Below, piece after piece: positions 1 to 64,000 of a stretch of DNA of 64,000 nt. Position numbers and translations under genes: made by a program. Within the stretch, counting starts at the first letter, position 1; each line of letters starts with the position of its first letter. Origin of the DNA: an uncultured Candidatus Saccharibacteria bacterium (GTDB lineage Bacteria > Patescibacteriota > Minisyncoccia > Phycocordibacterales > UBA9973); contig CAZWAV010000001.1 of assembly GCA_964631935.1 (NCBI GenBank), positions 4,979-68,978 on the forward strand. Reading direction: 5' to 3'. The notes below the pieces were generated by a model. It was not told the DNA's origin. It made no database searches and saw nothing but the letters and a program-made list of their open reading frames with translations.

Positions 1-47
1 AGGACTAAGAATACTGACATCGGTTTGGCGGAGCATAACCGCTAACT

Positions 48-635
48 ATGAATAAACAAAAAATAAGACAGTTCCTACAGTCATTTGTTGCTATTCCAAT
101 GTTGGCAGTAACAACACCAATACTTGGGGTAACACCATTACCAATATCAACTGTAGCCATTAGTCAGAATATAGCTGCGATTGAAGCTCCTGTGATAACA
201 ACACAAGAAGCTGAAGCTCGCAAAAAACACGCAGAAGAAATAGATTCATTCCTTGAATCAAGAAATGCTCCACTTGCCGGCTACGGAGAAAAGTTCGTAG
301 AGGAAGCAGAGCAAAATGGTCTAGACTATCGTTTGCTTCCAGCTATTGCGGTCCGTGAGACTGGTGCTGGAAAAGAGCCATGTAAGAACCCAAAAGCTCC
401 AAACAACAATTTCGGTTGGGCATCATGTAAAAAAGGCTTTAGTTCAGTTGATGAATCAATTGAGCATATAGCCAAAACATTAAGTGGTAATAACCCAAAA
501 GTTAAGCACTACAAAGATGGCATGACGACTGAACAGATTCTAAAGAAATACAATCCTGATTCTATAATACCTGGCTACTCTAAGCAGGTTATCAAAATCA
601 TGAAAATGATTGATGATAGAGAAGATATAGCTTAA
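48..635 (+). CDS. Secreted peptidoglycan hydrolase-like protein (glucosaminidase/FlgJ-type domain)
   Basis: N-terminal signal peptide. Central segment LLPAIAVRETGAGK...NNNFGW resembles the glucosaminidase (PF01832-like) core. Followed by a bidirectional terminator. Confidence 0.5.
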   Translation: MNKQKIRQFLQSFVAIPMLAVTTPILGVTPLPISTVAISQNIAAIEAPVITTQEAEARKKHAEEIDSFLESRNAPLAGYGEKFVEEAEQNGLDYRLLPAIAVRETGAGKEPCKNPKAPNNNFGWASCKKGFSSVDESIEHIAKTLSGNNPKVKHYKDGMTTEQILKKYNPDSIIPGYSKQVIKIMKMIDDREDIA

Positions 636-663
636 TAAAAAATCCCCGAAAGGGGATTTTTTA
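636..663. terminator. Bidirectional rho-independent terminator
   Basis: Stem ATCCCC / loop GAAA / GGGGAT with an A-run before and a T-run after. Sits between convergent ORF 48-635 and dnaE. Confidence 0.8.
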
Positions 664-3600
664 TTATATTCTTTTGAAGCTTTCTATTGTTATGCTTCTT
701 TCGCCATTACGCTCTGAGACTTTACCAGAGAGAGCAATGATAACATCTTTAATTAAGGTATCTTTTGTTGACTCGAATAGTTTAGAAAAAACAACAGCAT
801 CTATGGAGCTTGAAAAGTCTGAAACTTTTATAAATGCCATGCGATCACCCTTTTTTGTTACAACTACACGTATATCGTCAACTATCGCAGCTACTGTTAC
901 AGGCATGCCGACTTTAACCTCTTTATTTCTTATTTTCAAAATTAATGTTCCGAATTTCTCAATTTTCTCTTTATAGCTATCTAATGGATGTCCAGAGATA
1001 TAAAGACCAAGTAAATCTTTTTCCCAAGTTAATTTTTCATTCATTGTCGCTTCTAATTGAGGTACAAGTGTTAATTTAGTCTCTATGCCACCAATTGATC
1101 CAAAAAGTGAATCCTGAGCTGCAACGCCGCGAGATTCTTTATTGAAGGCAAGTAATGTTTCTAAGTTACCTATAACCATATTTCTAGGCGCTAAATCATC
1201 CATAGCCCCAGATTTTGCCAAGGCTTCCACGGACTTCTTGTTTAGATTTTTGTGGTTGATTCTTTCAAAGAAATCAGTTAATGATTTAAAAGGCCCACCT
1301 CTTTTTCTCTCTTCTATAATTGAGTCCGCTATATCAGTACCGAGATTTTTTATAGTATATAGTCCGAATCTTATTGTTCTTCCTTCTGGCTGGTTACTTC
1401 CGACGATAACAGTGAACCCTCCAAAACTTTCATTAACGTTTGGTGGTAATACATTAATATTCATCTTTTGACATTCATGGACAATTTCAGCAACCTTTTC
1501 AACATCCCCTGATTCCGCTGTCATAATAGCGGTCATATATTCTACTGGAAAATTCGCCTTCATGTATGCTGTTTGATAGGCTACTCGCCCATAGCTTGCT
1601 GAGTGGGCCTTATTGAAACCATAAGCAGCGAAAGGTTCTATCTGGTTCCACAATTCAGTAGCTTTCTTCTTTGGCCATTTACTATGCTCTACAGCACCAT
1701 TTATAAAGTGGTCTTTTTGTTCGGCCATCTCTTTAGGTATTTTTTTACCAACAGCTTTACGGAATTTATCTGCTTCACCCCAGCTATAACCTGAAATATT
1801 AATTGCAATCAAAAGAAGATCATCTTGGTAAACAAGGACACCGTATGTCTGTTTAAGAATTGGTTCAAGGGCTGGATCTAGGTATTTTATAAGCTTGGCA
1901 TTGTGTTTACGCTCAATATAAAGAGGGATAAATTGCATTGGTCCGGGACGATAAAGCGCGACCATGGCGTTTATATCGTGTATGGTTGTAGCCTTTAGTT
2001 CTCTTAGGTAGTGTGTAATACCCGAGCCATTTAATTGGAAAAGACCCATTGTCTCTCCACGAGCCAACATCTCAAATGTCTTCTTGTCGTCTAGTGGAAT
2101 TTTATCTAAATCAACATCTTTATCTAAAATAGTTTTTACGAGTGATACTGCGTCAGCTAATATCGCCAAATTTCTTATTCCCAAGAAGTCGAATTTAGGT
2201 AGACCCGCATCTTCAATACTATACATATCGTATTGAGTGATAATATTTCCACCCTTAGGGTCAAATTGAATAGGTGAGAATTCATAAAGTGGCCTCGGAG
2301 CTATCACAATCCCAGCAGCGTGTACTGAGATATGTCTGACGCACCCTTCCATTTTTTTTGCTAGATCTATTATCTTTTTTGTATCTGGCTCTTTTTCATA
2401 AGCCTCTTTTAATTCAGGTACTATTTCAAATGCATGATCAATAGTCATGGGCATACCTTGAGAACCAAGAGGAATCATACTAGATATACGATCACCGACA
2501 GTGTATGGGTAGCCCAAGGCGCGAGCCACATCTCTGACTGAGCCTTTAGCCATCATAGTTCCAAAAGTACCGATCTGAGCTACTTTATCCTCACCGTATT
2601 TTTCTTTAGCATATGCAATGATTTCATCGCGTCTGTTATCAGCATAGTCCATGTCTATATCAGGCAATGATGGACGCTCAGGGTTTAGGAAACGTTCAAA
2701 AGGTAGTTTGTATTCAAGTGGATCAACATTTGTAATACCCAACAAATAGGTAGTTAATGATCCTGCGACACTTCCTCGAATATTTGTCAGTATTCCATGC
2801 TCACGTGCGTAACGAAGAAGGTCACCAACGACCAGGAAATAGGTCGGGTAACCTTTTTGTTTTATTATTCCTAATTCATATTCCAACCTATCTAAATATT
2901 CTTTAGATTGTGGAAGTTCTCGAAAAGTAAATCCATTATAAGCCTGCTCTCGAAGCATATTATCTCCGGTCGTACCTTCTGGAATAGGAAAATCAGGGAA
3001 GTATGCTTTACCAAGTTCTAGGTCGTATTCTTCACACATATCAGATACTACACGACTATTATCAACAGCTTCTGGTACATCTTTAAAATATTCTCTTGCT
3101 GTCTTCTCATCTATAAGAGAAAAGTCATCATCTGAGAATTCAAACTTACCAGTGTCTTTACCTTCGGCTCCAGTGTTTACCTGCAGTAGTGTGTGGTGAG
3201 CTTCATGATCATCACGGCAAGGGTAATGTGAATCTTGAGTTGCGACAGTAGGAATACCATGTTTTTTTGCAAGTTCTACAAGTGCAGTGCGGAGTTCAGC
3301 ATCCCCCTCGATGTGCGGATGAGATTGGATTTCTATAAAATAATTCTCTTTACCAAATGCTTCTTGGTGATCTTTAATAAGTTCATCTGCACGTTCCATG
3401 TTGCCAGCAAGTACAGCGCGCGAGAGCATCCCACCCATACACCCCGAAAGACATATTATTCCCTCACCATATTCTTTCAGTAATTCTATATCTACACGAG
3501 GCTTGTAATAATACCCTTCAAGGTTTGCCTTTGTGACTAACTTCATCAAATTCTTGTAACCTATTTTATTTTTCGCTAATAAAATCAAGTGGTAGCGTTT

Positions 3601-3855
3601 ATTATCTATACCCGGTTCTTTGTCTGTATGCTTACGTTCAGCTACATATACCTCACATCCAATTATTGGTTTAATACCAGCCTTCTGACATTCTTTATAG
3701 AACTCAATTGCTCCATACATATTTCCGTGGTCAGTAACGGCAATTGCAGGCATACCGTGCTCTTTTGCAATACGGACAATATCTTCAATTTTGGACAATC
3801 CATCAAGCAGGGAATAGTGGGAATGGGTGTGGAGGTGGATAAACTTGGAATTCAT
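664..3855 (-). CDS. dnaE: DNA polymerase III alpha subunit (compact, 1063 aa)
   Basis: PHP domain at the N-terminus (HLHTHSHYSLLDG...). Polymerase core and OB fold are present throughout the ORF. Confidence 0.95.
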   Translation of the reverse strand: MNSKFIHLHTHSHYSLLDGLSKIEDIVRIAKEHGMPAIAVTDHGNMYGAIEFYKECQKAGIKPIIGCEVYVAERKHTDKEPGIDNKRYHLILLAKNKIGYKNLMKLVTKANLEGYYYKPRVDIELLKEYGEGIICLSGCMGGMLSRAVLAGNMERADELIKDHQEAFGKENYFIEIQSHPHIEGDAELRTALVELAKKHGIPTVATQDSHYPCRDDHEAHHTLLQVNTGAEGKDTGKFEFSDDDFSLIDEKTAREYFKDVPEAVDNSRVVSDMCEEYDLELGKAYFPDFPIPEGTTGDNMLREQAYNGFTFRELPQSKEYLDRLEYELGIIKQKGYPTYFLVVGDLLRYAREHGILTNIRGSVAGSLTTYLLGITNVDPLEYKLPFERFLNPERPSLPDIDMDYADNRRDEIIAYAKEKYGEDKVAQIGTFGTMMAKGSVRDVARALGYPYTVGDRISSMIPLGSQGMPMTIDHAFEIVPELKEAYEKEPDTKKIIDLAKKMEGCVRHISVHAAGIVIAPRPLYEFSPIQFDPKGGNIITQYDMYSIEDAGLPKFDFLGIRNLAILADAVSLVKTILDKDVDLDKIPLDDKKTFEMLARGETMGLFQLNGSGITHYLRELKATTIHDINAMVALYRPGPMQFIPLYIERKHNAKLIKYLDPALEPILKQTYGVLVYQDDLLLIAINISGYSWGEADKFRKAVGKKIPKEMAEQKDHFINGAVEHSKWPKKKATELWNQIEPFAAYGFNKAHSASYGRVAYQTAYMKANFPVEYMTAIMTAESGDVEKVAEIVHECQKMNINVLPPNVNESFGGFTVIVGSNQPEGRTIRFGLYTIKNLGTDIADSIIEERKRGGPFKSLTDFFERINHKNLNKKSVEALAKSGAMDDLAPRNMVIGNLETLLAFNKESRGVAAQDSLFGSIGGIETKLTLVPQLEATMNEKLTWEKDLLGLYISGHPLDSYKEKIEKFGTLILKIRNKEVKVGMPVTVAAIVDDIRVVVTKKGDRMAFIKVSDFSSSIDAVVFSKLFESTKDTLIKDVIIALSGKVSERNGERSITIESFKRI

Positions 3856-3891
3856 TTCCCTAGTATAGCAAATGAGGTATGATAGCTCTAT

Positions 3892-4494
3892 ATGGACAAG
3901 GAGCCTAAAAATCAGCAGTATATCATTGGAATTGACGAAGTAGGTAGAGGTCCAATTGCGGGACCGGTAGCTGTTTGTTCATTTAAGTGTGAACCTAGCT
4001 TCTTTAATTTAATTTCAATTGATATACCACTTCGAGATTCAAAGAAATTAACTAAAAAGCAAAGAGAGAAATGGTTTGAATATTTAAAAGAAGAAAAAGC
4101 AAAAGGTAATTGCGATTTTTCTGTTTCTCTTGTTTCTGCTGAGTGGATTGATAAAGTCGGCATTGTTCGATCTATTACAAAAGCACTCGAAACTTCACTC
4201 CTAAAGGTAACAAAAGATCCAAAAGAAGTCTCAGTCTATCTAGACGGTGGCCTAAAAGCCCCAGAGCAATTTATATACCAAGAAACAATTATCAAAGGCG
4301 ATGAACTTCATCCAGTGATATCGTGTGCATCAATTGTGGCCAAAGTCTCTCGGGATAGTTTGATGGATACATACGCGAAAGAGTATCCAGATTATGGATT
4401 TGAAAATCATTCGGGTTATGGTACAAAAGCCCACTATTATGCCATAAAAAAGTATGGGCAAACCAAGCTCCATAGGAAAAGTTTCCTACACTAG
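3892..4494 (+). CDS. rnhB: Ribonuclease HII
   Basis: IIGIDEVGRGPIAGPVAV N-terminal catalytic motif and typical length. A TATGAT -10 lies 8 nt before the ATG and there is no SD. Confidence 0.9.
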   Translation: MDKEPKNQQYIIGIDEVGRGPIAGPVAVCSFKCEPSFFNLISIDIPLRDSKKLTKKQREKWFEYLKEEKAKGNCDFSVSLVSAEWIDKVGIVRSITKALETSLLKVTKDPKEVSVYLDGGLKAPEQFIYQETIIKGDELHPVISCASIVAKVSRDSLMDTYAKEYPDYGFENHSGYGTKAHYYAIKKYGQTKLHRKSFLH

Positions 4495-5006
4495 AAGAAT
4501 AAGTGATATATAAAACTCACTATAGGGTCTATTTCTGGACCATAAACTATTGCCCCGCCTAGAGCCCCGGTTATAGTAATAGTCACAAGTCCTATCAATG
4601 CAAGAATTATGGGTAAATACCCACTAAGTATTTTTTGAGCAATGTTTACTTTTATGTTCCAAATTTTTGAGAACTTACTAGATCTTAGCTTTTGATCAAA
4701 TTCTGATTTACTTATCCAGGACACAAGATAGACGATAGCTAAAAATCCAAAAATCCAAGTAGAAGCTGATGCAAAAGTTGAGTGCGTTTCTATAAGCGGA
4801 CGTAAATCTTTATTGGCTAAATTCTCAGCACTTTCCCCAGTATTAAGAGCCAGAAAGGCAGATATCGTACCAGTGATGACAAGAATTGCTTTTACGTAAA
4901 ACCAATAAGCCGTCTCCTTTATTTTTTTAAATCTTAGCAATTCAGCTATAGCGTAAATTGTCATTAAAGCTATAGGAAAGTGTACAAAAATTGGATGTAT
5001 ATTCAT
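4491..5006 (-). CDS. Integral membrane protein (DUF2231-like)
   Basis: Four predicted TM helices. Start HPIFVHFPIAL is typical of DUF2231. Confidence 0.4.
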   Translation of the reverse strand: MNIHPIFVHFPIALMTIYAIAELLRFKKIKETAYWFYVKAILVITGTISAFLALNTGESAENLANKDLRPLIETHSTFASASTWIFGFLAIVYLVSWISKSEFDQKLRSSKFSKIWNIKVNIAQKILSGYLPIILALIGLVTITITGALGGAIVYGPEIDPIVSFIYHLFF

Positions 5007-5018
5007 GAACTAATTATA

Positions 5019-7601
5019 CTACTTTCCATAGTTCTTTTCTAACCATTTTTTTATCTTCTTTTTATCATCTTTAAGCCACGTTGCATTTGAGTAAATACGC
5101 TCGTATGCTTGCTCGAGTGTCCGCTCCGCTCCTGGAGCACTATTTTTCTTAAAGAATTTCTTGGCCTCAACAGCATCTTTTACTTTAGTATGAGTTCCGA
5201 GCGGAGATAGTAGTCGTGAAAGAAAGTGACCACCTTCACCGTAATTTTTTAGGATTACTTTCCAATTACTTTTTACAAATTTCCAAGTTAGCTCACGACC
5301 ATAAGAATTATTCCAAGTAGCTGTCATTAAATGTGGGGCATCTTGGTTTCTAATTGAGCCTGATAGTGTGTAGTTCAAGGTCTTTTTTAGTAACTTCTCA
5401 TTTTTAAAAGCAGTCAATGCTCTGGCGTATCGATCCTTTTCCTCATGCATTTCTGTAATTTTATGTAGGTGTTCAAATTCTTCCCAGTCTTTTACGTTGC
5501 CGTTTTGAGCAACAATAGAGTATATGACACTTCTAAGATCTGCTTCTATTGGATTTTTTTTCTTATCTTTAAATTTTTCTTGAGCTTTCTTTATTATAAT
5601 TTTATCTCCATAAAATCCTGCCTGTGAAAGAGCAAGTGAACGCAGAAATGTAGAGGAGTGATCTTCGCCACTAATCTTTTCCCAACCCATTTTTTGGGCA
5701 AGTGGGCTAAATAACGACAAAACATACTTATTGTAGATAGATGTATACTTTTCTTCCGAAATAATATTTTTTATTTTATTAACACCAGAAGCTATTTCAG
5801 CCCATACTATATACTCTGTCTCATTTTTATAAGAAAGAGAAAATTCCATTGCATCAGCGCTCGATATATACCCACCTTCTGCTAGTGCAAATAAATCGCG
5901 AATAATACCTAACCGGTCATGCAATGATATTTTTCCTTCTTTTATATCTTGTCTAAGGTGTTCAAGTGTTTCTTTGTCATATAATACTCTTGCTAATGAT
6001 TTCTCTCCCTTATTTATTTTACCAATTGATGTTCCAATTAGAGGAGAAGAATTTTTTGTAATTAATGTCTTTAATACCTCATTATTACTTTCGTATGAGA
6101 ATGGAATTTGCCATAGAGTTTTATCCTTAGTTTCTTTTGCTGAAATACGACTTGCAAAAAATCTCTCTTGGGAAATCTTGTATATATTTTTACTTTTACT
6201 TAAAGATAAAAGTGGATAGCCGGTTTTCTGAGTCCAATTCTGCATAATTTTTGACACTGGTTTTTTGCTAGTTTTTTCAAATGAGTGCCAAAGGTCTACT
6301 GTTTGTGTGTTTTTATAACTATGCTTCTTTAAATAGTGCTGTAAACCTAATCTAAAAGCATCCTCTCCTATATAGGAAGCAAGCATCCTTATAACAGTTG
6401 CTCCTTTTGCATAAGAGACCATGTCAAAAATTTCATTTATTTCATCAGGGTGATGTACTGTAACTTCAATAGGGTGAGAATTTTTTAATGAATCAAGTCT
6501 TAGTGCTGCTGCTACATCTGCTGTTAAGAATTGATCCCATACTTTCCACTCCGGGAATATGTGGTCAACAGCTAAGTATTCTATATATGATGCAAATCCT
6601 TCATTAAGCCAAAGATCAGTCCACCATTCCATTGTTACCAAGTTCCCGAACCATTGATGAGCAAGTTCATGGGCAATCACAAGCGCTACCCATTGTTTAT
6701 TCGAAAGAGATGAATTTTCCTCATCAACCAGTATGGCTGTCTCTCTATAGGTTACAGCCCCCCAGTTTTCCATTGCACCAGATTCAAAATCTGGTATTGC
6801 AATCATATCAAGCACAGGAAGTGGGTAGGGAATATCGAAATATTTATTATAAAATTCAAGAGATCGTATTGCCACATCAAGTGCAAATTTTGCCTGATGT
6901 TTCTTGCCTACAGTTGTAAACACTCGTACCTGGGTCTTATCTTTTGTGTATCCCTCCACGTATTCAAACTCACCAATAATAAAGGCAAGTAAATATGTAG
7001 ACATTCGAGGAGTTGAAGCAAATTCAATGACCTTATAACCACCTTCATGTTCCTTAATACTTGAGGGCATCGTATTTGATATGGCTGTATGACTACCAGG
7101 TACAATGAGAGATACATCAAAGATTGCTTTTTGTGCTGGTTCATCAAAGCAGGGGAATGCACGCCTCGCATCTGTAGCCTCAAATTGTGTTGTTGCTAAG
7201 TGTTTCTGCTCACCATTTAGTGTATACCTGCTACGATAAAATCCTCGGAGTGTTTCATTTATAATTCCTTCAAATACGATAGAGAGTTTTGCCTTACCTT
7301 TTTTAATTGGAGATTTAAATGTGAATGTCGCTGTCTCGGCTTTGATATCATAAGAAATAATACTTGCAAATTGGTTATCTTTATTTTGGATTATTTCGAC
7401 CGTCTCAATTTTTATATCTTTAGAGTGTAGAGTTATTTCTTTTATCGGCTTGTCTATGGTCAGAGTTATAATCTCTTTACCTGAAAACGTAAAGGCTTCC
7501 AAATCTGGTTTGAGAGTCAAATTATATCGCTCTGGTTTTATGTGTGGAACGAGCCGAACGGATTTTATGTTCTTTTTGTTTAGTGGTTGTTTCTGAGTCA
7601 T
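5019..7601 (-). CDS. pepN: Aminopeptidase N, M1 family zinc metallopeptidase
   Basis: GAMEN motif followed by HELAHQWFGN...LWLNEGFA (HEXXH-18-E). Confidence 0.9.
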   Translation of the reverse strand: MTQKQPLNKKNIKSVRLVPHIKPERYNLTLKPDLEAFTFSGKEIITLTIDKPIKEITLHSKDIKIETVEIIQNKDNQFASIISYDIKAETATFTFKSPIKKGKAKLSIVFEGIINETLRGFYRSRYTLNGEQKHLATTQFEATDARRAFPCFDEPAQKAIFDVSLIVPGSHTAISNTMPSSIKEHEGGYKVIEFASTPRMSTYLLAFIIGEFEYVEGYTKDKTQVRVFTTVGKKHQAKFALDVAIRSLEFYNKYFDIPYPLPVLDMIAIPDFESGAMENWGAVTYRETAILVDEENSSLSNKQWVALVIAHELAHQWFGNLVTMEWWTDLWLNEGFASYIEYLAVDHIFPEWKVWDQFLTADVAAALRLDSLKNSHPIEVTVHHPDEINEIFDMVSYAKGATVIRMLASYIGEDAFRLGLQHYLKKHSYKNTQTVDLWHSFEKTSKKPVSKIMQNWTQKTGYPLLSLSKSKNIYKISQERFFASRISAKETKDKTLWQIPFSYESNNEVLKTLITKNSSPLIGTSIGKINKGEKSLARVLYDKETLEHLRQDIKEGKISLHDRLGIIRDLFALAEGGYISSADAMEFSLSYKNETEYIVWAEIASGVNKIKNIISEEKYTSIYNKYVLSLFSPLAQKMGWEKISGEDHSSTFLRSLALSQAGFYGDKIIIKKAQEKFKDKKKNPIEADLRSVIYSIVAQNGNVKDWEEFEHLHKITEMHEEKDRYARALTAFKNEKLLKKTLNYTLSGSIRNQDAPHLMTATWNNSYGRELTWKFVKSNWKVILKNYGEGGHFLSRLLSPLGTHTKVKDAVEAKKFFKKNSAPGAERTLEQAYERIYSNATWLKDDKKKIKKWLEKNYGK

Positions 7602-7604
7602 ATA

Positions 7605-8825
7605 TTATTTTGTTGCCTGTTCTATTCGCTCAAGAGCTACAATAAATGCTGTTCGACGAATATCAGTTTTCAATTCAGTAGATCTTTTCCATATTATTTC
7701 TGTTTCCTCATCCATTATCTTTTTTAATTTTTTAAACACTTCCTCTTCGGTCCAGTGTTCACCTTTTAGGTTCTGCTCCCATTCAAAAGTTGAAACTGTT
7801 ACTCCGCCAGCATTCGCTAAAATGTCTGGAATAACAGGAATGTTTTTTGAGAAAAGTATATCATCGGCTTCTGGTGTAGTTGGGCCATTGGCAAGCTCGA
7901 CAACAAGCTTTGCTTTTATGTTATTTGCATTCGCTTCTGTAATTTGATTTTCAAGTGCAGCAGGAATAAGTATATCGCACTCCAAGAGAAGAAGATCTTC
8001 ATTGGTAATCATCTTTGATCCAGGGAATCCAGAAATTTGCCCGTTCTCTTTTTTGTATTCATTTAAAAGTTTTATATCAATACCGTCCTCTTTTAATATT
8101 GCTCCTTTTGAGTCGGATATAGCGATAATAGTGTGACCGTGCTTCGAAAGTATTTCTGCTGCATTACCACCGACATTTCCAAATCCTTGAATTACTATTT
8201 TGCATGAGTCAGGCATTGCCATCTTTTCCCTTATAGAATCAAATACATAAAACCCTCCGAGGCCTGTTGCTGGTCCGCGACCTTCTGACCCTCCGACTTC
8301 AATAGGCTTACCTGTAATAACAGCATTGGTTTTATCACCTGTAATTTTTGCATATTCATCTACCATCCAAGACATTATCTCAGGTGTTGTGTTTACATCA
8401 GGTGCTGGTACGTCGACTTGTGGACCAATGACAGGTGCCATAAGCTTAATCCATCCACGAGACAATCGCTCAAGTTCGCCCTTAGATAATTTTTTTGGAT
8501 CTACTGTAATACCACCCTTTCCTCCACCCATAGGAATGTTTGCAACAGCACACTTAAGTGCCATCCAAAAGGCGAGAGCTTTAACCTCATTTATGTCAGT
8601 ATCTTGATGGTATCTTATTCCACCTTTGTACGGCCCCCGAGCATTGTTGTATTGAACTCTATATCCCTCAAATATAGACAGTGAACCGTCATCCATAGTT
8701 ACAGGTATGGATATTCTAATTTCACGATTAGGTTGGTGAAGACGAGACAGGAATTCTTTGCTGAATTGCTTCACTTTCGTAGCTCTTTCTAGTTGTGATA
8801 GGGCATTTTCGAATGGATTATTCAT
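7605..8825 (-). CDS. gdhA: Glutamate dehydrogenase (Glu/Leu/Phe/Val dehydrogenase family)
   Basis: PMGGGKGG catalytic lysine region and a C-terminal NAD(P)-binding GFGNVG motif. Confidence 0.9.
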   Translation of the reverse strand: MNNPFENALSQLERATKVKQFSKEFLSRLHQPNREIRISIPVTMDDGSLSIFEGYRVQYNNARGPYKGGIRYHQDTDINEVKALAFWMALKCAVANIPMGGGKGGITVDPKKLSKGELERLSRGWIKLMAPVIGPQVDVPAPDVNTTPEIMSWMVDEYAKITGDKTNAVITGKPIEVGGSEGRGPATGLGGFYVFDSIREKMAMPDSCKIVIQGFGNVGGNAAEILSKHGHTIIAISDSKGAILKEDGIDIKLLNEYKKENGQISGFPGSKMITNEDLLLLECDILIPAALENQITEANANNIKAKLVVELANGPTTPEADDILFSKNIPVIPDILANAGGVTVSTFEWEQNLKGEHWTEEEVFKKLKKIMDEETEIIWKRSTELKTDIRRTAFIVALERIEQATK

Positions 8826-8935
8826 AATTTGTGTATTATTATTTTAATACTTTTTATTATACTCTTTTTGTCTGGCAACATATAATTTTGGTTATTAGCC
8901 TTATAATATAAGCTTAATAGGGGATGTAATAGCCC

Positions 8936-8965
8936 TTGACAAGATACATATATCTATGCTATAAT
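8936..8965 (+). promoter_or_regulatory. Consensus sigma70 promoter (TTGACA-18-TATAAT), -10 ending 6 nt before the ATG (leaderless transcript predicted)
   Basis: TTGACA at 8936-8941 and TATAAT at 8960-8965. ATG at 8972. No SD. Confidence 0.6.
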
Positions 8966-8971
8966 ACTCGC

Positions 8972-9472
8972 ATGAATATGAAAACAACAAAAAACTTAAT
9001 AATCTTATCAGCCTTTGTTTTTGGGCTCTTAGGTGCTAATAATGCGCTTGCTTATGTTCCAGGTGTCTGGGATCCAGCGCCACGTGTATATAACAATGAA
9101 CCAGCTTTCTATAAAGTGCCTGTTACTTACGATGCACCAGTAGTTCCTCAGACTACAACAACTTCTACGACTTCTACTACAACAACACCAAAGAAGACAG
9201 TAGCTACGAATACTTCTACAACTAAAAGTACTACTACAACAACAAATGTTAACGATGCTCGTGAGTTGAAACCAATTGTTACAGAAGATGCTTACAACAA
9301 TAATAATAATGGTCTAACAGCACTTTCACTTGCAGGCTCTGGTGGCTTTATGCCAAGTTCAGTATGGCAGTGGTTGATGGTGATATTGTTAATACTAGTG
9401 ATTATTATAATCGCTCGCATGCTAGGAAAGTCTCACTCTCATCATGAAGTTCACACTGTAACAGCACACTAA
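8972..9472 (+). CDS. Small Thr-rich surface protein with C-terminal sorting-signal-like tail (LAGSG motif, TM, basic tail)
   Basis: Signal peptide, a T/S-rich stalk, then ...SLAGSGG followed by a hydrophobic helix and ARMLGKSHSHH. The ORF-track start at 8936 lies inside the promoter, so the start is reassigned to ATG 8972. Confidence 0.5.
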   Translation: MNMKTTKNLIILSAFVFGLLGANNALAYVPGVWDPAPRVYNNEPAFYKVPVTYDAPVVPQTTTTSTTSTTTTPKKTVATNTSTTKSTTTTTNVNDARELKPIVTEDAYNNNNNGLTALSLAGSGGFMPSSVWQWLMVILLILVIIIIARMLGKSHSHHEVHTVTAH

Positions 9473-9487
9473 TTTTAGTATAAAATA

Positions 9488-9516
9488 TAAAAAGCACCCT
9501 ATCGGGTGCTTTTTAT
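9488..9516 (+). terminator. Rho-independent terminator
   Basis: AGCACCC-TATC-GGGTGCT hairpin followed by a T-run. Confidence 0.8.
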
Positions 9517-9600
9517 TATCCCCATAAAATCAAGAGATATATATATACATTAAATAACCAATATTGTATAATTATGTTATTAATACTAAAAAATAAAATC

Positions 9601-12600
9601 ATGAAAATGAAAAAACTTCATCAGCATCTTTCGGATAATTTGTCCTGGTACAAGCATTGGCATGAGACAGGTTTTCATAAAATTATACATTACGGTATAT
9701 TAGGGTTCGCCATCTTGTTTACCGTCGGAACCATTCTGTCTGCTACTACTGCAAGCGCCGTTGGAACCATATACTATGTATCGGCCTCTGGTTCAGACTC
9801 AAATAATGGTACTTCTATTTCTACCCCATGGCAAACAATCGCAAAGGTAAATGCCACCACATTTGTCGCTGGTGATAAAATACTCTTTAATTCTGGTGAT
9901 ACATTTACTGGGACTATCATTCCCTCTGCATCAGGGACATCCACTAATCCTATTACATATGGTGCGTATGGAAGTGGGGCAAAGCCGGTGATTACGGGGT
10001 TTGTAAATGTTTCAGGTTGGACAAGTTTAGGAGGGAATAAATGGGAGAGTGCGGCTCTTTCATCTGCATTTCCAGATATAAATATTTTGTCAGTTAATGG
10101 TGGTAATTATGCAAAAGGCCGAACTCCTGATACTGGATATTGGCCATCAACGAGTGCTACATATACCAAGAGTTCTAATGTTGGTACCATCACCGATACT
10201 GCTAATTTAAATGCAAGTTCAATCAATTGGAAAGATGCACAGGTGGTATTTCGAAGTCAGCGATGGGTTCTCGACAAAGCAACAATTACTGCTGCAAGTA
10301 CTAATAAGATAACTTTTAATGGTGAACCATCAACCACTCCTGGTTGGGGATATTTTATTCAGAATGACCCAAGGACACTCAATCTTGTTAATGAATGGAG
10401 TTATAATCCGACATCAAAACAAATAACTATCTATAGTACTTCGACACCAACGAACGTGAAAGCTCCAGCTATTGATGTGGCAGTAAATCTTAATAGTAAA
10501 GATTATATAACATTTGACGGTATTGATTTTACTGGATTTAATTCAACTGGTATTAATACAACTTCCAAAACTGGGATTACTGTAACAAACTCCGCTTTTA
10601 ATTTTATCGGCATTGATGCTATTTATGCATATCCAAATTCTATTAATTTAAAAGTTACTAATAATACTTTTAATGAGATAAATAGCAGAGGTATTCATGG
10701 TGGCTCTTCTGATAATGCTTTTATTTCGAATAACACCTTAAACAAAATTGGAAATCTTGCTGGGATGGGAAGTAATGGTGATGACAGCTATACTGGTATT
10801 ATATCTATGGGTGATAATGGTATTGTGTCTTTTAATTCAATTACCAATGCTGGTTATGTCGGTATTCGTTGGGATGGAAAAAGTAGTCAGATATTAAAAA
10901 ACTTTGTTGATACTACCAATTATATAAAAGATGATGGAGGAGGTATCTATTCATACCCACAACAAGATGGTACTGCGTACACAACAAGGTATCACGGTTT
11001 TCAGAGAACTGTCGCGAACAACATTGTTATGAATTCAATTGGTGCTGTTGCTGGTGGTGAACCTTCTAGTTCATACAGTCAAGGTGAAGGAATTTATGCT
11101 GATGGATTGAGTCCAAATATTAATTTTACAAATAATACTATTTACAAAGCAAAACTCGGGTTATTTATTAATGGGGGCCATGAAATAACCGCTTCTGGAA
11201 ATACTGTTTATGATACAGAGAGAGGAATAAACTTCATGGCAATCCCTGATAAAAATGGAGTGCAACAGCGTGCCCACGACGTAAGCTTACAAAGCAACAT
11301 TCTTGTAGCCAGAGAATCTTCTTTATATACAGAGTATCCAATATATCTTGAGTTAAAGGCTCCAACTCTCGCAACATGGATGGATGGATTCCTCGCAAAT
11401 AATAATGTGTATGCACGTGTCAGACCAGCCAATGATCCAAAGCTAATATGGCTTGATGTGAGTGGTCCTGCCGATGTATTTAAGTCACTTTCAGAATGGA
11501 GGTTATTTTCAAGTCAAGACTCAAATGCAACTGAATCTCCAGTGGCGTTAACAACATCAACCAATTTACGCTTTGAATATAATGCGTCATCAGCTCCTAA
11601 AGTCGTCTCCCTTACTGAAAAATATGTCGATATGAAAAACGTCGACCAGACTTGCACACTCACTATCCCAGCATGGAGCTCTGTGGTGATGATTAAAACA
11701 GGAACGACTTGTACTTCTAATGGTGACCCAACCCCTCCCTCAACCTCCCTCACATCCCCAACAACAGGTACAACAGTCCTCGGTACCACACAACAAGTAG
11801 CAGCTAATGCTACAGATAATGTAGGTGTCACTAAAGTAGAGTTCTACATAGATGGTACAACTACATTACTAAACTGTACTCCAAACCCAGACACTACATC
11901 ACCATATCTATGTATCTGGAACACTACAACAGTCTCAAACGGTACTCACACAATTACATCTAAAGCCTATGATGCTGCTGGTAACTCAGCTATATCATCT
12001 GTTGTTAGTGTGAATGTGCAGAATGTAGTAACTGATACTACTGCTCCAGTCTTTACACCAACAGGAGCTCTATCGTCACCATCAGCAAACCTTTCAGTTC
12101 CTGTGGGAACATCATACGACATCACTGCTCACGCAACAGACAATGTAGGAATGGCAAAAGTTGAATTCTATAAAGATGGAGTTCTCATCAATACTCAAAC
12201 ATCAGGTCCTAACTCGGACTTCACTTACTCATGGAATACAATAGGTCTAACTGTAGGTTCTACTCACTCATGGACAGCAAAAGCGTACGATACAGCAAGT
12301 CCTGCTAATGTATCAACTACTACAGCTAGAGTGATTACTATTGGAGCTGGAGCAGATACTACACCTCCAACAGCATCTATTACCAATGCAGGAGGATACT
12401 ACAAAGGCGGTACCCGCATGACTCTCAAAGCTACATCCTCAGATAATGTCGGAGTTACGAAAACTGAATTTTATGTAAATGATGTTAAAAAATGCACAGA
12501 CACAACATCACCATATACATGCTCATGGTCTATGCCGTCATCAACAACTGTCACTTCATATGTAATCAAAGCTAAAGCATATGATGCAGCAGGGAATGTT

Positions 12601-13218
12601 GGAACCTCAGCAGATGTGAAGATGACAAATAGGAAGATAGCAGAATTATCTGTGTTAGCTGATGCGGGACCTAATCAAACAATCACACTACCAACTAATT
12701 CAGTAACTCTAACTGGTAGTTATTCAACAAACACGTTAACTACAACAACTACCTGGTCTAAAGTCTCAGGATCAGGTACTATCACTTCTCCTACATCTAC
12801 TACAACTACTGTTACAGGTCTTACTGCTGGAACATCTGTATTTCAGTTTACTGTTGATAATGGAGCTGGTTTTACTACCAGTGCTACTGTGACGGTGGTA
12901 GTGAATGTAGCGGTAAATACAGTTGTGTTCTCTTTTTCTGCTCCACAAGATCCTACAAAACTAGGACCACTTCCAAATGAAAATAGTGGTACCGTGACAA
13001 CAATACAGGTTAATGCGAGCGGTACAAATCCAATAACAAAAGTTGATTTCTATGTAGATGGTAATTTAGTAGGGACAGACAATACTTCAAATCCATTCGG
13101 AACTGTCTGGGATACCACTACTGTGTCTAATGGAGCCCACTTATTTACAGCTAAAGCTACTGATAACTTAGGTAATACGGGCACATCTGCTGCTATAAGT
13201 GTCACTATTAGTAACTAA
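9601..13218 (+). CDS. Large cell-surface protein: N-terminal membrane anchor, right-handed beta-helix (pectate-lyase-like) region, four or more Ig-like (Big) domains
   Basis: N-terminal TM segment. NxxGxxxG-type parallel beta-helix repeats span 10,500-11,200. Repeated ...VTKVEFYIDGT / VAKVEFYKDGV / VTKTEFYVNDV / ITKVDFYVDGN Ig-like modules follow. An extended -10 (TGTATAAT) lies at 9565-9572. Start placed at ATG 9601. Confidence 0.6.
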   Translation: MKMKKLHQHLSDNLSWYKHWHETGFHKIIHYGILGFAILFTVGTILSATTASAVGTIYYVSASGSDSNNGTSISTPWQTIAKVNATTFVAGDKILFNSGDTFTGTIIPSASGTSTNPITYGAYGSGAKPVITGFVNVSGWTSLGGNKWESAALSSAFPDINILSVNGGNYAKGRTPDTGYWPSTSATYTKSSNVGTITDTANLNASSINWKDAQVVFRSQRWVLDKATITAASTNKITFNGEPSTTPGWGYFIQNDPRTLNLVNEWSYNPTSKQITIYSTSTPTNVKAPAIDVAVNLNSKDYITFDGIDFTGFNSTGINTTSKTGITVTNSAFNFIGIDAIYAYPNSINLKVTNNTFNEINSRGIHGGSSDNAFISNNTLNKIGNLAGMGSNGDDSYTGIISMGDNGIVSFNSITNAGYVGIRWDGKSSQILKNFVDTTNYIKDDGGGIYSYPQQDGTAYTTRYHGFQRTVANNIVMNSIGAVAGGEPSSSYSQGEGIYADGLSPNINFTNNTIYKAKLGLFINGGHEITASGNTVYDTERGINFMAIPDKNGVQQRAHDVSLQSNILVARESSLYTEYPIYLELKAPTLATWMDGFLANNNVYARVRPANDPKLIWLDVSGPADVFKSLSEWRLFSSQDSNATESPVALTTSTNLRFEYNASSAPKVVSLTEKYVDMKNVDQTCTLTIPAWSSVVMIKTGTTCTSNGDPTPPSTSLTSPTTGTTVLGTTQQVAANATDNVGVTKVEFYIDGTTTLLNCTPNPDTTSPYLCIWNTTTVSNGTHTITSKAYDAAGNSAISSVVSVNVQNVVTDTTAPVFTPTGALSSPSANLSVPVGTSYDITAHATDNVGMAKVEFYKDGVLINTQTSGPNSDFTYSWNTIGLTVGSTHSWTAKAYDTASPANVSTTTARVITIGAGADTTPPTASITNAGGYYKGGTRMTLKATSSDNVGVTKTEFYVNDVKKCTDTTSPYTCSWSMPSSTTVTSYVIKAKAYDAAGNVGTSADVKMTNRKIAELSVLADAGPNQTITLPTNSVTLTGSYSTNTLTTTTTWSKVSGSGTITSPTSTTTTVTGLTAGTSVFQFTVDNGAGFTTSATVTVVVNVAVNTVVFSFSAPQDPTKLGPLPNENSGTVTTIQVNASGTNPITKVDFYVDGNLVGTDNTSNPFGTVWDTTTVSNGAHLFTAKATDNLGNTGTSAAISVTISN

Positions 13219-13236
13219 ATAAAAGTCTTTAAATAA

Positions 13237-13272
13237 GGCATAAAAAGCACCCTTAAGGGTGCTTTTTATGCC
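13237..13272 (+). terminator. Rho-independent terminator (16-bp stem)
   Basis: GGCATAAAAAGCACCC-TTAA-GGGTGCTTTTTATGCC. Confidence 0.85.
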
Positions 13273-13297
13273 TATAATAAAGGGTAATATATGCCTA

Positions 13298-13326
13298 TTG
13301 ACAAAATGACTTATATGGTATATAAT
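13298..13326 (+). promoter_or_regulatory. Perfect consensus sigma70 promoter TTGACA-17-TATAAT
   Basis: TTGACA at 13298-13303 and TATAAT at 13321-13326. Lies ~140 nt upstream of the lipoprotein gene. Confidence 0.55.
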
Positions 13327-13466
13327 ACCCAGAGTAATAGTTCATTGACAGGTTTCTTGTTTTTAGTAAAAAATTTATATGACAACTCCCGCTTTATTTA
13401 TAAAAAGTTGGTGTCGTCATATAAATTTTTAAAATTTTTCTAAAACTAAAAACAAAACAAAACAAA

Positions 13467-14132
13467 ATGAAAAAGTTAACAAACCTCATGGCGGTAATAG
13501 CCATAATCGTATCTTCATCAATTTTCACTTCATGCAAAAAAGCAAGTGCAGAAATCGATGAAACACCGGCAGATTTTAACAGTACTAAAACAGCGGTTCA
13601 AAAAGCCAATGACACAAAGACTGAATTACCTGCAAAATACGAAAACTACCTGGATCAAAACATGACAAATGTAAATGCTGGCCAGAACAAATGCAACATC
13701 CCAGCTCCCGTACAATGGGGCCAGGGCGGTGAAATTACAGCCTGGTTGCAATCAAGCCTGACAATCAATGCGAATTCTTACTACAGTTACTTTCCTCAGC
13801 CAATGGTAAATATACCTGCCTTAGGTAAATTCCAGGTTAAGTATTGTAAAAATGGTGTTTGGAAGGTTGCCAAAACGACTAAAGTAATTTGGCCAGGATC
13901 TGACTTATATGACTTCGGTAGTATGACCATAACAGGCTTAACCATAGATTATGGAACACAGTTCTACATGGAAAGCTGGGGATTGAGCATCTGTCTCAAT
14001 ACAAGTCATATAGCAGAAACTTTCGGACCATACTATGCTGGCAATACAGCTATCACAGAAAAATGGATCGGAACACATGCTGTTGATGGATCGTTGTTGG
14101 ATAAACAGGGTAAGCAAATAAATATGCAATAA
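13467..14132 (+). CDS. Lipoprotein (lipobox ...IFTSC), unknown function
   Basis: Signal peptide ending in a lipobox Cys. Gene body is visibly GC-richer, with more G/C third positions than its neighbours. Isolated by strong terminators on both sides. Confidence 0.5.
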   Translation: MKKLTNLMAVIAIIVSSSIFTSCKKASAEIDETPADFNSTKTAVQKANDTKTELPAKYENYLDQNMTNVNAGQNKCNIPAPVQWGQGGEITAWLQSSLTINANSYYSYFPQPMVNIPALGKFQVKYCKNGVWKVAKTTKVIWPGSDLYDFGSMTITGLTIDYGTQFYMESWGLSICLNTSHIAETFGPYYAGNTAITEKWIGTHAVDGSLLDKQGKQINMQ

Positions 14133-14182
14133 TGAAACCGGAGCTGTTCTAACCTTTTCATTGAAACCACACCTAATTAAAA

Positions 14183-14221
14183 TAAAAACTGTACGAGAGT
14201 AAATCTTGTACAGTTTTTTTA
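14183..14221. terminator. Bidirectional terminator
   Basis: ACTGTACGAG / CTTGTACAGT stem flanked by an A-run and a T-run, between convergent genes. Confidence 0.75.
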
Positions 14222-14238
14222 TTTTATATTACTTACTT

Positions 14239-14883
14239 TTAAGTAGAGAAAGCACCTATTAAAGCGGCGGTTACGTTTAGTATTGTGTGGCTTATGCCCA
14301 TCCAGAGAAAATTACGATAATGGTAATAGATGAAAGCAAAGCCCAGTCCACCAATAAAACATATTAGGATGAATTGCCAACTAAACATACAGTGCATTGT
14401 CGTAAAGCACATAGTATTGGCGATAATTACGTCACGCTCTGACTTTAAGTACTTATTTAGAAATTTAATTAGAAATGTCCTATAACTTAAAACTTGAGCA
14501 AAACACAATGGAATGACAAAAAGGCGAAAGCTCAATTTATCAAGGATACCCACATCTGTCTTTAAGTTAAAAAAACCTTTTGCAATCAGAAGGAATGCTA
14601 TCCCTGCCAAAGTAAAAGTAGCATACACTACTATAGTCTCTAAGTCTGTATTTTTTCTCTCATAATTCCAATCAAAGCCTTTTTTATTTAGCCATCCTTC
14701 TTTGGCCATAAATAGCACACACAGAGATGTGCATACTGATAAAACAATAAGATTTGTATCAGGACTATGGGGGATAGTGCGTGTCCAGACAGCCAGTGGT
14801 GCTAAATAAAATATGATGATTAGAAAAGATACGTCAAACAGCATCTGGCCGTTTAGATCTCGGGTTAGTATTTTATTTTTCAT
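14239..14883 (-). CDS. Polytopic membrane protein, possible CPBP-family intramembrane protease
   Basis: Multiple TM helices. C-terminal FTTMH ... HTILN pattern (FxxxH and HxxxN motifs) is present, but motif 1 (EExxxR) is not clear. Confidence 0.35.
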   Translation of the reverse strand: MKNKILTRDLNGQMLFDVSFLIIIFYLAPLAVWTRTIPHSPDTNLIVLSVCTSLCVLFMAKEGWLNKKGFDWNYERKNTDLETIVVYATFTLAGIAFLLIAKGFFNLKTDVGILDKLSFRLFVIPLCFAQVLSYRTFLIKFLNKYLKSERDVIIANTMCFTTMHCMFSWQFILICFIGGLGFAFIYYHYRNFLWMGISHTILNVTAALIGAFST

Positions 14884-15015
14884 ATAGGGGTTGTTTGAGG
14901 TGGACACAAAAGACTTTCTAAATCTTCTCTGTTCACCCCACAATCCAATTTAAAAGAGCAATGTACTAGGTTACATTATAATATATATACTATTCCGTCA
15001 ATGAGATTATACCTA

Positions 15016-15318
15016 TTATTTTACTAACAGATTTTTTCCGTATACAGACATTGCGTCTAAGACTTTCTCTAACTTTGCGCCCTTTTTTGTAATAGAATAA
15101 TAAAGATTATTTTTCTCAATAATATTTTCACTCTCTAGATGTTTGATTTTATTTGTCAGTGTTCTTGTGCTGATGCCCTCTAATGATCTCTCGAGATCAG
15201 AGAATCTCATTTCATTTTTTAATAAGTCGCGGATTATAAGCATAGTCCATGGGTCAGACAATAGGCTAGCTACTTGAGCAATAGGGCAGTCCATATGGTT
15301 CTTCTTGTTCATAGACAA
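15016..15318 (-). CDS. HxlR-family winged-helix transcriptional regulator
   Basis: CPIAQVASLLSDPWTMLIIRDL...FSDLERSL..ISTRTLTNKIKHLE matches the HxlR HTH. Confidence 0.8.
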   Translation of the reverse strand: MSMNKKNHMDCPIAQVASLLSDPWTMLIIRDLLKNEMRFSDLERSLEGISTRTLTNKIKHLESENIIEKNNLYYSITKKGAKLEKVLDAMSVYGKNLLVK

Positions 15319-15341
15319 AGATTATCATATGTGCTTTAACA

Positions 15342-15357
15342 TGTAAAGTACTTTACA
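15342..15357. promoter_or_regulatory. Perfect 16-bp palindrome TGTAAAGTACTTTACA (plus an extra GTAAAGT direct repeat) in the hxlR / yceI divergent region: candidate HxlR operator
   Basis: Read directly from sequence. Sits between divergent genes 15016-15318(-) and 15412-15942(+). Confidence 0.5.
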
Positions 15358-15411
15358 AAGTAAAGTAAATAGTTTAGAATGAAAATATTATAAAATAACA
15401 ATAAGAATTAT

Positions 15412-15942
15412 ATGATTAAATGGAATATAGATAACGCTCACTCAGAGATAGGCTTTAAGGTAAAGCACCTTGTTATATCTACTGTCCGTGGCAAGTTTAC
15501 GGCTTTTGAAGGGTCTATTACAGGAGAAGATGAAGATCTTACAAAGTCTAATATTACTTTTTCTGCTGACACAGAAAGCATAAATACAAATAACGAGATG
15601 AGAGATAATCACTTAAGGTCTGCTGAATTTTTCGATACAGCAAAATTCCCAAAATTATCTTTTAAATCTAAAAGTATATCGAAAAAGAATGACACAGAGT
15701 TTACTGTAATAGGAGATCTAACTATGCGCGGAGTAACCAAGGAGATAACTTTGAATGCTGTCTTTAATGGTGCTACTATTGACCACTACGGTGGACATGT
15801 TAAGAGTTTTGATATTATAGGGAACCTTAGTCGTGAAGCTTTTGGCTTGACCTGGAATGCTACACTTGAGACTGGTGGATTTGCCGTTTCGGATGAAGTA
15901 AAGTTAGATATTATTGCTGAATTTAAAGAAGCAAAAGAGTAG
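15412..15942 (+). CDS. YceI-like periplasmic/polyisoprenoid-binding family protein
   Basis: N-terminal WNIDNAHSEIGFKVKHLVISTVRGKF is the YceI family signature. Confidence 0.8.
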   Translation: MIKWNIDNAHSEIGFKVKHLVISTVRGKFTAFEGSITGEDEDLTKSNITFSADTESINTNNEMRDNHLRSAEFFDTAKFPKLSFKSKSISKKNDTEFTVIGDLTMRGVTKEITLNAVFNGATIDHYGGHVKSFDIIGNLSREAFGLTWNATLETGGFAVSDEVKLDIIAEFKEAKE

Positions 15943-15947
15943 TAAAT

Positions 15948-15976
15948 TAAAACACCCCTTATGGGGTGTTTTAATT
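15948..15976 (+). terminator. Rho-independent terminator
   Basis: AAACACCCC-TTAT-GGGGTGTTT hairpin followed by a T-run. Confidence 0.8.
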
Positions 15977-16011
15977 TAGATATAATCTAGAGATTTTGCT
16001 AAAATAATCTT

Positions 16012-16263
16012 ATGACACAAAAAGTAGTATCTGACGGTACAATACATAAATTACCGGCTGATCTCAAAGAAGCTATTGTCTCTAACGATAAGGTGCTAGC
16101 CTTGTGGGAAGATATCACACCTCTTGCACGCAATGAGTGGATTTGCTGGGTTATCTCTGGCAAAAAATCCGAGACGAGGGATATTCGCATAAAGAAAGCT
16201 ATTTCAAAAATGAAAGGGGAAATGCGCCGACCATGTTGCTGGGCAGGGTGTACCCACCGCTAA
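16012..16263 (+). CDS. YdeI/OmpD-associated family small protein
   Basis: Pattern ...LPADLKEAIVSNDKVLALWEDITPLARNEWICWV...KKAISKMK is typical of YdeI/DUF1801-like proteins. Confidence 0.55.
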   Translation: MTQKVVSDGTIHKLPADLKEAIVSNDKVLALWEDITPLARNEWICWVISGKKSETRDIRIKKAISKMKGEMRRPCCWAGCTHR

Positions 16264-16273
16264 TGGCATAAAT

Positions 16274-16306
16274 AAAAAACCGAACCATCTAGTGATTCGG
16301 GTTTAT
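16274..16306. terminator. Terminator hairpin (imperfect)
   Basis: AAACCGAA ... TTCGGGTTT with flanking A and T runs. Confidence 0.6.
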
Positions 16307-16325
16307 AAATATTATATAATCTTGT

Positions 16326-16697
16326 TTAGTTGAAAATTTCCTTAGAAAATTTATCTAAGCAATAAGGTTTCTGACAATAACGCATATCATCCGGGAAACC
16401 CATTTCCTTTAATTTTTCCTGATACACTACTGTATGCAAAATAATTTCTGTTTTTGATGTATCGATAATTTCGCTAATTTTGTTGAATAGTTTAAGGCCT
16501 GCTCCATCGATACGATCAAACTTAACCAAAGGTTCAAAAATTATTTTTAATATACATTGCTCTTGTAATAGGCGAATAATATCTTTCTTGTTTGTTTCGA
16601 TAAAAACTTCTACATCGCTATGTTCCAATTCTAATAATTCTTTAAAATTATCTTGATAATTTTCATCGTGATCAATAATTAAAATTTTCTTCTCCAT
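16326..16697 (-). CDS. Stand-alone receiver (CheY-like) domain protein
   Basis: KILIIDHDE at the N-terminus, a central D in ...FDRIDGAG, and a conserved KP near the C-terminus. Confidence 0.4.
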   Translation of the reverse strand: MEKKILIIDHDENYQDNFKELLELEHSDVEVFIETNKKDIIRLLQEQCILKIIFEPLVKFDRIDGAGLKLFNKISEIIDTSKTEIILHTVVYQEKLKEMGFPDDMRYCQKPYCLDKFSKEIFN

Positions 16698-16822
16698 ATT
16701 TCCTGTTTTTTTGGTTTAGCATAAAAGACTTTTAAATAAATCTTCTTTGCTAAACCAAAAACCTATATAAAATAACTAATGTTACAAGCATGATAACATA
16801 TTACACGGTTTTGTCAAAATTA

Positions 16823-16851
16823 CCCCGAACTTAGTAGGATATTCGAATGAG
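16823..16851 (-). repeat. Cassette repeat copy A (partial: tRNA-Asn-3'-like module only)
   Basis: CCCCGAACTTAGTAGGATATTCGAATGAG matches the distal module of copies C, D and E. Confidence 0.6.
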
Positions 16852-16873
16852 TATAATATTAACTAACAAATAG

Positions 16874-17602
16874 TTACTTTATAGTTTTTACCGAGTTAAT
16901 TAAAATTTCTTTATTATTTCTGACATAATTAAAACTGGCTTTACCTTGGATGTGTCCATCTTCATAAGTCATTGTTCCAGTTTTCATTGATGGGTTTACG
17001 TTTACTAAAGTTACATACCATGAACCACCTAAAACAGGTTTTTCTGGCGCAATAGTTTTAATATTGTCTCTGATATATTTTTCAACGACAATTTTATCAT
17101 CAAGTGCCTCACAATCTGTTTGTGACATTTGAAATCCAGGTGTGATCTTGGTGGCATCTTTATATACATATACTCCATCTCCTTTGTCTATCATTTCACC
17201 AAACAAAGCGACAGCACTACCTTCCCCAAATTCAATTTTCAATTGCTCTGTTACGTGCATTCCTTCTCCCAGTGACTCCCACAAAACATCTGCAATACGA
17301 CCACTAATCTTGGGATCCATTTTACCAACTGTTCCGTTAAATTTCCCAATCTTGCTATCCTTTTCGGCTGGAAGATTTTGATATTCGCCAATTACTTTAT
17401 CACCTAAAATACTCATTTTAAGCCATGCACGGTCAGTAAGGCCACTTGAAGTTTCTTTAGAGTATTGATAACACATATCAGTAGTTTCTGTTTTTGAAGG
17501 GTTTTGGGCTACTTCTTCTTGCTCTTTATTCCTTGAAAGAAAAACAAAGATCAAGATTATAACAACAATAGAGATAACTATGTAAGTTAATATTTTTTTC
17601 AT
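16874..17602 (-). CDS. Cassette gene 1: membrane-anchored extracytoplasmic protein, unknown function
   Basis: N-terminal TM anchor followed by a soluble domain. Flanked by repeat copies A and B. Confidence 0.5.
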   Translation of the reverse strand: MKKILTYIVISIVVIILIFVFLSRNKEQEEVAQNPSKTETTDMCYQYSKETSSGLTDRAWLKMSILGDKVIGEYQNLPAEKDSKIGKFNGTVGKMDPKISGRIADVLWESLGEGMHVTEQLKIEFGEGSAVALFGEMIDKGDGVYVYKDATKITPGFQMSQTDCEALDDKIVVEKYIRDNIKTIAPEKPVLGGSWYVTLVNVNPSMKTGTMTYEDGHIQGKASFNYVRNNKEILINSVKTIK

Positions 17603-17614
17603 ATATAAACTATA

Positions 17615-17708
17615 TCATTAGTCTTGAACTTATACTAAGGCAACAAAAATAACCACTATAAAATAAGCTTCAAAAAAGTGTCTAGAACTTTGGATAATGT
17701 TCTAATGG
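17615..17708 (-). repeat. Cassette repeat copy B (degenerate full-length)
   Basis: TCATTAGTCTTGAACTTATACTAAGGCAACAAAAATAACC ... GTCTAGAACTTTGGATAATGTTCTAATGG is collinear with the other copies. Confidence 0.55.
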
Positions 17709-17726
17709 CAATAATATTTTGACTAA

Positions 17727-18107
17727 TTAAAATTCAACTATTGGTTTGAATCCTCCGCACACGAAACGCTTCATATCGACTGGCATTGTAGAAGAGTCGA
17801 AATCTTTTATACTTGGATCACTCATTACTTTTTTGTTCACTTGATCTCTGTGTGCACGAGATTTATATACGATCCAGGAGAAAACAACAGTCTCATCAGC
17901 CTTAAGATTTGCAAGCTTAATAAATCCTTTCTGTGGCATTCCTTTCTTTACCCTTAGATCATCTCCTATGCATTCAAAATATTCTAACGCGCCATTTTTC
18001 TTCCACATCTTAGCTCCCCATTCTGCCATCTTCTTGTAAGCGGCTAAATCTTTCTTTTTTATAGGTATCACAAAACCATCAACATATTTTTTACTTTTTG
18101 TATTCAT
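17727..18107 (-). CDS. Cassette gene 2: DUF1428 family protein
   Basis: YVDGFVIPIKKKDLAAYKKMAEWGAKMWKKNGALEYFECIGDD matches the DUF1428 N-terminus. Confidence 0.6.
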   Translation of the reverse strand: MNTKSKKYVDGFVIPIKKKDLAAYKKMAEWGAKMWKKNGALEYFECIGDDLRVKKGMPQKGFIKLANLKADETVVFSWIVYKSRAHRDQVNKKVMSDPSIKDFDSSTMPVDMKRFVCGGFKPIVEF

Positions 18108-18147
18108 TTTATTTTGATAAAATTAATAATAACACCTGCTAATTTTA

Positions 18148-18238
18148 TCATAGGTTCGAAGTTCCTAAAATGGTAACAAAAAAATCATCATATTTCTAAG
18201 TTGATTTTTATATGCTCCGAACTTGGGATGATGTTCGG
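18148..18238 (-). repeat. Cassette repeat copy C (full)
   Basis: TCATAGGTTCGAAGTTCC...GGTAACAAAAAAATCATC-loop-GTTGATTTTT...GCTCCGAACTTGGGATGATGTTCGG. Confidence 0.75.
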
Positions 18239-18244
18239 CAGAAT

Positions 18245-18937
18245 CTAAGGTAGACATTGCTGGTAGATTGCAAAAATATCAGTTCCCAATATATCAAAAT
18301 AAGCTGTGTAACCAAATTCTGCGGTTGAATTATCTACTTGTGGTTGAATCTTAGATATAAAATCTGATGTATTTTGCAGGCTAGGACCTACACTGCTGCC
18401 ATTAGCATTCTGAATTCCACAATCATAAACTCTAGTGTTGTTAACCACTTTTAAATTCCTTATTTTAGGATTATTATTAATGAAAAATCCTCCTGTACTA
18501 TCAACACCAGGGATCCATTCTTTATTAAGAGTTAAAATATCAACTGCAAATATCCACTTATTATCCTCTCTTTTTATTGATTTTATTGCGCCTGGCTGTT
18601 TAATAAAACTTTCTTTATCAAATGACACTACAAAACCAGCGTCATTTTTTTTCGCCCACTCACTTATATTTGTACCATCAGCAAATTGAGCATCTTCAAA
18701 CCTTGATGTAGTATCAATACCAGCATCTTCAATTGCTTTAAGTTCTTCTTGGGACAGTTGGTCAGGTAATAATTTTTTTTCTTTAGAAGTAGAGTCTTGT
18801 ACTTGTGATAATTCTACTTTAGTTCCCAAGATCATATTAACCACTTTAGGCACCCACATTTTTTGAGTCGCTAATAAACCTAAACCTATAACAATTAAAA
18901 CAAGAAGAAAAATTCTAATAAATTTTATCAAATTCAT
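18245..18937 (-). CDS. Cassette gene 3: membrane-anchored secreted protein, unknown function
   Basis: N-terminal TM anchor followed by an extracytoplasmic domain. Confidence 0.5.
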   Translation of the reverse strand: MNLIKFIRIFLLVLIVIGLGLLATQKMWVPKVVNMILGTKVELSQVQDSTSKEKKLLPDQLSQEELKAIEDAGIDTTSRFEDAQFADGTNISEWAKKNDAGFVVSFDKESFIKQPGAIKSIKREDNKWIFAVDILTLNKEWIPGVDSTGGFFINNNPKIRNLKVVNNTRVYDCGIQNANGSSVGPSLQNTSDFISKIQPQVDNSTAEFGYTAYFDILGTDIFAIYQQCLP

Positions 18938-18949
18938 ATATAAATAATA

Positions 18950-19037
18950 TCATAGGTTCGAACTTCTACTAAGGTAACAAAAAATCACCTTATTTTTAAA
19001 GTGATTTTCTAGTGCTCCGAACCTGGGACGATGTTCA
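18950..19037 (-). repeat. Cassette repeat copy D (full)
   Basis: Collinear with copies C, E and G. Hairpin AAAATCAC / GTGATTTT. Confidence 0.75.
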
Positions 19038-19047
19038 AATTTATTTA

Positions 19048-19572
19048 TTATCGTCTTAGTAAAGCATCTACTGCAGCATCAAGGTTATCAAAAACATCTG
19101 ATTGATCCTTTTTACATTGGTCATATTTTGTATCACCTGGTCCACCATATCCTCCGCAGTTTGACCAACTTAGATTGAATTTTGTATTTCTGGTAGCGCT
19201 GTAGTTTTCAGTTACATACGTATATTCTCCACCCCAATGACCAGCACCACCATCAACAAAACTCGTAATGCAATACTTCCTGCCATTAATTATTTTTTCA
19301 GTTTTTGTTGCTTGAGGAGATTTAGAATCTGGTTCACAAATAAATGGGGTGTAGGGGGCTGGGGAGTTGTGAATTGCTGGTGGCCATGTTTGCGAGCTAA
19401 TATAGCCTCGATTTATAGCACCTGAGACAGTAGACAATATATTATTCTCATTAGTAGTTGTTTGATTTGTTGAACTAGGTAAAACAACTGTTCTTCGTTC
19501 GGGTTTCAATTGCAAATATCCTAATATTCCGACAATGAGTACTAAAAACACAATTATAATATTTTTATTCAT
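19048..19572 (-). CDS. Cassette gene 4: membrane-anchored secreted Cys-containing protein, unknown function
   Basis: N-terminal TM anchor. Six Cys residues in the mature part. Confidence 0.5.
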   Translation of the reverse strand: MNKNIIIVFLVLIVGILGYLQLKPERRTVVLPSSTNQTTTNENNILSTVSGAINRGYISSQTWPPAIHNSPAPYTPFICEPDSKSPQATKTEKIINGRKYCITSFVDGGAGHWGGEYTYVTENYSATRNTKFNLSWSNCGGYGGPGDTKYDQCKKDQSDVFDNLDAAVDALLRR

Positions 19573-19584
19573 GCATAAATTCTA

Positions 19585-19678
19585 TCATAGGTTCGAACTT
19601 CCACTAAGGTAACAAAAAATCACCCTATTTCTAAGGTGATTTTTATATGCTCCGAATTTGGGATGATGTTCGAATGAG
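19585..19678 (-). repeat. Cassette repeat copy E (full, with compensatory CC/GG change in hairpin)
   Basis: AAAAATCACC-CTATTTCTAA-GGTGATTTTT hairpin has a 10-bp stem. The covarying stem bases relative to copies D and G indicate selection on structure. Confidence 0.75.
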
Positions 19679-19710
19679 TTTACTTTATAGATAATAATGT
19701 AAAACAAAAA

Positions 19711-19743
19711 TACAGCTATGCTCCTTTGGGGGTATAGCTGTAT
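19711..19743 (-). terminator. Terminator of cassette gene 5
   Basis: ACAGCTAT...ATAGCTGT hairpin followed by a T-run on the minus strand. Confidence 0.55.
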
Positions 19744-19761
19744 TGTAGTGAATAAATCTCT

Positions 19762-19971
19762 TTACTGCGTGGGGGGCTCTGGGCCAAAATATTGAGTCCA
19801 TTCTTCCCTGGTACAATTGGGGCATTCGTGAAGGTGTGTTTTTCCACGACATGAATTGTCATGTTCCCATACATGACCACAATTATCACACTTGTGTCTG
19901 TGAAAACCATCAGGGCTTTCATAATTTACGGCGGATGATTGTGATTGAGGCAGTGTTTGATTGTTTGGCAT
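19762..19971 (-). CDS. Cassette gene 5: small zinc-ribbon-like protein (two CxxC pairs)
   Basis: HKCDNCGHVWEH...HECPNCTREEW. Preferred over the overlapping 19716-19922 ORF, which is in another frame. Confidence 0.4.
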   Translation of the reverse strand: MPNNQTLPQSQSSAVNYESPDGFHRHKCDNCGHVWEHDNSCRGKTHLHECPNCTREEWTQYFGPEPPTQ

Positions 19972-20116
19972 CTTTGATCGTTTTATTGTGTAAGAGTTAT
20001 TGATTCACCTCCACTCCCCAATAGAAGCAGAGAAGAATCAACAAAATTCACAATAAATAATCTCAAAGAACTACCATTGCTTGTACAATAGCATAAATAT
20101 ATTAATTTGTCAAATT

Positions 20117-20146
20117 GCTCCGTATCTGGGAGGATGTTCGAATGAG
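20117..20146 (-). repeat. Cassette repeat copy F (partial: tRNA-3'-like module)
   Basis: GCTCCGTATCTGGGAGGATGTTCGAATGAG. Confidence 0.6.
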
Positions 20147-20162
20147 CATTATAGAGTAAATA

Positions 20163-21131
20163 TTATACGCCAATTTTCGGTTCCCAATTTTTTACACTTG
20201 TATGTAGTATTTTCAGTTTAGAAAGCCAATTTATAACAAAGAAAAATTGCTTAATAAAAATTAAGAAAATAACTGTAGATAATAAATTGAAAAGTAAATG
20301 CATATTGGCAATTTGTTGAGTCACGTTACCTCCGAATCTGATAATTAAACTAGTAAGCATTGGTAAAAATGGATAAATTATTATTACTCCAATCACATTA
20401 AATAGAAAGTGGGCTAATGCTGTTTTCTTTGCTTCTATTTGCATCGGTATAGTAGCTAGAAGTGCCGTCGAAGTAGTTCCAATGTTTGCACCCAGCATTA
20501 ATCCTATACCTTGAGGCAAGCTGATTAAGCCTGAAATGGATAAAGCCAGAATCAGCCCCCCTGTGACACTACTTGATTGAAATATTGTTGTAATGAGTAT
20601 TCCTACAATAATAGCTATAGGAATATTAGTTATCTTTGATATTGCATTTAATATATCTGGGTTATCGGTAAGTGGTGCTACTACTTGTGTTATCAGAGAA
20701 ATACAAAAGAAAACTAACCCAAAATAAAAAACAGACTTACCATAAATACTATATTTCTTTCCAAATTTTAGAAGTAAGAAACCAAATATAATGATAAAAG
20801 GCGCAATTGCTGTGACATTAAATGCAATTAACTGAGAAGTAATAGTGGTTCCAATATTTGCGCCAAAAACAATACTCAGACTTTCATAAAAAGTAATAAT
20901 ACCAGCATTTACAAGTCCAACAGTCATCACAGTTGTTGCGGTACTCGATTGAATGATTGAGGTTACAGCCGTCCCAGTAAGAGTTCCTATTATTGGATTT
21001 TTAGTTAAACGTTTTAAAAGAGTTTTTAACCTAACACCTGCAACTTGTTCAATCTGCCTGCTAAATTTGTTTATACTAAATATAAAAATAAGCACTAAGG
21101 CTACAACAGTGACAGTAATTTGAAATATCAT
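20163..21131 (-). CDS. Cassette gene 6: Na+/phosphate cotransporter family (PF02690-like) membrane protein
   Basis: Two internal repeats carrying QSSTATT / QSSSVTG and GANIGTT signatures. Confidence 0.75.
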   Translation of the reverse strand: MIFQITVTVVALVLIFIFSINKFSRQIEQVAGVRLKTLLKRLTKNPIIGTLTGTAVTSIIQSSTATTVMTVGLVNAGIITFYESLSIVFGANIGTTITSQLIAFNVTAIAPFIIIFGFLLLKFGKKYSIYGKSVFYFGLVFFCISLITQVVAPLTDNPDILNAISKITNIPIAIIVGILITTIFQSSSVTGGLILALSISGLISLPQGIGLMLGANIGTTSTALLATIPMQIEAKKTALAHFLFNVIGVIIIYPFLPMLTSLIIRFGGNVTQQIANMHLLFNLLSTVIFLIFIKQFFFVINWLSKLKILHTSVKNWEPKIGV

Positions 21132-21143
21132 TTATACATTATA

Positions 21144-21206
21144 TCAAAGGTTCGAACTTCTACTAAGGTAACAAAAAATCACCTTATTTCTAAAGTGATT
21201 TTTCGA
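21144..21206 (-). repeat. Cassette repeat copy G (proximal module plus hairpin, fused directly to the genuine tRNA-Asn 3' end)
   Basis: TCAAAGGTTCGAACTTCTACTAAGGTAACAAAAAATCACC...GTGATTTTT, then the tRNA. The hairpin also serves as the tRNA terminator. Confidence 0.75.
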
Positions 21207-21208
21207 GG

Positions 21209-21280
21209 CTCCGGAGGCAGGGATCGAACCTGCGACCAATCGATTAACAGTCGATTGCTCTACCGCTGAGCTACTCCGGA
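21209..21280 (-). tRNA. tRNA-Asn (anticodon GTT)
   Basis: Manual fold: acceptor TCCGGAG/CTCCGGA, D-arm GCTCAGCGGTAGAGC, anticodon loop CTGTTAA, T-arm GGTTCGATCC. Confidence 0.85.
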
Positions 21281-21283
21281 ATT

Positions 21284-21411
21284 TGTATTCGGAAGTAGCT
21301 AAGCGGAACCGCTGGTCACAAATATTTTTCTGTTGAAAAATTTCGCGACCCCGACTCGGCACCTACGTGCCTGCGCCTTTGAAATGCTAGGCATTTCAAC
21401 TACTCCGGAAT
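21284..21411 (-). ncRNA. GC-rich structured ~125-nt element co-transcribed 5' of tRNA-Asn (function unknown)
   Basis: The first 11 nt (TTCCGGAGTAG) are identical to the tRNA 5' end. Internal hairpins are TTGAAATGC/GCATTTCAA, GGCAC/GTGCC and AGCG/CGCT. A closing helix joins the 5' and 3' ends. GC content is well above that of the flanks. Confidence 0.35.
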
Positions 21412-21417
21412 CTTCAA

Positions 21418-21446
21418 ATACTAACAAAAAACCACCAAAAAAGCAA
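21418..21446 (-). promoter_or_regulatory. Promoter for structured element + tRNA-Asn (TTGCTT-17-TAGTAT)
   Basis: Minus-strand hexamers with a 17-nt spacer. The predicted TSS coincides with the first nucleotide of the structured element. Confidence 0.45.
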
Positions 21447-21477
21447 AACTGCATACTAACCCTATAAGGCAACTTTC

Positions 21478-21486
21478 TGCTATAAT
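21478..21486 (+). promoter_or_regulatory. Extended -10 (TGCTATAAT) for hpf
   Basis: Read directly from sequence. Lies 31 nt upstream of the hpf ATG. Confidence 0.45.
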
Positions 21487-21516
21487 ATATATTATTAGCT
21501 AAGCTTGTAAAAAATT

Positions 21517-21900
21517 ATGAACATAAATATTAAAGCGACGAATATGGAGTTAACTGGTGCGATTAGTGATTATGTGAACAAGCGTTTGGCTTCACTTGAA
21601 AAGTTTTCTAAAAATACAGAAATCACTGGCTATGTAGAAGTAGGTAAGACGACAAACCACCACAAACAAGGTGATGTGTTCAAAGCTGAACTTGATATAA
21701 ACATAAATGGTGATAAATTCTTTGCAATGTCAGAACAAAGTGATTTGTATGCTGCTATTGATGATGCAAAAGAAGAAATTTCTAGAAAGATTAAAAATAA
21801 CAAAGATCGCAAGCAGACTCTATTTAAAAGGGGAGCATCTAGTGTAAAGAAGATGATAAAAGGTATTTCAAAAAGAAACCCTTTCACTTCTAAATACTAG
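21517..21900 (+). CDS. hpf: Ribosome hibernation promoting factor (RaiA/YfiA family)
   Basis: MNINIKATNMELTGAISDYVNKRLASLEKF matches the HPF N-terminus. Confidence 0.85.
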   Translation: MNINIKATNMELTGAISDYVNKRLASLEKFSKNTEITGYVEVGKTTNHHKQGDVFKAELDININGDKFFAMSEQSDLYAAIDDAKEEISRKIKNNKDRKQTLFKRGASSVKKMIKGISKRNPFTSKY

Positions 21901-22739
21901 TGTGTAAAATCTGAATAACTTATTTCTTTCTTACCTTCTGGAATGACTCGTTCAATAATGAATGAGTCATTTTCGTATTTTGCCTTCTTTATTTTTATTC
22001 TGATCTTTTTGCCATCTTTTTCTACAAAGAAATATGTGCCTGGCCAATCTGCGAAAGCGCGATATTTATTGAAATTTGTCATGGCATCAGAATTTAAATC
22101 AAGAAGTCCATCTTCCTTTTTTAATTTTTTACAAAAAGTCGCCAAGCTCTCATCTTGAGGTGTTAGTGTTATGTTCCTTTCAAATATTTTTGGTAGGGTG
22201 TCTCTTAGTAGTTCTCCACCTATAATAGTTAATCTCTTCAATAGATCAGTTTTTGTCTCACTGCTATCTATGCCCAGTTCTTTCTCTACTATTATGGGCC
22301 CGCTATCTAGTTTGAATGCCATTTGTTGAATACTCACACCTGTTACAGTGTCCCCGTGTAGCAAGGCTTCTTCCACCGGTGATGCACCTCTGTATTTAGG
22401 TAATAGGGAATAGTGAATATTTATCGTACCTAGGTGTGGCGTATTAATTAATTCTTCAGGAATGATTTTGCCATAAGCGATAACGATAGACAAATCTACA
22501 TCAAATTTTTTTAGCTCATCTATAAATTCCTGGTTTATTTTTTCTGGCTTAAGACATACGATATTGTGATTCTTTGCCCAGATGCTTACAGGAGTCTCCT
22601 GTGTGTGCATACCACGGCCGGCTTGCCTATCTGGAGATGTAACTATAACTTTCGGTATGTAACCACCATTAAATAGAATATCGAGCGTATTGCTTGCGAC
22701 ATCTGGAGTACCAAAAAATGCGAAGGTATCTTTATTCAT
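21897..22739 (-). CDS. fmt: Methionyl-tRNA formyltransferase
   Basis: FFGTPDVA...NIHYSLLPKYRGASPVEEALL motifs. Start moved to MNKDTF to avoid overlapping def. Confidence 0.9.
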   Translation of the reverse strand: MNKDTFAFFGTPDVASNTLDILFNGGYIPKVIVTSPDRQAGRGMHTQETPVSIWAKNHNIVCLKPEKINQEFIDELKKFDVDLSIVIAYGKIIPEELINTPHLGTINIHYSLLPKYRGASPVEEALLHGDTVTGVSIQQMAFKLDSGPIIVEKELGIDSSETKTDLLKRLTIIGGELLRDTLPKIFERNITLTPQDESLATFCKKLKKEDGLLDLNSDAMTNFNKYRAFADWPGTYFFVEKDGKKIRIKIKKAKYENDSFIIERVIPEGKKEISYSDFTH

Positions 22740-22740
22740 A

Positions 22741-23304
22741 TTATTTAAATTCTTCTTCTGGGGTAGATTCGTGTATATCTTTCGCCTTATCGATGAAGAG
22801 TATCCCATCTAAATGATCAGTCTCATGTTGGAATATGTGGGCAAGTAAACCACTACCATCTCTAATAAACTTCTTACCATGCTCATCGTAGGCTTCCATA
22901 GTAGCCTTTGTAGCCCGACGAACCTTGCCATAGAGTGGCCGGACAGATAGACAACCTTCTGCCATCATTTTCTTGTCCTTTGAAATCTTTTTGAACACAG
23001 GATTTATAAATACTAGATCTGGATGGTGTTTCTTTAATGAGTCGATACCTTCAACTTTCACGTACTCATCTTTCTTTTGTCCGCGGATAAAATCTTCTTC
23101 GAAGATTCTTCCTGAAACCAAGAATATACGCAAAGACACACCTATCTGTGGAGCAGCTATTGCTACACCATCATCCTGAGAGTGAAGTGCTTCTGCCATT
23201 TGTTTTAATACTTTCTGAATACTACTTTTTGTTATATCAGCAACAGGAACCGCTTTAGCGATTTTGCGCAATGTCGGATTTCCATTTTGGACGATTTCAG
23301 TCAT
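22741..23304 (-). CDS. def: Peptide deformylase
   Basis: IAAPQIG, EGCLS and HETDHL motifs. Operon partner of fmt. Confidence 0.9.
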   Translation of the reverse strand: MTEIVQNGNPTLRKIAKAVPVADITKSSIQKVLKQMAEALHSQDDGVAIAAPQIGVSLRIFLVSGRIFEEDFIRGQKKDEYVKVEGIDSLKKHHPDLVFINPVFKKISKDKKMMAEGCLSVRPLYGKVRRATKATMEAYDEHGKKFIRDGSGLLAHIFQHETDHLDGILFIDKAKDIHESTPEEEFK

Positions 23305-23305
23305 A

Positions 23306-24607
23306 TTATTTTAATTCTTTTATGTACTCTAGAAGCTTTGTCAATTTTACTGTCTCTTGAGATCTATTTGTCATATCGCGGAAGATGACCGAATTTTCCA
23401 TAGCTTCTTTCTGTCCGAATATTATTGCATAGTGCATACCAAGTTTCTCGGCGATAGCAAGCTGAGCTCCTAGATTATCTTTTGATATTGATTGAGCTAT
23501 AGGCACTTTACCTTTTCGAAGTATTTCGATCACGTTAAGTGATTTTAATTTCGCATCAAAGCCAAGCTGAATAAAGTAAACTTTCGGCTTCTTCAGTATT
23601 CTTGGGCAGAGCTTCTTGTACCATGAAGATTCTACGACACGGTCTACGCCGATACTTACTCCCATGGCTGGAATGTCTTTCTTTGATCCTAATTGTTTGC
23701 CTAAGTAATCATATCTACCACCACCAGCGATAGTAAGTGGTGTACCTTCCTCGCCACCATTCTCCTCAATGATTTCAAATACTGTACGAGTGTAATAAGA
23801 GAGACCACGAACAAGATTCTTGTTTATTGAATACGGTACTTCCATCTGCTCCAAATACTCAAGGACTTCTTTGAAGTGTTTCTTGCAAGCGGAGCATAGA
23901 TAAGAAAGTGAATCAGGGGCTCCGAGATTTATCTCAATTGTTTTTTCTTCCTTTGAATCAAGAATGCGAAGGGGGTTAGTCTTTAGTCTTTCACGATCGA
24001 CTGCTGGAAGGGAACTTAGGTGTTTCTTGTAATAATTTGTTAATTCTTTTAAGTAAGAACCTCGGCACTCTTTGTCGCCTATAGAGTTTATGCTAACAGA
24101 AAGATTTGTTGCACCAGCTTCTTCAAGGATTGCAAGTGTAGTCTTGATAATAAGAGCATCAATAATACTTTTCTCACTACCAAGAGATTCAAGTCCGAAT
24201 TGATAGAACTGGCGGTATCTACCACGTTGAGGTTTGTCGTGTCTAAAAAATGGACCATAGTAATACATCATTACCGGTTGGGGTAGTGATTGCATACCGT
24301 GCTCTATATAAGCACGCATTACACCTGCAGTGTTCTCTGGCCTGATTGCTAGATGGTCACCACCTTTTGTCTTAAGAGTGTACATCTCTTTATCTATAGC
24401 ATCGGTACCTACACCTATAGCTGTAGTGAAAGTACCTTCGTGTTCCAGTATAGGAGTCTCTATTGGTCGAAAGCCATAATACACCGCTATCTCTTGAGCT
24501 TTCTCAAAGAATCCTTGGAATTGATAATATTGCTCGTCGACAATGTCACGCATGCCTTTAACAGATGCTAGAGGTTCTTTGTTTCCTTTTTTCTTTTCTG
24601 TGCTCAT
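23306..24607 (-). CDS. hisS: Histidine--tRNA ligase
   Basis: Class II motifs, with AGGGRYDYL near the C-terminus. Confidence 0.9.
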   Translation of the reverse strand: MSTEKKKGNKEPLASVKGMRDIVDEQYYQFQGFFEKAQEIAVYYGFRPIETPILEHEGTFTTAIGVGTDAIDKEMYTLKTKGGDHLAIRPENTAGVMRAYIEHGMQSLPQPVMMYYYGPFFRHDKPQRGRYRQFYQFGLESLGSEKSIIDALIIKTTLAILEEAGATNLSVSINSIGDKECRGSYLKELTNYYKKHLSSLPAVDRERLKTNPLRILDSKEEKTIEINLGAPDSLSYLCSACKKHFKEVLEYLEQMEVPYSINKNLVRGLSYYTRTVFEIIEENGGEEGTPLTIAGGGRYDYLGKQLGSKKDIPAMGVSIGVDRVVESSWYKKLCPRILKKPKVYFIQLGFDAKLKSLNVIEILRKGKVPIAQSISKDNLGAQLAIAEKLGMHYAIIFGQKEAMENSVIFRDMTNRSQETVKLTKLLEYIKELK

Positions 24608-24608
24608 A

Positions 24609-25199
24609 TTATTTGGTCTCTATAACTTTACCTGGTAAATAGGATATATCTTTAAATGGTAACAGCCGGAAATACGCACGGCCAACCATAAGCTTTCGAG
24701 GGAGCATCCCCCATATGCGTGAGTCTGAACTTCGATTTCGATTATCTCCCATTACGAAATATTCTTCATTGCCCGTTGTATAATCACCAGTGGTACTAAA
24801 TTGTTCATCTATGTAATCTTCTTTTAAGGTGAAACCTTCCGGATGTGCTTGATTTGTGATTGTAACTATGCCGGTCTTAATACTAACTTTTTCATTTGGT
24901 AATCCAATGATGCGCTTAATAAAAAATCTTGATGGATCATTTGGATATCGGAATATAACTACATCTCCACGATGAGGACCGTTTACGATGTAAGAAATTT
25001 CATCAACTATAAGGTACTGACCGTCGTCGAAAGTAGGGAACATTGATTCTCCACTAACAACGAATGGCTGAGCTATGAACATGCGGATGGGTACGACGAT
25101 AGCAAGGGCGATAACAGCAAACTTTAATAGATCCCAAGCACTCTCTGCGTGCTTCTGGATCTTGGCTCTCATGGGTGAAACTGGCTTGTTGTTTTCCAT
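24609..25199 (-). CDS. lepB: Signal peptidase I
   Basis: GESMFPTF (Ser box) and GDNRNRSSDSRIWG. Confidence 0.85.
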   Translation of the reverse strand: MENNKPVSPMRAKIQKHAESAWDLLKFAVIALAIVVPIRMFIAQPFVVSGESMFPTFDDGQYLIVDEISYIVNGPHRGDVVIFRYPNDPSRFFIKRIIGLPNEKVSIKTGIVTITNQAHPEGFTLKEDYIDEQFSTTGDYTTGNEEYFVMGDNRNRSSDSRIWGMLPRKLMVGRAYFRLLPFKDISYLPGKVIETK

Positions 25200-25374
25200 A
25201 TAGCCATTATTCTATCATACAAAGAGTATTGACAGAATAGGGAAATATGTTGTGTGGTGTAATTTGGCTGTTCGGAATAAATCTTTTCAAGAAAAAATGT
25301 CTGGCCGAGCTTCCAAAAGAATTAGGCGAGGATATCCGAGGACTTTTTTGTTGATAAGATTTATGTAGAAATAA

Positions 25375-25383
25375 TGTTATAAT
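25375..25383 (+). promoter_or_regulatory. Extended -10 (TGTTATAAT) ending 7 nt before the pth ATG (leaderless)
   Basis: Read directly from sequence. Confidence 0.5.
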
Positions 25384-25390
25384 CAAAAAT

Positions 25391-25975
25391 ATGTTAATCG
25401 TTGGACTTGGAAATCCTGGAAAGGAATATGAGAAAACTCGCCACAATAGTGGGCGAATTATTTTAGAACATATAGCAAAAGCGAACGACTTCGGAGATTG
25501 GAAGAATGATATGAAATTAAAATCACTTCGTGCGAAAGGTGAAATCGACGGAAAAAAATTTGATTTCCTCCTCCCTGAAACTTTTATGAATAATTCTGGG
25601 CAAGCCGTCGCTCCGCTCATAGATGGTCCAAAGAAATTGAAAAATCTAGTCGTTATTTATGATGACCTTGATATTCCCGTTGGGAGCCTGAAAGTGTCTT
25701 TCAATAAAAGTTCTGGTGGACACAATGGACTCGAGTCAATCATAAAGAAAGTAAAATCTCGTGAGTTCGTTCGCATTCGTGTCGGCGTCTCACCTCACAC
25801 TCCTACTGGCAAAATCAAAAAACCAAAAGGGGAAGATGCAGTTCTGAAATTCCTCCTCGGGACTTTCAAGGAAGATGAACTTAAAATCCTCAAAAAGCAA
25901 TCAAAAGAAATTGCAGAAATAATCGTCTGTATCGCAAACGAAGGAAAAGATAAAGCTATGACTTTATATAATTAA
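25391..25975 (+). CDS. pth: Peptidyl-tRNA hydrolase
   Basis: MLIVGLGNPGKEYEKTRHNSG. Confidence 0.9.
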   Translation: MLIVGLGNPGKEYEKTRHNSGRIILEHIAKANDFGDWKNDMKLKSLRAKGEIDGKKFDFLLPETFMNNSGQAVAPLIDGPKKLKNLVVIYDDLDIPVGSLKVSFNKSSGGHNGLESIIKKVKSREFVRIRVGVSPHTPTGKIKKPKGEDAVLKFLLGTFKEDELKILKKQSKEIAEIIVCIANEGKDKAMTLYN

Positions 25976-26000
25976 AAAATCCCCATATGGGGATTTTTTA
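25974..26000. terminator. Bidirectional terminator
   Basis: AAAAATCCCC-ATAT-GGGGATTTTT. Confidence 0.85.
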
Positions 26001-26015
26001 ATGACAGCACTACTT

Positions 26016-27149
26016 TTACTCAGCTTTCTTTCCTGCTTCTAGGAAGACAAGAGTCATACGCTGATCTTTTGGTTCAAAGAGTGTGACTTGGAAGTCATAC
26101 TTCTTGCCCATCTCAAGAGTCTTCTTTAGTTTCTCTTCAGAACCGAAGCTTGAGTTGTGGACCAAACCTGCAACACCTTGCTTTATAGATACAAGTGCGC
26201 CGTGCTTGTTGAACTTGATGACTACACCAGAGACGATATCGCCTTTCTTGAGTGTGTTTTCAAATTCATGCCATGGATTTTCTTTCAATGCTTTCACTGA
26301 GAGAGAAATCTTACCATCTTTTACTTCAATGATTTTTGCTTTTACTTTGTCGCCAACTTTGAACATTGTTCGTGGATCTTCTACAAGACCCCAATCGATC
26401 TCAGAGATGTGCACTAGACCTTCAAGACCTTCTTCTATCTTAAGGAAGATTCCGAAGTCCACAATTCCAGCAACTGTACACTCTAACTCATCACCAACTG
26501 AATACTTACCGATAATTTCCTGGCGTTCTTCTGGATTATTGTCTTTTTCAGAGAATATAAGTTTGCCTTCTTTTGGAAGGGCAGAAATCATCACTACATT
26601 GATACGCTTACCAACGAGCATTTTCAAAGCCTTCAAGATTTTATCCTTATCTGAATCTTCTACGCGAGGGTAGTGCTCACTCTTAAGCTGACTTGCAGGA
26701 AGGAATCCAGCGATACCTTGCCATTCAAGTATAAGTCCACCCTTGTTTGCTTCTTTGACTGTAAGTTCAAGGGGAGTTTTTGACTTTATTGCTTTATCAG
26801 CTTCACTCCAGATGAGTGCTTGCTTTGCTTCTTTAAGAGAAAGTTCGATATAACCTTCGTCGTTATCTATAGATACGACTTTCGCTTTAACGACATCACC
26901 GATATTTACTTTCTTTATAATGTCTTTCGCATTGATGAACTCACGTCCGTAAATAATACCTGTACCAAATGGTGCAAGATCAATATATACAGATGACTTT
27001 GCAATTGATATAACTGGACCTTCAACTAGTGAATCCACTTGTGGAGGAAGTTCAGCTTTATCAAGCATCTTGCCGATACTCGAGAGCTCTATCTTTGCAT
27101 GTTCTGCAATACTATCTACCACACTTTTCTCTTCTTCTGTCTTTTTCAT
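26016..27149 (-). CDS. rpsA: 30S ribosomal protein S1 (short four-S1-domain form)
   Basis: Repeated S1 OB folds, e.g. VGDVVKAKVVSID..GYIELSLK and KVGDKVKAKIIEVKDGKISLSVK. Confidence 0.85.
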   Translation of the reverse strand: MKKTEEEKSVVDSIAEHAKIELSSIGKMLDKAELPPQVDSLVEGPVISIAKSSVYIDLAPFGTGIIYGREFINAKDIIKKVNIGDVVKAKVVSIDNDEGYIELSLKEAKQALIWSEADKAIKSKTPLELTVKEANKGGLILEWQGIAGFLPASQLKSEHYPRVEDSDKDKILKALKMLVGKRINVVMISALPKEGKLIFSEKDNNPEERQEIIGKYSVGDELECTVAGIVDFGIFLKIEEGLEGLVHISEIDWGLVEDPRTMFKVGDKVKAKIIEVKDGKISLSVKALKENPWHEFENTLKKGDIVSGVVIKFNKHGALVSIKQGVAGLVHNSSFGSEEKLKKTLEMGKKYDFQVTLFEPKDQRMTLVFLEAGKKAE

Positions 27150-27159
27150 AAATTTTGTA

Positions 27160-27186
27160 TTAAAAAAACCGCACTATTTGCGGCGC
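27160..27186 (-). promoter_or_regulatory. Terminator-like hairpin + U7 located 12 nt upstream of the rpsA start codon (possible leader attenuator)
   Basis: Minus strand: GCGCCGCAAATAGTGCGG TTTTTTT AATACAAAATTT ATG. Confidence 0.35.
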
Positions 27187-27307
27187 AGGATGAGAGTCTT
27201 TTGAAATATTGGCCTTCCAATTACGTCATCAGGGTTAATCTCAAGCTGGGCTTATAATCTGCTTACTCTACTACGTTTTTATTACTTTTGCAATAGAAAG
27301 TAGGGGA

Positions 27308-27336
27308 TTGACATACGTGTCATTTTAATGTACACT
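27308..27336 (+). promoter_or_regulatory. sigma70-like promoter TTGACA-17-TACACT
   Basis: Read directly from sequence. Upstream of the 27449 gene. Confidence 0.5.
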
Positions 27337-27448
27337 ATGAGCCATTATTAGTTCCTCGACAAATGTTTTATTGTCGGTATCTTTCATTTTTTCCGCAATA
27401 TATTTGTAGGTAAAATGAAGGATATCTTCAAAACTTAAAACAATAAAC

Positions 27449-29092
27449 ATGAAAAAGGTAATCTACCTATCTCTGCTCTCACTGATTACAGTCAGGGTAA
27501 GTTCTCAAATACCAGTCAAAATTTGGACATTTTCTAATGTTTCAGGAACTGCTACAAGAGTACTCACTCGTTTACCGAGCAATCTAAACAAAGCGGTGGT
27601 TGCTGATCAAGCAGCCGGGTTAATCGAATTGGTTGATGTAACAACATCGACAGTTACAAAAACACCAATCGTTGGTCTTAATGCAACTACAGATTTTGCA
27701 TTAGGGACTCACAAGTCTCCAAATGCTACAGCTGACACGCTTGTTGGCTCATTTGCTTCTGGTGGTTCGAATTACATTTTTGCCCCGATAAATATCGCTG
27801 GTACAAGTGCAAGTATAGACACCAGATGGAGTATTTCTGGAAACAATGGGCGAGCTTATCATTCGATTTTACTTTTACCTTCTGGTAATAGGCAAGTCTA
27901 TTTCGATAAGAATCCTGCTTTTGCAAGTAGTCCGTTTGACTGCTATGTTAATGGAATTCAGATAACGGGCCATTTTGCAGAATTAACCCCTTCGGGTGGG
28001 GTGATTCAAACACAGTGTGAACCGAGTATTTTGGTTCCACCGGTGGTCCCGCCTATTCCAATGGTTAACGAACCGTTTTATCTGTTGTCCGGTGATATAT
28101 TTTACCCCGGATCATTTACAACAGTAAATGGAGTAGCTTCAGGTAAGGCATTCAAGCTTAGCGCTGATGGTACAGTTGTTACCCCCTTAAGCCTAAGTAA
28201 TTCTAATCAAGCCAATGTCTACACAGCAGGTGGCAGGATTGGGACTAATGGAGTTACTTATATTGCCTATAGTTCAGGAGTGCTGGGAACCCCATTGATA
28301 ACTTTTGATGAAAATACCAACACATTCGGATCTGTGGGAGCGCCACTTGTGTATCAAAATCCACAAAGTGCTCCATTTGAAAAGAATGGAAAAATGTACG
28401 TGACCGGTTCAACACCTATTTCAGCTTCAACAGGAAGCACAATATTGGCTCTAGACATGGTGACTTCTACTTGGGAGGATAATGATAATGGGCTATGGAT
28501 TAACGGTTATGCTGCAAACCAGACTGTGACCCAGATATTTTTTGGTGTTACAGGAGATTGTGGATTTATTTTCGGTAATATGGGTCAAAATACTGGTACT
28601 CTCGCGAGCAATGTATCATTTCAAGCTGCAATGTGCCCGCCAGTTGTTCTTGCTTTCGGTATGGAATTAAAGTTTGTACGTAAAAATGATTTCGAAATCA
28701 CATTACATTTTACAAATGTGGATCAGAGTACAGTTTTACAGAAAAGTACTAACGGAGTTAATTTCATAGACTTACCAAATGCTTTAGGGGTAAACAGTGA
28801 AGGTAATGTAAAAGTAGGGAATATCACAACAGGAGATTCTTATTTCAGATTAAGATCAGTCAACACTTACTCAAATATTGTAAGGGTTGCATCATCAAAA
28901 GATAACATCACTGTTATGGGTTTGAATGTTTATTTCCCCAATGGTAATACATTGGAAGTTTACAACACGTTGGGTCAAAAAGTTGCTATATACAAAAACG
29001 GCAACGCGATCCTAACACAAAAGGGTATTTTAATTTTAGCTTCTATTTCACCTAACGGGGAAAGAGAAATTAAGAAAGTATTTATCCAATAA
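27449..29092 (+). CDS. Secreted protein with T9SS-type C-terminal sorting domain look-alike
   Basis: Signal peptide. The last ~75 aa (...LNVYFPNGNTLEVYNTLGQKVAIYKNGNAILTQKGILILASISPNGEREIKKVFIQ) resemble the Por_Secre_tail/TIGR04183 pattern. Confidence 0.5.
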   Translation: MKKVIYLSLLSLITVRVSSQIPVKIWTFSNVSGTATRVLTRLPSNLNKAVVADQAAGLIELVDVTTSTVTKTPIVGLNATTDFALGTHKSPNATADTLVGSFASGGSNYIFAPINIAGTSASIDTRWSISGNNGRAYHSILLLPSGNRQVYFDKNPAFASSPFDCYVNGIQITGHFAELTPSGGVIQTQCEPSILVPPVVPPIPMVNEPFYLLSGDIFYPGSFTTVNGVASGKAFKLSADGTVVTPLSLSNSNQANVYTAGGRIGTNGVTYIAYSSGVLGTPLITFDENTNTFGSVGAPLVYQNPQSAPFEKNGKMYVTGSTPISASTGSTILALDMVTSTWEDNDNGLWINGYAANQTVTQIFFGVTGDCGFIFGNMGQNTGTLASNVSFQAAMCPPVVLAFGMELKFVRKNDFEITLHFTNVDQSTVLQKSTNGVNFIDLPNALGVNSEGNVKVGNITTGDSYFRLRSVNTYSNIVRVASSKDNITVMGLNVYFPNGNTLEVYNTLGQKVAIYKNGNAILTQKGILILASISPNGEREIKKVFIQ

Positions 29093-29114
29093 AAATTTAA
29101 AGTTTAAAATAATA

Positions 29115-29148
29115 CCAGCTTCCTTGAAAAAGGGAGCTGTTTTTTTAT
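29115..29148 (+). terminator. Rho-independent terminator
   Basis: CAGCTTCC...GGGAGCTG followed by T7. Confidence 0.75.
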
Positions 29149-29271
29149 TTATAATCTGACAAAAATAACCCCTTGACTTTCTCTTATAAATTTGGTACAG
29201 TATGCACCTCATAGTAATGATATTGATTTATCACGGCTTTAATTATTAACAAGTTAAGTATTTACAAACAA

Positions 29272-30390
29272 ATGACAAAAAAGATTTTTTCATACGTTTT
29301 AGTTTTTGCTTTTGCATTTTTTATAAGTGCACAGACAATTCCTAAAATAGTTCGCGCAAGCCTTGCATTACCACAATGCCAAGACGGTTTAGATAACGAT
29401 TCTGATGGAGTTATAGATAACTTAGACCCACAGTGTCACACAGATGGCGATGCTTCTAATGCATTTTCATATGACGCAAATATCGACAATGAAGCTGCGC
29501 CTCCAGGTGGTGGTCTTGCATTACCACAATGCCAAGATGGTTTAGATAACGATTCTGATGGAGTTATAGATAACTTAGATCCACAGTGTCACACAGATGG
29601 CGATGCTTCTAATGCATTTTCATATGACGCAAATATCGACAATGAAGCTTCACCAGTAATAATAACTAGCGGAGGTGGAGGAGGAGGTGGACATCATCTA
29701 TGTTCTGATACATTAGATAATGACAGTGATGGAGTTGTCGATTCAGCTGATCCAGGATGTCATAGTGATGGCGATCCTACTAACACTGCTTCATATAACC
29801 CATTCGATGATAGTGAATTAAACACAAATACTGTAACTACAGCTCCAGTGCCACAAGTTCTGGGTGCTACTACTGGTCCAGTAGAATGTGGTGGTCTTAC
29901 AGGCCGACCATGTTCATTACAGAAGACAGGTGGTACAGAAGTATCTCAAAGAACTCTATTAAACAGAAAGGCAAATGCTATTGCAATGAGTGAACACAAT
30001 GAACTAATTATTCCAAAGCTAGGAATAGACAAAAATGTTCTCTACTATCAATCAACTGACTCTCTATTTAAGGAAGCAATGCTCCTACCTTGGACATCTA
30101 CGCCAGATAAAGGTGGTAACACTGTTCTTGTCGGACATGCTTACTACCTTAGAAATAATATTTACTCTAAGTCTACATTTTATGAACTAGATAAAATGTC
30201 TGCTGGCGACGAAATTACGATGTACTGGAAAGGAGTAAAATACACATACATAGTAAAAGAAATGAAGAAAGTGACTCCAGACCAAATAGATATTGAAAGT
30301 CCTACAACAACACCGACTCTCACTATTTATTCTTGTGGACGATTCACGAATCTTACAAGAACAGTAGTTGTAGCTACTCTTAAGGCCTAA
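29272..30390 (+). CDS. Secreted sortase-domain protein with N-terminal Cys/Asp-rich Ca-binding-like repeats
   Basis: Signal peptide. Three repeats of QCxDGxDNDSDGVxDxxDPxCH. The C-terminal domain carries NTVLVGHAYY...GDEITMYWKGVKYTYIV...TLTIYSCGRF...R, matching the sortase His, TLxTC-like Cys and Arg. Confidence 0.6.
   Translation: MTKKIFSYVLVFAFAFFISAQTIPKIVRASLALPQCQDGLDNDSDGVIDNLDPQCHTDGDASNAFSYDANIDNEAAPPGGGLALPQCQDGLDNDSDGVIDNLDPQCHTDGDASNAFSYDANIDNEASPVIITSGGGGGGGHHLCSDTLDNDSDGVVDSADPGCHSDGDPTNTASYNPFDDSELNTNTVTTAPVPQVLGATTGPVECGGLTGRPCSLQKTGGTEVSQRTLLNRKANAIAMSEHNELIIPKLGIDKNVLYYQSTDSLFKEAMLLPWTSTPDKGGNTVLVGHAYYLRNNIYSKSTFYELDKMSAGDEITMYWKGVKYTYIVKEMKKVTPDQIDIESPTTTPTLTIYSCGRFTNLTRTVVVATLKA
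29362..29650 (+). repeat. Near-identical in-frame tandem duplication (2 x 136 bp, period 153 bp, 3 mismatches) inside the sortase-domain gene
   Basis: Unit 1 at 29362-29497 and unit 2 at 29515-29650 were compared base by base. Confidence 0.9.
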
Positions 30391-30403
30391 ATCTAACATT
30401 AAT

Positions 30404-30427
30404 AAAACCCCTCATTTGAGGGGTTTT
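30404..30427 (+). terminator. Rho-independent terminator
   Basis: AAAACCCCTCA-TT-TGAGGGGTTTT. Confidence 0.8.
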
Positions 30428-30488
30428 ATTAATGTGTAAAAAGTATTTAGACCCTTTTAATTTTGGTTAAATTTGTTATAATAGTCTC

Positions 30489-31115
30489 ATGATTATTACA
30501 TATCTCGGTAAGCAATTCTTCAAAATACAGCAAGGGGAGTTAGTTATCGCATTTAACCCTATTAGCAAAGATTCAAAATCAAAAGACTTGGTGTCACGAT
30601 TCGGTGCTGCTATTGCTTTGTCGACCACTAATCACCCAGACTACAATGGTATCGATATGCTTTCTCATGGAGAGACAGTCCCATTTGAAATAAATGGCCC
30701 AGGAGACTATGAAGTTAAAGACATTTTCATAAAAGGTATTTTAAATGAAACAACTATCGGAGGAAAGAAGTACATCAATACTATATACTCACTATCTATA
30801 GAAGGTATATCAATATGTTTCCTCGGTGCTGTGTCTCAAGGGAAACTTTCCGCTGAAGTGTATGGACAAATTGAATCACCTGATATTTTATTTGTTCCTG
30901 TTGGTAATAATGACTTACTTAACCCATCAGAAGCTTATAAGCTTGCAGTTTCTCTTGAGCCGAAAATTATTATTCCTATGGAGTATGATCAAGCTACACT
31001 TAAGGCATTTCTAAAAGAAGGAGGTCAAGAGAAAGTTACACCAGTAGAAAAGCTAACAATCAAAGCTAAAGAGCTAATAGGTCGCCAAGGTGATATAATA
31101 GTATTGTCCTCATAA
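30489..31115 (+). CDS. MBL-fold (UPF0173-like) protein with degenerate metal-binding motif
   Basis: MIITYLGKQFF...ISICFLG...ILFVPVG...IIIPMEY follows the MBL beta-sheet pattern, but the HxHxDH motif is replaced by TTNHPDY. Confidence 0.4.
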   Translation: MIITYLGKQFFKIQQGELVIAFNPISKDSKSKDLVSRFGAAIALSTTNHPDYNGIDMLSHGETVPFEINGPGDYEVKDIFIKGILNETTIGGKKYINTIYSLSIEGISICFLGAVSQGKLSAEVYGQIESPDILFVPVGNNDLLNPSEAYKLAVSLEPKIIIPMEYDQATLKAFLKEGGQEKVTPVEKLTIKAKELIGRQGDIIVLSS

Positions 31116-31120
31116 TATTT

Positions 31121-31447
31121 ATGAATGAATATATTAAAAAGTTACAATCAAAACCAGAAGATGTTCGTAAAAGAATATTAGTAGGTTCACTTATTGGATC
31201 AATGGCTTTTGTGGCGCTTGTCTGGGGTTATAATTTAAGCGATAGATTTAATGGCGAGAAAGCACCTGAACAAGTTGCAACTTCAGAGTCTAATATAAAA
31301 CCATTTGAACTTTTTACAAATTCTATAGGGAATACATATAAAAATATTACAGCGAGCGTGGGTAATATTTTTTCCAAAAAAGAAGTTGCAACTGGTGGAG
31401 ATAAGCAGATAGACCTTATCGTAGTAGAGCATTCAGAAACCCAATAA
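31121..31447 (+). CDS. Small membrane protein, unknown function
   Basis: Single TM helix. Translationally coupled to gyrA. Confidence 0.4.
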
Positions 31448-31448
31448 T

Positions 31449-33896
31449 ATGGCAAAAGAAGAACCGATAAAAAAAGAACATGTAAATGTTGTTTCAGTAA
31501 ATATTAGCTCTGAAATGAAAGAATCATTCATCGACTACGCGATGTCTGTTATTACTGATCGTGCATTACCAGATGTTCGTGACGGATTGAAGCCTGTGCA
31601 TAGACGCATACTCTATGCGATGAATGAAATGGGGCTAAATTATAGTAGTCGCTTTCGTAAGTCTGCGACAGTAGTGGGTGACGTGCTAGGTAAATATCAT
31701 CCACACGGAGATGTTGCCGTTTATGACTCTATGGTTGGTATGGCTCAAGATTTTTCTTATCGCTATCCATTAATATTTGGCCAAGGAAACTTCGGATCAA
31801 TAGATGGTGACGGTGCTGCGGCCATGCGTTATACAGAAGCGAAAATGTCTCGCCTCTCATCTTATCTACTTCTTGATCTTGAGAAAGAGACAGTGGATTT
31901 TCGTCCGAACTATGATCAGACTCGCAAGGAGCCTATTGTTCTCCCAACTGCAGTTCCAAGCTTGTTACTCAATGGAACTCTTGGTATTGCTGTTGGTATG
32001 GCGACAAATATCCCACCTCACAACTTGGCTGAGACTATTGATGCAACTATACATCTTATAGAAAACAAAGATGCTACAACAGAAGATTTAATGGAATTTA
32101 TTAAAGGACCCGACTTTCCGATGGGTGGTGTTGTGTATGGCCAAGCAGATTTACTTCATGCATATTCTACTGGTCGTGGAGGTGTAGTGACTCGTGGTGA
32201 AGCAGAAATAATCGAGCAGAAGACTGGTACGTTCCAAATCATCATTACTTCTATTCCGTATCGTGTAAACAAATCTGCATTGATTGAATCTATTGCAGCT
32301 CTTGTGCAAGAAAAGAAACTCGAAGGCATCAAAGGTCTTCGTGATGAATCAGCAAAGGATATCCGCATAGCTATTGATTTAAAAGCAGGAGTATTTCCTC
32401 AAAAAGTTTTAAATTATATATATAAACATACTCAACTTGAACAATCTTTCAATTTTAATATTGTTGCCCTTGTTGATGGGGTACCCCAGACATTATCTCT
32501 CAAGAGTCTACTTTCTGAGTTTATAGGTCACCGTGTTGTAGTTGTGCGTCGTCGTACTGAATATGATCTGCGTCGTGCTAAAGAACGCGAGCATATATTG
32601 CTTGGTCTTAAAAAAGCGCTAGATCATATTGATCGAGTTATCTCTATAATCCGTGCATCTAAAGACACTGCAATTGCAAAGGTAAACTTGATGAAAGAAT
32701 TTAAATTCTCCGATCTTCAGGCGACAGCTATTCTAGATATGAAGCTAGCAAAGCTTGCTGGTCTTGAACGTAAAAACGTAGAGCTCGAATTAAAAGAAAA
32801 ACAAGAACTAATTAAAGAATTGGAAGCATTACTTGCAAGTCCTAAAAAAATGCTAGGAGTCATTTCTGATGAACTAAAGGCAATAAGAGAAAAAAATGCC
32901 GACGAGCGTCGCACTCGCATAATCAAGGGTGGCGTTAAAGCTATTAATGAAGAAGACCTTATTCCAGAGAAAGAATCAGTGCTTGTATTCACAAAGGGTG
33001 GATATGTAAAGCGTACAGATCCTGGTGAATATCGCGCTCAGCGTCGTGGTGGTGTGGGAGTCATAGATATAGAAACGAAAGATGAAGATTTCGTGACAAT
33101 GCTTGCAGGAGCCAATACCCACAGTGATTTACTTTTCTTTACCAATCGTGGTAAAGCATACCAGATAAAGATGTATGATATTCCAGAAGGTAAGCGCGCG
33201 ACAAAGGGTAAATCAATAATGAACTTTATTTCTCTTGAATCAGATGAGAAGGTTACTTCAATACTTCCTATTGGTAAAGAAGAAAAGAAAACAGTAGAAA
33301 GCTTGATGATGGTCACAACACAGGGTGTAGTGAAGAAAGTCTCAGCTGAGAGCTTTAAAGATGTACGTCGAAGTGGCCTTATTGCTATTTCACTTGGCAA
33401 AGACGATGAACTCCAAGCAGTACTTCCAATAACAAAAGGTGATGATGTAATGCTCGCAACTACTCTTGGTCAATCTATAAGATTCAAAGAATCAGATGTT
33501 CGTGAAATGGGGCGCTCCGCAGGGGGAGTACGTGCCATTAAGCTTGGCAAAGGAGATGTGGTAATCGGAGTAGATCGTATACCAAAAGGCGAGACAAGTC
33601 TGGCATTCCTCTCACTTTCTTCAAATGGCCTAGGTAAGAAGACTAATATAAAAGAATACAAAACACAAAATCGTGGTGGCTCAGGCATAAAGACAGCAAA
33701 AGTTACACCAAAGACTGGTAAGCTTATCGTGGCTAAAATTGTCGGAGATGAAAACGAGATCATTGCAGTATCACAGAAAGGCCAAGTCATACGTGTAGAT
33801 CTCAAATCAATTCCTACTTCTGGTCGCCAGACTCAAGGTGTAACTATTATGAAGCTCCGACCCGGGGATTCGATTGCATCAATTACTTGTTTATAA
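31449..33896 (+). CDS. gyrA: DNA gyrase subunit A
   Basis: [23 protein letters not shown], active-site AAAMRYTEA, and C-terminal beta-pinwheel repeats. Confidence 0.95.
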
Positions 33897-33902
33897 GATA
33901 AG

Positions 33903-33950
33903 TTAACGTAATAAAAAATACCTCTTATTGGGGTATTTTTTATTACGTTA
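33903..33950 (+). terminator. Terminator embedded in a perfect 19-bp inverted repeat
   Basis: TAACGTAATAAAAAATACC-tcttattgg-GGTATTTTTTATTACGTTA. Confidence 0.75.
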
Positions 33951-33966
33951 TGTTATAATTAAACAT

Positions 33967-34494
33967 ATGTTTTCAAACCCAGAACAAAATATTGCATCTC
34001 TTTCTTTAAAGGAAGGTATGCGTGTTGCTGACTTAGGCGCTGGAACTGGGTTCTATTCTATAGAGGCAAGTAAAAGAGTCGGTCATACTGGTAAAGTCTA
34101 TGCTGTTGAAGTTCAGAAAGACATGGTTAAGAAACTAGAAAGCGAACTAAAAGAAAAAGGAATTAAAAATGTCGATTGTATTTGGGGTGACATAGAAAAA
34201 TCAGGTGGTACTAAAATTGCAGATGGGAGTATTGATGCTGTGGTACTTTCTAATATTTTGTTTCAAGTTTCTGATAAACTTGGTCTTATAGATGAAGCAA
34301 AAAGAATATTAAAAAAAGGCGGTAAGGTTTTATTGGTAGATTGGATGGAGTCATATGGAGGTATGGGTCCAGCACCTCATCATGTAGTTACAGAGAAAGT
34401 GGCACAAGAACTTTTCGATAAAAGAGGTTTTAAAACACTAGAAAATATTTCTTCCTCCGACCATCATTATGGTATAATTTTTACACATGAATAA
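33967..34494 (+). CDS. Class I SAM-dependent methyltransferase
   Basis: VADLGAGTGFYSIEA motif I followed by an acidic motif II (VLLVDW). Confidence 0.7.
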   Translation: MFSNPEQNIASLSLKEGMRVADLGAGTGFYSIEASKRVGHTGKVYAVEVQKDMVKKLESELKEKGIKNVDCIWGDIEKSGGTKIADGSIDAVVLSNILFQVSDKLGLIDEAKRILKKGGKVLLVDWMESYGGMGPAPHHVVTEKVAQELFDKRGFKTLENISSSDHHYGIIFTHE

Positions 34495-35794
34495 TTTCCA
34501 GACAATTTTAGTTTCTGTATTCTTGGCTTTCTTTGTATTTGCTGTCTTGATATTCTCTGGACTCTTAAAAATTGGTAATTCTTCAAATAAAGATACTTCT
34601 AAGCCAGTAGGTAAAGTTGTTATTTGGGGCACTTTTCCGAATACACCTGAATTTTCTAAGGTCTTTGAAGATACGAATAGTGCTAATCTAGACCTGACTA
34701 TTAGTTATAAAAAACAATCAGAATCAACATATAAGCAGTCTCTTATAGAGGCATTTGCTTCTGGTAAGGGGCCTGATTTATTTATAATAACCCCAGACAT
34801 GGTACAGAAGTTTGGTGATTTTATATATAAAGTGCCATATACTAGCTATGCACAGAAGACATTCCAGGATGCATTTATAGATGGAGCGAATGTTTATCTT
34901 TCAAGTGATGGAGTCATAGGTTTTCCAATCGCAGTGGACCCTATGGTGCTTTATTACAATAAGGATATTTTTTCTAATGAAGGCATCGTTTCTCCACCAC
35001 AATATTGGGATGATCTTTTCGGTTTGAGTAGTAGATTAACAAAGAAGAAAGATGATGGAACGATACTACAGAGCATGATAGCTCTTGGAAGATTTGATAA
35101 TATAAAACACTCGAAGGATATATTGGCAACATTACTTCTCCAAAGCAACAATCCTATTATAGAAAGAAGCTCTACTGGCTATGTATCAGTTCTTGATGAA
35201 AATGCGCAAGCTCTCCCAGTATCTCCAATAGAACAAATACTTAAATTTTTCATAGAATTTTCTAATCCATCCGACAATGCTTATTCATGGAATCGTTCGC
35301 TATCGAATTCTATGGATATGTTTACAGGAGGTAAACTCGCTATGTATATAGGGCGTGCCAGTGAGTTATTTAATATTGAATCAACAAATCCAAATTTAAG
35401 TTTTGATGTCACAAATATACTCCAGACACGAGGTACAAATATAAAACGTACATATGGAAATATTTATGCAATTGCTGTAAATAAAAAGTCTACCAACTTA
35501 ACTGCGGCTTTCGGTGTAGCTGGAATTCTTAGTACGGGCGATACAGCCAAGAATCTTGCCGTAGCACTTTCTCTACCTCCTGCATCAAAGACTTTACTTG
35601 CCACAAAACCAGCTGATCCATATCTTTTCACTTTCTTTAATTCAGCCATAGTTTCTCGCACATGGCTTGATCCTGATAGTACGCAGAGTGATGCTATCTT
35701 TGGGGAGTTAATCCAAAACGTCTTATCCAGTAAATTATCAATGGGTGATGCTATAGGTAAAGCTCAAGGCCAGCTTGATTCTATAAATAAATAA
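34487..35794 (+). CDS. Membrane-anchored extracellular solute-binding-protein-like protein (SBP family 1-like)
   Basis: N-terminal TM. VVIWGTF...GPDLFII...DPMVLYYNKDIF resembles MalE-type SBPs. No permease is adjacent. Confidence 0.45.
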   Translation: MNNFQTILVSVFLAFFVFAVLIFSGLLKIGNSSNKDTSKPVGKVVIWGTFPNTPEFSKVFEDTNSANLDLTISYKKQSESTYKQSLIEAFASGKGPDLFIITPDMVQKFGDFIYKVPYTSYAQKTFQDAFIDGANVYLSSDGVIGFPIAVDPMVLYYNKDIFSNEGIVSPPQYWDDLFGLSSRLTKKKDDGTILQSMIALGRFDNIKHSKDILATLLLQSNNPIIERSSTGYVSVLDENAQALPVSPIEQILKFFIEFSNPSDNAYSWNRSLSNSMDMFTGGKLAMYIGRASELFNIESTNPNLSFDVTNILQTRGTNIKRTYGNIYAIAVNKKSTNLTAAFGVAGILSTGDTAKNLAVALSLPPASKTLLATKPADPYLFTFFNSAIVSRTWLDPDSTQSDAIFGELIQNVLSSKLSMGDAIGKAQGQLDSINK

Positions 35795-35795
35795 T

Positions 35796-36266
35796 ATGAA
35801 AAAAAATATATCAATATCTATAATACTCCTCACAATACTGTTTGCCCCGTTTATTGGTACAAAGTTAGCCTACGTAGAAGCAAAGCCTATTGTTCCTGAT
35901 TGTGGAACCCTCTCTACTCCTACTGATAGTAGTGGTAATCCAAAAAAAGATTCTGCAGGTAACATAATCACACAAAAAGTCATAACTAATCCTTGTGATT
36001 TCGATGATTTAATGGATTTGATAAACAACCTCATTAACTTCTTGCTATTCGTTATTGCTACACCCCTCGTGGCAATCATACTTTGCTATGTAGGATTTAA
36101 ATTGCTTACTTCAGGGGGTAATTCAGAAGGTATGACTAAAGCCAAAACTATACTAAAGAATGTTATTTTTGGTTATATAATAGCTCTTATTGCATGGCTG
36201 CTTATAAAGACCATACTTACAACTGTAGGTATTGATCCAAAGGATGCTTTCCTTATTGAATTCTAA
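35796..36266 (+). CDS. VirB2/TrbC-like pilin paralog 1
   Basis: Signal peptide, a short variable domain with 2 Cys, then hydrophobic helix - charged loop (SGGNSEGMTKAK) - hydrophobic helix. Confidence 0.5.
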   Translation: MKKNISISIILLTILFAPFIGTKLAYVEAKPIVPDCGTLSTPTDSSGNPKKDSAGNIITQKVITNPCDFDDLMDLINNLINFLLFVIATPLVAIILCYVGFKLLTSGGNSEGMTKAKTILKNVIFGYIIALIAWLLIKTILTTVGIDPKDAFLIEF

Positions 36267-36297
36267 TTATCAACTAAATGTTATATAATAATCTCAT

Positions 36298-36819
36298 ATG
36301 AATATTTTCAGAGTAAAAGGTAAAAAATTAGTCTTAGAAATTACAAAATATCTTTTTGTCTTCTTGGTAGCTTTTGTTTTAATTAGACCAGTTTTTGCTG
36401 ATCCTTGTACGGGTCAAGACAATACTGGAACTCCTACTCCTTATGGTTGTACTTCTACAATTGATAATACCCAACAGAATAGTTCTACAATTGACAACAC
36501 AAAACCCAATACAGATACTGGTATAAAAATTAATTCAGGAATAAAAAACCCACTTGGTAATGGCTTTGGTTCTGACATTCCAACTTTCCTAGAATCAGTT
36601 TTAAATTTCTTTCTCCTAATAGGTATACCTATTATTACTTTGGCGATAATATACTGTGGTTTCCTTTTTGTTACAGCACAAGGCAATTCTGAGAAATTGA
36701 AAAAGGCCAAGCAAGCATTACTCTACACTATAGTTGGCGCAGCTCTATTACTTGGCTCTCTGGTTATAACTCGTGCCATTCAAGGTACAGTCGATGAAAT
36801 TAAAACTAACAATAAATAA
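36298..36819 (+). CDS. VirB2/TrbC-like pilin paralog 2
   Basis: Same TM-loop-TM C-terminal module (…CGFLFVTAQGNSEKLKKAKQALLYTIVGAALLLG…). Confidence 0.5.
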   Translation: MNIFRVKGKKLVLEITKYLFVFLVAFVLIRPVFADPCTGQDNTGTPTPYGCTSTIDNTQQNSSTIDNTKPNTDTGIKINSGIKNPLGNGFGSDIPTFLESVLNFFLLIGIPIITLAIIYCGFLFVTAQGNSEKLKKAKQALLYTIVGAALLLGSLVITRAIQGTVDEIKTNNK

Positions 36820-36822
36820 TTT

Positions 36823-37125
36823 ATGGATATTTGTAAAACAGCAGAGACAAAATTAGATAGCATTGGGCATATATTTAACTGGGCAAGTTGTACGCTTATT
36901 AAGTTTGTTGTGCCTCTACTTTTTTCTCTTGCGACAGTAGGGTTTATCTGGGGTATCATTCAATATTTCTTAAACCCCGATAATGAAGAAAAGCGTAAAA
37001 AAGGGAAGAGTTATATGATTTGGGGATTGATTGCTCTGTTTGTGATGGTGAGTATGTGGGGACTGGTTGGAGTACTGACGAAGACCTTCGGCATCCAGAC
37101 ACTTATTCCCCAGCTTTCACAGTAG
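36823..37125 (+). CDS. VirB2/TrbC-like pilin paralog 3
   Basis: …FIWGIIQYFLNPDNEEKRKKGKSYMIWGLIALFVMVSMWG…. Confidence 0.5.
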   Translation: MDICKTAETKLDSIGHIFNWASCTLIKFVVPLLFSLATVGFIWGIIQYFLNPDNEEKRKKGKSYMIWGLIALFVMVSMWGLVGVLTKTFGIQTLIPQLSQ

Positions 37126-37253
37126 GGTATTGTAATTTGTTAGTTCTTTTATGATATAATAGAGGGGTAAATAAGTAGATAGTACATTACCTGCGGTCGC
37201 AAGGTAATGACAAATTATTATAAGAGTTTTTTATTAATTAATTTAGTTAACTT

Positions 37254-37610
37254 ATGAAGAAAATTATTGCATTCGGTTTAGCGTTCGGCGTAACTCCATT
37301 CTTGGCTCTTGCCGCAGATGCGTTCAGTATTATTACAAAGATAAATCAAATACTTTCTCTCGTTATTCCAGTTTTGATTACTCTTGCTGTTGTTTACTTT
37401 ATCTGGGGTATTATCCAATACACTCTTTCTACAGATGAAGAAAAGAAAAAGAAAGCTCGTGGGATGATCATCAATGGTCTTATCGGTCTATTTATAATCG
37501 TTGCTTTCTGGGGTATCATCAGACTTGTTACAAATACATTTGGTGTTGGTCCTGAACAACTAAACTCAAACGCTATACCTTGTATCCCTGGCCCTGGTGT
37601 TCCTTGCTAG
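37254..37610 (+). CDS. VirB2/TrbC-like pilin paralog 4
   Basis: …FIWGIIQYTLSTDEEKKKKARGMIINGLIGLFIIVAFWG…. Confidence 0.5.
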   Translation: MKKIIAFGLAFGVTPFLALAADAFSIITKINQILSLVIPVLITLAVVYFIWGIIQYTLSTDEEKKKKARGMIINGLIGLFIIVAFWGIIRLVTNTFGVGPEQLNSNAIPCIPGPGVPC

Positions 37611-37633
37611 TACTAGTCTACAACTAATAATAT

Positions 37634-39469
37634 ATGAGTTTTAATATTGTCCCAGTCGCAGAGGCAGATGTCCTTACGCTCGTTAAGAGTATTGATAAGG
37701 TTATTATTAACCCCATCATAATCTTCTTATTCGCTGTCGCGATGGTCTACTTCCTCTACGGCGTGGCACAATATCTATTAGCCTCAGATAATGAAGAAGT
37801 CCGAAGCAAAAGCAAATCTCACATGATGTGGGGTGTAATCGGGCTTTTTATTATGGTTGCCGTATTCGGCATCATGAGGATACTCCTAAATACATTCGGA
37901 GAAACTAAAATCCAAGTTAATAGTAACGGCGACTTTAATGTCACAGGTACAACTCTAAACGATACCCCTGTTGCCAATAATCCTGGTACGGGTGGAGATT
38001 TGTTTAAGCCTGGTTCGGTAGATGTGAGTACAAATACTGACTCTCCTGCTCTAGGATCTAATCAGTACATAACAAGTCCATTCCCAATGTATGAAGCACA
38101 TGCTACAACTTGTTGGAGTAACATATCTTATAGCAAAGCAGGAACTGAATTTAATGCTCTTGAATTAGTCAAAGCTAATGCCAAAACTAGATACTTGTCT
38201 GCTAGTGGTATGACAAGCTTGCAAGCTGATAAGTTGGGCTATCCAAAAGCTTTTGAGACAAAAGTTCTATACGATAAAACAGGGAAGATATATTATGCCT
38301 GGCTTGATTCTAGAGCACCTATAGGTACTGGGACCATGACTGATTGTAATTTGAAAGTTCTAGCTCCAGCCCCTACACTCCCCGCATCTATAGTATTCTC
38401 TCAGTCTGATGTTAGTAGTGCAACTGATACAGCAAACCTACCTCAAGATGTATATACAAGTAGTCCATTCCCAACTTTCGAAGCAAAGCCTGCGGTGTGT
38501 TGGAATAATGGCAACAGTCCATTCCTAGCTAAAGGTAGTACTGAGTTCAATGCTCTAGAATTGGTTAAAGCAAATGCACGTAAGAAATATTTGTCGGATA
38601 ATAATATTTCCGTTACAGATAGTACAAAAGCAAATTACCCTGTGATTTTTGAATCAAAAGTTCTCTATGATAAAAAGGCCAAGATTTATTACGCATGGCT
38701 TGATTCTCGCGCACCTATAGGAACAGGGAAGATGACTGACTGTAATTTGAAAGTAGTTACACCTGCTCGTGCGGTACCTGATTCAATAGTTTTTTCCCAA
38801 GTTGATGCAACAGGAGGAGTGTTAAACCTTAGTGGTTCAACTACAGACAATAATATTGCGGATTACACAAAGAGCCCATTCAAGCAGAAATATATTCCCA
38901 ATAATCTTTGCTGGCGTGAGCAAATATACAATAAAGCAAATACTGAATTTGAAGCATCAAGCCAGGTAAAGTTTAACGCACGTTTAGATTATCTTAGTGC
39001 TAGTCATTTGACTGAGAGTACAGCCCCACAGAACTTGCCTACAGTTTATGGATCATTTACTGCCTATGACAAGGTAAACAAAGTCTACTATGTATGGCTC
39101 GATGTCCGAGCTCCTATAGGAGCAGGTAGTAAGGCATCTGACTGTAACTTGGCCCCTGATGGTGCGCCTATCACTCTACAAGAGCCTACAGCTCGAAGTG
39201 CCAAGCCAAACCCTCTATCTGCAAAAGCACAAACGTCAAAAGATTCGAATGACTCATATTATAGAGTTATTGATTCGGGGGCTGACAACAACTATTTCGT
39301 CGCTCGCAATATTGCTATAAATAATGCTCTTATTCAAATAGCTAAACTAAAAGGTCTAGATAGTATTACTGATATAACATCAAAGACTATAGTAGAAGAG
39401 AAGTACTATCCTCAAGATCCTTATACTCTCAACTTTGACTATTGGGTAGCTATAGAATCTCCTAAATAG
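37634..39469 (+). CDS. VirB2/TrbC-like pilin paralog 5 with long C-terminal extension of three ~110-aa Cys-pair repeats
   Basis: N-terminal pilin module (…FLYGVAQYLLASDNEEVRSKSKSHMMWGVIGLFIMVAVFG…). Followed by 3 divergent repeats, each with SPFP..E...CW......TEF.A.ELVKANA..YLS....YD...KIYYAWLDSRAPIGTG.MTDCNLKV. Confidence 0.5.
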   Translation: MSFNIVPVAEADVLTLVKSIDKVIINPIIIFLFAVAMVYFLYGVAQYLLASDNEEVRSKSKSHMMWGVIGLFIMVAVFGIMRILLNTFGETKIQVNSNGDFNVTGTTLNDTPVANNPGTGGDLFKPGSVDVSTNTDSPALGSNQYITSPFPMYEAHATTCWSNISYSKAGTEFNALELVKANAKTRYLSASGMTSLQADKLGYPKAFETKVLYDKTGKIYYAWLDSRAPIGTGTMTDCNLKVLAPAPTLPASIVFSQSDVSSATDTANLPQDVYTSSPFPTFEAKPAVCWNNGNSPFLAKGSTEFNALELVKANARKKYLSDNNISVTDSTKANYPVIFESKVLYDKKAKIYYAWLDSRAPIGTGKMTDCNLKVVTPARAVPDSIVFSQVDATGGVLNLSGSTTDNNIADYTKSPFKQKYIPNNLCWREQIYNKANTEFEASSQVKFNARLDYLSASHLTESTAPQNLPTVYGSFTAYDKVNKVYYVWLDVRAPIGAGSKASDCNLAPDGAPITLQEPTARSAKPNPLSAKAQTSKDSNDSYYRVIDSGADNNYFVARNIAINNALIQIAKLKGLDSITDITSKTIVEEKYYPQDPYTLNFDYWVAIESPK

Positions 39470-39474
39470 GTAAA

Positions 39475-39508
39475 AGAAAACGCCCAGTATAAACGGGGCG
39501 TTTTTGTT
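39475..39508. terminator. Bidirectional terminator
   Basis: AAAACGCCC...GGGGCGTTTTT. Confidence 0.8.
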
Positions 39509-39524
39509 TTAATTGAGAACAATT

Positions 39525-40520
39525 TTATCTAGTTTTTAAGATCTTAGCAACTTCTTTAACAAGTTTGGAGAGATCACCATCAAAACTGAATTGTTTCTTG
39601 TCGATTGTTTTTTTAACAATCTCAAGAATTACTTCTGCAGCTTGAAGCTGTTCACTCTCACTTCCGCTAGGCATAACATATTCACCAACACTTTTTACTC
39701 GTTTCTTCAATGCGTCAGCAGCTATATCCTTAGCTTCTTGTTTAAGAGCTTCAATAACCTTAAGAGCTAATGCTTCATAATAAGCTGGATCTAGTTCTGT
39801 GTCACCTATAGTTATATTTAATACAATATAAGGATAATTCTGGCTTTCACAAAATCTGTTTATCCTCTCAGACAATTCGTGTTCCATGTCATGAATAGTT
39901 GTACCCTTATCACTATCAAGCGCACTTGGTTCAAGCGTTCCCACTTTATGAATAAAGAATTCATCTGTGCACCTCATAATTTCCGCCTTGATAGTTTCAA
40001 GACCACCTTCAATGGTGAGTATTTTAGCTCCTTCCTGGTCATTATCTCTTTTGATCATGATTCTGATGTCTCTTATCCACGCTTTTATTTTTTTAAGAGT
40101 GATAAGAGTGGGAGTTGTCGGCATTACCAAAGGAATTCTTCGTAAATCCAAAGTAGTACCCATTTGAGTAAACAATGGATCAACCCAGGCAATACGCTGT
40201 TTTACTGTCCCAACTGGACGACCAGATAATTCTGATATGACTATTGTTTCTGTCAGTACGCTACCTTTGCGTCCGCCTAGATAGATGTAAACGATACAGA
40301 TAATCATACAGATAATTAATGACAATAATACTGGAACATCAACTATGTCATTCTCAATTGAGCCAATAAAGAGCAATAACCTTACAATGAAGATTACTGA
40401 ACCAATAACCATAATCAATAGTGGTAGTAGCTTAAGCTTGTAAGCGGTAAAAAACAGGTTTGCTATAGTTACCATTACAAATATACCCACTAAAATCCAA
40501 AGATTTGAAATAACTGACAT
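39525..40520 (-). CDS. SPFH/band-7 (stomatin/HflK-like) domain membrane protein
   Basis: Two N-terminal TM helices, then an SPFH core and a coiled-coil tail. Start placed at MSVISNLW. Confidence 0.65.
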   Translation of the reverse strand: MSVISNLWILVGIFVMVTIANLFFTAYKLKLLPLLIMVIGSVIFIVRLLLFIGSIENDIVDVPVLLSLIICMIICIVYIYLGGRKGSVLTETIVISELSGRPVGTVKQRIAWVDPLFTQMGTTLDLRRIPLVMPTTPTLITLKKIKAWIRDIRIMIKRDNDQEGAKILTIEGGLETIKAEIMRCTDEFFIHKVGTLEPSALDSDKGTTIHDMEHELSERINRFCESQNYPYIVLNITIGDTELDPAYYEALALKVIEALKQEAKDIAADALKKRVKSVGEYVMPSGSESEQLQAAEVILEIVKKTIDKKQFSFDGDLSKLVKEVAKILKTR

Positions 40521-40536
40521 TTTTTTAAGTTTTGAG

Positions 40537-40977
40537 TTAAAGATCAATAGTGCAATCTTTTTTGGATTCACACCTACCAATTTTAACGGTGATTGAATGA
40601 TCACTTTTATTTACAAAAGTGATGTGAGTTGAGATAGATGAGTCACATGGACCAGAAATACAATGTCCTTTCATGGTTGCAAGTGTTCCTTGAGAATTGT
40701 ATCTCTCAATTTTGTCGCTTGACCACATAGGAATGTAATCGTAGGTTAATTTTACTCTTACTGTTTTACCTGCTCCTACTTTGAATTTAAGTATGTCCCC
40801 ATATGGGGTTTCTCTTAAATCATAAGTTCTTGCTCTATTGTTCCAAAGTATAGTAGCAATCGCAAGGACCACAACTCCTAAAATCAAAAGTATTACGGTA
40901 AGTATTACTTTTGAATTTCTGGGTGTTGGTAGGGTTGGAGGTATTGGTGTCGAATGAGAGTGAGATGATGTTGTCAT
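40537..40977 (-). CDS. Small membrane-anchored beta-rich protein, possible NfeD-like partner of the SPFH protein
   Basis: One TM plus a ~100-aa C-terminal domain. Lies directly upstream of the SPFH gene, which is the usual NfeD-SPFH arrangement. Confidence 0.3.
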   Translation of the reverse strand: MTTSSHSHSTPIPPTLPTPRNSKVILTVILLILGVVVLAIATILWNNRARTYDLRETPYGDILKFKVGAGKTVRVKLTYDYIPMWSSDKIERYNSQGTLATMKGHCISGPCDSSISTHITFVNKSDHSITVKIGRCESKKDCTIDL

Positions 40978-41238
40978 TGTTGTCTTTTTTTGGTTAATAA
41001 AATTTAAGTTAGTTTAGAGAACGTCCCTAGCCTTCCCAAAAGGGAAGACTAGAATTGTTCTCTAAACAACCTATAACCAAATTTTTTCAAAGAACTAACT
41101 TACTCTTCACATAATAGCATATATAAACAGAAAAGTCAAGTAGTAGAAACCAATTATATACTTACAATACAAGGCTAAAATAGCTGAAATAGTTGTCTTT
41201 TTCAGTAAAAATGTTATACTCATCCCGTCAGTAGTTTA

Positions 41239-41310
41239 GGCCTTATCGTCTAACGGTTAGGACATCGGCTTTTCAAGCCGGTAATCCGGGTTCGATTCCC
41301 GGTAGGGTCA
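41239..41310 (+). tRNA. tRNA-Glu (anticodon TTC)
   Basis: Manual fold: acceptor GGCCTTA/TAGGGTC (with G-U pairs), anticodon loop TTTTCAA, T-arm CCGGGTTCGATTCCCGG. Confidence 0.8.
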
Positions 41311-41313
41311 CAA

Positions 41314-41346
41314 TACAAAAAGCCACAGAAATGTGGCTTTTTGTAT
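41314..41346 (+). terminator. Rho-independent terminator after tRNA-Glu
   Basis: ACAAAAAGCCACA-gaaa-TGTGGCTTTTTGT. Confidence 0.8.
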
Positions 41347-41386
41347 ATACATATACCGCTTAGACCCTTTGTGCTAAACTGTAAAT

Positions 41387-42046
41387 ATGACAGATCCAGA
41401 ATTTCATACAAGTGAGAATCCAAAAGAACAAGCATCAGAGTATATCACTAATGTTTTAAAAGACCACTTAATTAAAGGTGAGAAAGTTTTATGGCTAGTA
41501 CCTGGAGGCTCAGCTATTGCTGTGGCGGTTATGATATCAAAAGAGTTACAAGATTTTGATTGTAAAAATTTAACTATATCACTTACAGATGAGAGATATG
41601 GAGAAATTGGACACAATGACTCAAGCTGGTATCAGTTAGAAAAAGCCGGTTTTAGTGTTCCTGGAGCACAACTTTATCCTGTCCTTCAAGGCAAAAATAT
41701 AGAAGAAACTGTGGGAGAGTATAATAATACGTTAAAGAATTTTATAGATGAAGCAGATTTTATTATAGGCCTTTTTGGTATTGGTGCTGATGGACACACG
41801 GCTGGAATACTTCCAGGGAGCCCTGCTGTAGAATCTTCTGATTTGGCGTTTGGATATCAAGGAGGGAATTATTATCGAATTACAGTTACACCTACAATTA
41901 TCCCTTTTATAGATGAGGTTGTCGTATATGCGACAGGAGAAGAAAAGAAAGAGACTTTAGAAAAACTGAAAGGTGATAATACTTTCCTTGAACAGCCAGC
42001 GCAGTGTCTTAAACAGGCAGGTAAGTTTATTATTTTTAATAATTAA
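41387..42046 (+). CDS. pgl: 6-phosphogluconolactonase
   Basis: LVPGGSAIAV motif and length. Operon with gnd and zwf. Confidence 0.7.
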   Translation: MTDPEFHTSENPKEQASEYITNVLKDHLIKGEKVLWLVPGGSAIAVAVMISKELQDFDCKNLTISLTDERYGEIGHNDSSWYQLEKAGFSVPGAQLYPVLQGKNIEETVGEYNNTLKNFIDEADFIIGLFGIGADGHTAGILPGSPAVESSDLAFGYQGGNYYRITVTPTIIPFIDEVVVYATGEEKKETLEKLKGDNTFLEQPAQCLKQAGKFIIFNN

Positions 42047-42051
42047 ATCAT

Positions 42052-42960
42052 ATGAAAAAAATCGCAATTTCTGGTCTTGGTAAAATGGGTATGCAAATAG
42101 CTCGTAAGTTAGCAGAGGATGGTTTTGAAGTTATAGCTCATAATAGGAGTACACCTGCTATTGATGAAGCTGTGTCGTATGGAGCGAAGCCTGCACATAC
42201 AAAAGAAGAAGTCGTGAAAGCTTTTGAAGGTGAGCAACTTGTATTATGGTTGATGGTTCCTTCGGATGTTGTTGACGCTACTCTCGATGAATGGCTCGCT
42301 TTAATTCCCAAAGGGAGCATTATTATAGATGGAGGGAATTCTGACTTCAGACTTACCAAAGAAAGATCAAAAAAAGTTACAGATCAGGGTTCATATATGT
42401 TCGATGTCGGCACGAGTGGTGGTGTCTGGGGCTATCAAAATGGCTTTTCAATGATGGCAGGTGGTGACAAAGATCAATTTAAAAATATAGAGAAAATATT
42501 ACAGACACTTGCAAAGCCAACTGGCGCATATCACTACTTTGGCGAAAGTGGCTCTGGTCATTTTGTGAAAATGACACATAATGCTATTGAGTACGGTATG
42601 ATGGAAAGTTTGGCCGAAGGCTATAATTTACTTAAAAATGGTCCATACAAAAATATAGACCTTGCTGCTGCAGGTGAAGTCTGGCAACACCACAGTGTTG
42701 TTACTTCATGGCTCAATGAATTATCGCGTGATATTTTGAAAGAAAACCCTGAACTGGGTGGCATAGAGGGCACAGTTGCAGAGTCAGGGGAAGCTCGCTG
42801 GATGCTAGAAGTCGCAAAAGATTACAAAATACCCACTCCTTCAATCCAAGCCTCATTTGATGTAAGATTAGATTCTCAAAAGGGAAATGTTAATTTCGCT
42901 ACAAAGTTACTTGCCGCCATGCGGAATGCTTTCGGTGGGCATAAGATAAATAATGGATAA
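42052..42960 (+). CDS. gnd: 6-phosphogluconate dehydrogenase (decarboxylating), short form
   Basis: N-terminal Rossmann fold (IAISGLGKMGMQIARKLAEDG) and 6PGDH catalytic region. Confidence 0.8.
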   Translation: MKKIAISGLGKMGMQIARKLAEDGFEVIAHNRSTPAIDEAVSYGAKPAHTKEEVVKAFEGEQLVLWLMVPSDVVDATLDEWLALIPKGSIIIDGGNSDFRLTKERSKKVTDQGSYMFDVGTSGGVWGYQNGFSMMAGGDKDQFKNIEKILQTLAKPTGAYHYFGESGSGHFVKMTHNAIEYGMMESLAEGYNLLKNGPYKNIDLAAAGEVWQHHSVVTSWLNELSRDILKENPELGGIEGTVAESGEARWMLEVAKDYKIPTPSIQASFDVRLDSQKGNVNFATKLLAAMRNAFGGHKINNG

Positions 42961-44233
42961 TAAACCGACTATTTTAATTGTCGTAGGTATTACAGGAGAT
43001 CTATCGACCCGAAAGGTATTGCCAGCAATAAGTAATTTAATAGAATCAGGTAAGGTGCCTGATGATTTTGTGGTTCTTGGTGTTACTAGAAAACCGGAAG
43101 TTGATGTTGATAAGTTACTTTTGAATGTGGAGTTTAAGGATGGGATAAAAAATCATTTGAAGTTTTTCCAGATGGATTTAGATAGTGACGATGAATATTT
43201 ACGCCTAAATGAGAAATTAAAAGAAATTGAAGGCATGTTTAGTTCACCCTCACAACATCTCTTTTATCTTTCTGTCCCACCGCAGGTATCGTTGTTTGTC
43301 ATAGAGAAACTCGGTCTGGCTGGCTTCGCCAAAGAGGGTACTACAAAGATCTTATTAGAAAAACCATTTGGTGTAAATTTGGAATCTGCGAAGGGTTTTG
43401 TAAAACAGATAAGTAGGTATTTTGATGAAAAACAAGTTTACAGGATTGATCACTACCTTGCCAAACCAATGACACAAGAGGTAATTTCTTTTCGAGACAA
43501 TGATTTAACCTTCAAAGATTATTGGAATAATAGCTCTATTGAGCGAATTGAAATTATAGCTAGTGAATCCATCGGTATTGAAGGCCGGATATCTTTTTAT
43601 GAACAGACAGGTGCATTAATCGACTTAGTCCAAAGTCATTTATTACAATTGGCAGCTATTATGCTGATGGATATAAATAAAGATGATCTTTCAAAGAGAA
43701 AACTACAAGCCTTAAAAAACCTTAATATACCTTCTGATAAACCTATCACAAACTATGTACATCGTGGCCAATACACTAAATATAAAAATGAGGTCAATAA
43801 TAATGGTAGTAAAATTGAAACTTATGTATCTATAACTCTAGAGTCTAATAATCCTAAATGGATAGGTGTACCAATAAATATAATGACAGGTAAGATGCTA
43901 GATAAGAAGGCAACTGAGATTGTTATTTATTATAAAAAAAATCTTGGCCCAGATAAATTGATATTTAGAATTCAACCCGATGAAGGTATTACATTTCCTT
44001 CTTGGTCTTTAAAATCTGATTTTAATTATTCAATCAATCACAATACTAAAATTCCAGAAGCATATGAAAATGTTTTAACTGGTTCATTTAAATCTGACCA
44101 TAGTATTTTTGTTTCTAGCGAAGAAGTACTCGAATCATGGCGTATTATCGCGCCTATTCAAGAGGCTTGGAAGAAATCTAATGACGATTTGTTTATTTAC
44201 GAAGAGGGAAGTAATCCTTACTATTTAAAATAA
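42953..44233 (+). CDS. zwf: Glucose-6-phosphate 1-dehydrogenase
   Basis: GITGDLSTRK (NADP site) and RIDHYLAKP active-site motif. Confidence 0.85.
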   Translation: MDNKPTILIVVGITGDLSTRKVLPAISNLIESGKVPDDFVVLGVTRKPEVDVDKLLLNVEFKDGIKNHLKFFQMDLDSDDEYLRLNEKLKEIEGMFSSPSQHLFYLSVPPQVSLFVIEKLGLAGFAKEGTTKILLEKPFGVNLESAKGFVKQISRYFDEKQVYRIDHYLAKPMTQEVISFRDNDLTFKDYWNNSSIERIEIIASESIGIEGRISFYEQTGALIDLVQSHLLQLAAIMLMDINKDDLSKRKLQALKNLNIPSDKPITNYVHRGQYTKYKNEVNNNGSKIETYVSITLESNNPKWIGVPINIMTGKMLDKKATEIVIYYKKNLGPDKLIFRIQPDEGITFPSWSLKSDFNYSINHNTKIPEAYENVLTGSFKSDHSIFVSSEEVLESWRIIAPIQEAWKKSNDDLFIYEEGSNPYYLK

Positions 44234-44265
44234 AAATCCAGCAGACTTAGTCTGCTGGATAATTT
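44232..44265. terminator. Bidirectional terminator
   Basis: ATCCAGCAGAC-TTAG-TCTGCTGGAT. Confidence 0.7.
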
Positions 44266-44281
44266 AAGCGATAGCTTTTGC

Positions 44282-44758
44282 TTACGCTGTTTTAACTTTT
44301 CTCCTTCTGGGGTGCATTTTGAATTGCTTTCTTGACATGTAAACAACTTTTGCGAGAACTCTCTTAATTCCAGTCCTCCTTTTTGTTTTTCCGGCTGTTG
44401 CCTGTTGTTTTGGAATGTTTTGCCCTAAATTCTCTGAGGATAGTAACTTTACTTTCACTGGTAAGGTTGAAGTTTTTTTCATAAGTTGTTGTCCGCTTAT
44501 AACAGCGACACCAAACAATACAATAAATGCTTCTGCTAACGTCACTAAATGTGGCTGATTCCAATACTTATAGCCAAAGGCACAAAGAATAAGGAACACC
44601 AGTAATCCCATCATCGGAATTGGTAATTTAAAGTAATCTCCAAAAGATCCTTTAAGGGAAAAGTCTTCCTTTTGTATAGAAATACCATTTTCTTTGGTAT
44701 TTGAAACAAGAGATTCTGAGCTTGATGACCCAGTTTGAAGGTTTTCTTTTTTGTTCAC
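44282..44758 (-). CDS. Small membrane protein with basic C-terminal tail, unknown function
   Basis: Two TM helices. Lys/Arg-rich C-terminus. Confidence 0.4.
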   Translation of the reverse strand: MNKKENLQTGSSSSESLVSNTKENGISIQKEDFSLKGSFGDYFKLPIPMMGLLVFLILCAFGYKYWNQPHLVTLAEAFIVLFGVAVISGQQLMKKTSTLPVKVKLLSSENLGQNIPKQQATAGKTKRRTGIKRVLAKVVYMSRKQFKMHPRRRKVKTA

Positions 44759-44941
44759 GGTTGTAAGTTTTTAGGATGAAAAAAACAAATTAAAATAAAT
44801 CATTAATTACAATATTAGCATATAAAGATATTTTGTCAAATATGCCAAAATAGTACCTTTAAGTGCTATAATATTTTCACTGATTGTTGATTTTTGCTTT
44901 AAAATAAGGTATTCTCGATCGGTATAGGCCTGAATCTGAAG

Positions 44942-45028
44942 GGAAGCGTGGCTGAGTGGTTGAAAGCACCGCTCTCGAAAAGCGGAATATGGGAAACCGT
45001 ATCGTGAGTTCAAATCTCACCGCTTCCG
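44942..45028 (+). tRNA. tRNA-Ser (anticodon CGA), long variable arm
   Basis: Acceptor GGAAGCG/CGCTTCC, anticodon loop CTCGAAA, extended variable arm, T-arm GTGAGTTCAAATCTCAC. Confidence 0.8.
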
Positions 45029-45114
45029 CAAAAAATTAATGCGCGGTTAGCTGTTTTGGTGGAAAAAGAACCTTGGCTATGGCAATTGTATTTAAGTTAT
45101 GAAGAAGTTATTAT

Positions 45115-45187
45115 GCGCGGTTAGCTCAGTTGGTAGAGCGACCCCTTGACGTGGGGTAGGTCAGAGGTTCGACTCCTCTATCGCGCA
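45115..45187 (+). tRNA. tRNA-Val (anticodon GAC)
   Basis: Acceptor GCGCGGT/ATCGCGC, anticodon loop TTGACGT, T-arm AGAGGTTCGACTCCTCT. Confidence 0.8.
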
Positions 45188-45192
45188 CACAT

Positions 45193-45948
45193 ATGAATAC
45201 ACAGTTTATAATCCTCGCTGCAGGTAAGGGTAAAAGAATGGAATCTGATGATCCCAAGGCTTTAACACCATTACGTAACAAACCATTTTTGAAACACATA
45301 ATGGACACTATTTCTCTTGTCGACCAAGAGGCTAAGCCAGTCATCGTAGTAGGTCACAAAAAGGAAAGAATCTTTGAAGTCCTAGGTACGAATCATAATT
45401 ATGCTCACCAAGAAGAACAATTGGGTACAGGCCATGCAGTATTATCTGCAAGGGAAAATGTGAACAAAGATCATAAAATGATCATGATACTATCTACTGA
45501 TCAGCCTCTAGTATCAAAAGAAACTATTGAAAAAATTATTTCCACACATAAAGAAAAAATGCCCGCTATAACGATAGGTACGGTGGTGTTGCCAGACTTT
45601 GAAGACTGGAGAGGAGGTATGATGCATTTCGGTAGAATTATTCGTGATGCAAATGGCCAGGTTTTAAAAAATATTGAATACAAAGATGCAAGCGAAGAAG
45701 AGAGACAAATTACAGAAGTTAACCCAGCGCTGTATGCTTTCGATAGTGAATGGTTGTGGAATAATATAGATAAATTAAAAAATGAAAATGCTCAAGGGGA
45801 ATACTATCTTACAGATCTTATCCGTCTTGCTCGTGAACAAGGGGAGAGGGTAGAGGCTGTACCTGTGGCAAATATCATAGAAGGACTCCAGCCCAACTCT
45901 AAAGCTGAACTTGAGGCACTTGAAAGAGTACTAGAAAAAGAATCTTAA
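45193..45948 (+). CDS. Sugar-phosphate nucleotidyltransferase (GlmU N-terminal-like domain only)
   Basis: [10 protein letters not shown]...PKALTPL..KPFLKH signature. Starts 5 nt after tRNA-Val. Confidence 0.65.
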
Positions 45949-45967
45949 TTGTGTAAATTGGCATATT

Positions 45968-45996
45968 AAAAGCCCAGAATTAATCCTGGGCTTTTA
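45968..45996 (+). terminator. Rho-independent terminator
   Basis: AAAGCCCAG-aattaatc-CTGGGCTTTT. Confidence 0.8.
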
Positions 45997-46016
45997 TTCG
46001 TTTTCCATACTTAATT

Positions 46017-46550
46017 TCAAAATATTGATACAAAGCCTGCATCAATAGCTTGCTGTACTGAAAAGAATTTCAGCATATCGCCCTTCATTTCTTTTTTGGG
46101 AATTTTGTAGTCAGCGGGGTAGTAAAATTTACCACCTGCAGGAGCTACAAATAGCACAGGCTCATCTTCTTCTTTAACAAATACATAAGCTGTTTTTTTT
46201 GTGGCACTTGAGCCTTCTGAAAAATCAGGTTTACCAGTGTCTGAACTTTGGCTTGCAAATTCAAAAAATTTGCAAAAGTTTCCAATTTGATTGCCTTCCA
46301 ACATTTTTGGCATGATTACACCTTCACCGGCACCAAAGGCTTTTTTTGCTTCTACTTTTGAGCAGTCGGTCATATTATGGAATCTGCCTACTATGCTATT
46401 ACCTGGGGAGGTTATAACACAACGATTAATGCAGTTTTCACAAATACGCCGCTCGCTTCCTTCGGTTATTGCAATGATAGGGTTCATTCCTAAAAAGGCT
46501 CTGTCGCCTCTGAGGGTGTAAGTTACAAACGATTTTTTACTCTTCTTCAT
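46017..46550 (-). CDS. Hypothetical Cys-containing protein
   Basis: ORF with a CENCINRC cluster. No confident family assignment. Confidence 0.35.
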   Translation of the reverse strand: MKKSKKSFVTYTLRGDRAFLGMNPIIAITEGSERRICENCINRCVITSPGNSIVGRFHNMTDCSKVEAKKAFGAGEGVIMPKMLEGNQIGNFCKFFEFASQSSDTGKPDFSEGSSATKKTAYVFVKEEDEPVLFVAPAGGKFYYPADYKIPKKEMKGDMLKFFSVQQAIDAGFVSIF

Positions 46551-46665
46551 AAACAGGGGGTTTAAGTGTTAAAAATTACAAATTAGCTCTTATTGTACCA
46601 AGTTTAAGCGTAAATGTCAATATGAGCAATTCTAAAATAGGCTCTAGGGGAGCCTATTTTAGAAT

Positions 46666-47601
46666 TTATTTATTTTTATGGAGCCAGATATAAGCATCCT
46701 CTAGAGCTTTAACAGCATCACCACTTGCGATATTGTTCTGGTGGTATCTACCATTTGTACAGTCGCCGGCAGCCCAGATACCTTGCTCTGAAGTCATCTG
46801 AGTCATAGGGTCTACGACAATCTTGTTGAACTCATCTATAGTCACGACCCCTCTCATGAATTCTGTGTTCGGGATTTGGCCTACTTCTACAAATATTCCT
46901 GTTGTAGGTATTGTATGTTCTTCACCTGTGATTTTATCTTTGTAAGTAAGTGAATTTACAAATTGATCACCATCTACTCTTAGAATATCTGCATTAGTTA
47001 TGGCTTTAAATTTCGGGTTCTCTAATATTTTCTTAACAGTTATTTCATCAGCTCGGAATTCAGCGCTCCGGTGAACCATAGTGACACTTTTACAATATGC
47101 GAGTAGTTGTGCGGCCGTCTCGAATCCTGCATTACCTCCACCAATGACTAAGACATCTTGATCGGCGAATAGTGGTCCATCACAAGACGCACAGTAGGTG
47201 ATACCTTTGTGTTCAAATTTGTCTGCATTTAGAGCTTCGAGCTTTCGTCTACTACTACCAGTAGCAACAAGCAGACCTCTTGATTCGTAAGTCTTACCAG
47301 ACTCAGTTGTGATTGTAATAATCATGCCATCTTTTTTAACAGCAGTGACTTTTTCACCTTCAATGATGTCTAAATATTGACCTTTATAGTAGAGAATATG
47401 TTTCTTTAAGTTTTCGCCAAGATCTGCACCCTTTATCTCAGGAGTACCGATCCAGTTATATATAAGCTCAGATACTATAGATTGGCCACCGAACTCTCCT
47501 GTAATTATGGCAGTTTTAAGTTGTTTGCGTGCAGAATACACAGCCGCTGCCGCGCCTGCTGGTCCTCCACCAATAATAATTAAATCATACATAAGTACCA
47601 T
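46666..47601 (-). CDS. trxB: Thioredoxin-disulfide reductase
   Basis: GGGPAGAAAAVY FAD site and redox-active CASC. Confidence 0.85.
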   Translation of the reverse strand: MVLMYDLIIIGGGPAGAAAAVYSARKQLKTAIITGEFGGQSIVSELIYNWIGTPEIKGADLGENLKKHILYYKGQYLDIIEGEKVTAVKKDGMIITITTESGKTYESRGLLVATGSSRRKLEALNADKFEHKGITYCASCDGPLFADQDVLVIGGGNAGFETAAQLLAYCKSVTMVHRSAEFRADEITVKKILENPKFKAITNADILRVDGDQFVNSLTYKDKITGEEHTIPTTGIFVEVGQIPNTEFMRGVVTIDEFNKIVVDPMTQMTSEQGIWAAGDCTNGRYHQNNIASGDAVKALEDAYIWLHKNK

Positions 47602-47623
47602 TATAACATATGTGTCTAGTATT

Positions 47624-47660
47624 AAAAAAACCGAGACCTTTTTAATTGTCTCGGTTTTCT
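47624..47660 (-). terminator. Terminator downstream of ftsZ
   Basis: AACCGAGAC...GTCTCGGTT with flanking A/T runs. Confidence 0.7.
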
Positions 47661-47666
47661 TAATAA

Positions 47667-48842
47667 CTATTTCTTTCTTCTTAAGAATGCTGGGACAGTA
47701 CTCCAGTCATCTGTATCATCTATAAATAAATCATTTTCTTTAGGCTCGTTCTTCTTTACATACTCAGTCGCACCATTTTTTACTGTTTCTTTATTTACGG
47801 CCTGAACTATCTCTTCTTTCGTGGCTGTAGCTATTGTTGGCTCTCCAACTCTTTGGCTACTTTGAAAAAGAGAACGGCGAGGAATATCAGTAGGGAATCC
47901 AGTAGCGATAACAGTGACTTTCATTTCACCCTTCTTTAGCTTCTCATCGCGAATTGTACCAAATATTACTTTTGCTTCTTTGTCTATTGATTCTGTGATT
48001 ACCTTTGCTGCCTCGCTAATTTCATGGATTGTAAGATCGTCTCCACCTGAAATTGCAAAGAGTACTCCCTTTGCTCCTGAGATTGAAAGATCAAGAAGAG
48101 GAGAGTTAATAGCAGCAAGGGCTGCTTTCTCTGCACGGCCTTCACCAGCAGCGATACCTACACCCATGAGCGCACTTCCCGCATCATGCATAACAGCTCT
48201 AATGTCAGCGAAGTCTACGTTAACCATACCTGGAGTAGTGATTAGCTCAGAAATACCTTCGACAGCTTGCTTGAGGACTTCATCACACATTGAGAAAGCT
48301 TGTCTGAATCCAACTTCCTTACCAGAAATGATTATAAGACGATCATTTGGAATTACTAGAATTGCATCAACTTCTTGTTCAAGAAGAGCTAGGCCTTCTT
48401 CGGCAAGCTTCATGCGTTGATTACCTTCAAATGAGAATGGTTTTGTAACGATAGCGACAGTAAGTATACCTTGCTCTTTTGCTGCTTGAGCAACAATTGG
48501 AGCTGCTCCTGTGCCTGTACCTCCGCCCATACCACAAGCAATGAAAACCATGTCAGCGCCTTTGATGACATCTTGTATTTCTGCTTTTGTTTCTTCAGCT
48601 GCACGCTTACCAATTTCTGGATTCATGCCGGCACCTAGACCTTTTGTGAGATTTTTACCCAAGTGAACCTTCTTTTCTGCAAGAGAGTTGTGTAAGTCTT
48701 GAGTATCTGTGTTCATAACGATGAACTCCACCCCTCGCACTTTGGAGCTTATCATGTGATTGAGAGCATTTTTTCCTGAACCACCTATACCGATGACTTT
48801 AATTCGGGCGAATGATTCGATTTCAGGGTTAATTTTAGGCAT
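47667..48842 (-). CDS. ftsZ: Cell division GTPase FtsZ
   Basis: [13 protein letters not shown] tubulin signature. Confidence 0.95.
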
Positions 48843-48936
48843 ATATTATATATAGAAATCTAGGGTTATTAATAAATCTGCGTACCTACATAATAGCAGA
48901 TATTTAATAAAAGCAAATGTTTGACAAAGCTATATT

Positions 48937-50112
48937 TTATGGCAAAAGTTGAGACAAAAGTGATTTGAAAAATCCTTTTACTTGCTTAACATTGTCTCCA
49001 ATGCCGATATTTATATTACTATTTGAATTTCCGTCACCAGAAGAAAGGGCTAAGCCAAAAGCTGTATACCAAGATGAGTCGCGAATCTTTAATTTATTAT
49101 TTATTGTGCTATCCACTGGACCCGTACGACAAGGAAGTTTTAATTCTCTCTTTGCTATGTCTTCGATGTTTGCAACATGTGAGCCACCACCAGTAATAAT
49201 AATACCAGCTGGTAATAATTCATTACGACGAAGTCTCTTTAGATGATTACTGACAAGCTCAAAGATATCAGAAAGGCGAGCCTCAATAATCTCATCTATT
49301 TTTTTCTTTGGATAGTCTCCGCCAATGACAGAGCCCAACTTTATACTCTCAGCTTCTTCAAGGGCGATACGGAATCCAAGAGCAACGTCCTTTGTAATGT
49401 CCATACTACCAATCGAGAATACTTGCATGGACATCAGTAGATTGTTCTCAAAGACTGCAATGGAAACTGTTTCGGCTCCGATATCAAGTAAGGCACAGCC
49501 CGCAGCTTTTTGCTTTACCCCTAAGAGTATTAGAGAGCTTGCAAGAGGGGATGCGATGACGTCTTGAGCTTCAATGTCAGCTAAAGCGAGCGCTGTAATA
49601 AGATCTTCTATGTTTTGCTTTAGGCATGTTATAAAAAGAGTCTTTACTTCAAGCTTCACACCCTTCATACCTTCTGGTCGCGCGTGGAGATCCTTACCAT
49701 CGAGCTTGTAACCGACAGGAATGATATGAATTATTTTCTTATTTAAAATTTCTAAGTTTTCTTCGCTATCAGCAAGAGCTTTAGAAATATCGAGCTGGGT
49801 CACTTCTTGATCAGCACGAGAAATAATAACTGAACCAGTCGATACTGTAGACCCGAGGCTTATACCACCGATAGATATATAGGCGCGTTTGATCTTTGAA
49901 CCTAATGTCTTCTCGGCTTGTTTTACTGCCTCTTTAATACTTTTTGAAACGTGTTCAGTATTTGTAATATAACCGAGGCGCATGCCCGCTGTTTGCGATT
50001 GGCCTGTAGCAATAGTATATGGTGAATCGTCTTCTTTATTGTAACCAACTACAACCACGCGAGTTGTATGCGTGCCTACATCAATACCACAAGTGTAATT
50101 AGTTTTAGCCAT
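48937..50112 (-). CDS. ftsA: Cell division protein FtsA
   Basis: Actin-fold N-terminus CGIDVGTHTTRVVVVGY. Adjacent to ftsZ. Confidence 0.9.
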   Translation of the reverse strand: MAKTNYTCGIDVGTHTTRVVVVGYNKEDDSPYTIATGQSQTAGMRLGYITNTEHVSKSIKEAVKQAEKTLGSKIKRAYISIGGISLGSTVSTGSVIISRADQEVTQLDISKALADSEENLEILNKKIIHIIPVGYKLDGKDLHARPEGMKGVKLEVKTLFITCLKQNIEDLITALALADIEAQDVIASPLASSLILLGVKQKAAGCALLDIGAETVSIAVFENNLLMSMQVFSIGSMDITKDVALGFRIALEEAESIKLGSVIGGDYPKKKIDEIIEARLSDIFELVSNHLKRLRRNELLPAGIIITGGGSHVANIEDIAKRELKLPCRTGPVDSTINNKLKIRDSSWYTAFGLALSSGDGNSNSNINIGIGDNVKQVKGFFKSLLSQLLP

Positions 50113-50132
50113 TGGGAGTTTTATGAAGGGGA

Positions 50133-50519
50133 TTACTGAAATATCTTGAGATACTTCTTCTCTTCTCTCTCCATTGTACTACTATGTTCGAAACCTTTCA
50201 AATGTAGGCATCCGTGGATAAATAAATATTTTAGGAATTTTGGATATGTCATATCAAAAAGTGGTGCGTCGCTTTTTACTTTAGTAGCATCAAAAGTAAT
50301 TTCTCCAGAATTTTGAGATAAAGAAAAAGAAAGTACATTTGTCGTACTATCTTTACCTCGGTAAAGTTTGTTTATTTTCTTCTGCTCTACTTTAGATAAG
50401 AAGCTAACCGATAGATCGTATGTAGGTCCTAAAATTTTGTCTTTCATAGATGCAAAAGGCAAGCGTGGAAGCTTGCCTTTTGTCTTGTTTGTTATGTTGC
50501 AAAGATTTGAACCTTCCAT
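50133..50519 (-). CDS. ybeY: rRNA maturation endoribonuclease YbeY
   Basis: HGCLHLKGFEH zinc-binding motif. Confidence 0.85.
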   Translation of the reverse strand: MEGSNLCNITNKTKGKLPRLPFASMKDKILGPTYDLSVSFLSKVEQKKINKLYRGKDSTTNVLSFSLSQNSGEITFDATKVKSDAPLFDMTYPKFLKYLFIHGCLHLKGFEHSSTMEREEKKYLKIFQ

Positions 50520-50522
50520 ATC

Positions 50523-50771
50523 TTAACGACGTCCTCGCTTTACTACTTCTTGTGCTTTACCCATTTTCAAAAGTTTCTCATGATTCTTTCGGCGAGTGAT
50601 ACGCTTGAGAGTAGCGTGCTTTGTTTTAAGTTTTGATAGAGGGCGCTCATTGTAACGCTTACTCTTTACCTTCTGGATGATTCCAGACTCCTGAACCTTG
50701 CGTGAAAAACGACGAACTAGGTTCATATTGCTTTCGTTTGTATTTTTCTTGACCTCGATGACTGTTATCAT
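50523..50771 (-). CDS. rpsU: 30S ribosomal protein S21
   Basis: IEVKKNTNESNMNLVRRFSRKVQESGII...KRYNERP matches the S21 family pattern. Confidence 0.75.
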   Translation of the reverse strand: MITVIEVKKNTNESNMNLVRRFSRKVQESGIIQKVKSKRYNERPLSKLKTKHATLKRITRRKNHEKLLKMGKAQEVVKRGRR

Positions 50772-50825
50772 ATGTAGGGCTTATAGTATCATATCTTTTG
50801 ATTAGAGGCAAGAAGTCGGAATATA

Positions 50826-50868
50826 AAATAAAAAATAGCCCACTTCGCTTTACGCTAGGTGGACTATT
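50826..50868 (-). terminator. Terminator downstream of the LysM gene
   Basis: Imperfect 15-bp hairpin followed by a T-run on the minus strand. Confidence 0.55.
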
Positions 50869-50896
50869 TGCGATCTACATGAAAATTACTTAATTA

Positions 50897-51949
50897 CTAA
50901 GCAGTTTTTTCTTCAATTGCCAGTATGTCTTTGGCATGACCATTTGCAGAGAATGATATTGGTGTGGCTGAAAAGAACATCTCAACCTTAACATTATCTA
51001 TACCTGTTATTGTCATTTTTCCGCTTCCTTTGGTTTCCAGAACTTTTGCCATAGCATTTACCATTTGTAGCATTGTCGGTTCTGTTAATTTGGGGTCAGC
51101 TTTTTTCTCTTCAGTAGTTGTTGGCTGTGGCCTTAATACTGGAGCTGTAGCATCTGCAATGAATTGAATGTTTTGACCGGTAAAATAATTACCCATCCTA
51201 ACATCATTCCCACATCCCTGAAGGAAATAAACATATTGGTCAGTGCCGTTTATGTTTACTATGCCACGATAAGCAGATTGGTTTGTAAATGTTCTCCTTT
51301 GTGGAGTCACATTACCAGCATAGAATACTTCCAGGTTATTACCACTCAGCATTCCTCTTTGTACTTCACGTACTTGAAGGTTTGGATTGTTGAATTGCCT
51401 GTTAGCAACTTCGTTTGTATAAGCAAATGCATTTTCATCTGTTAAACCATTCCGTCTCATTGCTGGTCCTGATGTTACCGGGTCTTTTTTTGCTTCATCT
51501 GATTTCTTTTTTAATCCTTGCCTAACAGCAAAGAAAAGAGCGATAAGTGCAAGAGAGATCAAAATAAGTAAAACCATTCCAGGGCTCATGATTAGTGCCC
51601 CTTCTGAAATAGGTGGTGGAATTTTTTTTGCTTCTGCGTCTGCGGGGGTTTGATCTTTAGGAAATTGAATTACCGGGCCATGTGCATTTATTAAGGCAGA
51701 AATTTTACTTTTCAAAATTTTCCATTGGCTATCACCGTTTTCTACGGTAATAATTTTTTGTGTACCATCCTGAAATAGGAAGGTTAAAGTCTGGCCAATC
51801 TGAATCTTGTTGGGATCAATAATCCCGTTACTTAAATTTGCTTCCTTGCTTTTGTTGATGGTATTTGCAATTTCAGCGGGGGAAAGTTCCTGGCATATTG
51901 AAGCCAGAGTGATGCATACAGCAAGTATGCTTAACATTACTTTTTTCAT
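50897..51949 (-). CDS. LysM-domain membrane protein
   Basis: Signal peptide plus LysM (…DPNKIQIGQTL…). Mid-protein TM helix followed by a C-terminal domain. Confidence 0.55.
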   Translation of the reverse strand: MKKVMLSILAVCITLASICQELSPAEIANTINKSKEANLSNGIIDPNKIQIGQTLTFLFQDGTQKIITVENGDSQWKILKSKISALINAHGPVIQFPKDQTPADAEAKKIPPPISEGALIMSPGMVLLILISLALIALFFAVRQGLKKKSDEAKKDPVTSGPAMRRNGLTDENAFAYTNEVANRQFNNPNLQVREVQRGMLSGNNLEVFYAGNVTPQRRTFTNQSAYRGIVNINGTDQYVYFLQGCGNDVRMGNYFTGQNIQFIADATAPVLRPQPTTTEEKKADPKLTEPTMLQMVNAMAKVLETKGSGKMTITGIDNVKVEMFFSATPISFSANGHAKDILAIEEKTA

Positions 51950-52103
51950 GTTTTGTTTTGTTTTAAATGAAGAATTATTGATTAGTGAGCTCTTGATGAC
52001 TCATATTGATATAAGTCTAAAAGGGCGCACTAATCTGTTTAGGGGTATTCTAGCATAAAACACTTGACTTGTCAAGTAAGAATAGGTTTATAATACTAAG
52101 CTT

Positions 52104-54056
52104 TTAAAGCAAATCCTCTGGGTCTACGTTTATAGAGAACGATGGAGGAAGCGAGAATAATATCTCAGCGAGATTTGAAGGCACAGGTTCTTTGTCTGTT
52201 GTTGGAAGTTGCCAAAGGCTCGGATTAACCTTTATGACTGTATTTGTTATGTATTGGCCTTTGACTTTACCAATAAATGCTGAAAATATTTGAGGCTCAT
52301 AGGCGCTTAGTGTGTGATCCAAATATCTACGAGCCTTATCTGTCTCGGCGGCAGTACCCGTGAATGTGATTTTTATTAATCGCTTGAATGGTGGATAGCC
52401 GAATGCTTTACGTTCTTTTAAGTCTTCTCTATATAGAGGTAGAACATTACCACTTAAAATATATTGGAGGATTTGATTTTCAGGAAGCCGGGTTTGAATT
52501 ACTAAGTTACGAGTAGTTATAGAATGTAATTTCTCAATGATGTGTAAAATTTTCTGTGTAATATTGAAGCTTGGTATTGAAAGTAAACCATCAAGAGAAA
52601 TAATTGCACTATGAGTGACTTCGCTATGAAGATATGAGAATGCCATTTCTGTACCAATTAGGATACTACCTGGCTTTTTAGAAAATGAATTAATAGCAAG
52701 TCTGGCTTCCTTGTCTGTTGGAGTCGACTCCTTATCTATTTGTACAATATGAGCTTTAGGAAATAAATCTTTTACTTCTTCGTAGACCCTGTCTGTACCT
52801 ATGCCAAGTGGAGTCAGATTCCAACTATGGCATTCTGGGCATTTGATTTCAGTGGATTCTTTGCGTCCGCATTTATTACACATAAAGATTCTTGTCTGTG
52901 CGATCTTTGTTGCATTGCGCTGCTTCGCCCCATAGAGAACCATAGGGGCTGAACATGTCGGACAAAGCAGTGTATGTCCACAATCGTGACATACAGTAAC
53001 TCCCGCCAGGCCTTTTCTTATAGAGAATAAAAATATTGATTCATCGTGAGAGATAGCGTACTCGATCATTTTCTTTGTTTTGTCTGAGAGGACTGTAAAT
53101 TTCTTTGAACCTTTTTCGTCTAACTCTTCTTTCATATCTACAACCATTTGGCGCTCGGCTTTTGGAAGCCTGAAATGTGGCGCATGAATTTCCCCGAGAA
53201 TACCTTCCTCGTGTCTATTTAGAGTATCAGGGCGAAGCAATGTGTCACCAAAGATTAATTTTGATTTTTGTATTGAAGAGAGAACTTCTATAAAACTACG
53301 AACATCGAGATAAGGTTTCCTTAATTGCTTATACGAATCTGAGCTCTCATGCTCAAGGATTATAGTTTTGGTGTCGGGTCGAGGAATTGATAAGAACATG
53401 CCAGTGCCTATGATAAGTACTGGGTGCTCTGTGTTAATGACACTATTGTAATTACTGATCAATGCCTTCTTGGTCATGTCTCCATGAAAAGCGAATGCAT
53501 ACTGATCAATACCTTTACTAAGAGCATTTTTCCATTCCTCTATATCGTAACGAGTGGGGACACAGATAAAGACTGATTGCTTTTTGGCGAATGCTTCGCG
53601 GATGAGCGTACGATAGAAAGCTATACGATCAGGAATAAGTGCTTGGAAAATTAATTTTTCATGTTTTATATTTTCTATTTTTTCTGAGGCTTCTATTTCC
53701 TTTGATTCTTTGAGTTCTCGTATATTGTCTAGAAACACAGAAGGCAACATTGCGCTGATGATATTACCAGTCGAGCTAACTGCGTAATCTTTCATACGAG
53801 AGCATGCAATAAAAAATTCTTTTGTGAAAGGGGAGGCACCTTTTATTCCAATAATTTTTTTTAGTTGATATTCAGCTTTTTTTAGATCAGACTTTCGAGA
53901 TCGCGCATCTTCTATGTTTATGACAATAGCGTCAGCCGTCTTGGACCTTATGGGTATAGTAACAATAGTGCCTAGTGGTATATCAGATGCTGAGAAATAT
54001 GATAGATACTCCTTTTGCAGGCCTTTCTTTATAGGGGTGACAGTAGCTATATACAT
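52104..54056 (-). CDS. priA: Primosomal protein N' (PriA) homolog, Walker A apparently degenerate
   Basis: N-terminal 3'BD-like region. Cys4 zinc fingers (CHDCGHTLLCPTC...CNKCG...CPECH). ILEHESSDSYKQ corresponds to the DEEH box. No GxxGxGKT was found at the expected position (QALIPDRIAFY). Confidence 0.75.
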   Translation of the reverse strand: MYIATVTPIKKGLQKEYLSYFSASDIPLGTIVTIPIRSKTADAIVINIEDARSRKSDLKKAEYQLKKIIGIKGASPFTKEFFIACSRMKDYAVSSTGNIISAMLPSVFLDNIRELKESKEIEASEKIENIKHEKLIFQALIPDRIAFYRTLIREAFAKKQSVFICVPTRYDIEEWKNALSKGIDQYAFAFHGDMTKKALISNYNSVINTEHPVLIIGTGMFLSIPRPDTKTIILEHESSDSYKQLRKPYLDVRSFIEVLSSIQKSKLIFGDTLLRPDTLNRHEEGILGEIHAPHFRLPKAERQMVVDMKEELDEKGSKKFTVLSDKTKKMIEYAISHDESIFLFSIRKGLAGVTVCHDCGHTLLCPTCSAPMVLYGAKQRNATKIAQTRIFMCNKCGRKESTEIKCPECHSWNLTPLGIGTDRVYEEVKDLFPKAHIVQIDKESTPTDKEARLAINSFSKKPGSILIGTEMAFSYLHSEVTHSAIISLDGLLSIPSFNITQKILHIIEKLHSITTRNLVIQTRLPENQILQYILSGNVLPLYREDLKERKAFGYPPFKRLIKITFTGTAAETDKARRYLDHTLSAYEPQIFSAFIGKVKGQYITNTVIKVNPSLWQLPTTDKEPVPSNLAEILFSLPPSFSINVDPEDLL

Positions 54057-54101
54057 ACCTTTATCCTAGCACAACTTCTGTGCTATAGTAGCTCTATATA
54101 T

Positions 54102-55115
54102 ATGGCTATATTTTCTAAAAAATTGGGTATTGATTTGGGCACAGCCAATACCCTAGTATATCTTCCTGGTAAGGGCATTATTCTAAATGAACCTTCTGTT
54201 GTTGCTGTTTCGGAACAGGACAATACTATTTTAGCTATTGGCATCGAAGCAAAAGAAATGATTGGTAAAACTCCAGAGAGTATTGTAGTTTACCGCCCAA
54301 TGAAAGATGGAGTGATCGCAGACTATAGAGTAACTGAAGCAATGCTTAGGTATTTTATTTCAAAGGCGCTTGGTAAATATAATTTATTCAAACCAGATGT
54401 AATGGTCTCAGTTCCTGCAGGTATTACTTCGACAGAGCGACGTGCAGTTGTAGAGGCAGCTGTGCGCGCCGGAGCAAAAAATGCATACGTAGTGAAAGAA
54501 CCAATCCTTGCTGCTATCGGTGCGGGAATTCCTATTCATGAATCGAAAGGCCACATGGTTATGGATATCGGTGGAGGTACAACAGACATAGCAGTTATTT
54601 CACTTGGAGGAATCGTATCTTCGACTTCAGTAAAATGTGCTGGCGATAAAATTGATCAAGCCATCGCTGACTATATAAAGAAGACATTCAATCTTGCTAT
54701 CGGAGATAAAACGGCCGAAGCGATAAAGGTGAAGATAGGCGCAGCCGTGCCACTTGAAGAAGAGCTTACTATCACTATTAAAGGGCGTGACTTTATCCAA
54801 GGACTTCCACGTACTGCACAAATTTCTACAAATGAAGTTGTACGAGCAATTGATAAAGAATTACGCACAATGATAAGTGCAATTAAGGATGTGCTATCGC
54901 TTACCCCACCAGAACTCGCTGCTGATATTATTGATGATGGTATAATCATGACAGGTGGATCATCTCAACTTAGGAACCTGTCTGATCTTATATATCGACG
55001 TACTGGAGTCAAAGCTTATGTTGCCGATGAGCCACTACTATGTGTTGCCAAAGGTACAGGTGAAGCACTAAATCATTTAGAAACTTATAAAAAAACAATT
55101 TTAAGCAAACGATAA
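54102..55115 (+). CDS. mreB: Rod shape-determining protein MreB
   Basis: LGIDLGTANTLVY actin-fold start. Start set at MAIFSKK. Confidence 0.9.
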   Translation: MAIFSKKLGIDLGTANTLVYLPGKGIILNEPSVVAVSEQDNTILAIGIEAKEMIGKTPESIVVYRPMKDGVIADYRVTEAMLRYFISKALGKYNLFKPDVMVSVPAGITSTERRAVVEAAVRAGAKNAYVVKEPILAAIGAGIPIHESKGHMVMDIGGGTTDIAVISLGGIVSSTSVKCAGDKIDQAIADYIKKTFNLAIGDKTAEAIKVKIGAAVPLEEELTITIKGRDFIQGLPRTAQISTNEVVRAIDKELRTMISAIKDVLSLTPPELAADIIDDGIIMTGGSSQLRNLSDLIYRRTGVKAYVADEPLLCVAKGTGEALNHLETYKKTILSKR

Positions 55116-55116
55116 T

Positions 55117-56226
55117 ATGCGCCATATCAAATCTCTCTCTAAAAGAATTGCACTTATTCTTTTTTGCTGTTTTGCGGCCATAGGTGTAGTCTTCTCTGGA
55201 GTTTATGTGGCTATGCGATTTCACCTAACTGACGTTGCTGGTAGTATAGATTCTCGCAATGCTTTCTTTAATATAAAAAATAAAGGACTCTCAGGTATAT
55301 CTAGTATTTATGCAAATAGTTCTAAACCAGGAGTTCTAAGCCCTGTCGCAGAATGTCAGATAATGGCTATTTCCTCAGTCCTACCAGACAATGGGAAAGT
55401 AATACTAGATACCTATACAGCTACTAAGTCACCGATAATTGTAGAGAAAATGATACGTGCGGTAGATATTGTGACAAACAACAATTCGTTCCTTCAAGAT
55501 AGAATGAAGAAATGTAATGTTTTTACAAACACACTTGCAAGTGTAGGTAATATAACAGCCTCTAATCAGACAATATTTGCATGGGTTATGTCTCCTGAGT
55601 GGGCTGCTCTACGCGATGCATTGATAAAAGATAAAGATATAATACAAAAGGCAAGTATGGACTCTGGTGTGCCTGCTCGTACTATAGTGTCGAGTGTTAT
55701 TTCAGAACAATTTAGATTCTTTACTGCTAATCGTGAATCTTTCAAGAAATATTTTGAACCTTTAAAAATTCTTGGCAATGGAACAAAATTCTCATATGGT
55801 GTAGCTGGTGTAAAAGCTGAGACCGCAGAAGCTATTGAAAATAATTTAAAAAATTCTACAAGTCCTTTCTATCTTGGTTCTGATTATGAAAATATTTTTA
55901 CTTATAGTACTGAAGATGTGGCTAACGAAAGATTAATGAGGTTAACTGATCCAAAGAATCACTACTATTCATATTTCTATACTGGAATATTCCTGAAAGA
56001 GATTATGCACCAGTGGGAAGTTGCTGGTTATCCGATATCAGATCGTCCTGAAGTGCTGGCTACACTATTTAATCTAGGTTTTAATAAATCTGTACCAAAA
56101 GAAAACCCTGAAGTAGGAGGATCTACTATTACGATAAATGATCGTGACTATACTTTCGGAGGTTTATCTTATGAATTCTATTATTCTGGTGAGCTTTCTG
56201 ATATTTTTCCAATTGGAGTAGAATAA
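55117..56226 (+). CDS. Membrane-anchored hypothetical protein (occupies the mreC position after mreB but is not MreC-like)
   Basis: N-terminal TM. No recognisable motifs. Confidence 0.4.
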   Translation: MRHIKSLSKRIALILFCCFAAIGVVFSGVYVAMRFHLTDVAGSIDSRNAFFNIKNKGLSGISSIYANSSKPGVLSPVAECQIMAISSVLPDNGKVILDTYTATKSPIIVEKMIRAVDIVTNNNSFLQDRMKKCNVFTNTLASVGNITASNQTIFAWVMSPEWAALRDALIKDKDIIQKASMDSGVPARTIVSSVISEQFRFFTANRESFKKYFEPLKILGNGTKFSYGVAGVKAETAEAIENNLKNSTSPFYLGSDYENIFTYSTEDVANERLMRLTDPKNHYYSYFYTGIFLKEIMHQWEVAGYPISDRPEVLATLFNLGFNKSVPKENPEVGGSTITINDRDYTFGGLSYEFYYSGELSDIFPIGVE

Positions 56227-56230
56227 ATAC

Positions 56231-56929
56231 ATGAGCTTTATAAAAGATTTATTCCCTGAGAATCTGTACCATAGCTATATAGTAGAAGGTGATCCAGACA
56301 CTACTGTCTTTCCTTTGCGAGAAGCATTAGAAGATAGGGGAGATATTGAAGCAAGAAGTGCTGATGTGCTTTGTCAGATATATGATTCATTCACTATAGA
56401 TGATAGTAAAAAAATAAAAGAATGGCATAGCGAAAAGGCTATAGAGGGTACGAAGAGAGTTTGTATTATTGGAGCCAAGTTTATTAACCATGACGCAGAG
56501 AGGACTTTGCTTAAAATGATTGAAGAGCCCAAGGAAGGCACACATTTCTTTATTGTTGTACCGAATTCACTTGTGTTGCTCGATACTATACTATCCAGAG
56601 CTCATGTAATTAGAGTAGACGAAGTATCTAATCCTCTTTTTAAAAAGAGTACTGAAGAATTTTTTAAATCAAAGCCTAAAGATAGGATTGAATTAGTGGC
56701 AGAAATTATAGAAGAGCATAAAGATAGTGTCGGGAGTGGTGGCTTGAGGTTTAGTGCAATAAGACTTGTAAATGATCTTGAAAAAATAGTGTACGAACAA
56801 TTTAAAAATGATAAAAATAATCCAGAAATTAAATTTAAATTAGGGGAGTTGGCTAAAGCTCGAGACTATCTATCTCTTCCAGGTGCGTCGGTGAAGATGA
56901 TTTTAGAACATATTTCCCTTGTGCTATAA
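56231..56929 (+). CDS. holB: DNA polymerase III delta' (clamp-loader) -like protein without P-loop
   Basis: LLKMIEEPKEGTHFFIVVPNSLVLLDTILSRAHV matches the LKxLEEPP / SRC clamp-loader motifs. Confidence 0.55.
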   Translation: MSFIKDLFPENLYHSYIVEGDPDTTVFPLREALEDRGDIEARSADVLCQIYDSFTIDDSKKIKEWHSEKAIEGTKRVCIIGAKFINHDAERTLLKMIEEPKEGTHFFIVVPNSLVLLDTILSRAHVIRVDEVSNPLFKKSTEEFFKSKPKDRIELVAEIIEEHKDSVGSGGLRFSAIRLVNDLEKIVYEQFKNDKNNPEIKFKLGELAKARDYLSLPGASVKMILEHISLVL

Positions 56930-56938
56930 TAAAAACCT

Positions 56939-57475
56939 ATGGCTTACAATACGAATGATTTCAAAACAAAATTAAAAAAAGTTGAGGAATGGCTCTCAAA
57001 AGAATATTCTCAGGTGCACACAGGGCGCGCTACTCCTATGGTGCTAGATAGTGTCATGGTGGAAAGCTATGGTTCCCACATGCCTATCAAGAACGTGGCT
57101 GGCGTATCTATAGAAGATCCAAAGACTCTTCGTGTCGCTCCGTGGGATAAGAATCAAATAAAAGATATAGAGACAGCGATTATGGCAGCGAATCTCGGGC
57201 TTTCTGTAGTGTCTGATAGTGATGGAGTAAGAGTTATCTTCCCAATGCTTACTACCGAGAATAGAGCGAAGCTCGCAAAGATACTGAAAGAAAAGCTTGA
57301 GGATGCTCGTATAAGTGTCCGCCAAGAGCGAGGTGATGAGATGAGTAAACTAGAAGACCTAAGTGAAGATGAGAAAAAGCGCGCAAAAGATGACGTCCAA
57401 AAATGTGTAGATGAATCAAATCAAAACCTCGAAGCAATATTTGCTAAAAAGGAAGCAGAGGTAATGAATCAATAA
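56939..57475 (+). CDS. frr: Ribosome recycling factor
   Basis: Full-length RRF pattern (…SVMVESYGSHMPIKNVAGVSIEDPKTLRVAPWDK…). Confidence 0.9.
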   Translation: MAYNTNDFKTKLKKVEEWLSKEYSQVHTGRATPMVLDSVMVESYGSHMPIKNVAGVSIEDPKTLRVAPWDKNQIKDIETAIMAANLGLSVVSDSDGVRVIFPMLTTENRAKLAKILKEKLEDARISVRQERGDEMSKLEDLSEDEKKRAKDDVQKCVDESNQNLEAIFAKKEAEVMNQ

Positions 57476-57478
57476 AAT

Positions 57479-58051
57479 ATGATTGAATCTTCATTTAATA
57501 AACATGAACAATTTAACCCAAAAGTAGAATTGGCGACAGTAGATGACTGGGAAGAATGTAAAAGATTACGACTATTAGAAGTTACTGGTGAAGATGCAAA
57601 AATGTTTGGCGCTGGACCAAAAGAAGTCTCTGTAGAGGAGAATAGAACGAAAGAAGATTGGCAATATGCATTATCAAGTAATGATATGTTATTCGTGTTA
57701 TCTAAGAACGGTTCTAAATCTGTGGGCTTAGGTCGCGCTATAAAAGAAAAAGGAAAGGAAGGAGTGTGGCGTTTGGGTTGGGGTTATACTGAAAAAGATT
57801 TTCGAAATAAAGGTTTTGGAACAAAAAATTCAATGTTACGACTTAAGGAGTTATTAAAAAGAGGAGCGAAGGAAGCGATGCTTTATGTAAAATCTGACAA
57901 TAAAGATTCTTTTCGTGTTCAAGAATCTCTGGGTTTTAAAATAGTCAAAGTTTATCCACCACTTATTGCGGGTGAAGCAGAAGATTGCTTAATGATGCTA
58001 GATTTAACTAATCCTGATGTTATTAAAAAGATAAATGATTTTGTGATATAA
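57479..58051 (+). CDS. GNAT family N-acetyltransferase
   Basis: RNKGFGTKNSMLRLKELL acetyl-CoA-binding motif A. Confidence 0.7.
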   Translation: MIESSFNKHEQFNPKVELATVDDWEECKRLRLLEVTGEDAKMFGAGPKEVSVEENRTKEDWQYALSSNDMLFVLSKNGSKSVGLGRAIKEKGKEGVWRLGWGYTEKDFRNKGFGTKNSMLRLKELLKRGAKEAMLYVKSDNKDSFRVQESLGFKIVKVYPPLIAGEAEDCLMMLDLTNPDVIKKINDFVI

Positions 58052-58064
58052 TATAAAAACCTAA

Positions 58065-59159
58065 ATGAATATAATAATTTTCTTAGTAATACTATTAGTG
58101 CTTGTTGTGTCCCATGAGTTTGGGCATTTTATTGTTGCAAAGAAATCTGGAATACGTGTAGATGAATTTTCTTTTGGTTTTCCTCCAAAACTTTTTGGAA
58201 TTAAGAGAGGGGAGACAAGGTACAACTTCAATGCACTACCATTTGGTGGTTATGTAAAGATCTTTGGTGAGAATCCGGATGAAGAATCCATGAATGGTCC
58301 AGATAAAAATAGAAGTTTTGTAAATAAGCCGAAATATATCCAAGCCGCAGTGTTATTTGCAGGGGTGGCTATGAACTTCCTAGTAGCTTGGCTGCTTCTT
58401 TCTGTAGGCTTTATGTCTGGTCTCCCTACTTCTGTCGGAGCTGAACCAAAAGGTTCTATATTACAGAATCAAGCTCTGACTGTTACAAGTACAACACCAA
58501 ATTCTCCTGCAGAAAAAGCTGGAATAAAAACGGGAGATAAGATTACACATCTTGAAGTAAAAGGAGATGGTACTGATACACCATCAACAACAAGTGTTCA
58601 ATACTTTGTAAAAAAGCACAGTGAAGAGCCAATACAAGTCTCTCTTATAAGAGGCAAAGAAGCCAAGCAAGTAACTGTGACTCCAGAAATAAATAAAGAA
58701 AGCAATGTACCAATGATTGGTATTAGTATGGATATTATAGGTACGCTTAAACTACCAGTCCATAAAGCTCTCTGGGAAGGATTAAAATTATCTTGGAATC
58801 TAGTTGTTGCTACTGTATCTGGTTTCTACACTTTGATTCATGATGGTCTGACAGGGCATGGAAATCTATCTGCTGTAACTGGGCCAATAGGAATTGTTGG
58901 AGTCGTAGGGGATGCAGCGCAATTTGGATTTATATATCTGCTTTCATTTACTGCTCTTATTTCTATAAACCTTGCAGTCATAAATCTAATCCCGTTTCCA
59001 GCACTCGATGGGGGACGATTACTATTTCTTCTTATAGAGAAAATAAAAGGTTCACGCATTAAGCCGAAAATTGCAAATACTGCAAACGTCATCGGCTTCT
59101 CACTCCTTATGATTCTCATGGCCGTGATAACTTATCACGATATAGTTAAACTACTATAG
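58065..59159 (+). CDS. rseP: RIP zinc metalloprotease RseP (site-2 protease)
   Basis: HEFGHF in TM1, a PDZ domain, and LDGG in the C-terminal TM. Confidence 0.85.
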   Translation: MNIIIFLVILLVLVVSHEFGHFIVAKKSGIRVDEFSFGFPPKLFGIKRGETRYNFNALPFGGYVKIFGENPDEESMNGPDKNRSFVNKPKYIQAAVLFAGVAMNFLVAWLLLSVGFMSGLPTSVGAEPKGSILQNQALTVTSTTPNSPAEKAGIKTGDKITHLEVKGDGTDTPSTTSVQYFVKKHSEEPIQVSLIRGKEAKQVTVTPEINKESNVPMIGISMDIIGTLKLPVHKALWEGLKLSWNLVVATVSGFYTLIHDGLTGHGNLSAVTGPIGIVGVVGDAAQFGFIYLLSFTALISINLAVINLIPFPALDGGRLLFLLIEKIKGSRIKPKIANTANVIGFSLLMILMAVITYHDIVKLL

Positions 59160-59204
59160 AGTATTTTACATTATCCAAAATCTATGATATATTAAAAGCA
59201 CATT

Positions 59205-59227
59205 CGCCCGCAGGCGTTTTATTTTTT
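59205..59227 (+). terminator. Terminator-like hairpin between rseP and typA
   Basis: CGCCCGCAGGCG followed by TTTTATTTTTT. Confidence 0.6.
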
Positions 59228-59248
59228 ACTCAAATTAATCAACTTATT

Positions 59249-61066
59249 ATGAAACCAACAGAAATCCGAAATATCGCTATTATTGCTCACGTGGACCACG
59301 GCAAGACAACTCTTACTGATGAGCTCATGAAGCAGTGTGGTATGAATGATACTGGTGCAACTATGGACTCAAACGCTCTTGAACAAGAGCGTGGTATCAC
59401 CATCTACTCCAAAAATACATCTGTTAATTATAAAGGTACAAAGATAAATATTGTGGATACACCAGGTCACTCGGATTTCGGATCTGAAGTTGAGCGTGTG
59501 CTCCGCGCGATCGACTCCGTTCTCCTACTTGTAGATGCGCAAGAAGGACCTATGCCTCAAACACGTTTCGTTCTAAAGAAATCTCTTGAACTAGGGTTAA
59601 AACCAATTGTCGTTATTAATAAAATCGATAAACCAGCCGCAAACCCTGCACGTGTTCATGATGAGATATTAGAATTATTTATCGAGCTCGGTGCTACAAA
59701 TGACCAGATAGATTTCAAGACTATCTACGCTATTGGGCGTCAAGGTATTGCTAAGCTTCAACTTTCCGATGAATCTAAAGATCTAACTCCACTTCTAGAT
59801 TTAGTACTGCAAGAAGTAAAAGAAGCCTCAGTTAATCCGGATAAGCCTTTCCAAGCCCAAGTATTTAACCTAGGTTATGATAACTTTTTAGGCCGCTTGG
59901 CTATTGCTCGTGCATATGCAGGATCAATTAAAACTGGATCAAACATTATTGTTAAAGACGATAAAGGAAACTCTCGTAATACTCGCATTACAAAAATGTT
60001 TACCTTCGAAGGTATTGCTCGTAAAGAAGTAGATGTTCTCAATACAGGAGATATCGCTATTATCGCAGGTATTCCAGATGTATTTATCGGTGAGACTATA
60101 TGTGACGTGGCAACGACAGAAGCTCTGCCGTCTATTGCTATTGATGAGCCAACAATCTCTCTTAACTTCTTAGTCAACGATTCACCATTTGCTGGACGCG
60201 AAGGTAAATTCGTAACATCTCGTCAAATTCGTGAACGCCTAGAAAAAGAACTTGAGATAAATGTAGGACTTAAAATAAATTTTGATGGAACAGATCAAGA
60301 AGAAATGCAAGAAGGATATCTTGTCTATGGACGCGGCGAATTACATATTGCTGTATTGCTTGAGAATATGCGACGAGAAGGGTATGAACTTCAAGTTTCT
60401 CAACCTCACGTTATTATAAAAGAAGAAAATGGTAAAAAACTTGAACCTTACGAAGAGGTGACTATTGATGTACGTAATGAATTCTCTGGAGCTGTTATCG
60501 AGAAGCTTACTGCTCGCCGTGGAATGATTACTAGTATGCAAGAAAAAGAAGGCATCACTCGTATGCTTATAGAAATGCCTACAAGAGGTTTGCTCGGATA
60601 CCGAGGACAGTTCGTAGTAGATACAAAAGGTGAAGGGCTCCTTGCTTCTAGATTCATAGGATTTAAAGATTACGCAGGTGAAATAAAGAAACGTGATGTC
60701 GGATCAATGACATCTATGGTTACAGGTAAGGTAGTAGCATTCTCTTTGTGGACACTTCAAGAGCGTGGAATACTTTATGTTGAGCACGGCGATGAAGTCT
60801 ATGAAGGTATGGTGGTGGGTAACGTGACAAAGGGTGATGAAATGTCTGTAAACCCAACAAAGGGTAAGCAACTATCAAATATGCGCTCATCTGGTACTGA
60901 TGAAGCTGTGAACGTGAAGCCCCCATACAAACTCTCAATTGAGCGTGCCCTAGAAGTGATGGCAGATGACGAATACCTTGAAATTACACCCAAAAATGTC
61001 CGTTTACGCAAGAAATTCCTTACTGAACAAGAACGATCAAAGAACAAATCGTCAAGTAAAAAGTAG
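59249..61066 (+). CDS. typA: Translational GTPase TypA/BipA
   Basis: AHVDHGKTTL and DTPGH G-motifs. EF-G-like domain order. Confidence 0.9.
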   Translation: MKPTEIRNIAIIAHVDHGKTTLTDELMKQCGMNDTGATMDSNALEQERGITIYSKNTSVNYKGTKINIVDTPGHSDFGSEVERVLRAIDSVLLLVDAQEGPMPQTRFVLKKSLELGLKPIVVINKIDKPAANPARVHDEILELFIELGATNDQIDFKTIYAIGRQGIAKLQLSDESKDLTPLLDLVLQEVKEASVNPDKPFQAQVFNLGYDNFLGRLAIARAYAGSIKTGSNIIVKDDKGNSRNTRITKMFTFEGIARKEVDVLNTGDIAIIAGIPDVFIGETICDVATTEALPSIAIDEPTISLNFLVNDSPFAGREGKFVTSRQIRERLEKELEINVGLKINFDGTDQEEMQEGYLVYGRGELHIAVLLENMRREGYELQVSQPHVIIKEENGKKLEPYEEVTIDVRNEFSGAVIEKLTARRGMITSMQEKEGITRMLIEMPTRGLLGYRGQFVVDTKGEGLLASRFIGFKDYAGEIKKRDVGSMTSMVTGKVVAFSLWTLQERGILYVEHGDEVYEGMVVGNVTKGDEMSVNPTKGKQLSNMRSSGTDEAVNVKPPYKLSIERALEVMADDEYLEITPKNVRLRKKFLTEQERSKNKSSSKK

Positions 61067-61104
61067 TATTTAGTCCTATTTTATATAAGAAATAGGTGAG
61101 TAGT

Positions 61105-61133
61105 TGACTTTATTTAATAGTAGTGATATTATG
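61105..61133 (+). promoter_or_regulatory. sigma70-like promoter TTGACT-17-TATTAT
   Basis: Read directly from sequence. Lies 40 nt upstream of the 61173 gene. Confidence 0.45.
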
Positions 61134-61172
61134 AAATTGTAGAAAATAATTATAACATTAACTTTTATTCAA

Positions 61173-62204
61173 ATGGCTAACACTATTACATTTAAACCAA
61201 AACAAGTTACCAAGCGTATGCTCTCAAATCTGCCAGAACGAGCTTACGAAGTGGTCACAAACCGTTTTGGACTTACGGACGACGCACAAAGAAAAACTCT
61301 TGAAGCCATTGGTAAAAAATATGGTATTACTCGTGAGCGTGTTCGTCAGATTGAGAATGCGGCACTGACTCTAATACGGAAATCATCAGCTTTCAAAGAC
61401 GAGAAAGGAGTTTTCGAAGAACTAAAGAAGCTAATCCATACTCTCGGTGCCGTTGTTTCTGAACATGAACTTTTGAATCACATTTCAAAAGATAAACTTA
61501 CTCAGAATCATATCCATCTATATCTTACTCTTGGTGATGACTTTACTAAACACAAAGAAGACGATGATTTTAAGACTCGTTGGAGTGTAGATAGTGATGT
61601 AGCAGAAGAAGTTCACAAGTCACTAAAAAATCTTTATTCAAATTTATCTGACGATGAGCTAGTTCCAGAGAGTGAGATTGTTGCTCGATTCCTCGATGAA
61701 GTAAAAGCTCTCTCTACTCAATACAAAAATGAAGAGATTGCAAAGCGCTGGCTTTCAATGTCAAAGAACATTAGCCGTAATCCTCTTGGTGAATGGGGTA
61801 AATCTACATCTTCTAGTATCAAGACTCGCGGTATCAAGGATTATGCATTCTTAATGATGCGTAAACATGGTTCACCTATGCACTTCCGTGAAGTAGCAAA
61901 AGCAGTTACTAATACTTTCGACAAGAAATGCCACACTGCTACTTGTCACAATGAACTTATTAAAGACTCACGATTTGTTCTCGTAGGACGTGGCATATAC
62001 GCTCTGTCTGAATGGGGATACAAATCAGGTGTAGTTCGTGATGTAATAAAAGAACTTCTAAAAAAGAACGGTCCAATGTCAAAAGAAGATATAGTAGACC
62101 AAGTTATGAAGGAGAGATATCTAAAGAAAAACACTATTCTCGTTAATCTTCAAAATTCTAAGTATTTCAAGAAAAACAAAAGTGGATTATATAGCGCTGT
62201 ATAA
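61173..62204 (+). CDS. DNA-binding protein: N-terminal sigma-70 region-4-like HTH plus C-terminal HARE-HTH-like domain(s)
   Basis: TLEAIGKKYGITRERVRQIENAALTLIRK (region-4.2-like). C-terminal …MHFREVAKAV…RFVLVGRGIYALSEWGY (HARE-HTH-like). Confidence 0.4.
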   Translation: MANTITFKPKQVTKRMLSNLPERAYEVVTNRFGLTDDAQRKTLEAIGKKYGITRERVRQIENAALTLIRKSSAFKDEKGVFEELKKLIHTLGAVVSEHELLNHISKDKLTQNHIHLYLTLGDDFTKHKEDDDFKTRWSVDSDVAEEVHKSLKNLYSNLSDDELVPESEIVARFLDEVKALSTQYKNEEIAKRWLSMSKNISRNPLGEWGKSTSSSIKTRGIKDYAFLMMRKHGSPMHFREVAKAVTNTFDKKCHTATCHNELIKDSRFVLVGRGIYALSEWGYKSGVVRDVIKELLKKNGPMSKEDIVDQVMKERYLKKNTILVNLQNSKYFKKNKSGLYSAV

Positions 62205-62206
62205 AT

Positions 62207-62243
62207 AAAAGAAACCTCTCATTTGTTGAGAGGTTTCTTTTTG
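62207..62243 (+). terminator. Rho-independent terminator
   Basis: AAAGAAACCTCTC-atttgttg-AGAGGTTTCTTTTT. Confidence 0.8.
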
Positions 62244-62407
62244 ATATGGTATAATAATCGTATGTATCAACGTGGAATCATAAATATTCTCTTGATTGTT
62301 ATAGGTCTTGTTATAGTTTGTATTTTAATTGGTGTTTTTGCTGGGTCTTCGTCAAGACAGACAGAGACAACAACCACTACTACTTATGGTAATTAATTTT
62401 TAATCCT

Positions 62408-63703
62408 ATGGTTTCAGAATTCTTTGCAACCCACAACTTTAATCTAATCCAAATCCTACTTGTAACGATAGGTTACCTGATGCCGATTCCTCTTTCTATA
62501 GCAGCTCTACGGCTATGGCATCACTACAGACAAGAGCGCTTTATAATGGGTATTAAATGGGTCCTTCTTGAAGTCCAAGTTCCTCGTGATGTAATAAAGA
62601 GTCCTGCAGCTATGGAACTTATTTTTTCTAATGCTTTTTATCATAAAAGTATGAAAGGATTTTGGGAGCAATATATTCAAGGAGCGCCATGGTTTTGGTT
62701 TTCTCTTGAGATGGTTTCTATAGATGGAAAGGTGCACTTCTTTATACGTACACCTACTCGTATGCGAGATCTTGTAGAGACACAAATATATGCCCAGTAC
62801 CCCCAAGCTAAGGTCGTCGAAGTTGATGACTATACACTTCATGTGCCTCAATACAAAAAACATGGAGATTGGAATATGTGGGGATGCGAATTTAACAAAA
62901 TGAAAGAAGATTTTCTTCCTATTCGTACGTATAGAGACATGGAAGAAATGGATAGTGGTACTAAGGAAGAATACAAGATTGACCCAATCACTCCTATAAT
63001 AGAATTTTTAGGATCTCTTCCTCGTGGCCAACAAGTCTGGATACAAATAGTAATAAGACAAAATATTAAAACCTACCACAGTCATCATACTGGTAAGCAT
63101 ATTAATTTTTACGATGCAACATTTGAATTCATTGAACAAATGCTTCTGCCCTATACTCGTGTTCAGAAAAATGATAATGGAGACACTATGGGTATGGATA
63201 TGCGTACTCCTGATCCACTCAAAAATCAAGTTAAAATTATGGTTGAGAACGCTAGTTTAATACACTTCGACTGTGGTATTCGTGTTGTTACTCTCTCAGA
63301 CAAGAGACTTTGTAGTGAAGAGCAATTTATGAATCTCAGACGTAATGTACGTTTAATTTGGCGTCAATTTGCTCAACCTAATATCAATGAGTTAAACCGT
63401 ATTAATTCAACACAGTTCGATGCGCCATGGTCTGATCCGACTGGACTTGCTCTTACAAAATACAAAAAGCGTACATTGGATTTTTATCGAATGAGGACAT
63501 TTTTTCATCCACCAATTCAGTATTCTATAGAATATCCAAAAATATTGTCAGCTTTTTTTCCATCTGGATCTCCAAAAATTTTCGTCATGTCTACTCGCGA
63601 ACTTGCAACAATTTTCCATTTCCCTGGTATGGTATCGGAAACCCCAAGCTTTAAACGTATCGAATCAAAAATTGCGAAACCTCCTTCAAATTTGCCATTA
63701 TAA
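62408..63703 (+). CDS. Membrane-anchored hypothetical protein (431 aa)
   Basis: N-terminal TM. No recognisable family. Confidence 0.4.
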   Translation: MVSEFFATHNFNLIQILLVTIGYLMPIPLSIAALRLWHHYRQERFIMGIKWVLLEVQVPRDVIKSPAAMELIFSNAFYHKSMKGFWEQYIQGAPWFWFSLEMVSIDGKVHFFIRTPTRMRDLVETQIYAQYPQAKVVEVDDYTLHVPQYKKHGDWNMWGCEFNKMKEDFLPIRTYRDMEEMDSGTKEEYKIDPITPIIEFLGSLPRGQQVWIQIVIRQNIKTYHSHHTGKHINFYDATFEFIEQMLLPYTRVQKNDNGDTMGMDMRTPDPLKNQVKIMVENASLIHFDCGIRVVTLSDKRLCSEEQFMNLRRNVRLIWRQFAQPNINELNRINSTQFDAPWSDPTGLALTKYKKRTLDFYRMRTFFHPPIQYSIEYPKILSAFFPSGSPKIFVMSTRELATIFHFPGMVSETPSFKRIESKIAKPPSNLPL

Positions 63704-63706
63704 TAT

Positions 63707-64000
63707 ATGGATGATAATTCTCTGGAACAACAACCCAAATCATCTCGTAGGCACGTCTTGGTGTATTCGTTTTTTGCCCTATGCTTTATATGTATAGCAA
63801 TATATTCTTTGTTATCAGCTCCAACTTTTAATAGAAGTCTTCTAAATGGACAAGTAGTTGCTATACACGTCGCTCACAATGAATCACTTGACGAGATAGC
63901 AAATGAATTAGAAAATAAAAAGATTATTAAGAGAGCTTTTGTTTTGAAATTACTTGTAGAATTATTAGGTGCTTCCCATAAAGTCCCAAGAGGTGATTAT
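63707..64000 (+). CDS. mltG: Endolytic murein transglycosylase MltG/YceG (N-terminal fragment; continues beyond the window)
   Basis: TM helix, then …VVAIHVAHNESLDEIANELENKKIIKRAFVLKLLVELLGASHKVPRGDY, matching the YceG pattern up to the conserved GxY. Confidence 0.5.
   Translation, partial: MDDNSLEQQPKSSRRHVLVYSFFALCFICIAIYSLLSAPTFNRSLLNGQVVAIHVAHNESLDEIANELENKKIIKRAFVLKLLVELLGASHKVPRGDY

Follow-up and report, generated by a model that had tools for sequence, protein, structure and literature searches.

One gene of the 64-kb stretch of DNA analysed here (the window) encodes a protein that, judged from its sequence, is an exported, catalytically intact-looking cysteine transpeptidase of the sortase family. 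Its predicted parts follow in the order Sec signal peptide, three acidic repeats, a linker with the motif LQKTGG, a helix and the sortase barrel. We tentatively propose that substrate and sortase are naturally fused here, and that the protein cuts itself at LQKTGG and hands its stalk over to an amine acceptor, a reading that we take to be a serious possibility, if with somewhat less than an even chance of being right.

The repeat-stalk sortase and its family

The host of the gene is a tiny-genome Paceibacteria (Patescibacteria/CPR) bacterium. In public collections, the exact 372-aa protein is found on one contig only, of 360 kb, and its JGI name is sortase-family protein. A species-level genome scan returned only two loci, both in Paceibacteria MAGs, which is too few for a wide survey. 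The protein belongs to a conserved family that comprises 19 or more sequence clusters, and 19 orthologues are 44–62% identical to it. An earlier note on this DNA had called the architecture unusual; it is rare, but it is the property of this whole family, and large extracellular N-terminal parts recur in CPR sortases. The gene and its parts are as follows.

29272..30390, + strand: whole gene, 372-aa repeat-stalk sortase (listed ORF; stop codon included)
29272..29358, + strand: N-terminal Sec signal peptide, aa 1–29, predicted cleavage between VRA and S (-3/-1 rule)
29362..29649, + strand: in-frame tandem duplication, period 153 bp, 1.9 copies (TRF and base-by-base comparison)
29377..29493, + strand: acidic Cys-bracketed repeat 1, aa 36–74, C36...C55 (NF033662 match; pLDDT ~83–88)
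29530..29646, + strand: acidic repeat 2, aa 87–125, recent copy of repeat 1 (NF033662; protein identical to repeat 1)
29701..29817, + strand: acidic repeat 3, aa 144–182, old, kept in most orthologues (NF033662; pLDDT ~88–91)
29857..29913, + strand: conserved linker, VLGA (aa 196–199) and the Cys206–Cys214 loop CGGLTGRPC (alignment of 19 orthologues)
29917..29934, + strand: LQKTGG, LPXTG-type sorting-signal-like motif, aa 216–221 (conservation in 19 orthologues)
29941..29994, + strand: predicted amphipathic helix into the catalytic barrel, aa 224–241 (DSSP on AlphaFold2 model)
30001..30387, + strand: sortase catalytic domain, aa 244–372 (PF04203, PDB sequence matches, Foldseek)
30136–30138, 30334–30336 and 30358–30360, + strand: catalytic codons of His289, Cys355 and Arg363 (coordinates checked)
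30404..30427, + strand: hairpin AAAACCCCTC-ATTT-GAGGGGTTTT 3' of the stop codon, probably terminating the sortase gene (read from sequence)

The consensus scan for terminators did not report the hairpin at 30404..30427.

The catalytic domain matches Pfam PF04203 over nearly the whole profile (74.7 bits, threshold 26.6, E 7.1e-21; aa 246–370, profile positions 2–124 of 125). His289, within LVGH, Cys355, within TLTIYSCGRF, and Arg363, downstream at a Cys-to-Arg spacing of 8 residues, are the catalytic residues in an alignment to the solved SrtA 5dv0_A. All three are invariant in the 19 orthologues, and among 150 representatives His289 and Cys355 are again invariant, while Arg363 is kept in at least 90%. 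The AlphaFold2 model has a pLDDT of ~80–96 over aa 241–372, and Foldseek returned 139 PDB matches at E ≤1e-3, the best 50 of them all sortases, with class C, D and A structures at E ~1e-10 and a core rmsd of 2.5–2.8 Å over ~135 columns, as expected of the eight-stranded beta-barrel of sortases. The sortase domain and catalytic triad that the earlier note had recognised are thus borne out by profile, by alignment to 5dv0_A and by structure, and the failure of Cys, His and Arg to align that the note had named as a refutation did not occur.

We do not file the enzyme in any of the named classes A–F, because all NCBIfam class models score far below their cut-offs (bits/cut-off: SrtD exception 38.3/140, class D 35.3/165, class C 34.7/160, class E 29.6/160, class F 19.9/166); the general model TIGR01076 also stays below its threshold (30.8/39.35 bits). 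The fold and the His-Cys-Arg triad are shared with class E sortases (SrtE1/SrtE2 of Streptomyces coelicolor; family C60), and NCBI labels the closest named relative, P0055 (a short CPR sortase), as class E. Unlike class E enzymes, however, the window sortase has neither a cytoplasmic tail nor an obvious transmembrane (TM) anchor, and it carries a cleavable-looking signal peptide, a repeat stalk and a sorting-type motif of its own; its short CPR relatives have a basic tail and a TM anchor instead of the signal peptide. The best structural matches are class C (pilin-polymerising) sortases (Foldseek E 4e-11 to 4g1j, 3rbi and 6ixz), which resemble it in having an N-terminal helix before strand 1 and in the notion that a piece of the chain itself is placed close to the active site. 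Unlike class C, the window sortase ends at the last strand, with no TM segment at its C-terminus, and lacks a DP[FWY] lid ahead of strand 1; its conserved segment resembles a sorting motif and lies N-terminal to the helix. We reject a lid of the class C type, since in the model the helix (aa 224–241) runs directly into strand 1 at aa 244 and leaves neither space nor motif for one.

A predicted signal peptide and a fast-changing acidic stalk

The signal segment consists of an MKK n-region and an h-region of ~16 residues; by a crude hydrophobicity measure, the latter could also be a TM segment and thereby an uncleaved membrane anchor. In the alignment of the 19 orthologues, position -1 of the predicted cleavage site is Ala in 17 and Ser in two, while V, A, T or I always occupies position -3. 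This conserved signal-peptidase pattern, a rule-based prediction, agrees with the earlier description of the protein as secreted. An alternative cleavage site would lie after aa 20 (between ISA and Q).

Tandem Repeats Finder reports a single array in the stalk-coding region (29362–29649, 98% matches, no indels). Direct comparison of 29362–29497 with 29515–29650 confirmed the count of three mismatches in 136 positions given before: 29385 (C/T) and 29427 (C/T) are third-position and synonymous (Asp/Asp), and 29497 (G/T, Ala/Ser) falls on the unit edge. Because of the place of this third mismatch, the truly duplicated block is 135 bp with two synonymous differences, and the rest of the 153-bp period is an 18-bp junction coding for AAPPGG. 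The extra unit is not present in the orthologues. The earlier note had suggested looking for variation in repeat number between strains or reads; among the orthologues such variation is found, some carrying one repeat, some two and some a repeat and a PKD domain. With only two synonymous differences, and with one or two repeats in orthologues, the duplication, of 51 aa, does look very recent. Repeat 3, by comparison, shares ~59% of the 39-aa core with repeat 1 and is found in most orthologues, in keeping with its description as old and divergent. There are three repeat units, as had been stated, but the third reads CSDTLDNDSDGVVDSADPGCH and is not a copy of the QCxDGLDNDSDGVIDNLDPQCH module.

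Taken together, the repeats match the curated NCBIfam model NF033662 (acidic double-disulfide repeat) in three stretches (70.6 bits, cut-off 41, E 6.3e-20). Their profile also matches the C-rich domain of teneurin-4 (7plp_A, E 0.0099), and at the level of sequence the disulfide-bracketed ligand pattern D-x-x-D-N-D-x-D-x-x-x-D-x-x-D of that domain is kept in the repeats. In the crystal structure of the teneurin-4 domain, calcium is coordinated by the corresponding Asp/Asn residues, much as in thrombospondin type-3 repeats, and the first Cys is disulfide-paired with the Cys after DPx (PMC9058538). The repeat core, C-x-D-x-x-D-N-D-x-D-G-x-x-D-x-x-D-P-x-C, is like the teneurin-4 stretch CGDSKDNDGDGLVDCMDPDC; the teneurin domain has six Cys, whereas each repeat unit has two, and no solved structure corresponds to the unit's second half, H-x-D-G-D-x-x-N-x-x-S-Y-D...E. 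The label calcium-binding-like, used from the start for these repeats, is therefore backed by both the curated match and the ligand pattern and stands as a prediction.

NF033662 repeats of other bacteria occur in sortase substrates and PG-binding proteins, not in sortases. In actinobacterial wall-anchored proteins, these same acidic repeats lie directly N-terminal to the LPXTG signal, and this placement makes them typical of substrates. The length of the stalk probably evolves fast, through gain and loss of repeat units.

A conserved sorting-type motif ahead of the sortase domain

Between stalk and barrel lie a conserved linker, LQKTGG and the helix. In the linker, V196, L197, G198 and P213 are invariant in the 19 orthologues, and (Q/E)VLG(A/T) also precedes the PG_binding_1 domain of three other repeat-bearing proteins (P0024, P0031, P0036). 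LQ[KR]TG is present in all 19 orthologues, 30–31 residues ahead of strand 1 (31 in the window protein), with L216, Q217, T219 and G220 invariant; two orthologues lack the Cys206–Cys214 loop and still keep it. Compared with the LPXTG pentapeptide, LQKTG has Gln for Pro. We know of no experimentally proven precedent for Gln or Glu at the second position of the motif. Class E sortases, on the other hand, accept LAXTG, with a non-proline residue there (PMC5148588), which makes L-Q/E-x-T-G plausible as a signal. The motif is followed by a hydrophilic helix and the sortase domain rather than by a hydrophobic segment and basic tail, and five invariant residues of the helix (R227, N231, A234, A238, E241) share one face.

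The same arrangement recurs outside the family. L-[QE]-x-T-G is found at the constant spacing of 30–31 aa in distant sortases without a TM segment; these comprise 812–1228 aa, with a signal peptide, a large passenger and a linker rich in Pro/Thr. L..TG lies within 130 aa of strand 1 in 15 of the 17 related sortases with an extracytoplasmic N-terminal passenger (binomial p ~6e-12 at a background rate of 0.001 per residue), and one more has LPNTSG. When a 60-aa span was scanned, 12 of 22 proteins with long N-termini had L..TG versus 1 of 128 short ones (Fisher p 4.5e-11). Four relatives (P0261, P0235, P0267, P0162) are unambiguous natural fusions: they have LPNTG, LPETG, LAKTG or LPVTG followed by a TM segment, a basic segment, a second TM segment and the sortase domain, and thus, unlike the window protein, retain the hydrophobic segment and basic tail. 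Stop-codon read-through was considered for such fusions of sorting signal (CWSS), TM segment and sortase and rejected on the case checked, P0261, whose ORF is continuous under genetic code 11. One of the distant motif-bearing relatives, P0139, is encoded alone between rpsG and efp and has no adjacent substrate gene.

Proposed self-processing and a possible lid function of the motif

In our preferred reading, the N-terminal half would follow the plan of a sortase substrate, from a cleavable signal peptide through a stalk for the wall zone to an LPXTG-type motif, and the sortase domain would stand where the hydrophobic segment and basic tail normally are. After export and removal of the signal peptide, the sortase domain would cut between Thr and Gly of LQKTGG, acting either on the chain to which it belongs or on an adjacent molecule. 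Cys355 would thereby form a thioester with the putatively calcium-binding stalk, which would next be passed to an amine acceptor, which might be a peptidoglycan precursor, a cross-bridge or possibly the protein encoded upstream. The whole protein would be a self-contained, possibly single-turnover anchoring device, and the upstream secreted protein with its T9SS-type C-terminal domain would be its functional partner. In favour of this reading we count the conserved catalytic residues, the export signal, the conserved motif and its link to extracellular passengers, the natural fusions, the substrate-type repeats, the LAXTG precedent, the lack of a separate classical substrate in the 64-kb window and the conserved gene pair. 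A point against it is that the passenger consists of three repeats only, so that anchoring it would bring no obvious benefit.

The order of signal peptide, stalk and L-x-x-T-G is that of classical Gram-positive wall substrates; the differences lie in Gln for Pro and in the replacement of hydrophobic segment and basic tail by helix and sortase domain. Engineered fusions, self-cleaving sortase tags among them, have the same order of cargo, LPXTG-type motif, short linker and sortase domain in one chain; related self-cleavage methods have been published (PMC2901362). In such constructs (STEPL, "protein-LPXTG-linker-SrtA"), the fusion reportedly cleaves itself and the cargo is moved to an added amine nucleophile. 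The arrangement in the window differs from these in being natural and conserved and in having LQKTG as its putative motif. The logic of self-sorting also resembles that of Hedgehog-type autoprocessing domains. Our literature searches found nothing on the NF033662-type repeat, on CPR sortases, on natural substrate-sortase fusions or on T9SS domains of Patescibacteria.

An alternative that we consider rather unlikely, though not far-fetched, is that the protein is a conventional trans-acting sortase in which LQKTGG serves as a lid or as a pseudo-substrate that stays uncut. Motif and helix would dock on the catalytic domain and gate the active site much as the lid does in class C. The calcium-binding repeats would then only act as a spacer or tether for the enzyme within the wall zone, and its real substrates would be encoded elsewhere in the genome. 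Several observations suit such a function: the motif region (aa 211–220) is modelled at a pLDDT of ~81, the invariant face of the helix suggests fixed packing, the best Foldseek matches are class C sortases with N-terminal helices and lids, and Gln or Glu in place of Pro could block cleavage. In SrtE1, moreover, the active site is filled by a tripeptide that belongs to the N-terminal linker of the enzyme itself (PMC5148588). A lid made of a recognition motif with T-G intact would, however, be at constant risk of cleavage, and a lid of the class C type has no room before strand 1, where DP[FWY] is absent. The motif also tracks the combination of an N-terminal extracellular passenger with a cleavable signal peptide and not sortases generally, and there are relatives in which true LPXTG motifs and complete sorting signals are fused to the sortase. 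Finally, a trans-acting sortase without an anchor would be unusual.

A conserved partner gene upstream

The gene directly upstream of the sortase gene, and the signals between the two, are as follows.

27449..29092, + strand: conserved partner gene, secreted 547-aa all-beta protein (directly upstream of the sortase gene)
29116..29139, + strand: terminator-like hairpin after the partner gene (10 pairs, then T-run)
29173..29201, + strand: promoter-like site before the sortase gene, TTGACT-17-TACAGT, with TG ahead (consensus match only)

Neither this gene nor the LQ[KR]TG motif had been remarked on in the earlier note. The conservation of LQKTGG together with the presence of the partner gene changes what the most likely mechanism is.

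The partner gene is found directly 5' of the sortase gene in 9 of the 9 loci with upstream DNA, in at least four flanking contexts. The C-terminal part of the partner orthologues has a module like the T9SS type A sorting domain: the curated model TIGR04183 (cut-off 23 bits) is passed by the copies at loci L003 (37), L004 (24.7) and L008 (33), and PF18962 is recorded for those at L004, L008 and L009. The window copy matches neither model, its one match being to NF033708 (E 0.036, 13.9 bits versus 40), and it is degenerate. Profile and single-sequence searches each found at least four homologues of the partner, and structure prediction gave a poor all-beta model (mean pLDDT 53). The partner (30% identity) and the sortase (57%) both diverge much faster than their neighbours S1, an MBL-fold protein and GyrA (81–92%), a pattern expected of an interacting surface pair. 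On sequence grounds the two genes seem to be transcribed separately, the hairpin and the promoter-like site lying between them, although promoter-like sites in the region are no more numerous than expected from shuffled sequence.

The earlier note had also proposed a search for proteins with sorting signals. Run over all six frames of the window, it found no classical substrate with L[PAQ]xT[GAS] or LPXTG followed by a C-terminal TM segment and basic tail. The only candidate with a C-terminal TM segment and a Gly/Ser-rich segment before it, ORF 8936–9472, was rejected as it has no recognisable motif. Home-made HMMs detected no second sortase, repeat protein or protein with the C-terminal domain (CTD) in the window. 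The partner itself lacks both a motif of the L..TG or LPXT-like kind and a C-terminal TM segment with basic tail, so that the self-sorting model leaves its role unexplained.

The presence of the partner raises the alternative, in our judgement an unlikely one, that the enzyme is an accessory sortase dedicated to the upstream-encoded protein, perhaps removing its T9SS-type CTD in a PorU-like manner, and that LQKTGG is incidental. Accessory sortases are commonly encoded beside their own substrates, and both the constant adjacency of the two genes and their fast divergence fit such a pair. A CTD-bearing cargo matched with a transpeptidase would also resemble the logic of CTD and PorU, the latter being described as a sortase-like peptidase that acts on T9SS C-terminal domains in Bacteroidota. 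PorU is not of the sortase fold, however, no T9SS component is seen in the window, and Patescibacteria are regarded as lacking an outer membrane. Nor do we know of sortases that recognise T9SS C-terminal domains. The partner lacks the features of a sortase substrate given above, the terminator-like hairpin and promoter-like site part the two genes, and no comparable gene adjoins the sortase gene in distant motif-bearing relatives, for example P0139. The invariant LQKTGG would be left unexplained. A dedicated role of this kind would be compatible with self-sorting if the partner were the acceptor.

It is very improbable that the duplication is an assembly error or the protein a non-functional remnant: the exact protein is known from a single contig of a metagenome assembly and the 153-bp repeat is about the length of a short read, but the reading frame is intact, the catalytic residues and the motif are invariant across the 19 orthologues, repeat number varies among these too, and an assembler-made duplicate is unlikely because the copies differ at two synonymous sites and the flanking junctions are distinct.

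Implications for surface display in Paceibacteria

Extending self-sorting beyond this protein is more doubtful than proposing it for the window protein. Paceibacteria and related CPR bacteria might have natural self-sorting surface proteins in which a C-terminal sortase takes the place of the membrane-anchor part of the sorting signal and serves as an inbuilt transferase, perhaps for one turnover only. In these, L-[QE/P]-x-T-G would be cut between T and G, and the N-terminal passenger would be ligated to the cell wall or to a partner with a T9SS CTD.

The usual picture of a sortase is that of a membrane-anchored enzyme which works in trans, with LPXTG proteins other than itself as substrates, and envelope biology and host attachment are poorly known in CPR/Patescibacteria. 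Should the motif be only a lid, the protein would be a rare but ordinary accessory sortase with a predicted, fast-evolving calcium-binding stalk. The partner poses a separate puzzle, namely a Bacteroidota-style T9SS CTD in a lineage for which no T9SS is expected. If our proposal of self-sorting is true, the protein would represent a new mode of surface display, in which the anchor has been lost, a signal peptide has been gained and a sorting-type motif and stalk have come to lie in the enzyme's own chain; it would be a natural counterpart of the ligation tools in wide use that are built on sortase fusions, and its recognition motif, L-Q/E-x-T-G, might be new.

Domain architecture and export

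The ORF at 29272-30390 (+) encodes a 372-aa exported protein, an intact-looking sortase whose chain also holds a repeat stalk of calcium-binding type and a conserved motif of sorting type; the gene beside it is conserved as well. Residues 246-370 match the Pfam sortase family PF04203 with a score of 74.7 bits (cut-off 26.6; E 7e-21), and the significant matches in a PDB sequence search were sortases only. His289, Cys355 and Arg363 align with the catalytic His, Cys and Arg of SrtA 5dv0_A and are invariant across 19 orthologues of the same architecture; among 150 representatives of the wider clade the His and Cys are invariant and the Arg is retained in at least 90%. AlphaFold2 modelling from the orthologue alignment gave a pLDDT of ~80-96 over the domain, and among PDB structures the model is closest to class C, D and A sortases (E ~1e-10; core rmsd 2.5-2.8 Å over ~135 columns). 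The catalytic domain is thus a sortase, with the triad that an earlier note had read from the sequence. Assignment to a named class was rejected, as every NCBIfam class model scored far below its cut-off; class E is the NCBI annotation of a short relative. In one relative, P0138 (369 aa), two sortase domains follow one another; the N-terminal one is without the TLxTC cysteine context (…LTLFTSTAD…) and, judged by this, may be an inactive duplicate.

In all 19 orthologues the site after the hydrophobic segment conforms to the -3/-1 rule, with Ala (17) or Ser (2) at -1 and V, A, T or I at -3. For the window protein the rule predicts that the chain is cut after Ala29. Short CPR sortases of the ordinary kind have a cytoplasmic tail of basic residues and are anchored by a TM segment, whereas the window protein has a cleavable-looking signal peptide instead, and this contrast, together with the conserved site, suggests that it is probably released from the membrane. 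The earlier description of the protein as secreted is therefore favoured by the conserved site but tempered by the h-region, which in the window protein also passes a crude TM test.

The repeat stalk

Tandem Repeats Finder reported one array only, at 29362-29649 (period 153 bp, 1.9 copies, 98% matches, no indels), and base-by-base comparison of 29362-29497 with 29515-29650 gave 3 mismatches in 136 positions. Both the near-perfect in-frame duplication and the mismatch count of the earlier note were thus reproduced. The C/T changes at 29385 and 29427 are third-position and synonymous, and the third mismatch, 29497, lies at the unit edge. The block that was duplicated codes for 'LALPQC...DNEA', a junction of 18 bp coding for AAPPGG completes the period, and the resulting units (aa 36-74 and 87-125) are in-frame copies, identical as protein. 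An older unit occupies aa 144-182. Orthologues have one repeat, two (the majority), or one plus a PKD domain. The presence of a third unit in the window protein is lineage-specific, and the near-identity of the DNA copies fits this.

The repeats pass the NCBIfam model NF033662, 'acidic double-disulfide repeat' (70.6 bits versus 41), and hence belong to a curated family that is already known. For a profile of 13 units, the only solved relative was the teneurin-4 C-rich domain (7plp, E 0.0099), in which CsDgvDNDgDgviDsaDPgC aligned to CGDSKDNDGDGLVDCMDPDC. In the 1.5 Å structure of that domain the matching Asp/Asn residues coordinate calcium in the thrombospondin type-3 manner, and a disulfide joins the first Cys to the Cys after 'DPx' (PMC9058538). 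The window repeats share this pattern of Asp/Asn and bracketing Cys, which supports, as a sequence correspondence with the teneurin-4 ligand residues, the proposal of calcium-binding-like loops bracketed by Cys. Many actinobacterial wall-anchored proteins carry the same repeats immediately N-terminal to their LPXTG signal, an arrangement that fits a substrate-like picture of the window protein.

A sorting-type motif inside the sortase

Stalk and barrel are joined by a conserved linker, ...P-x-VLGA-TT...C-G-x-x-T-G-R-P-C-x-LQKTGG, ending in a motif that the earlier note did not contain and that has the form of an LPXTG sorting signal with Gln replacing Pro. L216, Q217, T219 and G220 are invariant in 19/19 orthologues, and the motif is retained in the two that have lost the Cys loop just N-terminal to it; the helix that follows (aa 224-241) has one invariant face. 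A short motif, (Q/E)VLG(A/T), recurs in CPR surface-protein linkers (window 29857-29868, P0024, P0031, P0036, P0137, P0149). It stands before the Cys loop in the window protein, occurs twice in P0137 and directly precedes a PG_binding_1 domain in repeat-bearing proteins.

Distant sortase relatives, gathered by exhaustive phmmer search, show comparable arrangements. In P0139 (892 aa), P0144 (812), P0164 (814) and P0170 (1228) a signal peptide leads into a large passenger and a Pro/Thr-rich linker, and LQITG, LELTG or LEITG stands exactly 30-31 residues before strand 1 without a TM segment; P0199 and P0224 have canonical LPHTG and LPDTG at the equivalent place. In P0261 (ORF unbroken under code 11), P0235, P0267 and P0162 a complete sorting signal (LPNTG, LPETG, LAKTG or LPVTG, TM, basic segment) precedes another TM and the sortase domain. 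Overall, L..TG lies at most 60 residues upstream of strand 1 in 12/22 long-N-terminus proteins versus 1/128 short ones, the single exception being a truncated long form (Fisher p 4.5e-11), and within 130 residues in 15/17 sortases with an extracytoplasmic passenger (binomial p ~6e-12 at a background rate of 0.001 per residue). These statistics support a real association of L..TG with a long N-terminus or passenger. A Cys-bracketed module, PGC(M/T)DPxALNY(D/N)...(N/D)GSC.Y, is repeated up to ~7 times in P0261 (L014:2392-4518) and is present in a single copy ahead of the Pro/Thr linker in the large LEITG/LQITG fusions (P0139, P0140, P0144, P0164, P0170); it had no match among the domain models run.

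Engineered protein-LPXTG-linker-sortase constructs self-process. Our tentative preference is that the N-terminal half of the window protein is a sortase substrate joined to the enzyme that acts on it. Once the protein had been exported, its sortase domain would cleave LQKTGG between Thr and Gly, in cis or between copies, and the stalk would then be passed to an amine acceptor, e.g. the wall or the partner protein encoded next door. Two further precedents are that class E sortases accept LAXTG and that in SrtE1 a tripeptide of the enzyme's own N-terminal linker occupies the active site (PMC5148588). The main rival, which we consider rather unlikely, is that LQKTGG is the uncleaved pseudo-substrate lid of a trans-acting sortase.

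The upstream partner gene

In 9/9 loci with upstream DNA, the gene immediately upstream of the sortase codes for a secreted protein of ~530-625 aa. Copies include:

27449-29092 (+), partner gene in the window
L003:4108-5859, partner gene in a related locus
L004:1970-3643, partner gene in a related locus
L008:4248-5846, partner gene in a related locus
L009:2969-4846, partner gene in a related locus

The pair is flanked by S1...MBL-GyrA, PIF1 helicase...histidine kinase or RNase III...SMC; L008 has a different left flank, and L010 has L10/L12 downstream. Comparison of the window with a close relative, L007, gives 92% identity for S1, 91% for GyrA and 81% for the MBL-fold protein, but only 57% for the sortase and 30% for the partner. 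With gene order otherwise conserved, the pair thus forms a fast-evolving, hypervariable island. The two genes have a terminator-like hairpin and a promoter-like site between them.

The partner is all-beta, with an Fn3-like module and a C-terminus that passes the T9SS type A sorting domain models TIGR04183 (L003, L004, L008) and PF18962 (L004, L008, L009); in the window copy this domain is degenerate. Its signal peptide ends ...FAQ or ...FGQ, resembling the Bacteroidota 'Q-rule'. Paceibacteria genomes are not expected to have a T9SS; the domain may have been acquired horizontally or may be put to a different use.

That the enzyme is a dedicated sortase for this protein is a still less probable second rival. 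The partner is adjacent in all nine loci and has no L..TG motif, and such a role would be compatible with self-sorting of the stalk if the partner were the acceptor. The gene for P0139 lies by itself between rpsG and efp, and the lack of a candidate substrate gene next to it fits a substrate-sortase fusion.

Distribution and other loci in the window

An assembly or gene artefact is highly improbable. The exact window protein is recorded from one 360-kb contig, and 18 further clusters have the same architecture at 44-62% identity. The adjacent GyrA falls in a 90%-identity cluster named 'Patescibacteria group bacterium' by NCBI; only two species-level genomes have a relative, both Candidatus Paceibacteria/Paceibacterota MAGs. 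Three other loci in the window were noted:

8936-13218 (+), a 178-aa mucin-like protein with a C-terminal TM and His/Lys tail (...LSLAGSGGFMPSSVWQW-TM-GKSHSHH), then a 1214-aa protein with Big_7 x4, PKD and beta-helix domains
24609-25199 (-), gene for signal peptidase I (Peptidase_S26, E 1e-42), with the sortase ~4 kb away
35796-39469 (+), four small genes in tandem (156, 173, 100 and 118 aa) passing Pfam T4SS_pilin (PF18895), then a 611-aa protein whose N-terminus is just sub-threshold (25.4 bits, cut-off 26.6)

The 178-aa and 1214-aa proteins are possible surface proteins, and the C-terminus of the former might be an anchor signal of an unconventional kind. The syntenic loci L001 and L006 retain both the pilin array and the position of signal peptidase I; the proximity of signal peptidase I to the sortase is probably just conserved gene order.

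A literature search of partial coverage found nothing on the repeat, on such CPR sortases or on natural substrate-sortase fusions, which is absence of evidence only. The component domain families are known and, as far as we can tell, their arrangement is undescribed. It brings together probable anchor loss, an N-terminal half built like a substrate, a sorting-type motif within the chain and a conserved partner whose C-terminal domain is T9SS-like.

Follow-up and report, generated by a model that had tools for sequence, protein, structure and literature searches.

A conserved operon encoding five distinct VirB2/PrgF-type pilin-family proteins in a Paceibacteria-class Patescibacterium

The window analysed here, a 64,000-nucleotide stretch of DNA, carries a conserved operon, from a Patescibacterium of the class Paceibacteria, that encodes a methyltransferase, an orphan solute-binding-protein (SBP)-like membrane protein and five different VirB2/PrgF-type (PF18895) proteins, P1 to P5 (Table 1). 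Positional comparison of sequences indicates that these five genes form an old, fixed five-part set of orthologues in a set order. We lean, if only slightly, toward the explanation that the five proteins serve as separate, non-redundant parts of a single envelope structure, either a pilus or a conduit spanning the cell wall, built on a type IV secretion system (T4SS) encoded elsewhere. The surface structure first proposed for this cell-attached lineage agrees with published views on the Patescibacteria (PMC10633639, PMC12102498, PMC12857230).

Layout and expression signals of the operon

The five successive ORFs are all on the + strand and span 35796-39469, bearing out the five neighbouring, co-oriented genes of the original prediction. 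The cassette is located downstream of gyrA, straight behind the SBP-like gene, the stop codon of which is 1 nt ahead of the P1 start codon. Names in the GyrA protein cluster support a Patescibacterial origin. In 58-60 of the 60 loci that could be evaluated, the SBP-like gene directly precedes P1, mostly with gaps of 0-10 nt; it is an orphan in that no ABC permease or ATPase partner for it was found in the window. The methyltransferase, the first gene of the conserved unit, is syntenic in about 76 loci. The hairpin after gyrA is likely a terminator parting gyrA from the cassette operon, and the extended −10-like element behind it is a candidate promoter for the methyltransferase gene, the SBP-like gene and P1-P3.

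Operon signals are also present within and at the end of the cassette. The intergenic region between P3 and P4 is conserved and long (median 124 nt, versus 8-20 nt for the other gaps), and two short motifs recur in it far above shuffled expectation: TGnTAnA[A/C]T in 56 of 60 loci (shuffle average 4.1) and GGTCG in 46 of 60 (shuffle average 1.9). The stems of the 5′UTR hairpin change in sequence between loci and keep their complementarity; an Rfam search of the hairpin region returned no match. On these sequence features, the region is a candidate internal promoter for P4-P5. The hairpin directly 3′ of the P5 stop codon is likely the operon-ending terminator, and the gene after P5 (ORF 39525-40604) is convergent.

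Table 1. Features of the cassette operon, in window coordinates
Feature	Position	Strand	Description and evidence
Hairpin after gyrA	33904..33950	+	Perfect 19-bp inverted repeat, 100% complementary, then T-rich run
Class I SAM-dependent methyltransferase	33928..34494	+	175-188 aa; Pfam Methyltransf_31 E = 4e-20
Extended −10-like element TGTTATAAT	33951..33959	+	8 nt before ATG 33967, the start called in metagenome contigs
Membrane-anchored SBP-like protein	34487..35794	+	435 aa; SBP_bac_8 2e-18, SBP_bac_1 6e-18
P1	35796..36266	+	156 aa; PF18895 36.2 bits, hydropathy, positional orthologues in 64 loci; signal-peptide-like N-terminus, ~45-aa ectodomain with Cys pair C36/C67, pilin module residues 71-147
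P2	36298..36819	+	173 aa; PF18895 38.2 bits, PF04956 TrbC 30.9 bits (cut-off 27.9); signal-peptide-like N-terminus, ~60-aa Thr/Asn-rich ectodomain with Cys pair C37/C51, pilin module residues 96-166
P3	36823..37125	+	100 aa; PF18895 45.0 bits; short N-tail with Cys pair C4/C23, no signal peptide, pilin module residues 21-92
P3-P4 intergenic region	37126..37253	+	Conserved, long
−35 TTGTAA	37130-37135	+	In P3-P4 gap
Extended −10 TGATATAAT	37152-37160	+	In P3-P4 gap
5′UTR hairpin	37183-37212	+	GGTCG in loop at 37196-37200
P4	37254..37610	+	118 aa; PF18895 44.6 bits; canonical Sec signal peptide (…FLALA↓AD), pilin module residues 25-99, C-terminal PCxPxxGxxC tail
P5	37634..39469	+	611 aa; PF18895 25.4 bits, NF045849 36.3 bits, AlphaFold2, repeat HMM; short conserved N-tail MxFxIIPxAEA, then pilin module at about residues 13-90
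P5 β-α-β-β domain 1	38060-38371 (aa 143-246)	+	Cys pair C160/C238
P5 β-α-β-β domain 2	38447-38767 (aa 272-378)	+	Cys pair C289/C370
P5 β-α-β-β domain 3	38858-39163 (aa 409-510)	+	Cys pair C426/C504
P5 β-α-β-β domain 4	39248-39466 (aa 539-611)	+	Degenerate, Cys-less copy
G+C-rich hairpin, then TTTTTGTTT	39472..39509	+	Inverted repeat, directly 3′ of P5 stop codon

Hairpin module, family assignment and the P5 extension

All five proteins have a hairpin architecture. Hydropathy and an alignment of the five modules confirm the predicted common unit, of ~75 aa, in which a hydrophobic helix is followed by an acidic-then-basic loop (e.g. NPDNEEKRKKGKS) and a second hydrophobic helix; AlphaFold2 predicts the helices at residues 14-58 and 62-95 of P4 and at residues 13-49 and 54-87 of P5. 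A locally built module HMM run against the six-frame translation of the window retrieved exactly P1-P5 (next best E = 0.13), and the mutual identity of the members is low, at 16-31% relative to P1 in the module alignment. The original prediction described the genes as ending in this module, which does not hold for P4, where a 19-aa tail with a Cys pair follows it, or for P5, where the module is N-terminal and the extension C-terminal. The N-terminal lengths that it listed (100, 173, 100, 118 and 611 aa) are those of whole proteins, with P1 having 156 aa and not 100. The near variant LYGVAQY does occur in P5; the motif assigned to four of the five proteins is found as IWGIIQY in P3 and P4 only, and P1 and P2 carry LCYVGFKLL and IYCGFLFV instead, so that the count of four falls.

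The members differ systematically in the type of leader and in the side that bears the extension. The N-termini of P1, P2 and P4 resemble signal peptides and those of P3 and P5 do not contain a classical one; a signal peptidase I gene is present in the window at 24609-25199. The extensions always lie N- or C-terminal of the hairpin and bear cysteine pairs, which suits an extracytoplasmic location. P4 is the steadiest of the five in length and sequence, ranging from 82 to 147 aa over 64 loci, and its module is 59-88% identical to those of its orthologues.

Profile matches place the five proteins in the T4SS pilin family PF18895 (T4SS_pilin; gathering threshold 26.6 bits). P1-P4 pass this threshold and P5 lies about 1 bit under it; its position-5 relatives do pass, including the bare P5 of locus L038 (37.6 bits) and several homologues with precomputed PF18895 assignments. 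All five window proteins, like the five of L038, have PF18895 as their best Pfam match. In the proposed comparison with PF04956 (TrbC/VirB2), P2, the most TrbC-like of the five, passes the threshold, P1 scores 15.8 bits and P3-P5 have no match. NCBIfam NF045849 (Mbov_0395 pilin-like conjugal transfer protein) is the top NCBIfam match throughout, with 21.1, 20.1, 32.1, 36.4 and 36.3 bits for P1-P5; all of these scores fall below the cut-off of 40, which indicates a related protein and not an equivalog. In addition, hhalign finds homology between the orthogroups of P2 and P4 (probability 94.5%), and cassette orthologues in relatives are listed under the MPF_T VirB2 (T_virB2) and MPF_FATA PrgF profiles in a published table. 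Type IV (T4P/T2SS) pilins were considered and rejected: none of the proteins has a G↓F(T/S)LIE class III leader, each has two hydrophobic helices, and no T4P family appears among the matches. The predicted assignment to T4SS pilins rather than GFTLIE-type pilins is therefore upheld, with PF18895 passed by four of the five proteins and TrbC also by P2.

The 520-aa C-terminal extension of P5 consists of a low-complexity linker followed by four β-α-β-β domains, in an AlphaFold2 model with a mean pLDDT of 83.4. The three Cys-pair repeats of ~110 aa that had been predicted are present, at ~105 aa each and with starts 129 and 137 residues apart; the degenerate fourth copy had been missed. In a library-wide search of 1.84 billion representative proteins the domain proved essentially restricted to position-5 pilins, and a repeat HMM counts 2 to 6 copies across relatives. 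IPT/TIG Ig-like domains are found in the P1 extension of other lineages. Extensions reach 520 aa here and about 680 aa in relatives.

Conservation, T4SS linkage and competing explanations

The five-gene cassette was found in at least 64 Paceibacteria species, and those 64 loci each contain exactly five genes. Of 320 best matches across genomes, 314 fall at the corresponding position in the array, with a median identity of 54% for same-position matches versus about 31% for other positions. The set is thus an old one, whose members have each been retained individually. The loop motif is kept across the 64 species, as are the lengths of the helices; between orthologues the modules are 53-89% identical versus 5-60% for the extracellular extensions.

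Profile searches for the VirB4, VirD4 and VirB6 families gave no match among window ORFs of at least 120 aa, in line with the original prediction. With 6-10 kb beyond either end of the window included, the DNA searched reaches about 41 kb upstream and about 34 kb downstream of the array, and it yielded no T4SS gene, virB4 included; 80 related loci likewise yielded none within 10 kb on either side. The steady partner of the cassette is the SBP-like gene, not a T4SS component. In the published dataset, VirB4 is present in 2,417 of the 3,035 assemblies of Patescibacteria, and all 7 of the cassette-bearing relatives that could be checked there are listed as “VirB4: Yes”. In one relative, RAAC4_OD1_1 (locus L038), VirB6, VirB3, TrsD, VirB4 and VirB2 are encoded at CDS 531-537, separated by about 250 CDS from the cassette, which lies near CDS 287. 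To our knowledge, a T4SS pilus has never yet been seen in Patescibacteria.

This separation would suit a T4SS-independent membrane complex, in which the hairpins serve only as anchors or oligomerisation units of a surface platform formed with the co-transcribed SBP-like protein, possibly for solute capture or adhesion, and no filament is made. The cassette is unlinked to virB4 in every locus examined, the SBP-like gene is joined to it almost without exception, the operon has no ATPase, and matches to the helical-hairpin fold are non-specific. We nevertheless consider such a complex rather unlikely, given the homology to PF18895, TrbC and PrgF, the presence of VirB4 in every checkable relative, and the fact that homologous Saccharibacteria arrays lie inside a T4SS cluster and are essential (PMC10633639); moreover, an acidic-then-basic loop is a hallmark of the lumen-lining loops of pilins (bioRxiv 10.64898/2025.12.18.695078). 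Resemblance by chance, with unrelated small membrane proteins of holin-like or CrgA-like type matching PF18895 through hydrophobic composition, would account for the many weak matches to unrelated transmembrane families, for the sub-threshold Phage_holin_4_1 match of one orthologue (E = 0.007; 16.8 bits versus a cut-off of 22.2) and for the profiles of P2 and P4 reaching no solved pilin significantly. It is highly improbable: four of the five proteins score 10-18 bits above the curated Pfam threshold, the independent CONJScan profiles T_virB2 and FATA_prgF match orthologues, and the loop and helices are conserved as described above. A holin was also rejected directly, as the window proteins have no holin match at E up to 1 and no endolysin or phage context; no unrelated family of the kind that the original prediction had named as a danger claims the module, and what remains is sub-threshold noise.

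The original prediction itself saw in the array a sign of an antigenically or functionally variable surface filament. On such a reading the paralogs would be interchangeable major pilins, used alternatively so that the surface varies or suits different hosts, and host-range or antigenic variation has been speculated for such arrays (PMC12102498). The low identity among members, the fast divergence of the extensions between species, the varying number of P5 repeat copies and the precedent of the Bartonella and Anaplasma virB2 paralogs would all suit it. However, a fixed cassette with strict positional orthology fits poorly with antigenic variation. The locus showed neither nearly identical DNA repeats nor invertible stretches able to drive variation, its longest internal repeat being 161 nt at 75% identity; recent duplicates and gene-conversion-grade repeats are likewise absent, the members differ systematically in leader and extension side, and strain-level contigs encode identical proteins. 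We therefore judge this explanation improbable; what varies between orthologues is the predicted extracellular extensions.

If the five proteins are instead subunits of a single structure, as we prefer, that structure would rest on a monoderm-type T4SS (VirB4, TrsD, VirB3, VirB6) encoded elsewhere on the chromosome. Each protein would be inserted as a helical hairpin with its Lys-rich loop in the cytoplasm and both termini facing outward, and once the protein is pulled out of the membrane its loop would come to line the lumen, with the termini displayed on the exterior. We infer polymerisation in dependence on that T4SS, with P4 as the candidate bulk subunit: P4, and in most lineages also an equally small P5, would be produced from its own strong internal promoter and provide the bulk of the structure, and P1-P3, with short disulfide-bonded extracellular knobs, would be lower-abundance accessory or priming subunits. 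Points that weigh against this reading are the lack of T4SS genes in the flanks searched, the SBP-like gene as steady partner, the failure of the P2 and P4 profiles to reach a solved pilin, the missing classical signal peptides of P3 and P5, and the fact that no T4SS pilus has been seen in Patescibacteria; a 520-aa appendage may also be sterically awkward on a bulk subunit. In this subclade P5 would have gained its C-terminal string of 2-6 copies of the lineage-restricted β-α-β-β domain, which, displayed outside, would most plausibly act as a host-contact module in adhesion.

Relation to known pilin systems

Arrays of this type have already been published. VirB2-like pilin arrays of 2-11 genes with about 25% mutual identity are described in Patescibacteria (Wang 2023 Cell PMC10633639; Quiñonero-Coronel 2025 Microb Genom PMC12102498; review PMC12857230), with a supplementary figure legend in which a ring marks arrays “near virB4”; Microgenomatia and Saccharimonadia are said to be richest in arrays. 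Members of the present cassette are scattered in the published Table S3 as T_virB2 or FATA_PrgF matches marked “not near VirB4”. The window array is alike in its tandem PF18895/VirB2-like genes on a Patescibacterial chromosome, in combining similar structure with divergent sequence (five members, 16-31% identity), and in its monoderm host and lack of relaxase context. However, the essential array of S. epibionticum has six genes inside the T4SS cluster (SEML1_0006-0019; PMC10633639), whereas that of the window has no virB4 for tens of kb and lies downstream of gyrA behind the SBP-like gene. What is added here is the fixed cassette, its gene neighbourhood, the candidate internal promoter and the P5 extension; a fixed five-orthogroup organisation, an internal promoter and a P5 domain fusion were not found described in PMC10633639, PMC12102498 or PMC12857230.

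The cassette proteins resemble VirB2/TrbC/TraA pilins (PF04956) in their small size, two transmembrane helices, short charged loop and termini predicted outside, as well as in the predicted cleavable leaders of P1, P2 and P4 and in the TrbC score of P2. Those pilins are, however, usually encoded by one gene per system within a virB/tra operon, whereas the window array comprises five different genes with no linkage to the ATPase; compared with the Gram-negative proteins, the cassette also differs in its monoderm envelope, its large extensions and the scores of P1 and P3-P5 below the TrbC threshold. A recent report (ter Beek et al., bioRxiv 10.64898/2025.12.18.695078) describes PrgF as a VirB2 homologue of Gram-positive bacteria that is essential and forms pili. 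PrgF_B2 of pCF10 and Mbov_0395 of a Mycoplasma ICE share with the cassette a monoderm T4SS context and a two-helix hairpin with a functional charged loop, and further common ground lies in the MPF_FATA PrgF matches of cassette orthologues and in NF045849 being the top NCBIfam match of all five window proteins. In contrast to the five conserved chromosomal genes with no relaxase nearby, PrgF is encoded by a single gene beside virB6 on a conjugative plasmid, and relative to Mbov_0395 the window proteins score 20-36 bits, all under the cut-off of 40. In cases with several candidates, only one was modelled as a pilus.

Type II secretion systems and type IV pili employ sets of major and minor (pseudo)pilins, GspG-H-I-J-K and PilA with FimU-PilVWXE. 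Their fold and leader are unrelated to those of the cassette (no class III signal peptide, no GFTLIE) and their assembly ATPase belongs to another family. By analogy, however, the cassette would resemble such major-plus-minor sets in having five related small subunits in fixed order, each individually conserved, with one compact, probably abundant member alongside members that carry extra domains.

Family assignment and the fixed order of the five genes

Each of the five genes P1–P5 encodes a protein with two hydrophobic helices and an acidic-then-basic loop between them, a hairpin module of some 75 residues that a local HMM picks out in P1–P5 and in no further ORF of the window. PF18895 (T4SS_pilin) is the best Pfam match for all five, with P1–P4 above the curated cut-off and P5 falling 1.2 bits short of it; P2 also exceeds the cut-off of PF04956 (TrbC/VirB2), and the top NCBIfam match of all five, below its cut-off, is NF045849, the "pilin-like conjugal transfer protein" of a Mycoplasma ICE. 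By hhalign, the orthogroups of P2 and P4 are homologues (probability 94.5%), none of P1–P5 has a type IV prepilin leader, and no window protein matches a holin family. Collectively, these results mean that the assignment of the array to the VirB2/TrbC-type pilins in the original prediction stands, and a chance resemblance is exceedingly improbable. A PDB profile search with 62 P4 and 61 P2 orthologues returned GPCR and designed-protein noise only, the P4 structure model (from a 5-sequence alignment) is of low confidence and its fold search non-specific, and P2 has no tblastn match among 72,556 plasmids.

Several details of that prediction are revised. P1 is 156 aa long, and the length first given for it was wrong; the IWGIIQY motif, thought to recur in four of the proteins, is confined to P3 and P4, P5 having a variant of it. 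The module had been placed at the C-terminus throughout, which is correct for P1–P3 but not for P4, where a 19-aa tail with a Cys pair follows it, or for P5, where it is N-terminal. The three Cys-pair repeats described in P5 are present, together with a fourth, Cys-less copy that had been missed.

A one-genome-per-species scan with a P5 alignment gave 109 confirmed P5 relatives, and 80 loci of these were compared. By local HMM, nearly all 80 hold the same cassette, with exactly five pilin genes in 64 loci and six or seven in a few. Of the 320 best cross-genome matches of modules, 314 pair modules that occupy the same array position, and median identity is 54% for same-position matches against about 31% for other positions. 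P1–P5 are therefore ancient orthologous groups in fixed order, neither recent nor interchangeable copies. No long near-identical repeats, tandem DNA repeats, or invertible segments were found, and recombination-driven variation was rejected; taken with the positional orthology, the lack of long near-identical repeats and invertible segments disfavours the antigenically variable array that had been proposed.

The variable extensions are never inside the hairpin: in P1–P3 they are N-terminal to it, in P3–P5 C-terminal. They contain cysteine pairs and diverge more quickly than the module (identity 5–60% versus 53–89%). This placement agrees with the topology known for pilins, in which the loop is cytoplasmic or lumenal and both termini are outside (bioRxiv 10.64898/2025.12.18.695078). 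The extensions are modular in other lineages, where that of P1 reaches up to about 680 aa and includes IPT/TIG domains: N-terminal P1 extensions of ~600–680 aa occur at L037 (which has the IPT/TIG domains) and L068, a P3 with two pilin modules in a single protein occurs at L044, and the P5 homologue P0068 has a Kazal-type inhibitor domain inserted ahead of its β-α-β-β domains.

Coordinates of the cassette and of other features in the window and in related loci (L numbers)
Feature	Position	Strand	Remark
P1	35796-36266	+	156 aa ORF
P2	36298-36819	+	173 aa ORF
P3	36823-37125	+	100 aa ORF
P4	37254-37610	+	118 aa ORF
P5	37634-39469	+	611 aa ORF
P3-P4 intergenic region	37126-37253		conserved across ~60 species
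Extended -10 promoter TGATATAAT	37152-37160		candidate, in P3-P4 gap
5′UTR hairpin	37183-37212		GGTCG in loop
Membrane-anchored SBP-like gene	34487-35794		orphan; 1-nt gap to P1
-10-like element TGTTATAAT	33951-33967 region		
Cumulative GC-skew minimum	~27150-27450		near 27.3 kb
Overlapping gene pair	39525-40977	-	359 aa and 146 aa
Variable site 3′ of tRNA-Glu	window 41239-41400; L001 13606-15912; L002 11798-13357		
547-aa ORF, then sortase gene	27449-30390		sortase gene 29272-30390
1214-aa protein	9574-13218		
Signal peptidase I (Peptidase_S26)	24609-25199	-	
Sixth PF18895 gene	L070 20809-21126; L072 21032-21280; L092 5315-5803		
P1 with long extension	L037 7288-9393; L068 7089-9386		
P3 with two modules	L044 9911-10717		

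The P3–P4 leader and the P5 domain

The P3–P4 gap is long throughout, with a median length of 124 nt against 8–20 nt for the remaining gaps. An extended -10 element is present in this gap in 56 of 60 loci and a GGTCG motif in 46 of 60, where shuffled sequences average 4 and 2, respectively. In the subclade of the window, GGTCG lies in a hairpin loop, and the stems of this hairpin vary in sequence between loci yet remain complementary. The leader has no match in Rfam and may be an unannotated regulatory leader. P4, in turn, has the most constant length (82–147 aa) and a canonical signal peptide. The candidate internal promoter, the constant length, and the signal peptide together suggest separate and stronger expression of P4 and the co-transcribed P5, and they make P4 the candidate bulk subunit.

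In the AlphaFold2 model of P5 (mean pLDDT 83), the hairpin is followed by four β-α-β-β domains. The separate repeats have no Pfam match, and a Foldseek search of the ectodomain against the PDB gave nothing at E 1e-3 or better; the best, nonsignificant, matches were FTT1539c, a SIMPL-like protein and dodecin, all of them β-α-β-β folds. Among related loci the domain is found in position-5 proteins only, in 2–6 copies at 22 loci, and most lineages have a bare P5 of ~105 aa. When 1.84 billion representative proteins were searched exhaustively with HMMER, 37 matched the domain (33 with an N-terminal pilin module, 3 fragments, and 1 weak). It is thus a narrow, lineage-specific domain, so far known only as a pilin appendage.

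Genomic setting and linkage to T4SS genes

The window is chromosomal core DNA (dnaE, gyrA, ftsZ, ftsA, mreB, hisS, and pentose-phosphate genes) of a Patescibacterium of the Paceibacteria/Parcubacteria group, and five metagenome contigs carry identical proteins, arranged alike. Where the cumulative GC skew reaches its minimum, the genes also change from the − to the + strand, which resembles a replication origin; an origin at this point was rejected, since a dnaA gene is lacking and DnaA boxes are not enriched (17 matches versus 20.9 expected by chance). Upstream of P1–P5, the order on the + strand is common across the class: MBL-fold gene, 108-aa ORF, gyrA, SAM methyltransferase gene, and a membrane-anchored solute-binding-protein-like (SBP-like) gene, with an S1-domain gene further upstream on the opposite strand. 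In 58–60 of the 60 loci that could be evaluated, the SBP-like gene lies immediately 5′ of P1, and the two are usually 0–10 nt apart; an ABC permease and ATPase are absent from the window. The unit is flanked by two hairpins, a perfect one following gyrA and a G+C-rich one, with a T-run, following P5; 3′ of the unit the genes are variable and housekeeping. The -10-like element lies just 8 nt before the methyltransferase ATG at 33967 (the start in metagenome gene calls), which suggests that the operon begins with a leaderless transcript.

Other features of the window were noted in passing. Two overlapping convergent genes, without Pfam match and the longer with N-terminal transmembrane segments, are conserved directly 3′ of the cassette in about 9–11 related loci only and are unlikely to be related to it. 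Strain-level variation occurs just 3′ of tRNA-Glu, where a 255-aa ORF is carried by two metagenome contigs, of which L001 has a C5 DNA methylase in addition, and the window has 6PGL-6PGDH-G6PD genes instead; this site may be a small island. A 547-aa ORF without Pfam match and the sortase gene that follows may form a sortase-anchored surface protein pair near the pilin operon, and a 1214-aa protein with four Big_7 Ig-like domains, a PKD-like domain, and a right-handed β-helix is a candidate large adhesin or surface enzyme. Signal peptidase I is encoded as a housekeeping gene; in known systems an enzyme of this type removes the leaders of VirB2 and TraA.

As the original prediction had it, VirB4, VirD4, and VirB6 are missing from the window: in Pfam searches of every ORF of at least 120 aa, neither these nor VirB3 or VirB8 were matched. 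On metagenome contigs, the 6–10 kb past each window end hold no VirB4 and housekeeping genes only (SecA on one side, YceG and others on the opposite one), and among large P-loop ORFs in the ±10-kb flanks of 80 related loci none is VirB4-like. VirB4 is recorded as present in all seven cassette-bearing genomes of the compared loci that the published dataset includes. In one of these, RAAC4_OD1_1 (L038), CDS 531–537 include VirB6, VirB3, TrsD, VirB4, and a further VirB2, and from the cassette region CDS 287 alone is tabulated, as a PrgF homologue "not near VirB4"; in our own scan, all five proteins of that locus are above the PF18895 cut-off. In GW2011_GWB1_43_19, CDS 126, 128, and 129 are T_virB2 or PrgF matches, far from the VirB3 and TrsD entries (CDS 634–635). 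The published census therefore covered the cassette in part only; a supplementary figure legend of that census describes a ring for arrays "near virB4" (PMC12102498). In some relatives a solitary sixth PF18895 gene lies just 3′ of clpB, ~10 kb downstream of the cassette. Its reading as a T4SS cluster (L070, L072) was rejected, the homologue being a solitary gene beside miaA; at L092 the neighbours are miaA and a peroxiredoxin gene, with no T4SS genes.

Possible functions and relation to known arrays

The best explanation, and one that we somewhat favour, is that the cassette encodes a heteromeric pilus, or a conduit that spans the wall, assembled on a T4SS whose genes lie elsewhere. The bulk subunit would be P4, alone or together with P5, P1–P3 would be accessory subunits, and the P5 ectodomain would be displayed externally as a host-contact module; we infer polymerisation, dependence on a T4SS, the roles of the subunits, and adhesion. 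A membrane platform formed with the SBP-like protein and independent of any T4SS is rather unlikely, and an array for antigenic or host-range variation, disfavoured by the positional orthology, is quite improbable. A bolder proposal, which we consider unlikely, is that the Paceibacteria cassette specifies a distinct, previously uncharacterised surface organelle of the T4SS family: a heteromeric filament or conduit with a defined composition, made of five dedicated VirB2-like subunits and a co-translated SBP-like partner and uncoupled genetically from the ATPase cluster. Its own internal promoter and GGTCG-loop 5′UTR hairpin would provide stoichiometric control, P5 would be a tip or sheath adhesin made from a domain found nowhere else, and the SBP-like protein would pass captured host molecules to the conduit. 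If this last point were true, then the structure would be a nutrient- or macromolecule-uptake device, not a conjugative pilus.

VirB2-like pilin arrays in these bacteria are already in print (Wang et al., PMC10633639; Quiñonero-Coronel et al. 2025, PMC12102498), and the basic finding is therefore confirmatory. The search of Quiñonero-Coronel et al., which covered 3,035 Patescibacteria genomes and used PF18895, PF04956, and CONJScan profiles, yielded 441 VirB2 arrays of 2–11 genes with a mean identity of 25%, whose variety, they suggested, might aid adaptation to different hosts (PMC12102498). A 2025 review counts the arrays as a notable feature (PMC12857230), and a December 2025 preprint describes Gram-positive PrgF as an essential, pilus-forming VirB2 homologue (bioRxiv 10.64898/2025.12.18.695078). 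The variant traits here are the fixed cassette of five orthogroups, its uncoupling from virB4, the SBP-like partner, the internal promoter and leader hairpin, and the P5-specific domain. A large part of bacterial diversity belongs to the Patescibacteria, which seem to live at the expense of other cells and whose T4SS is essential in the sole species tested. As experimental targets the locus offers two candidates, P4 for the bulk subunit and the P5 ectodomain for a host-binding module, as well as the SBP-like partner and the conserved, possibly regulatory leader of P4. Furthermore, a class-wide set of five pilin subunits in fixed order argues for separate structural roles, in contrast to the current suggestion that such arrays hold spare variants for different hosts.
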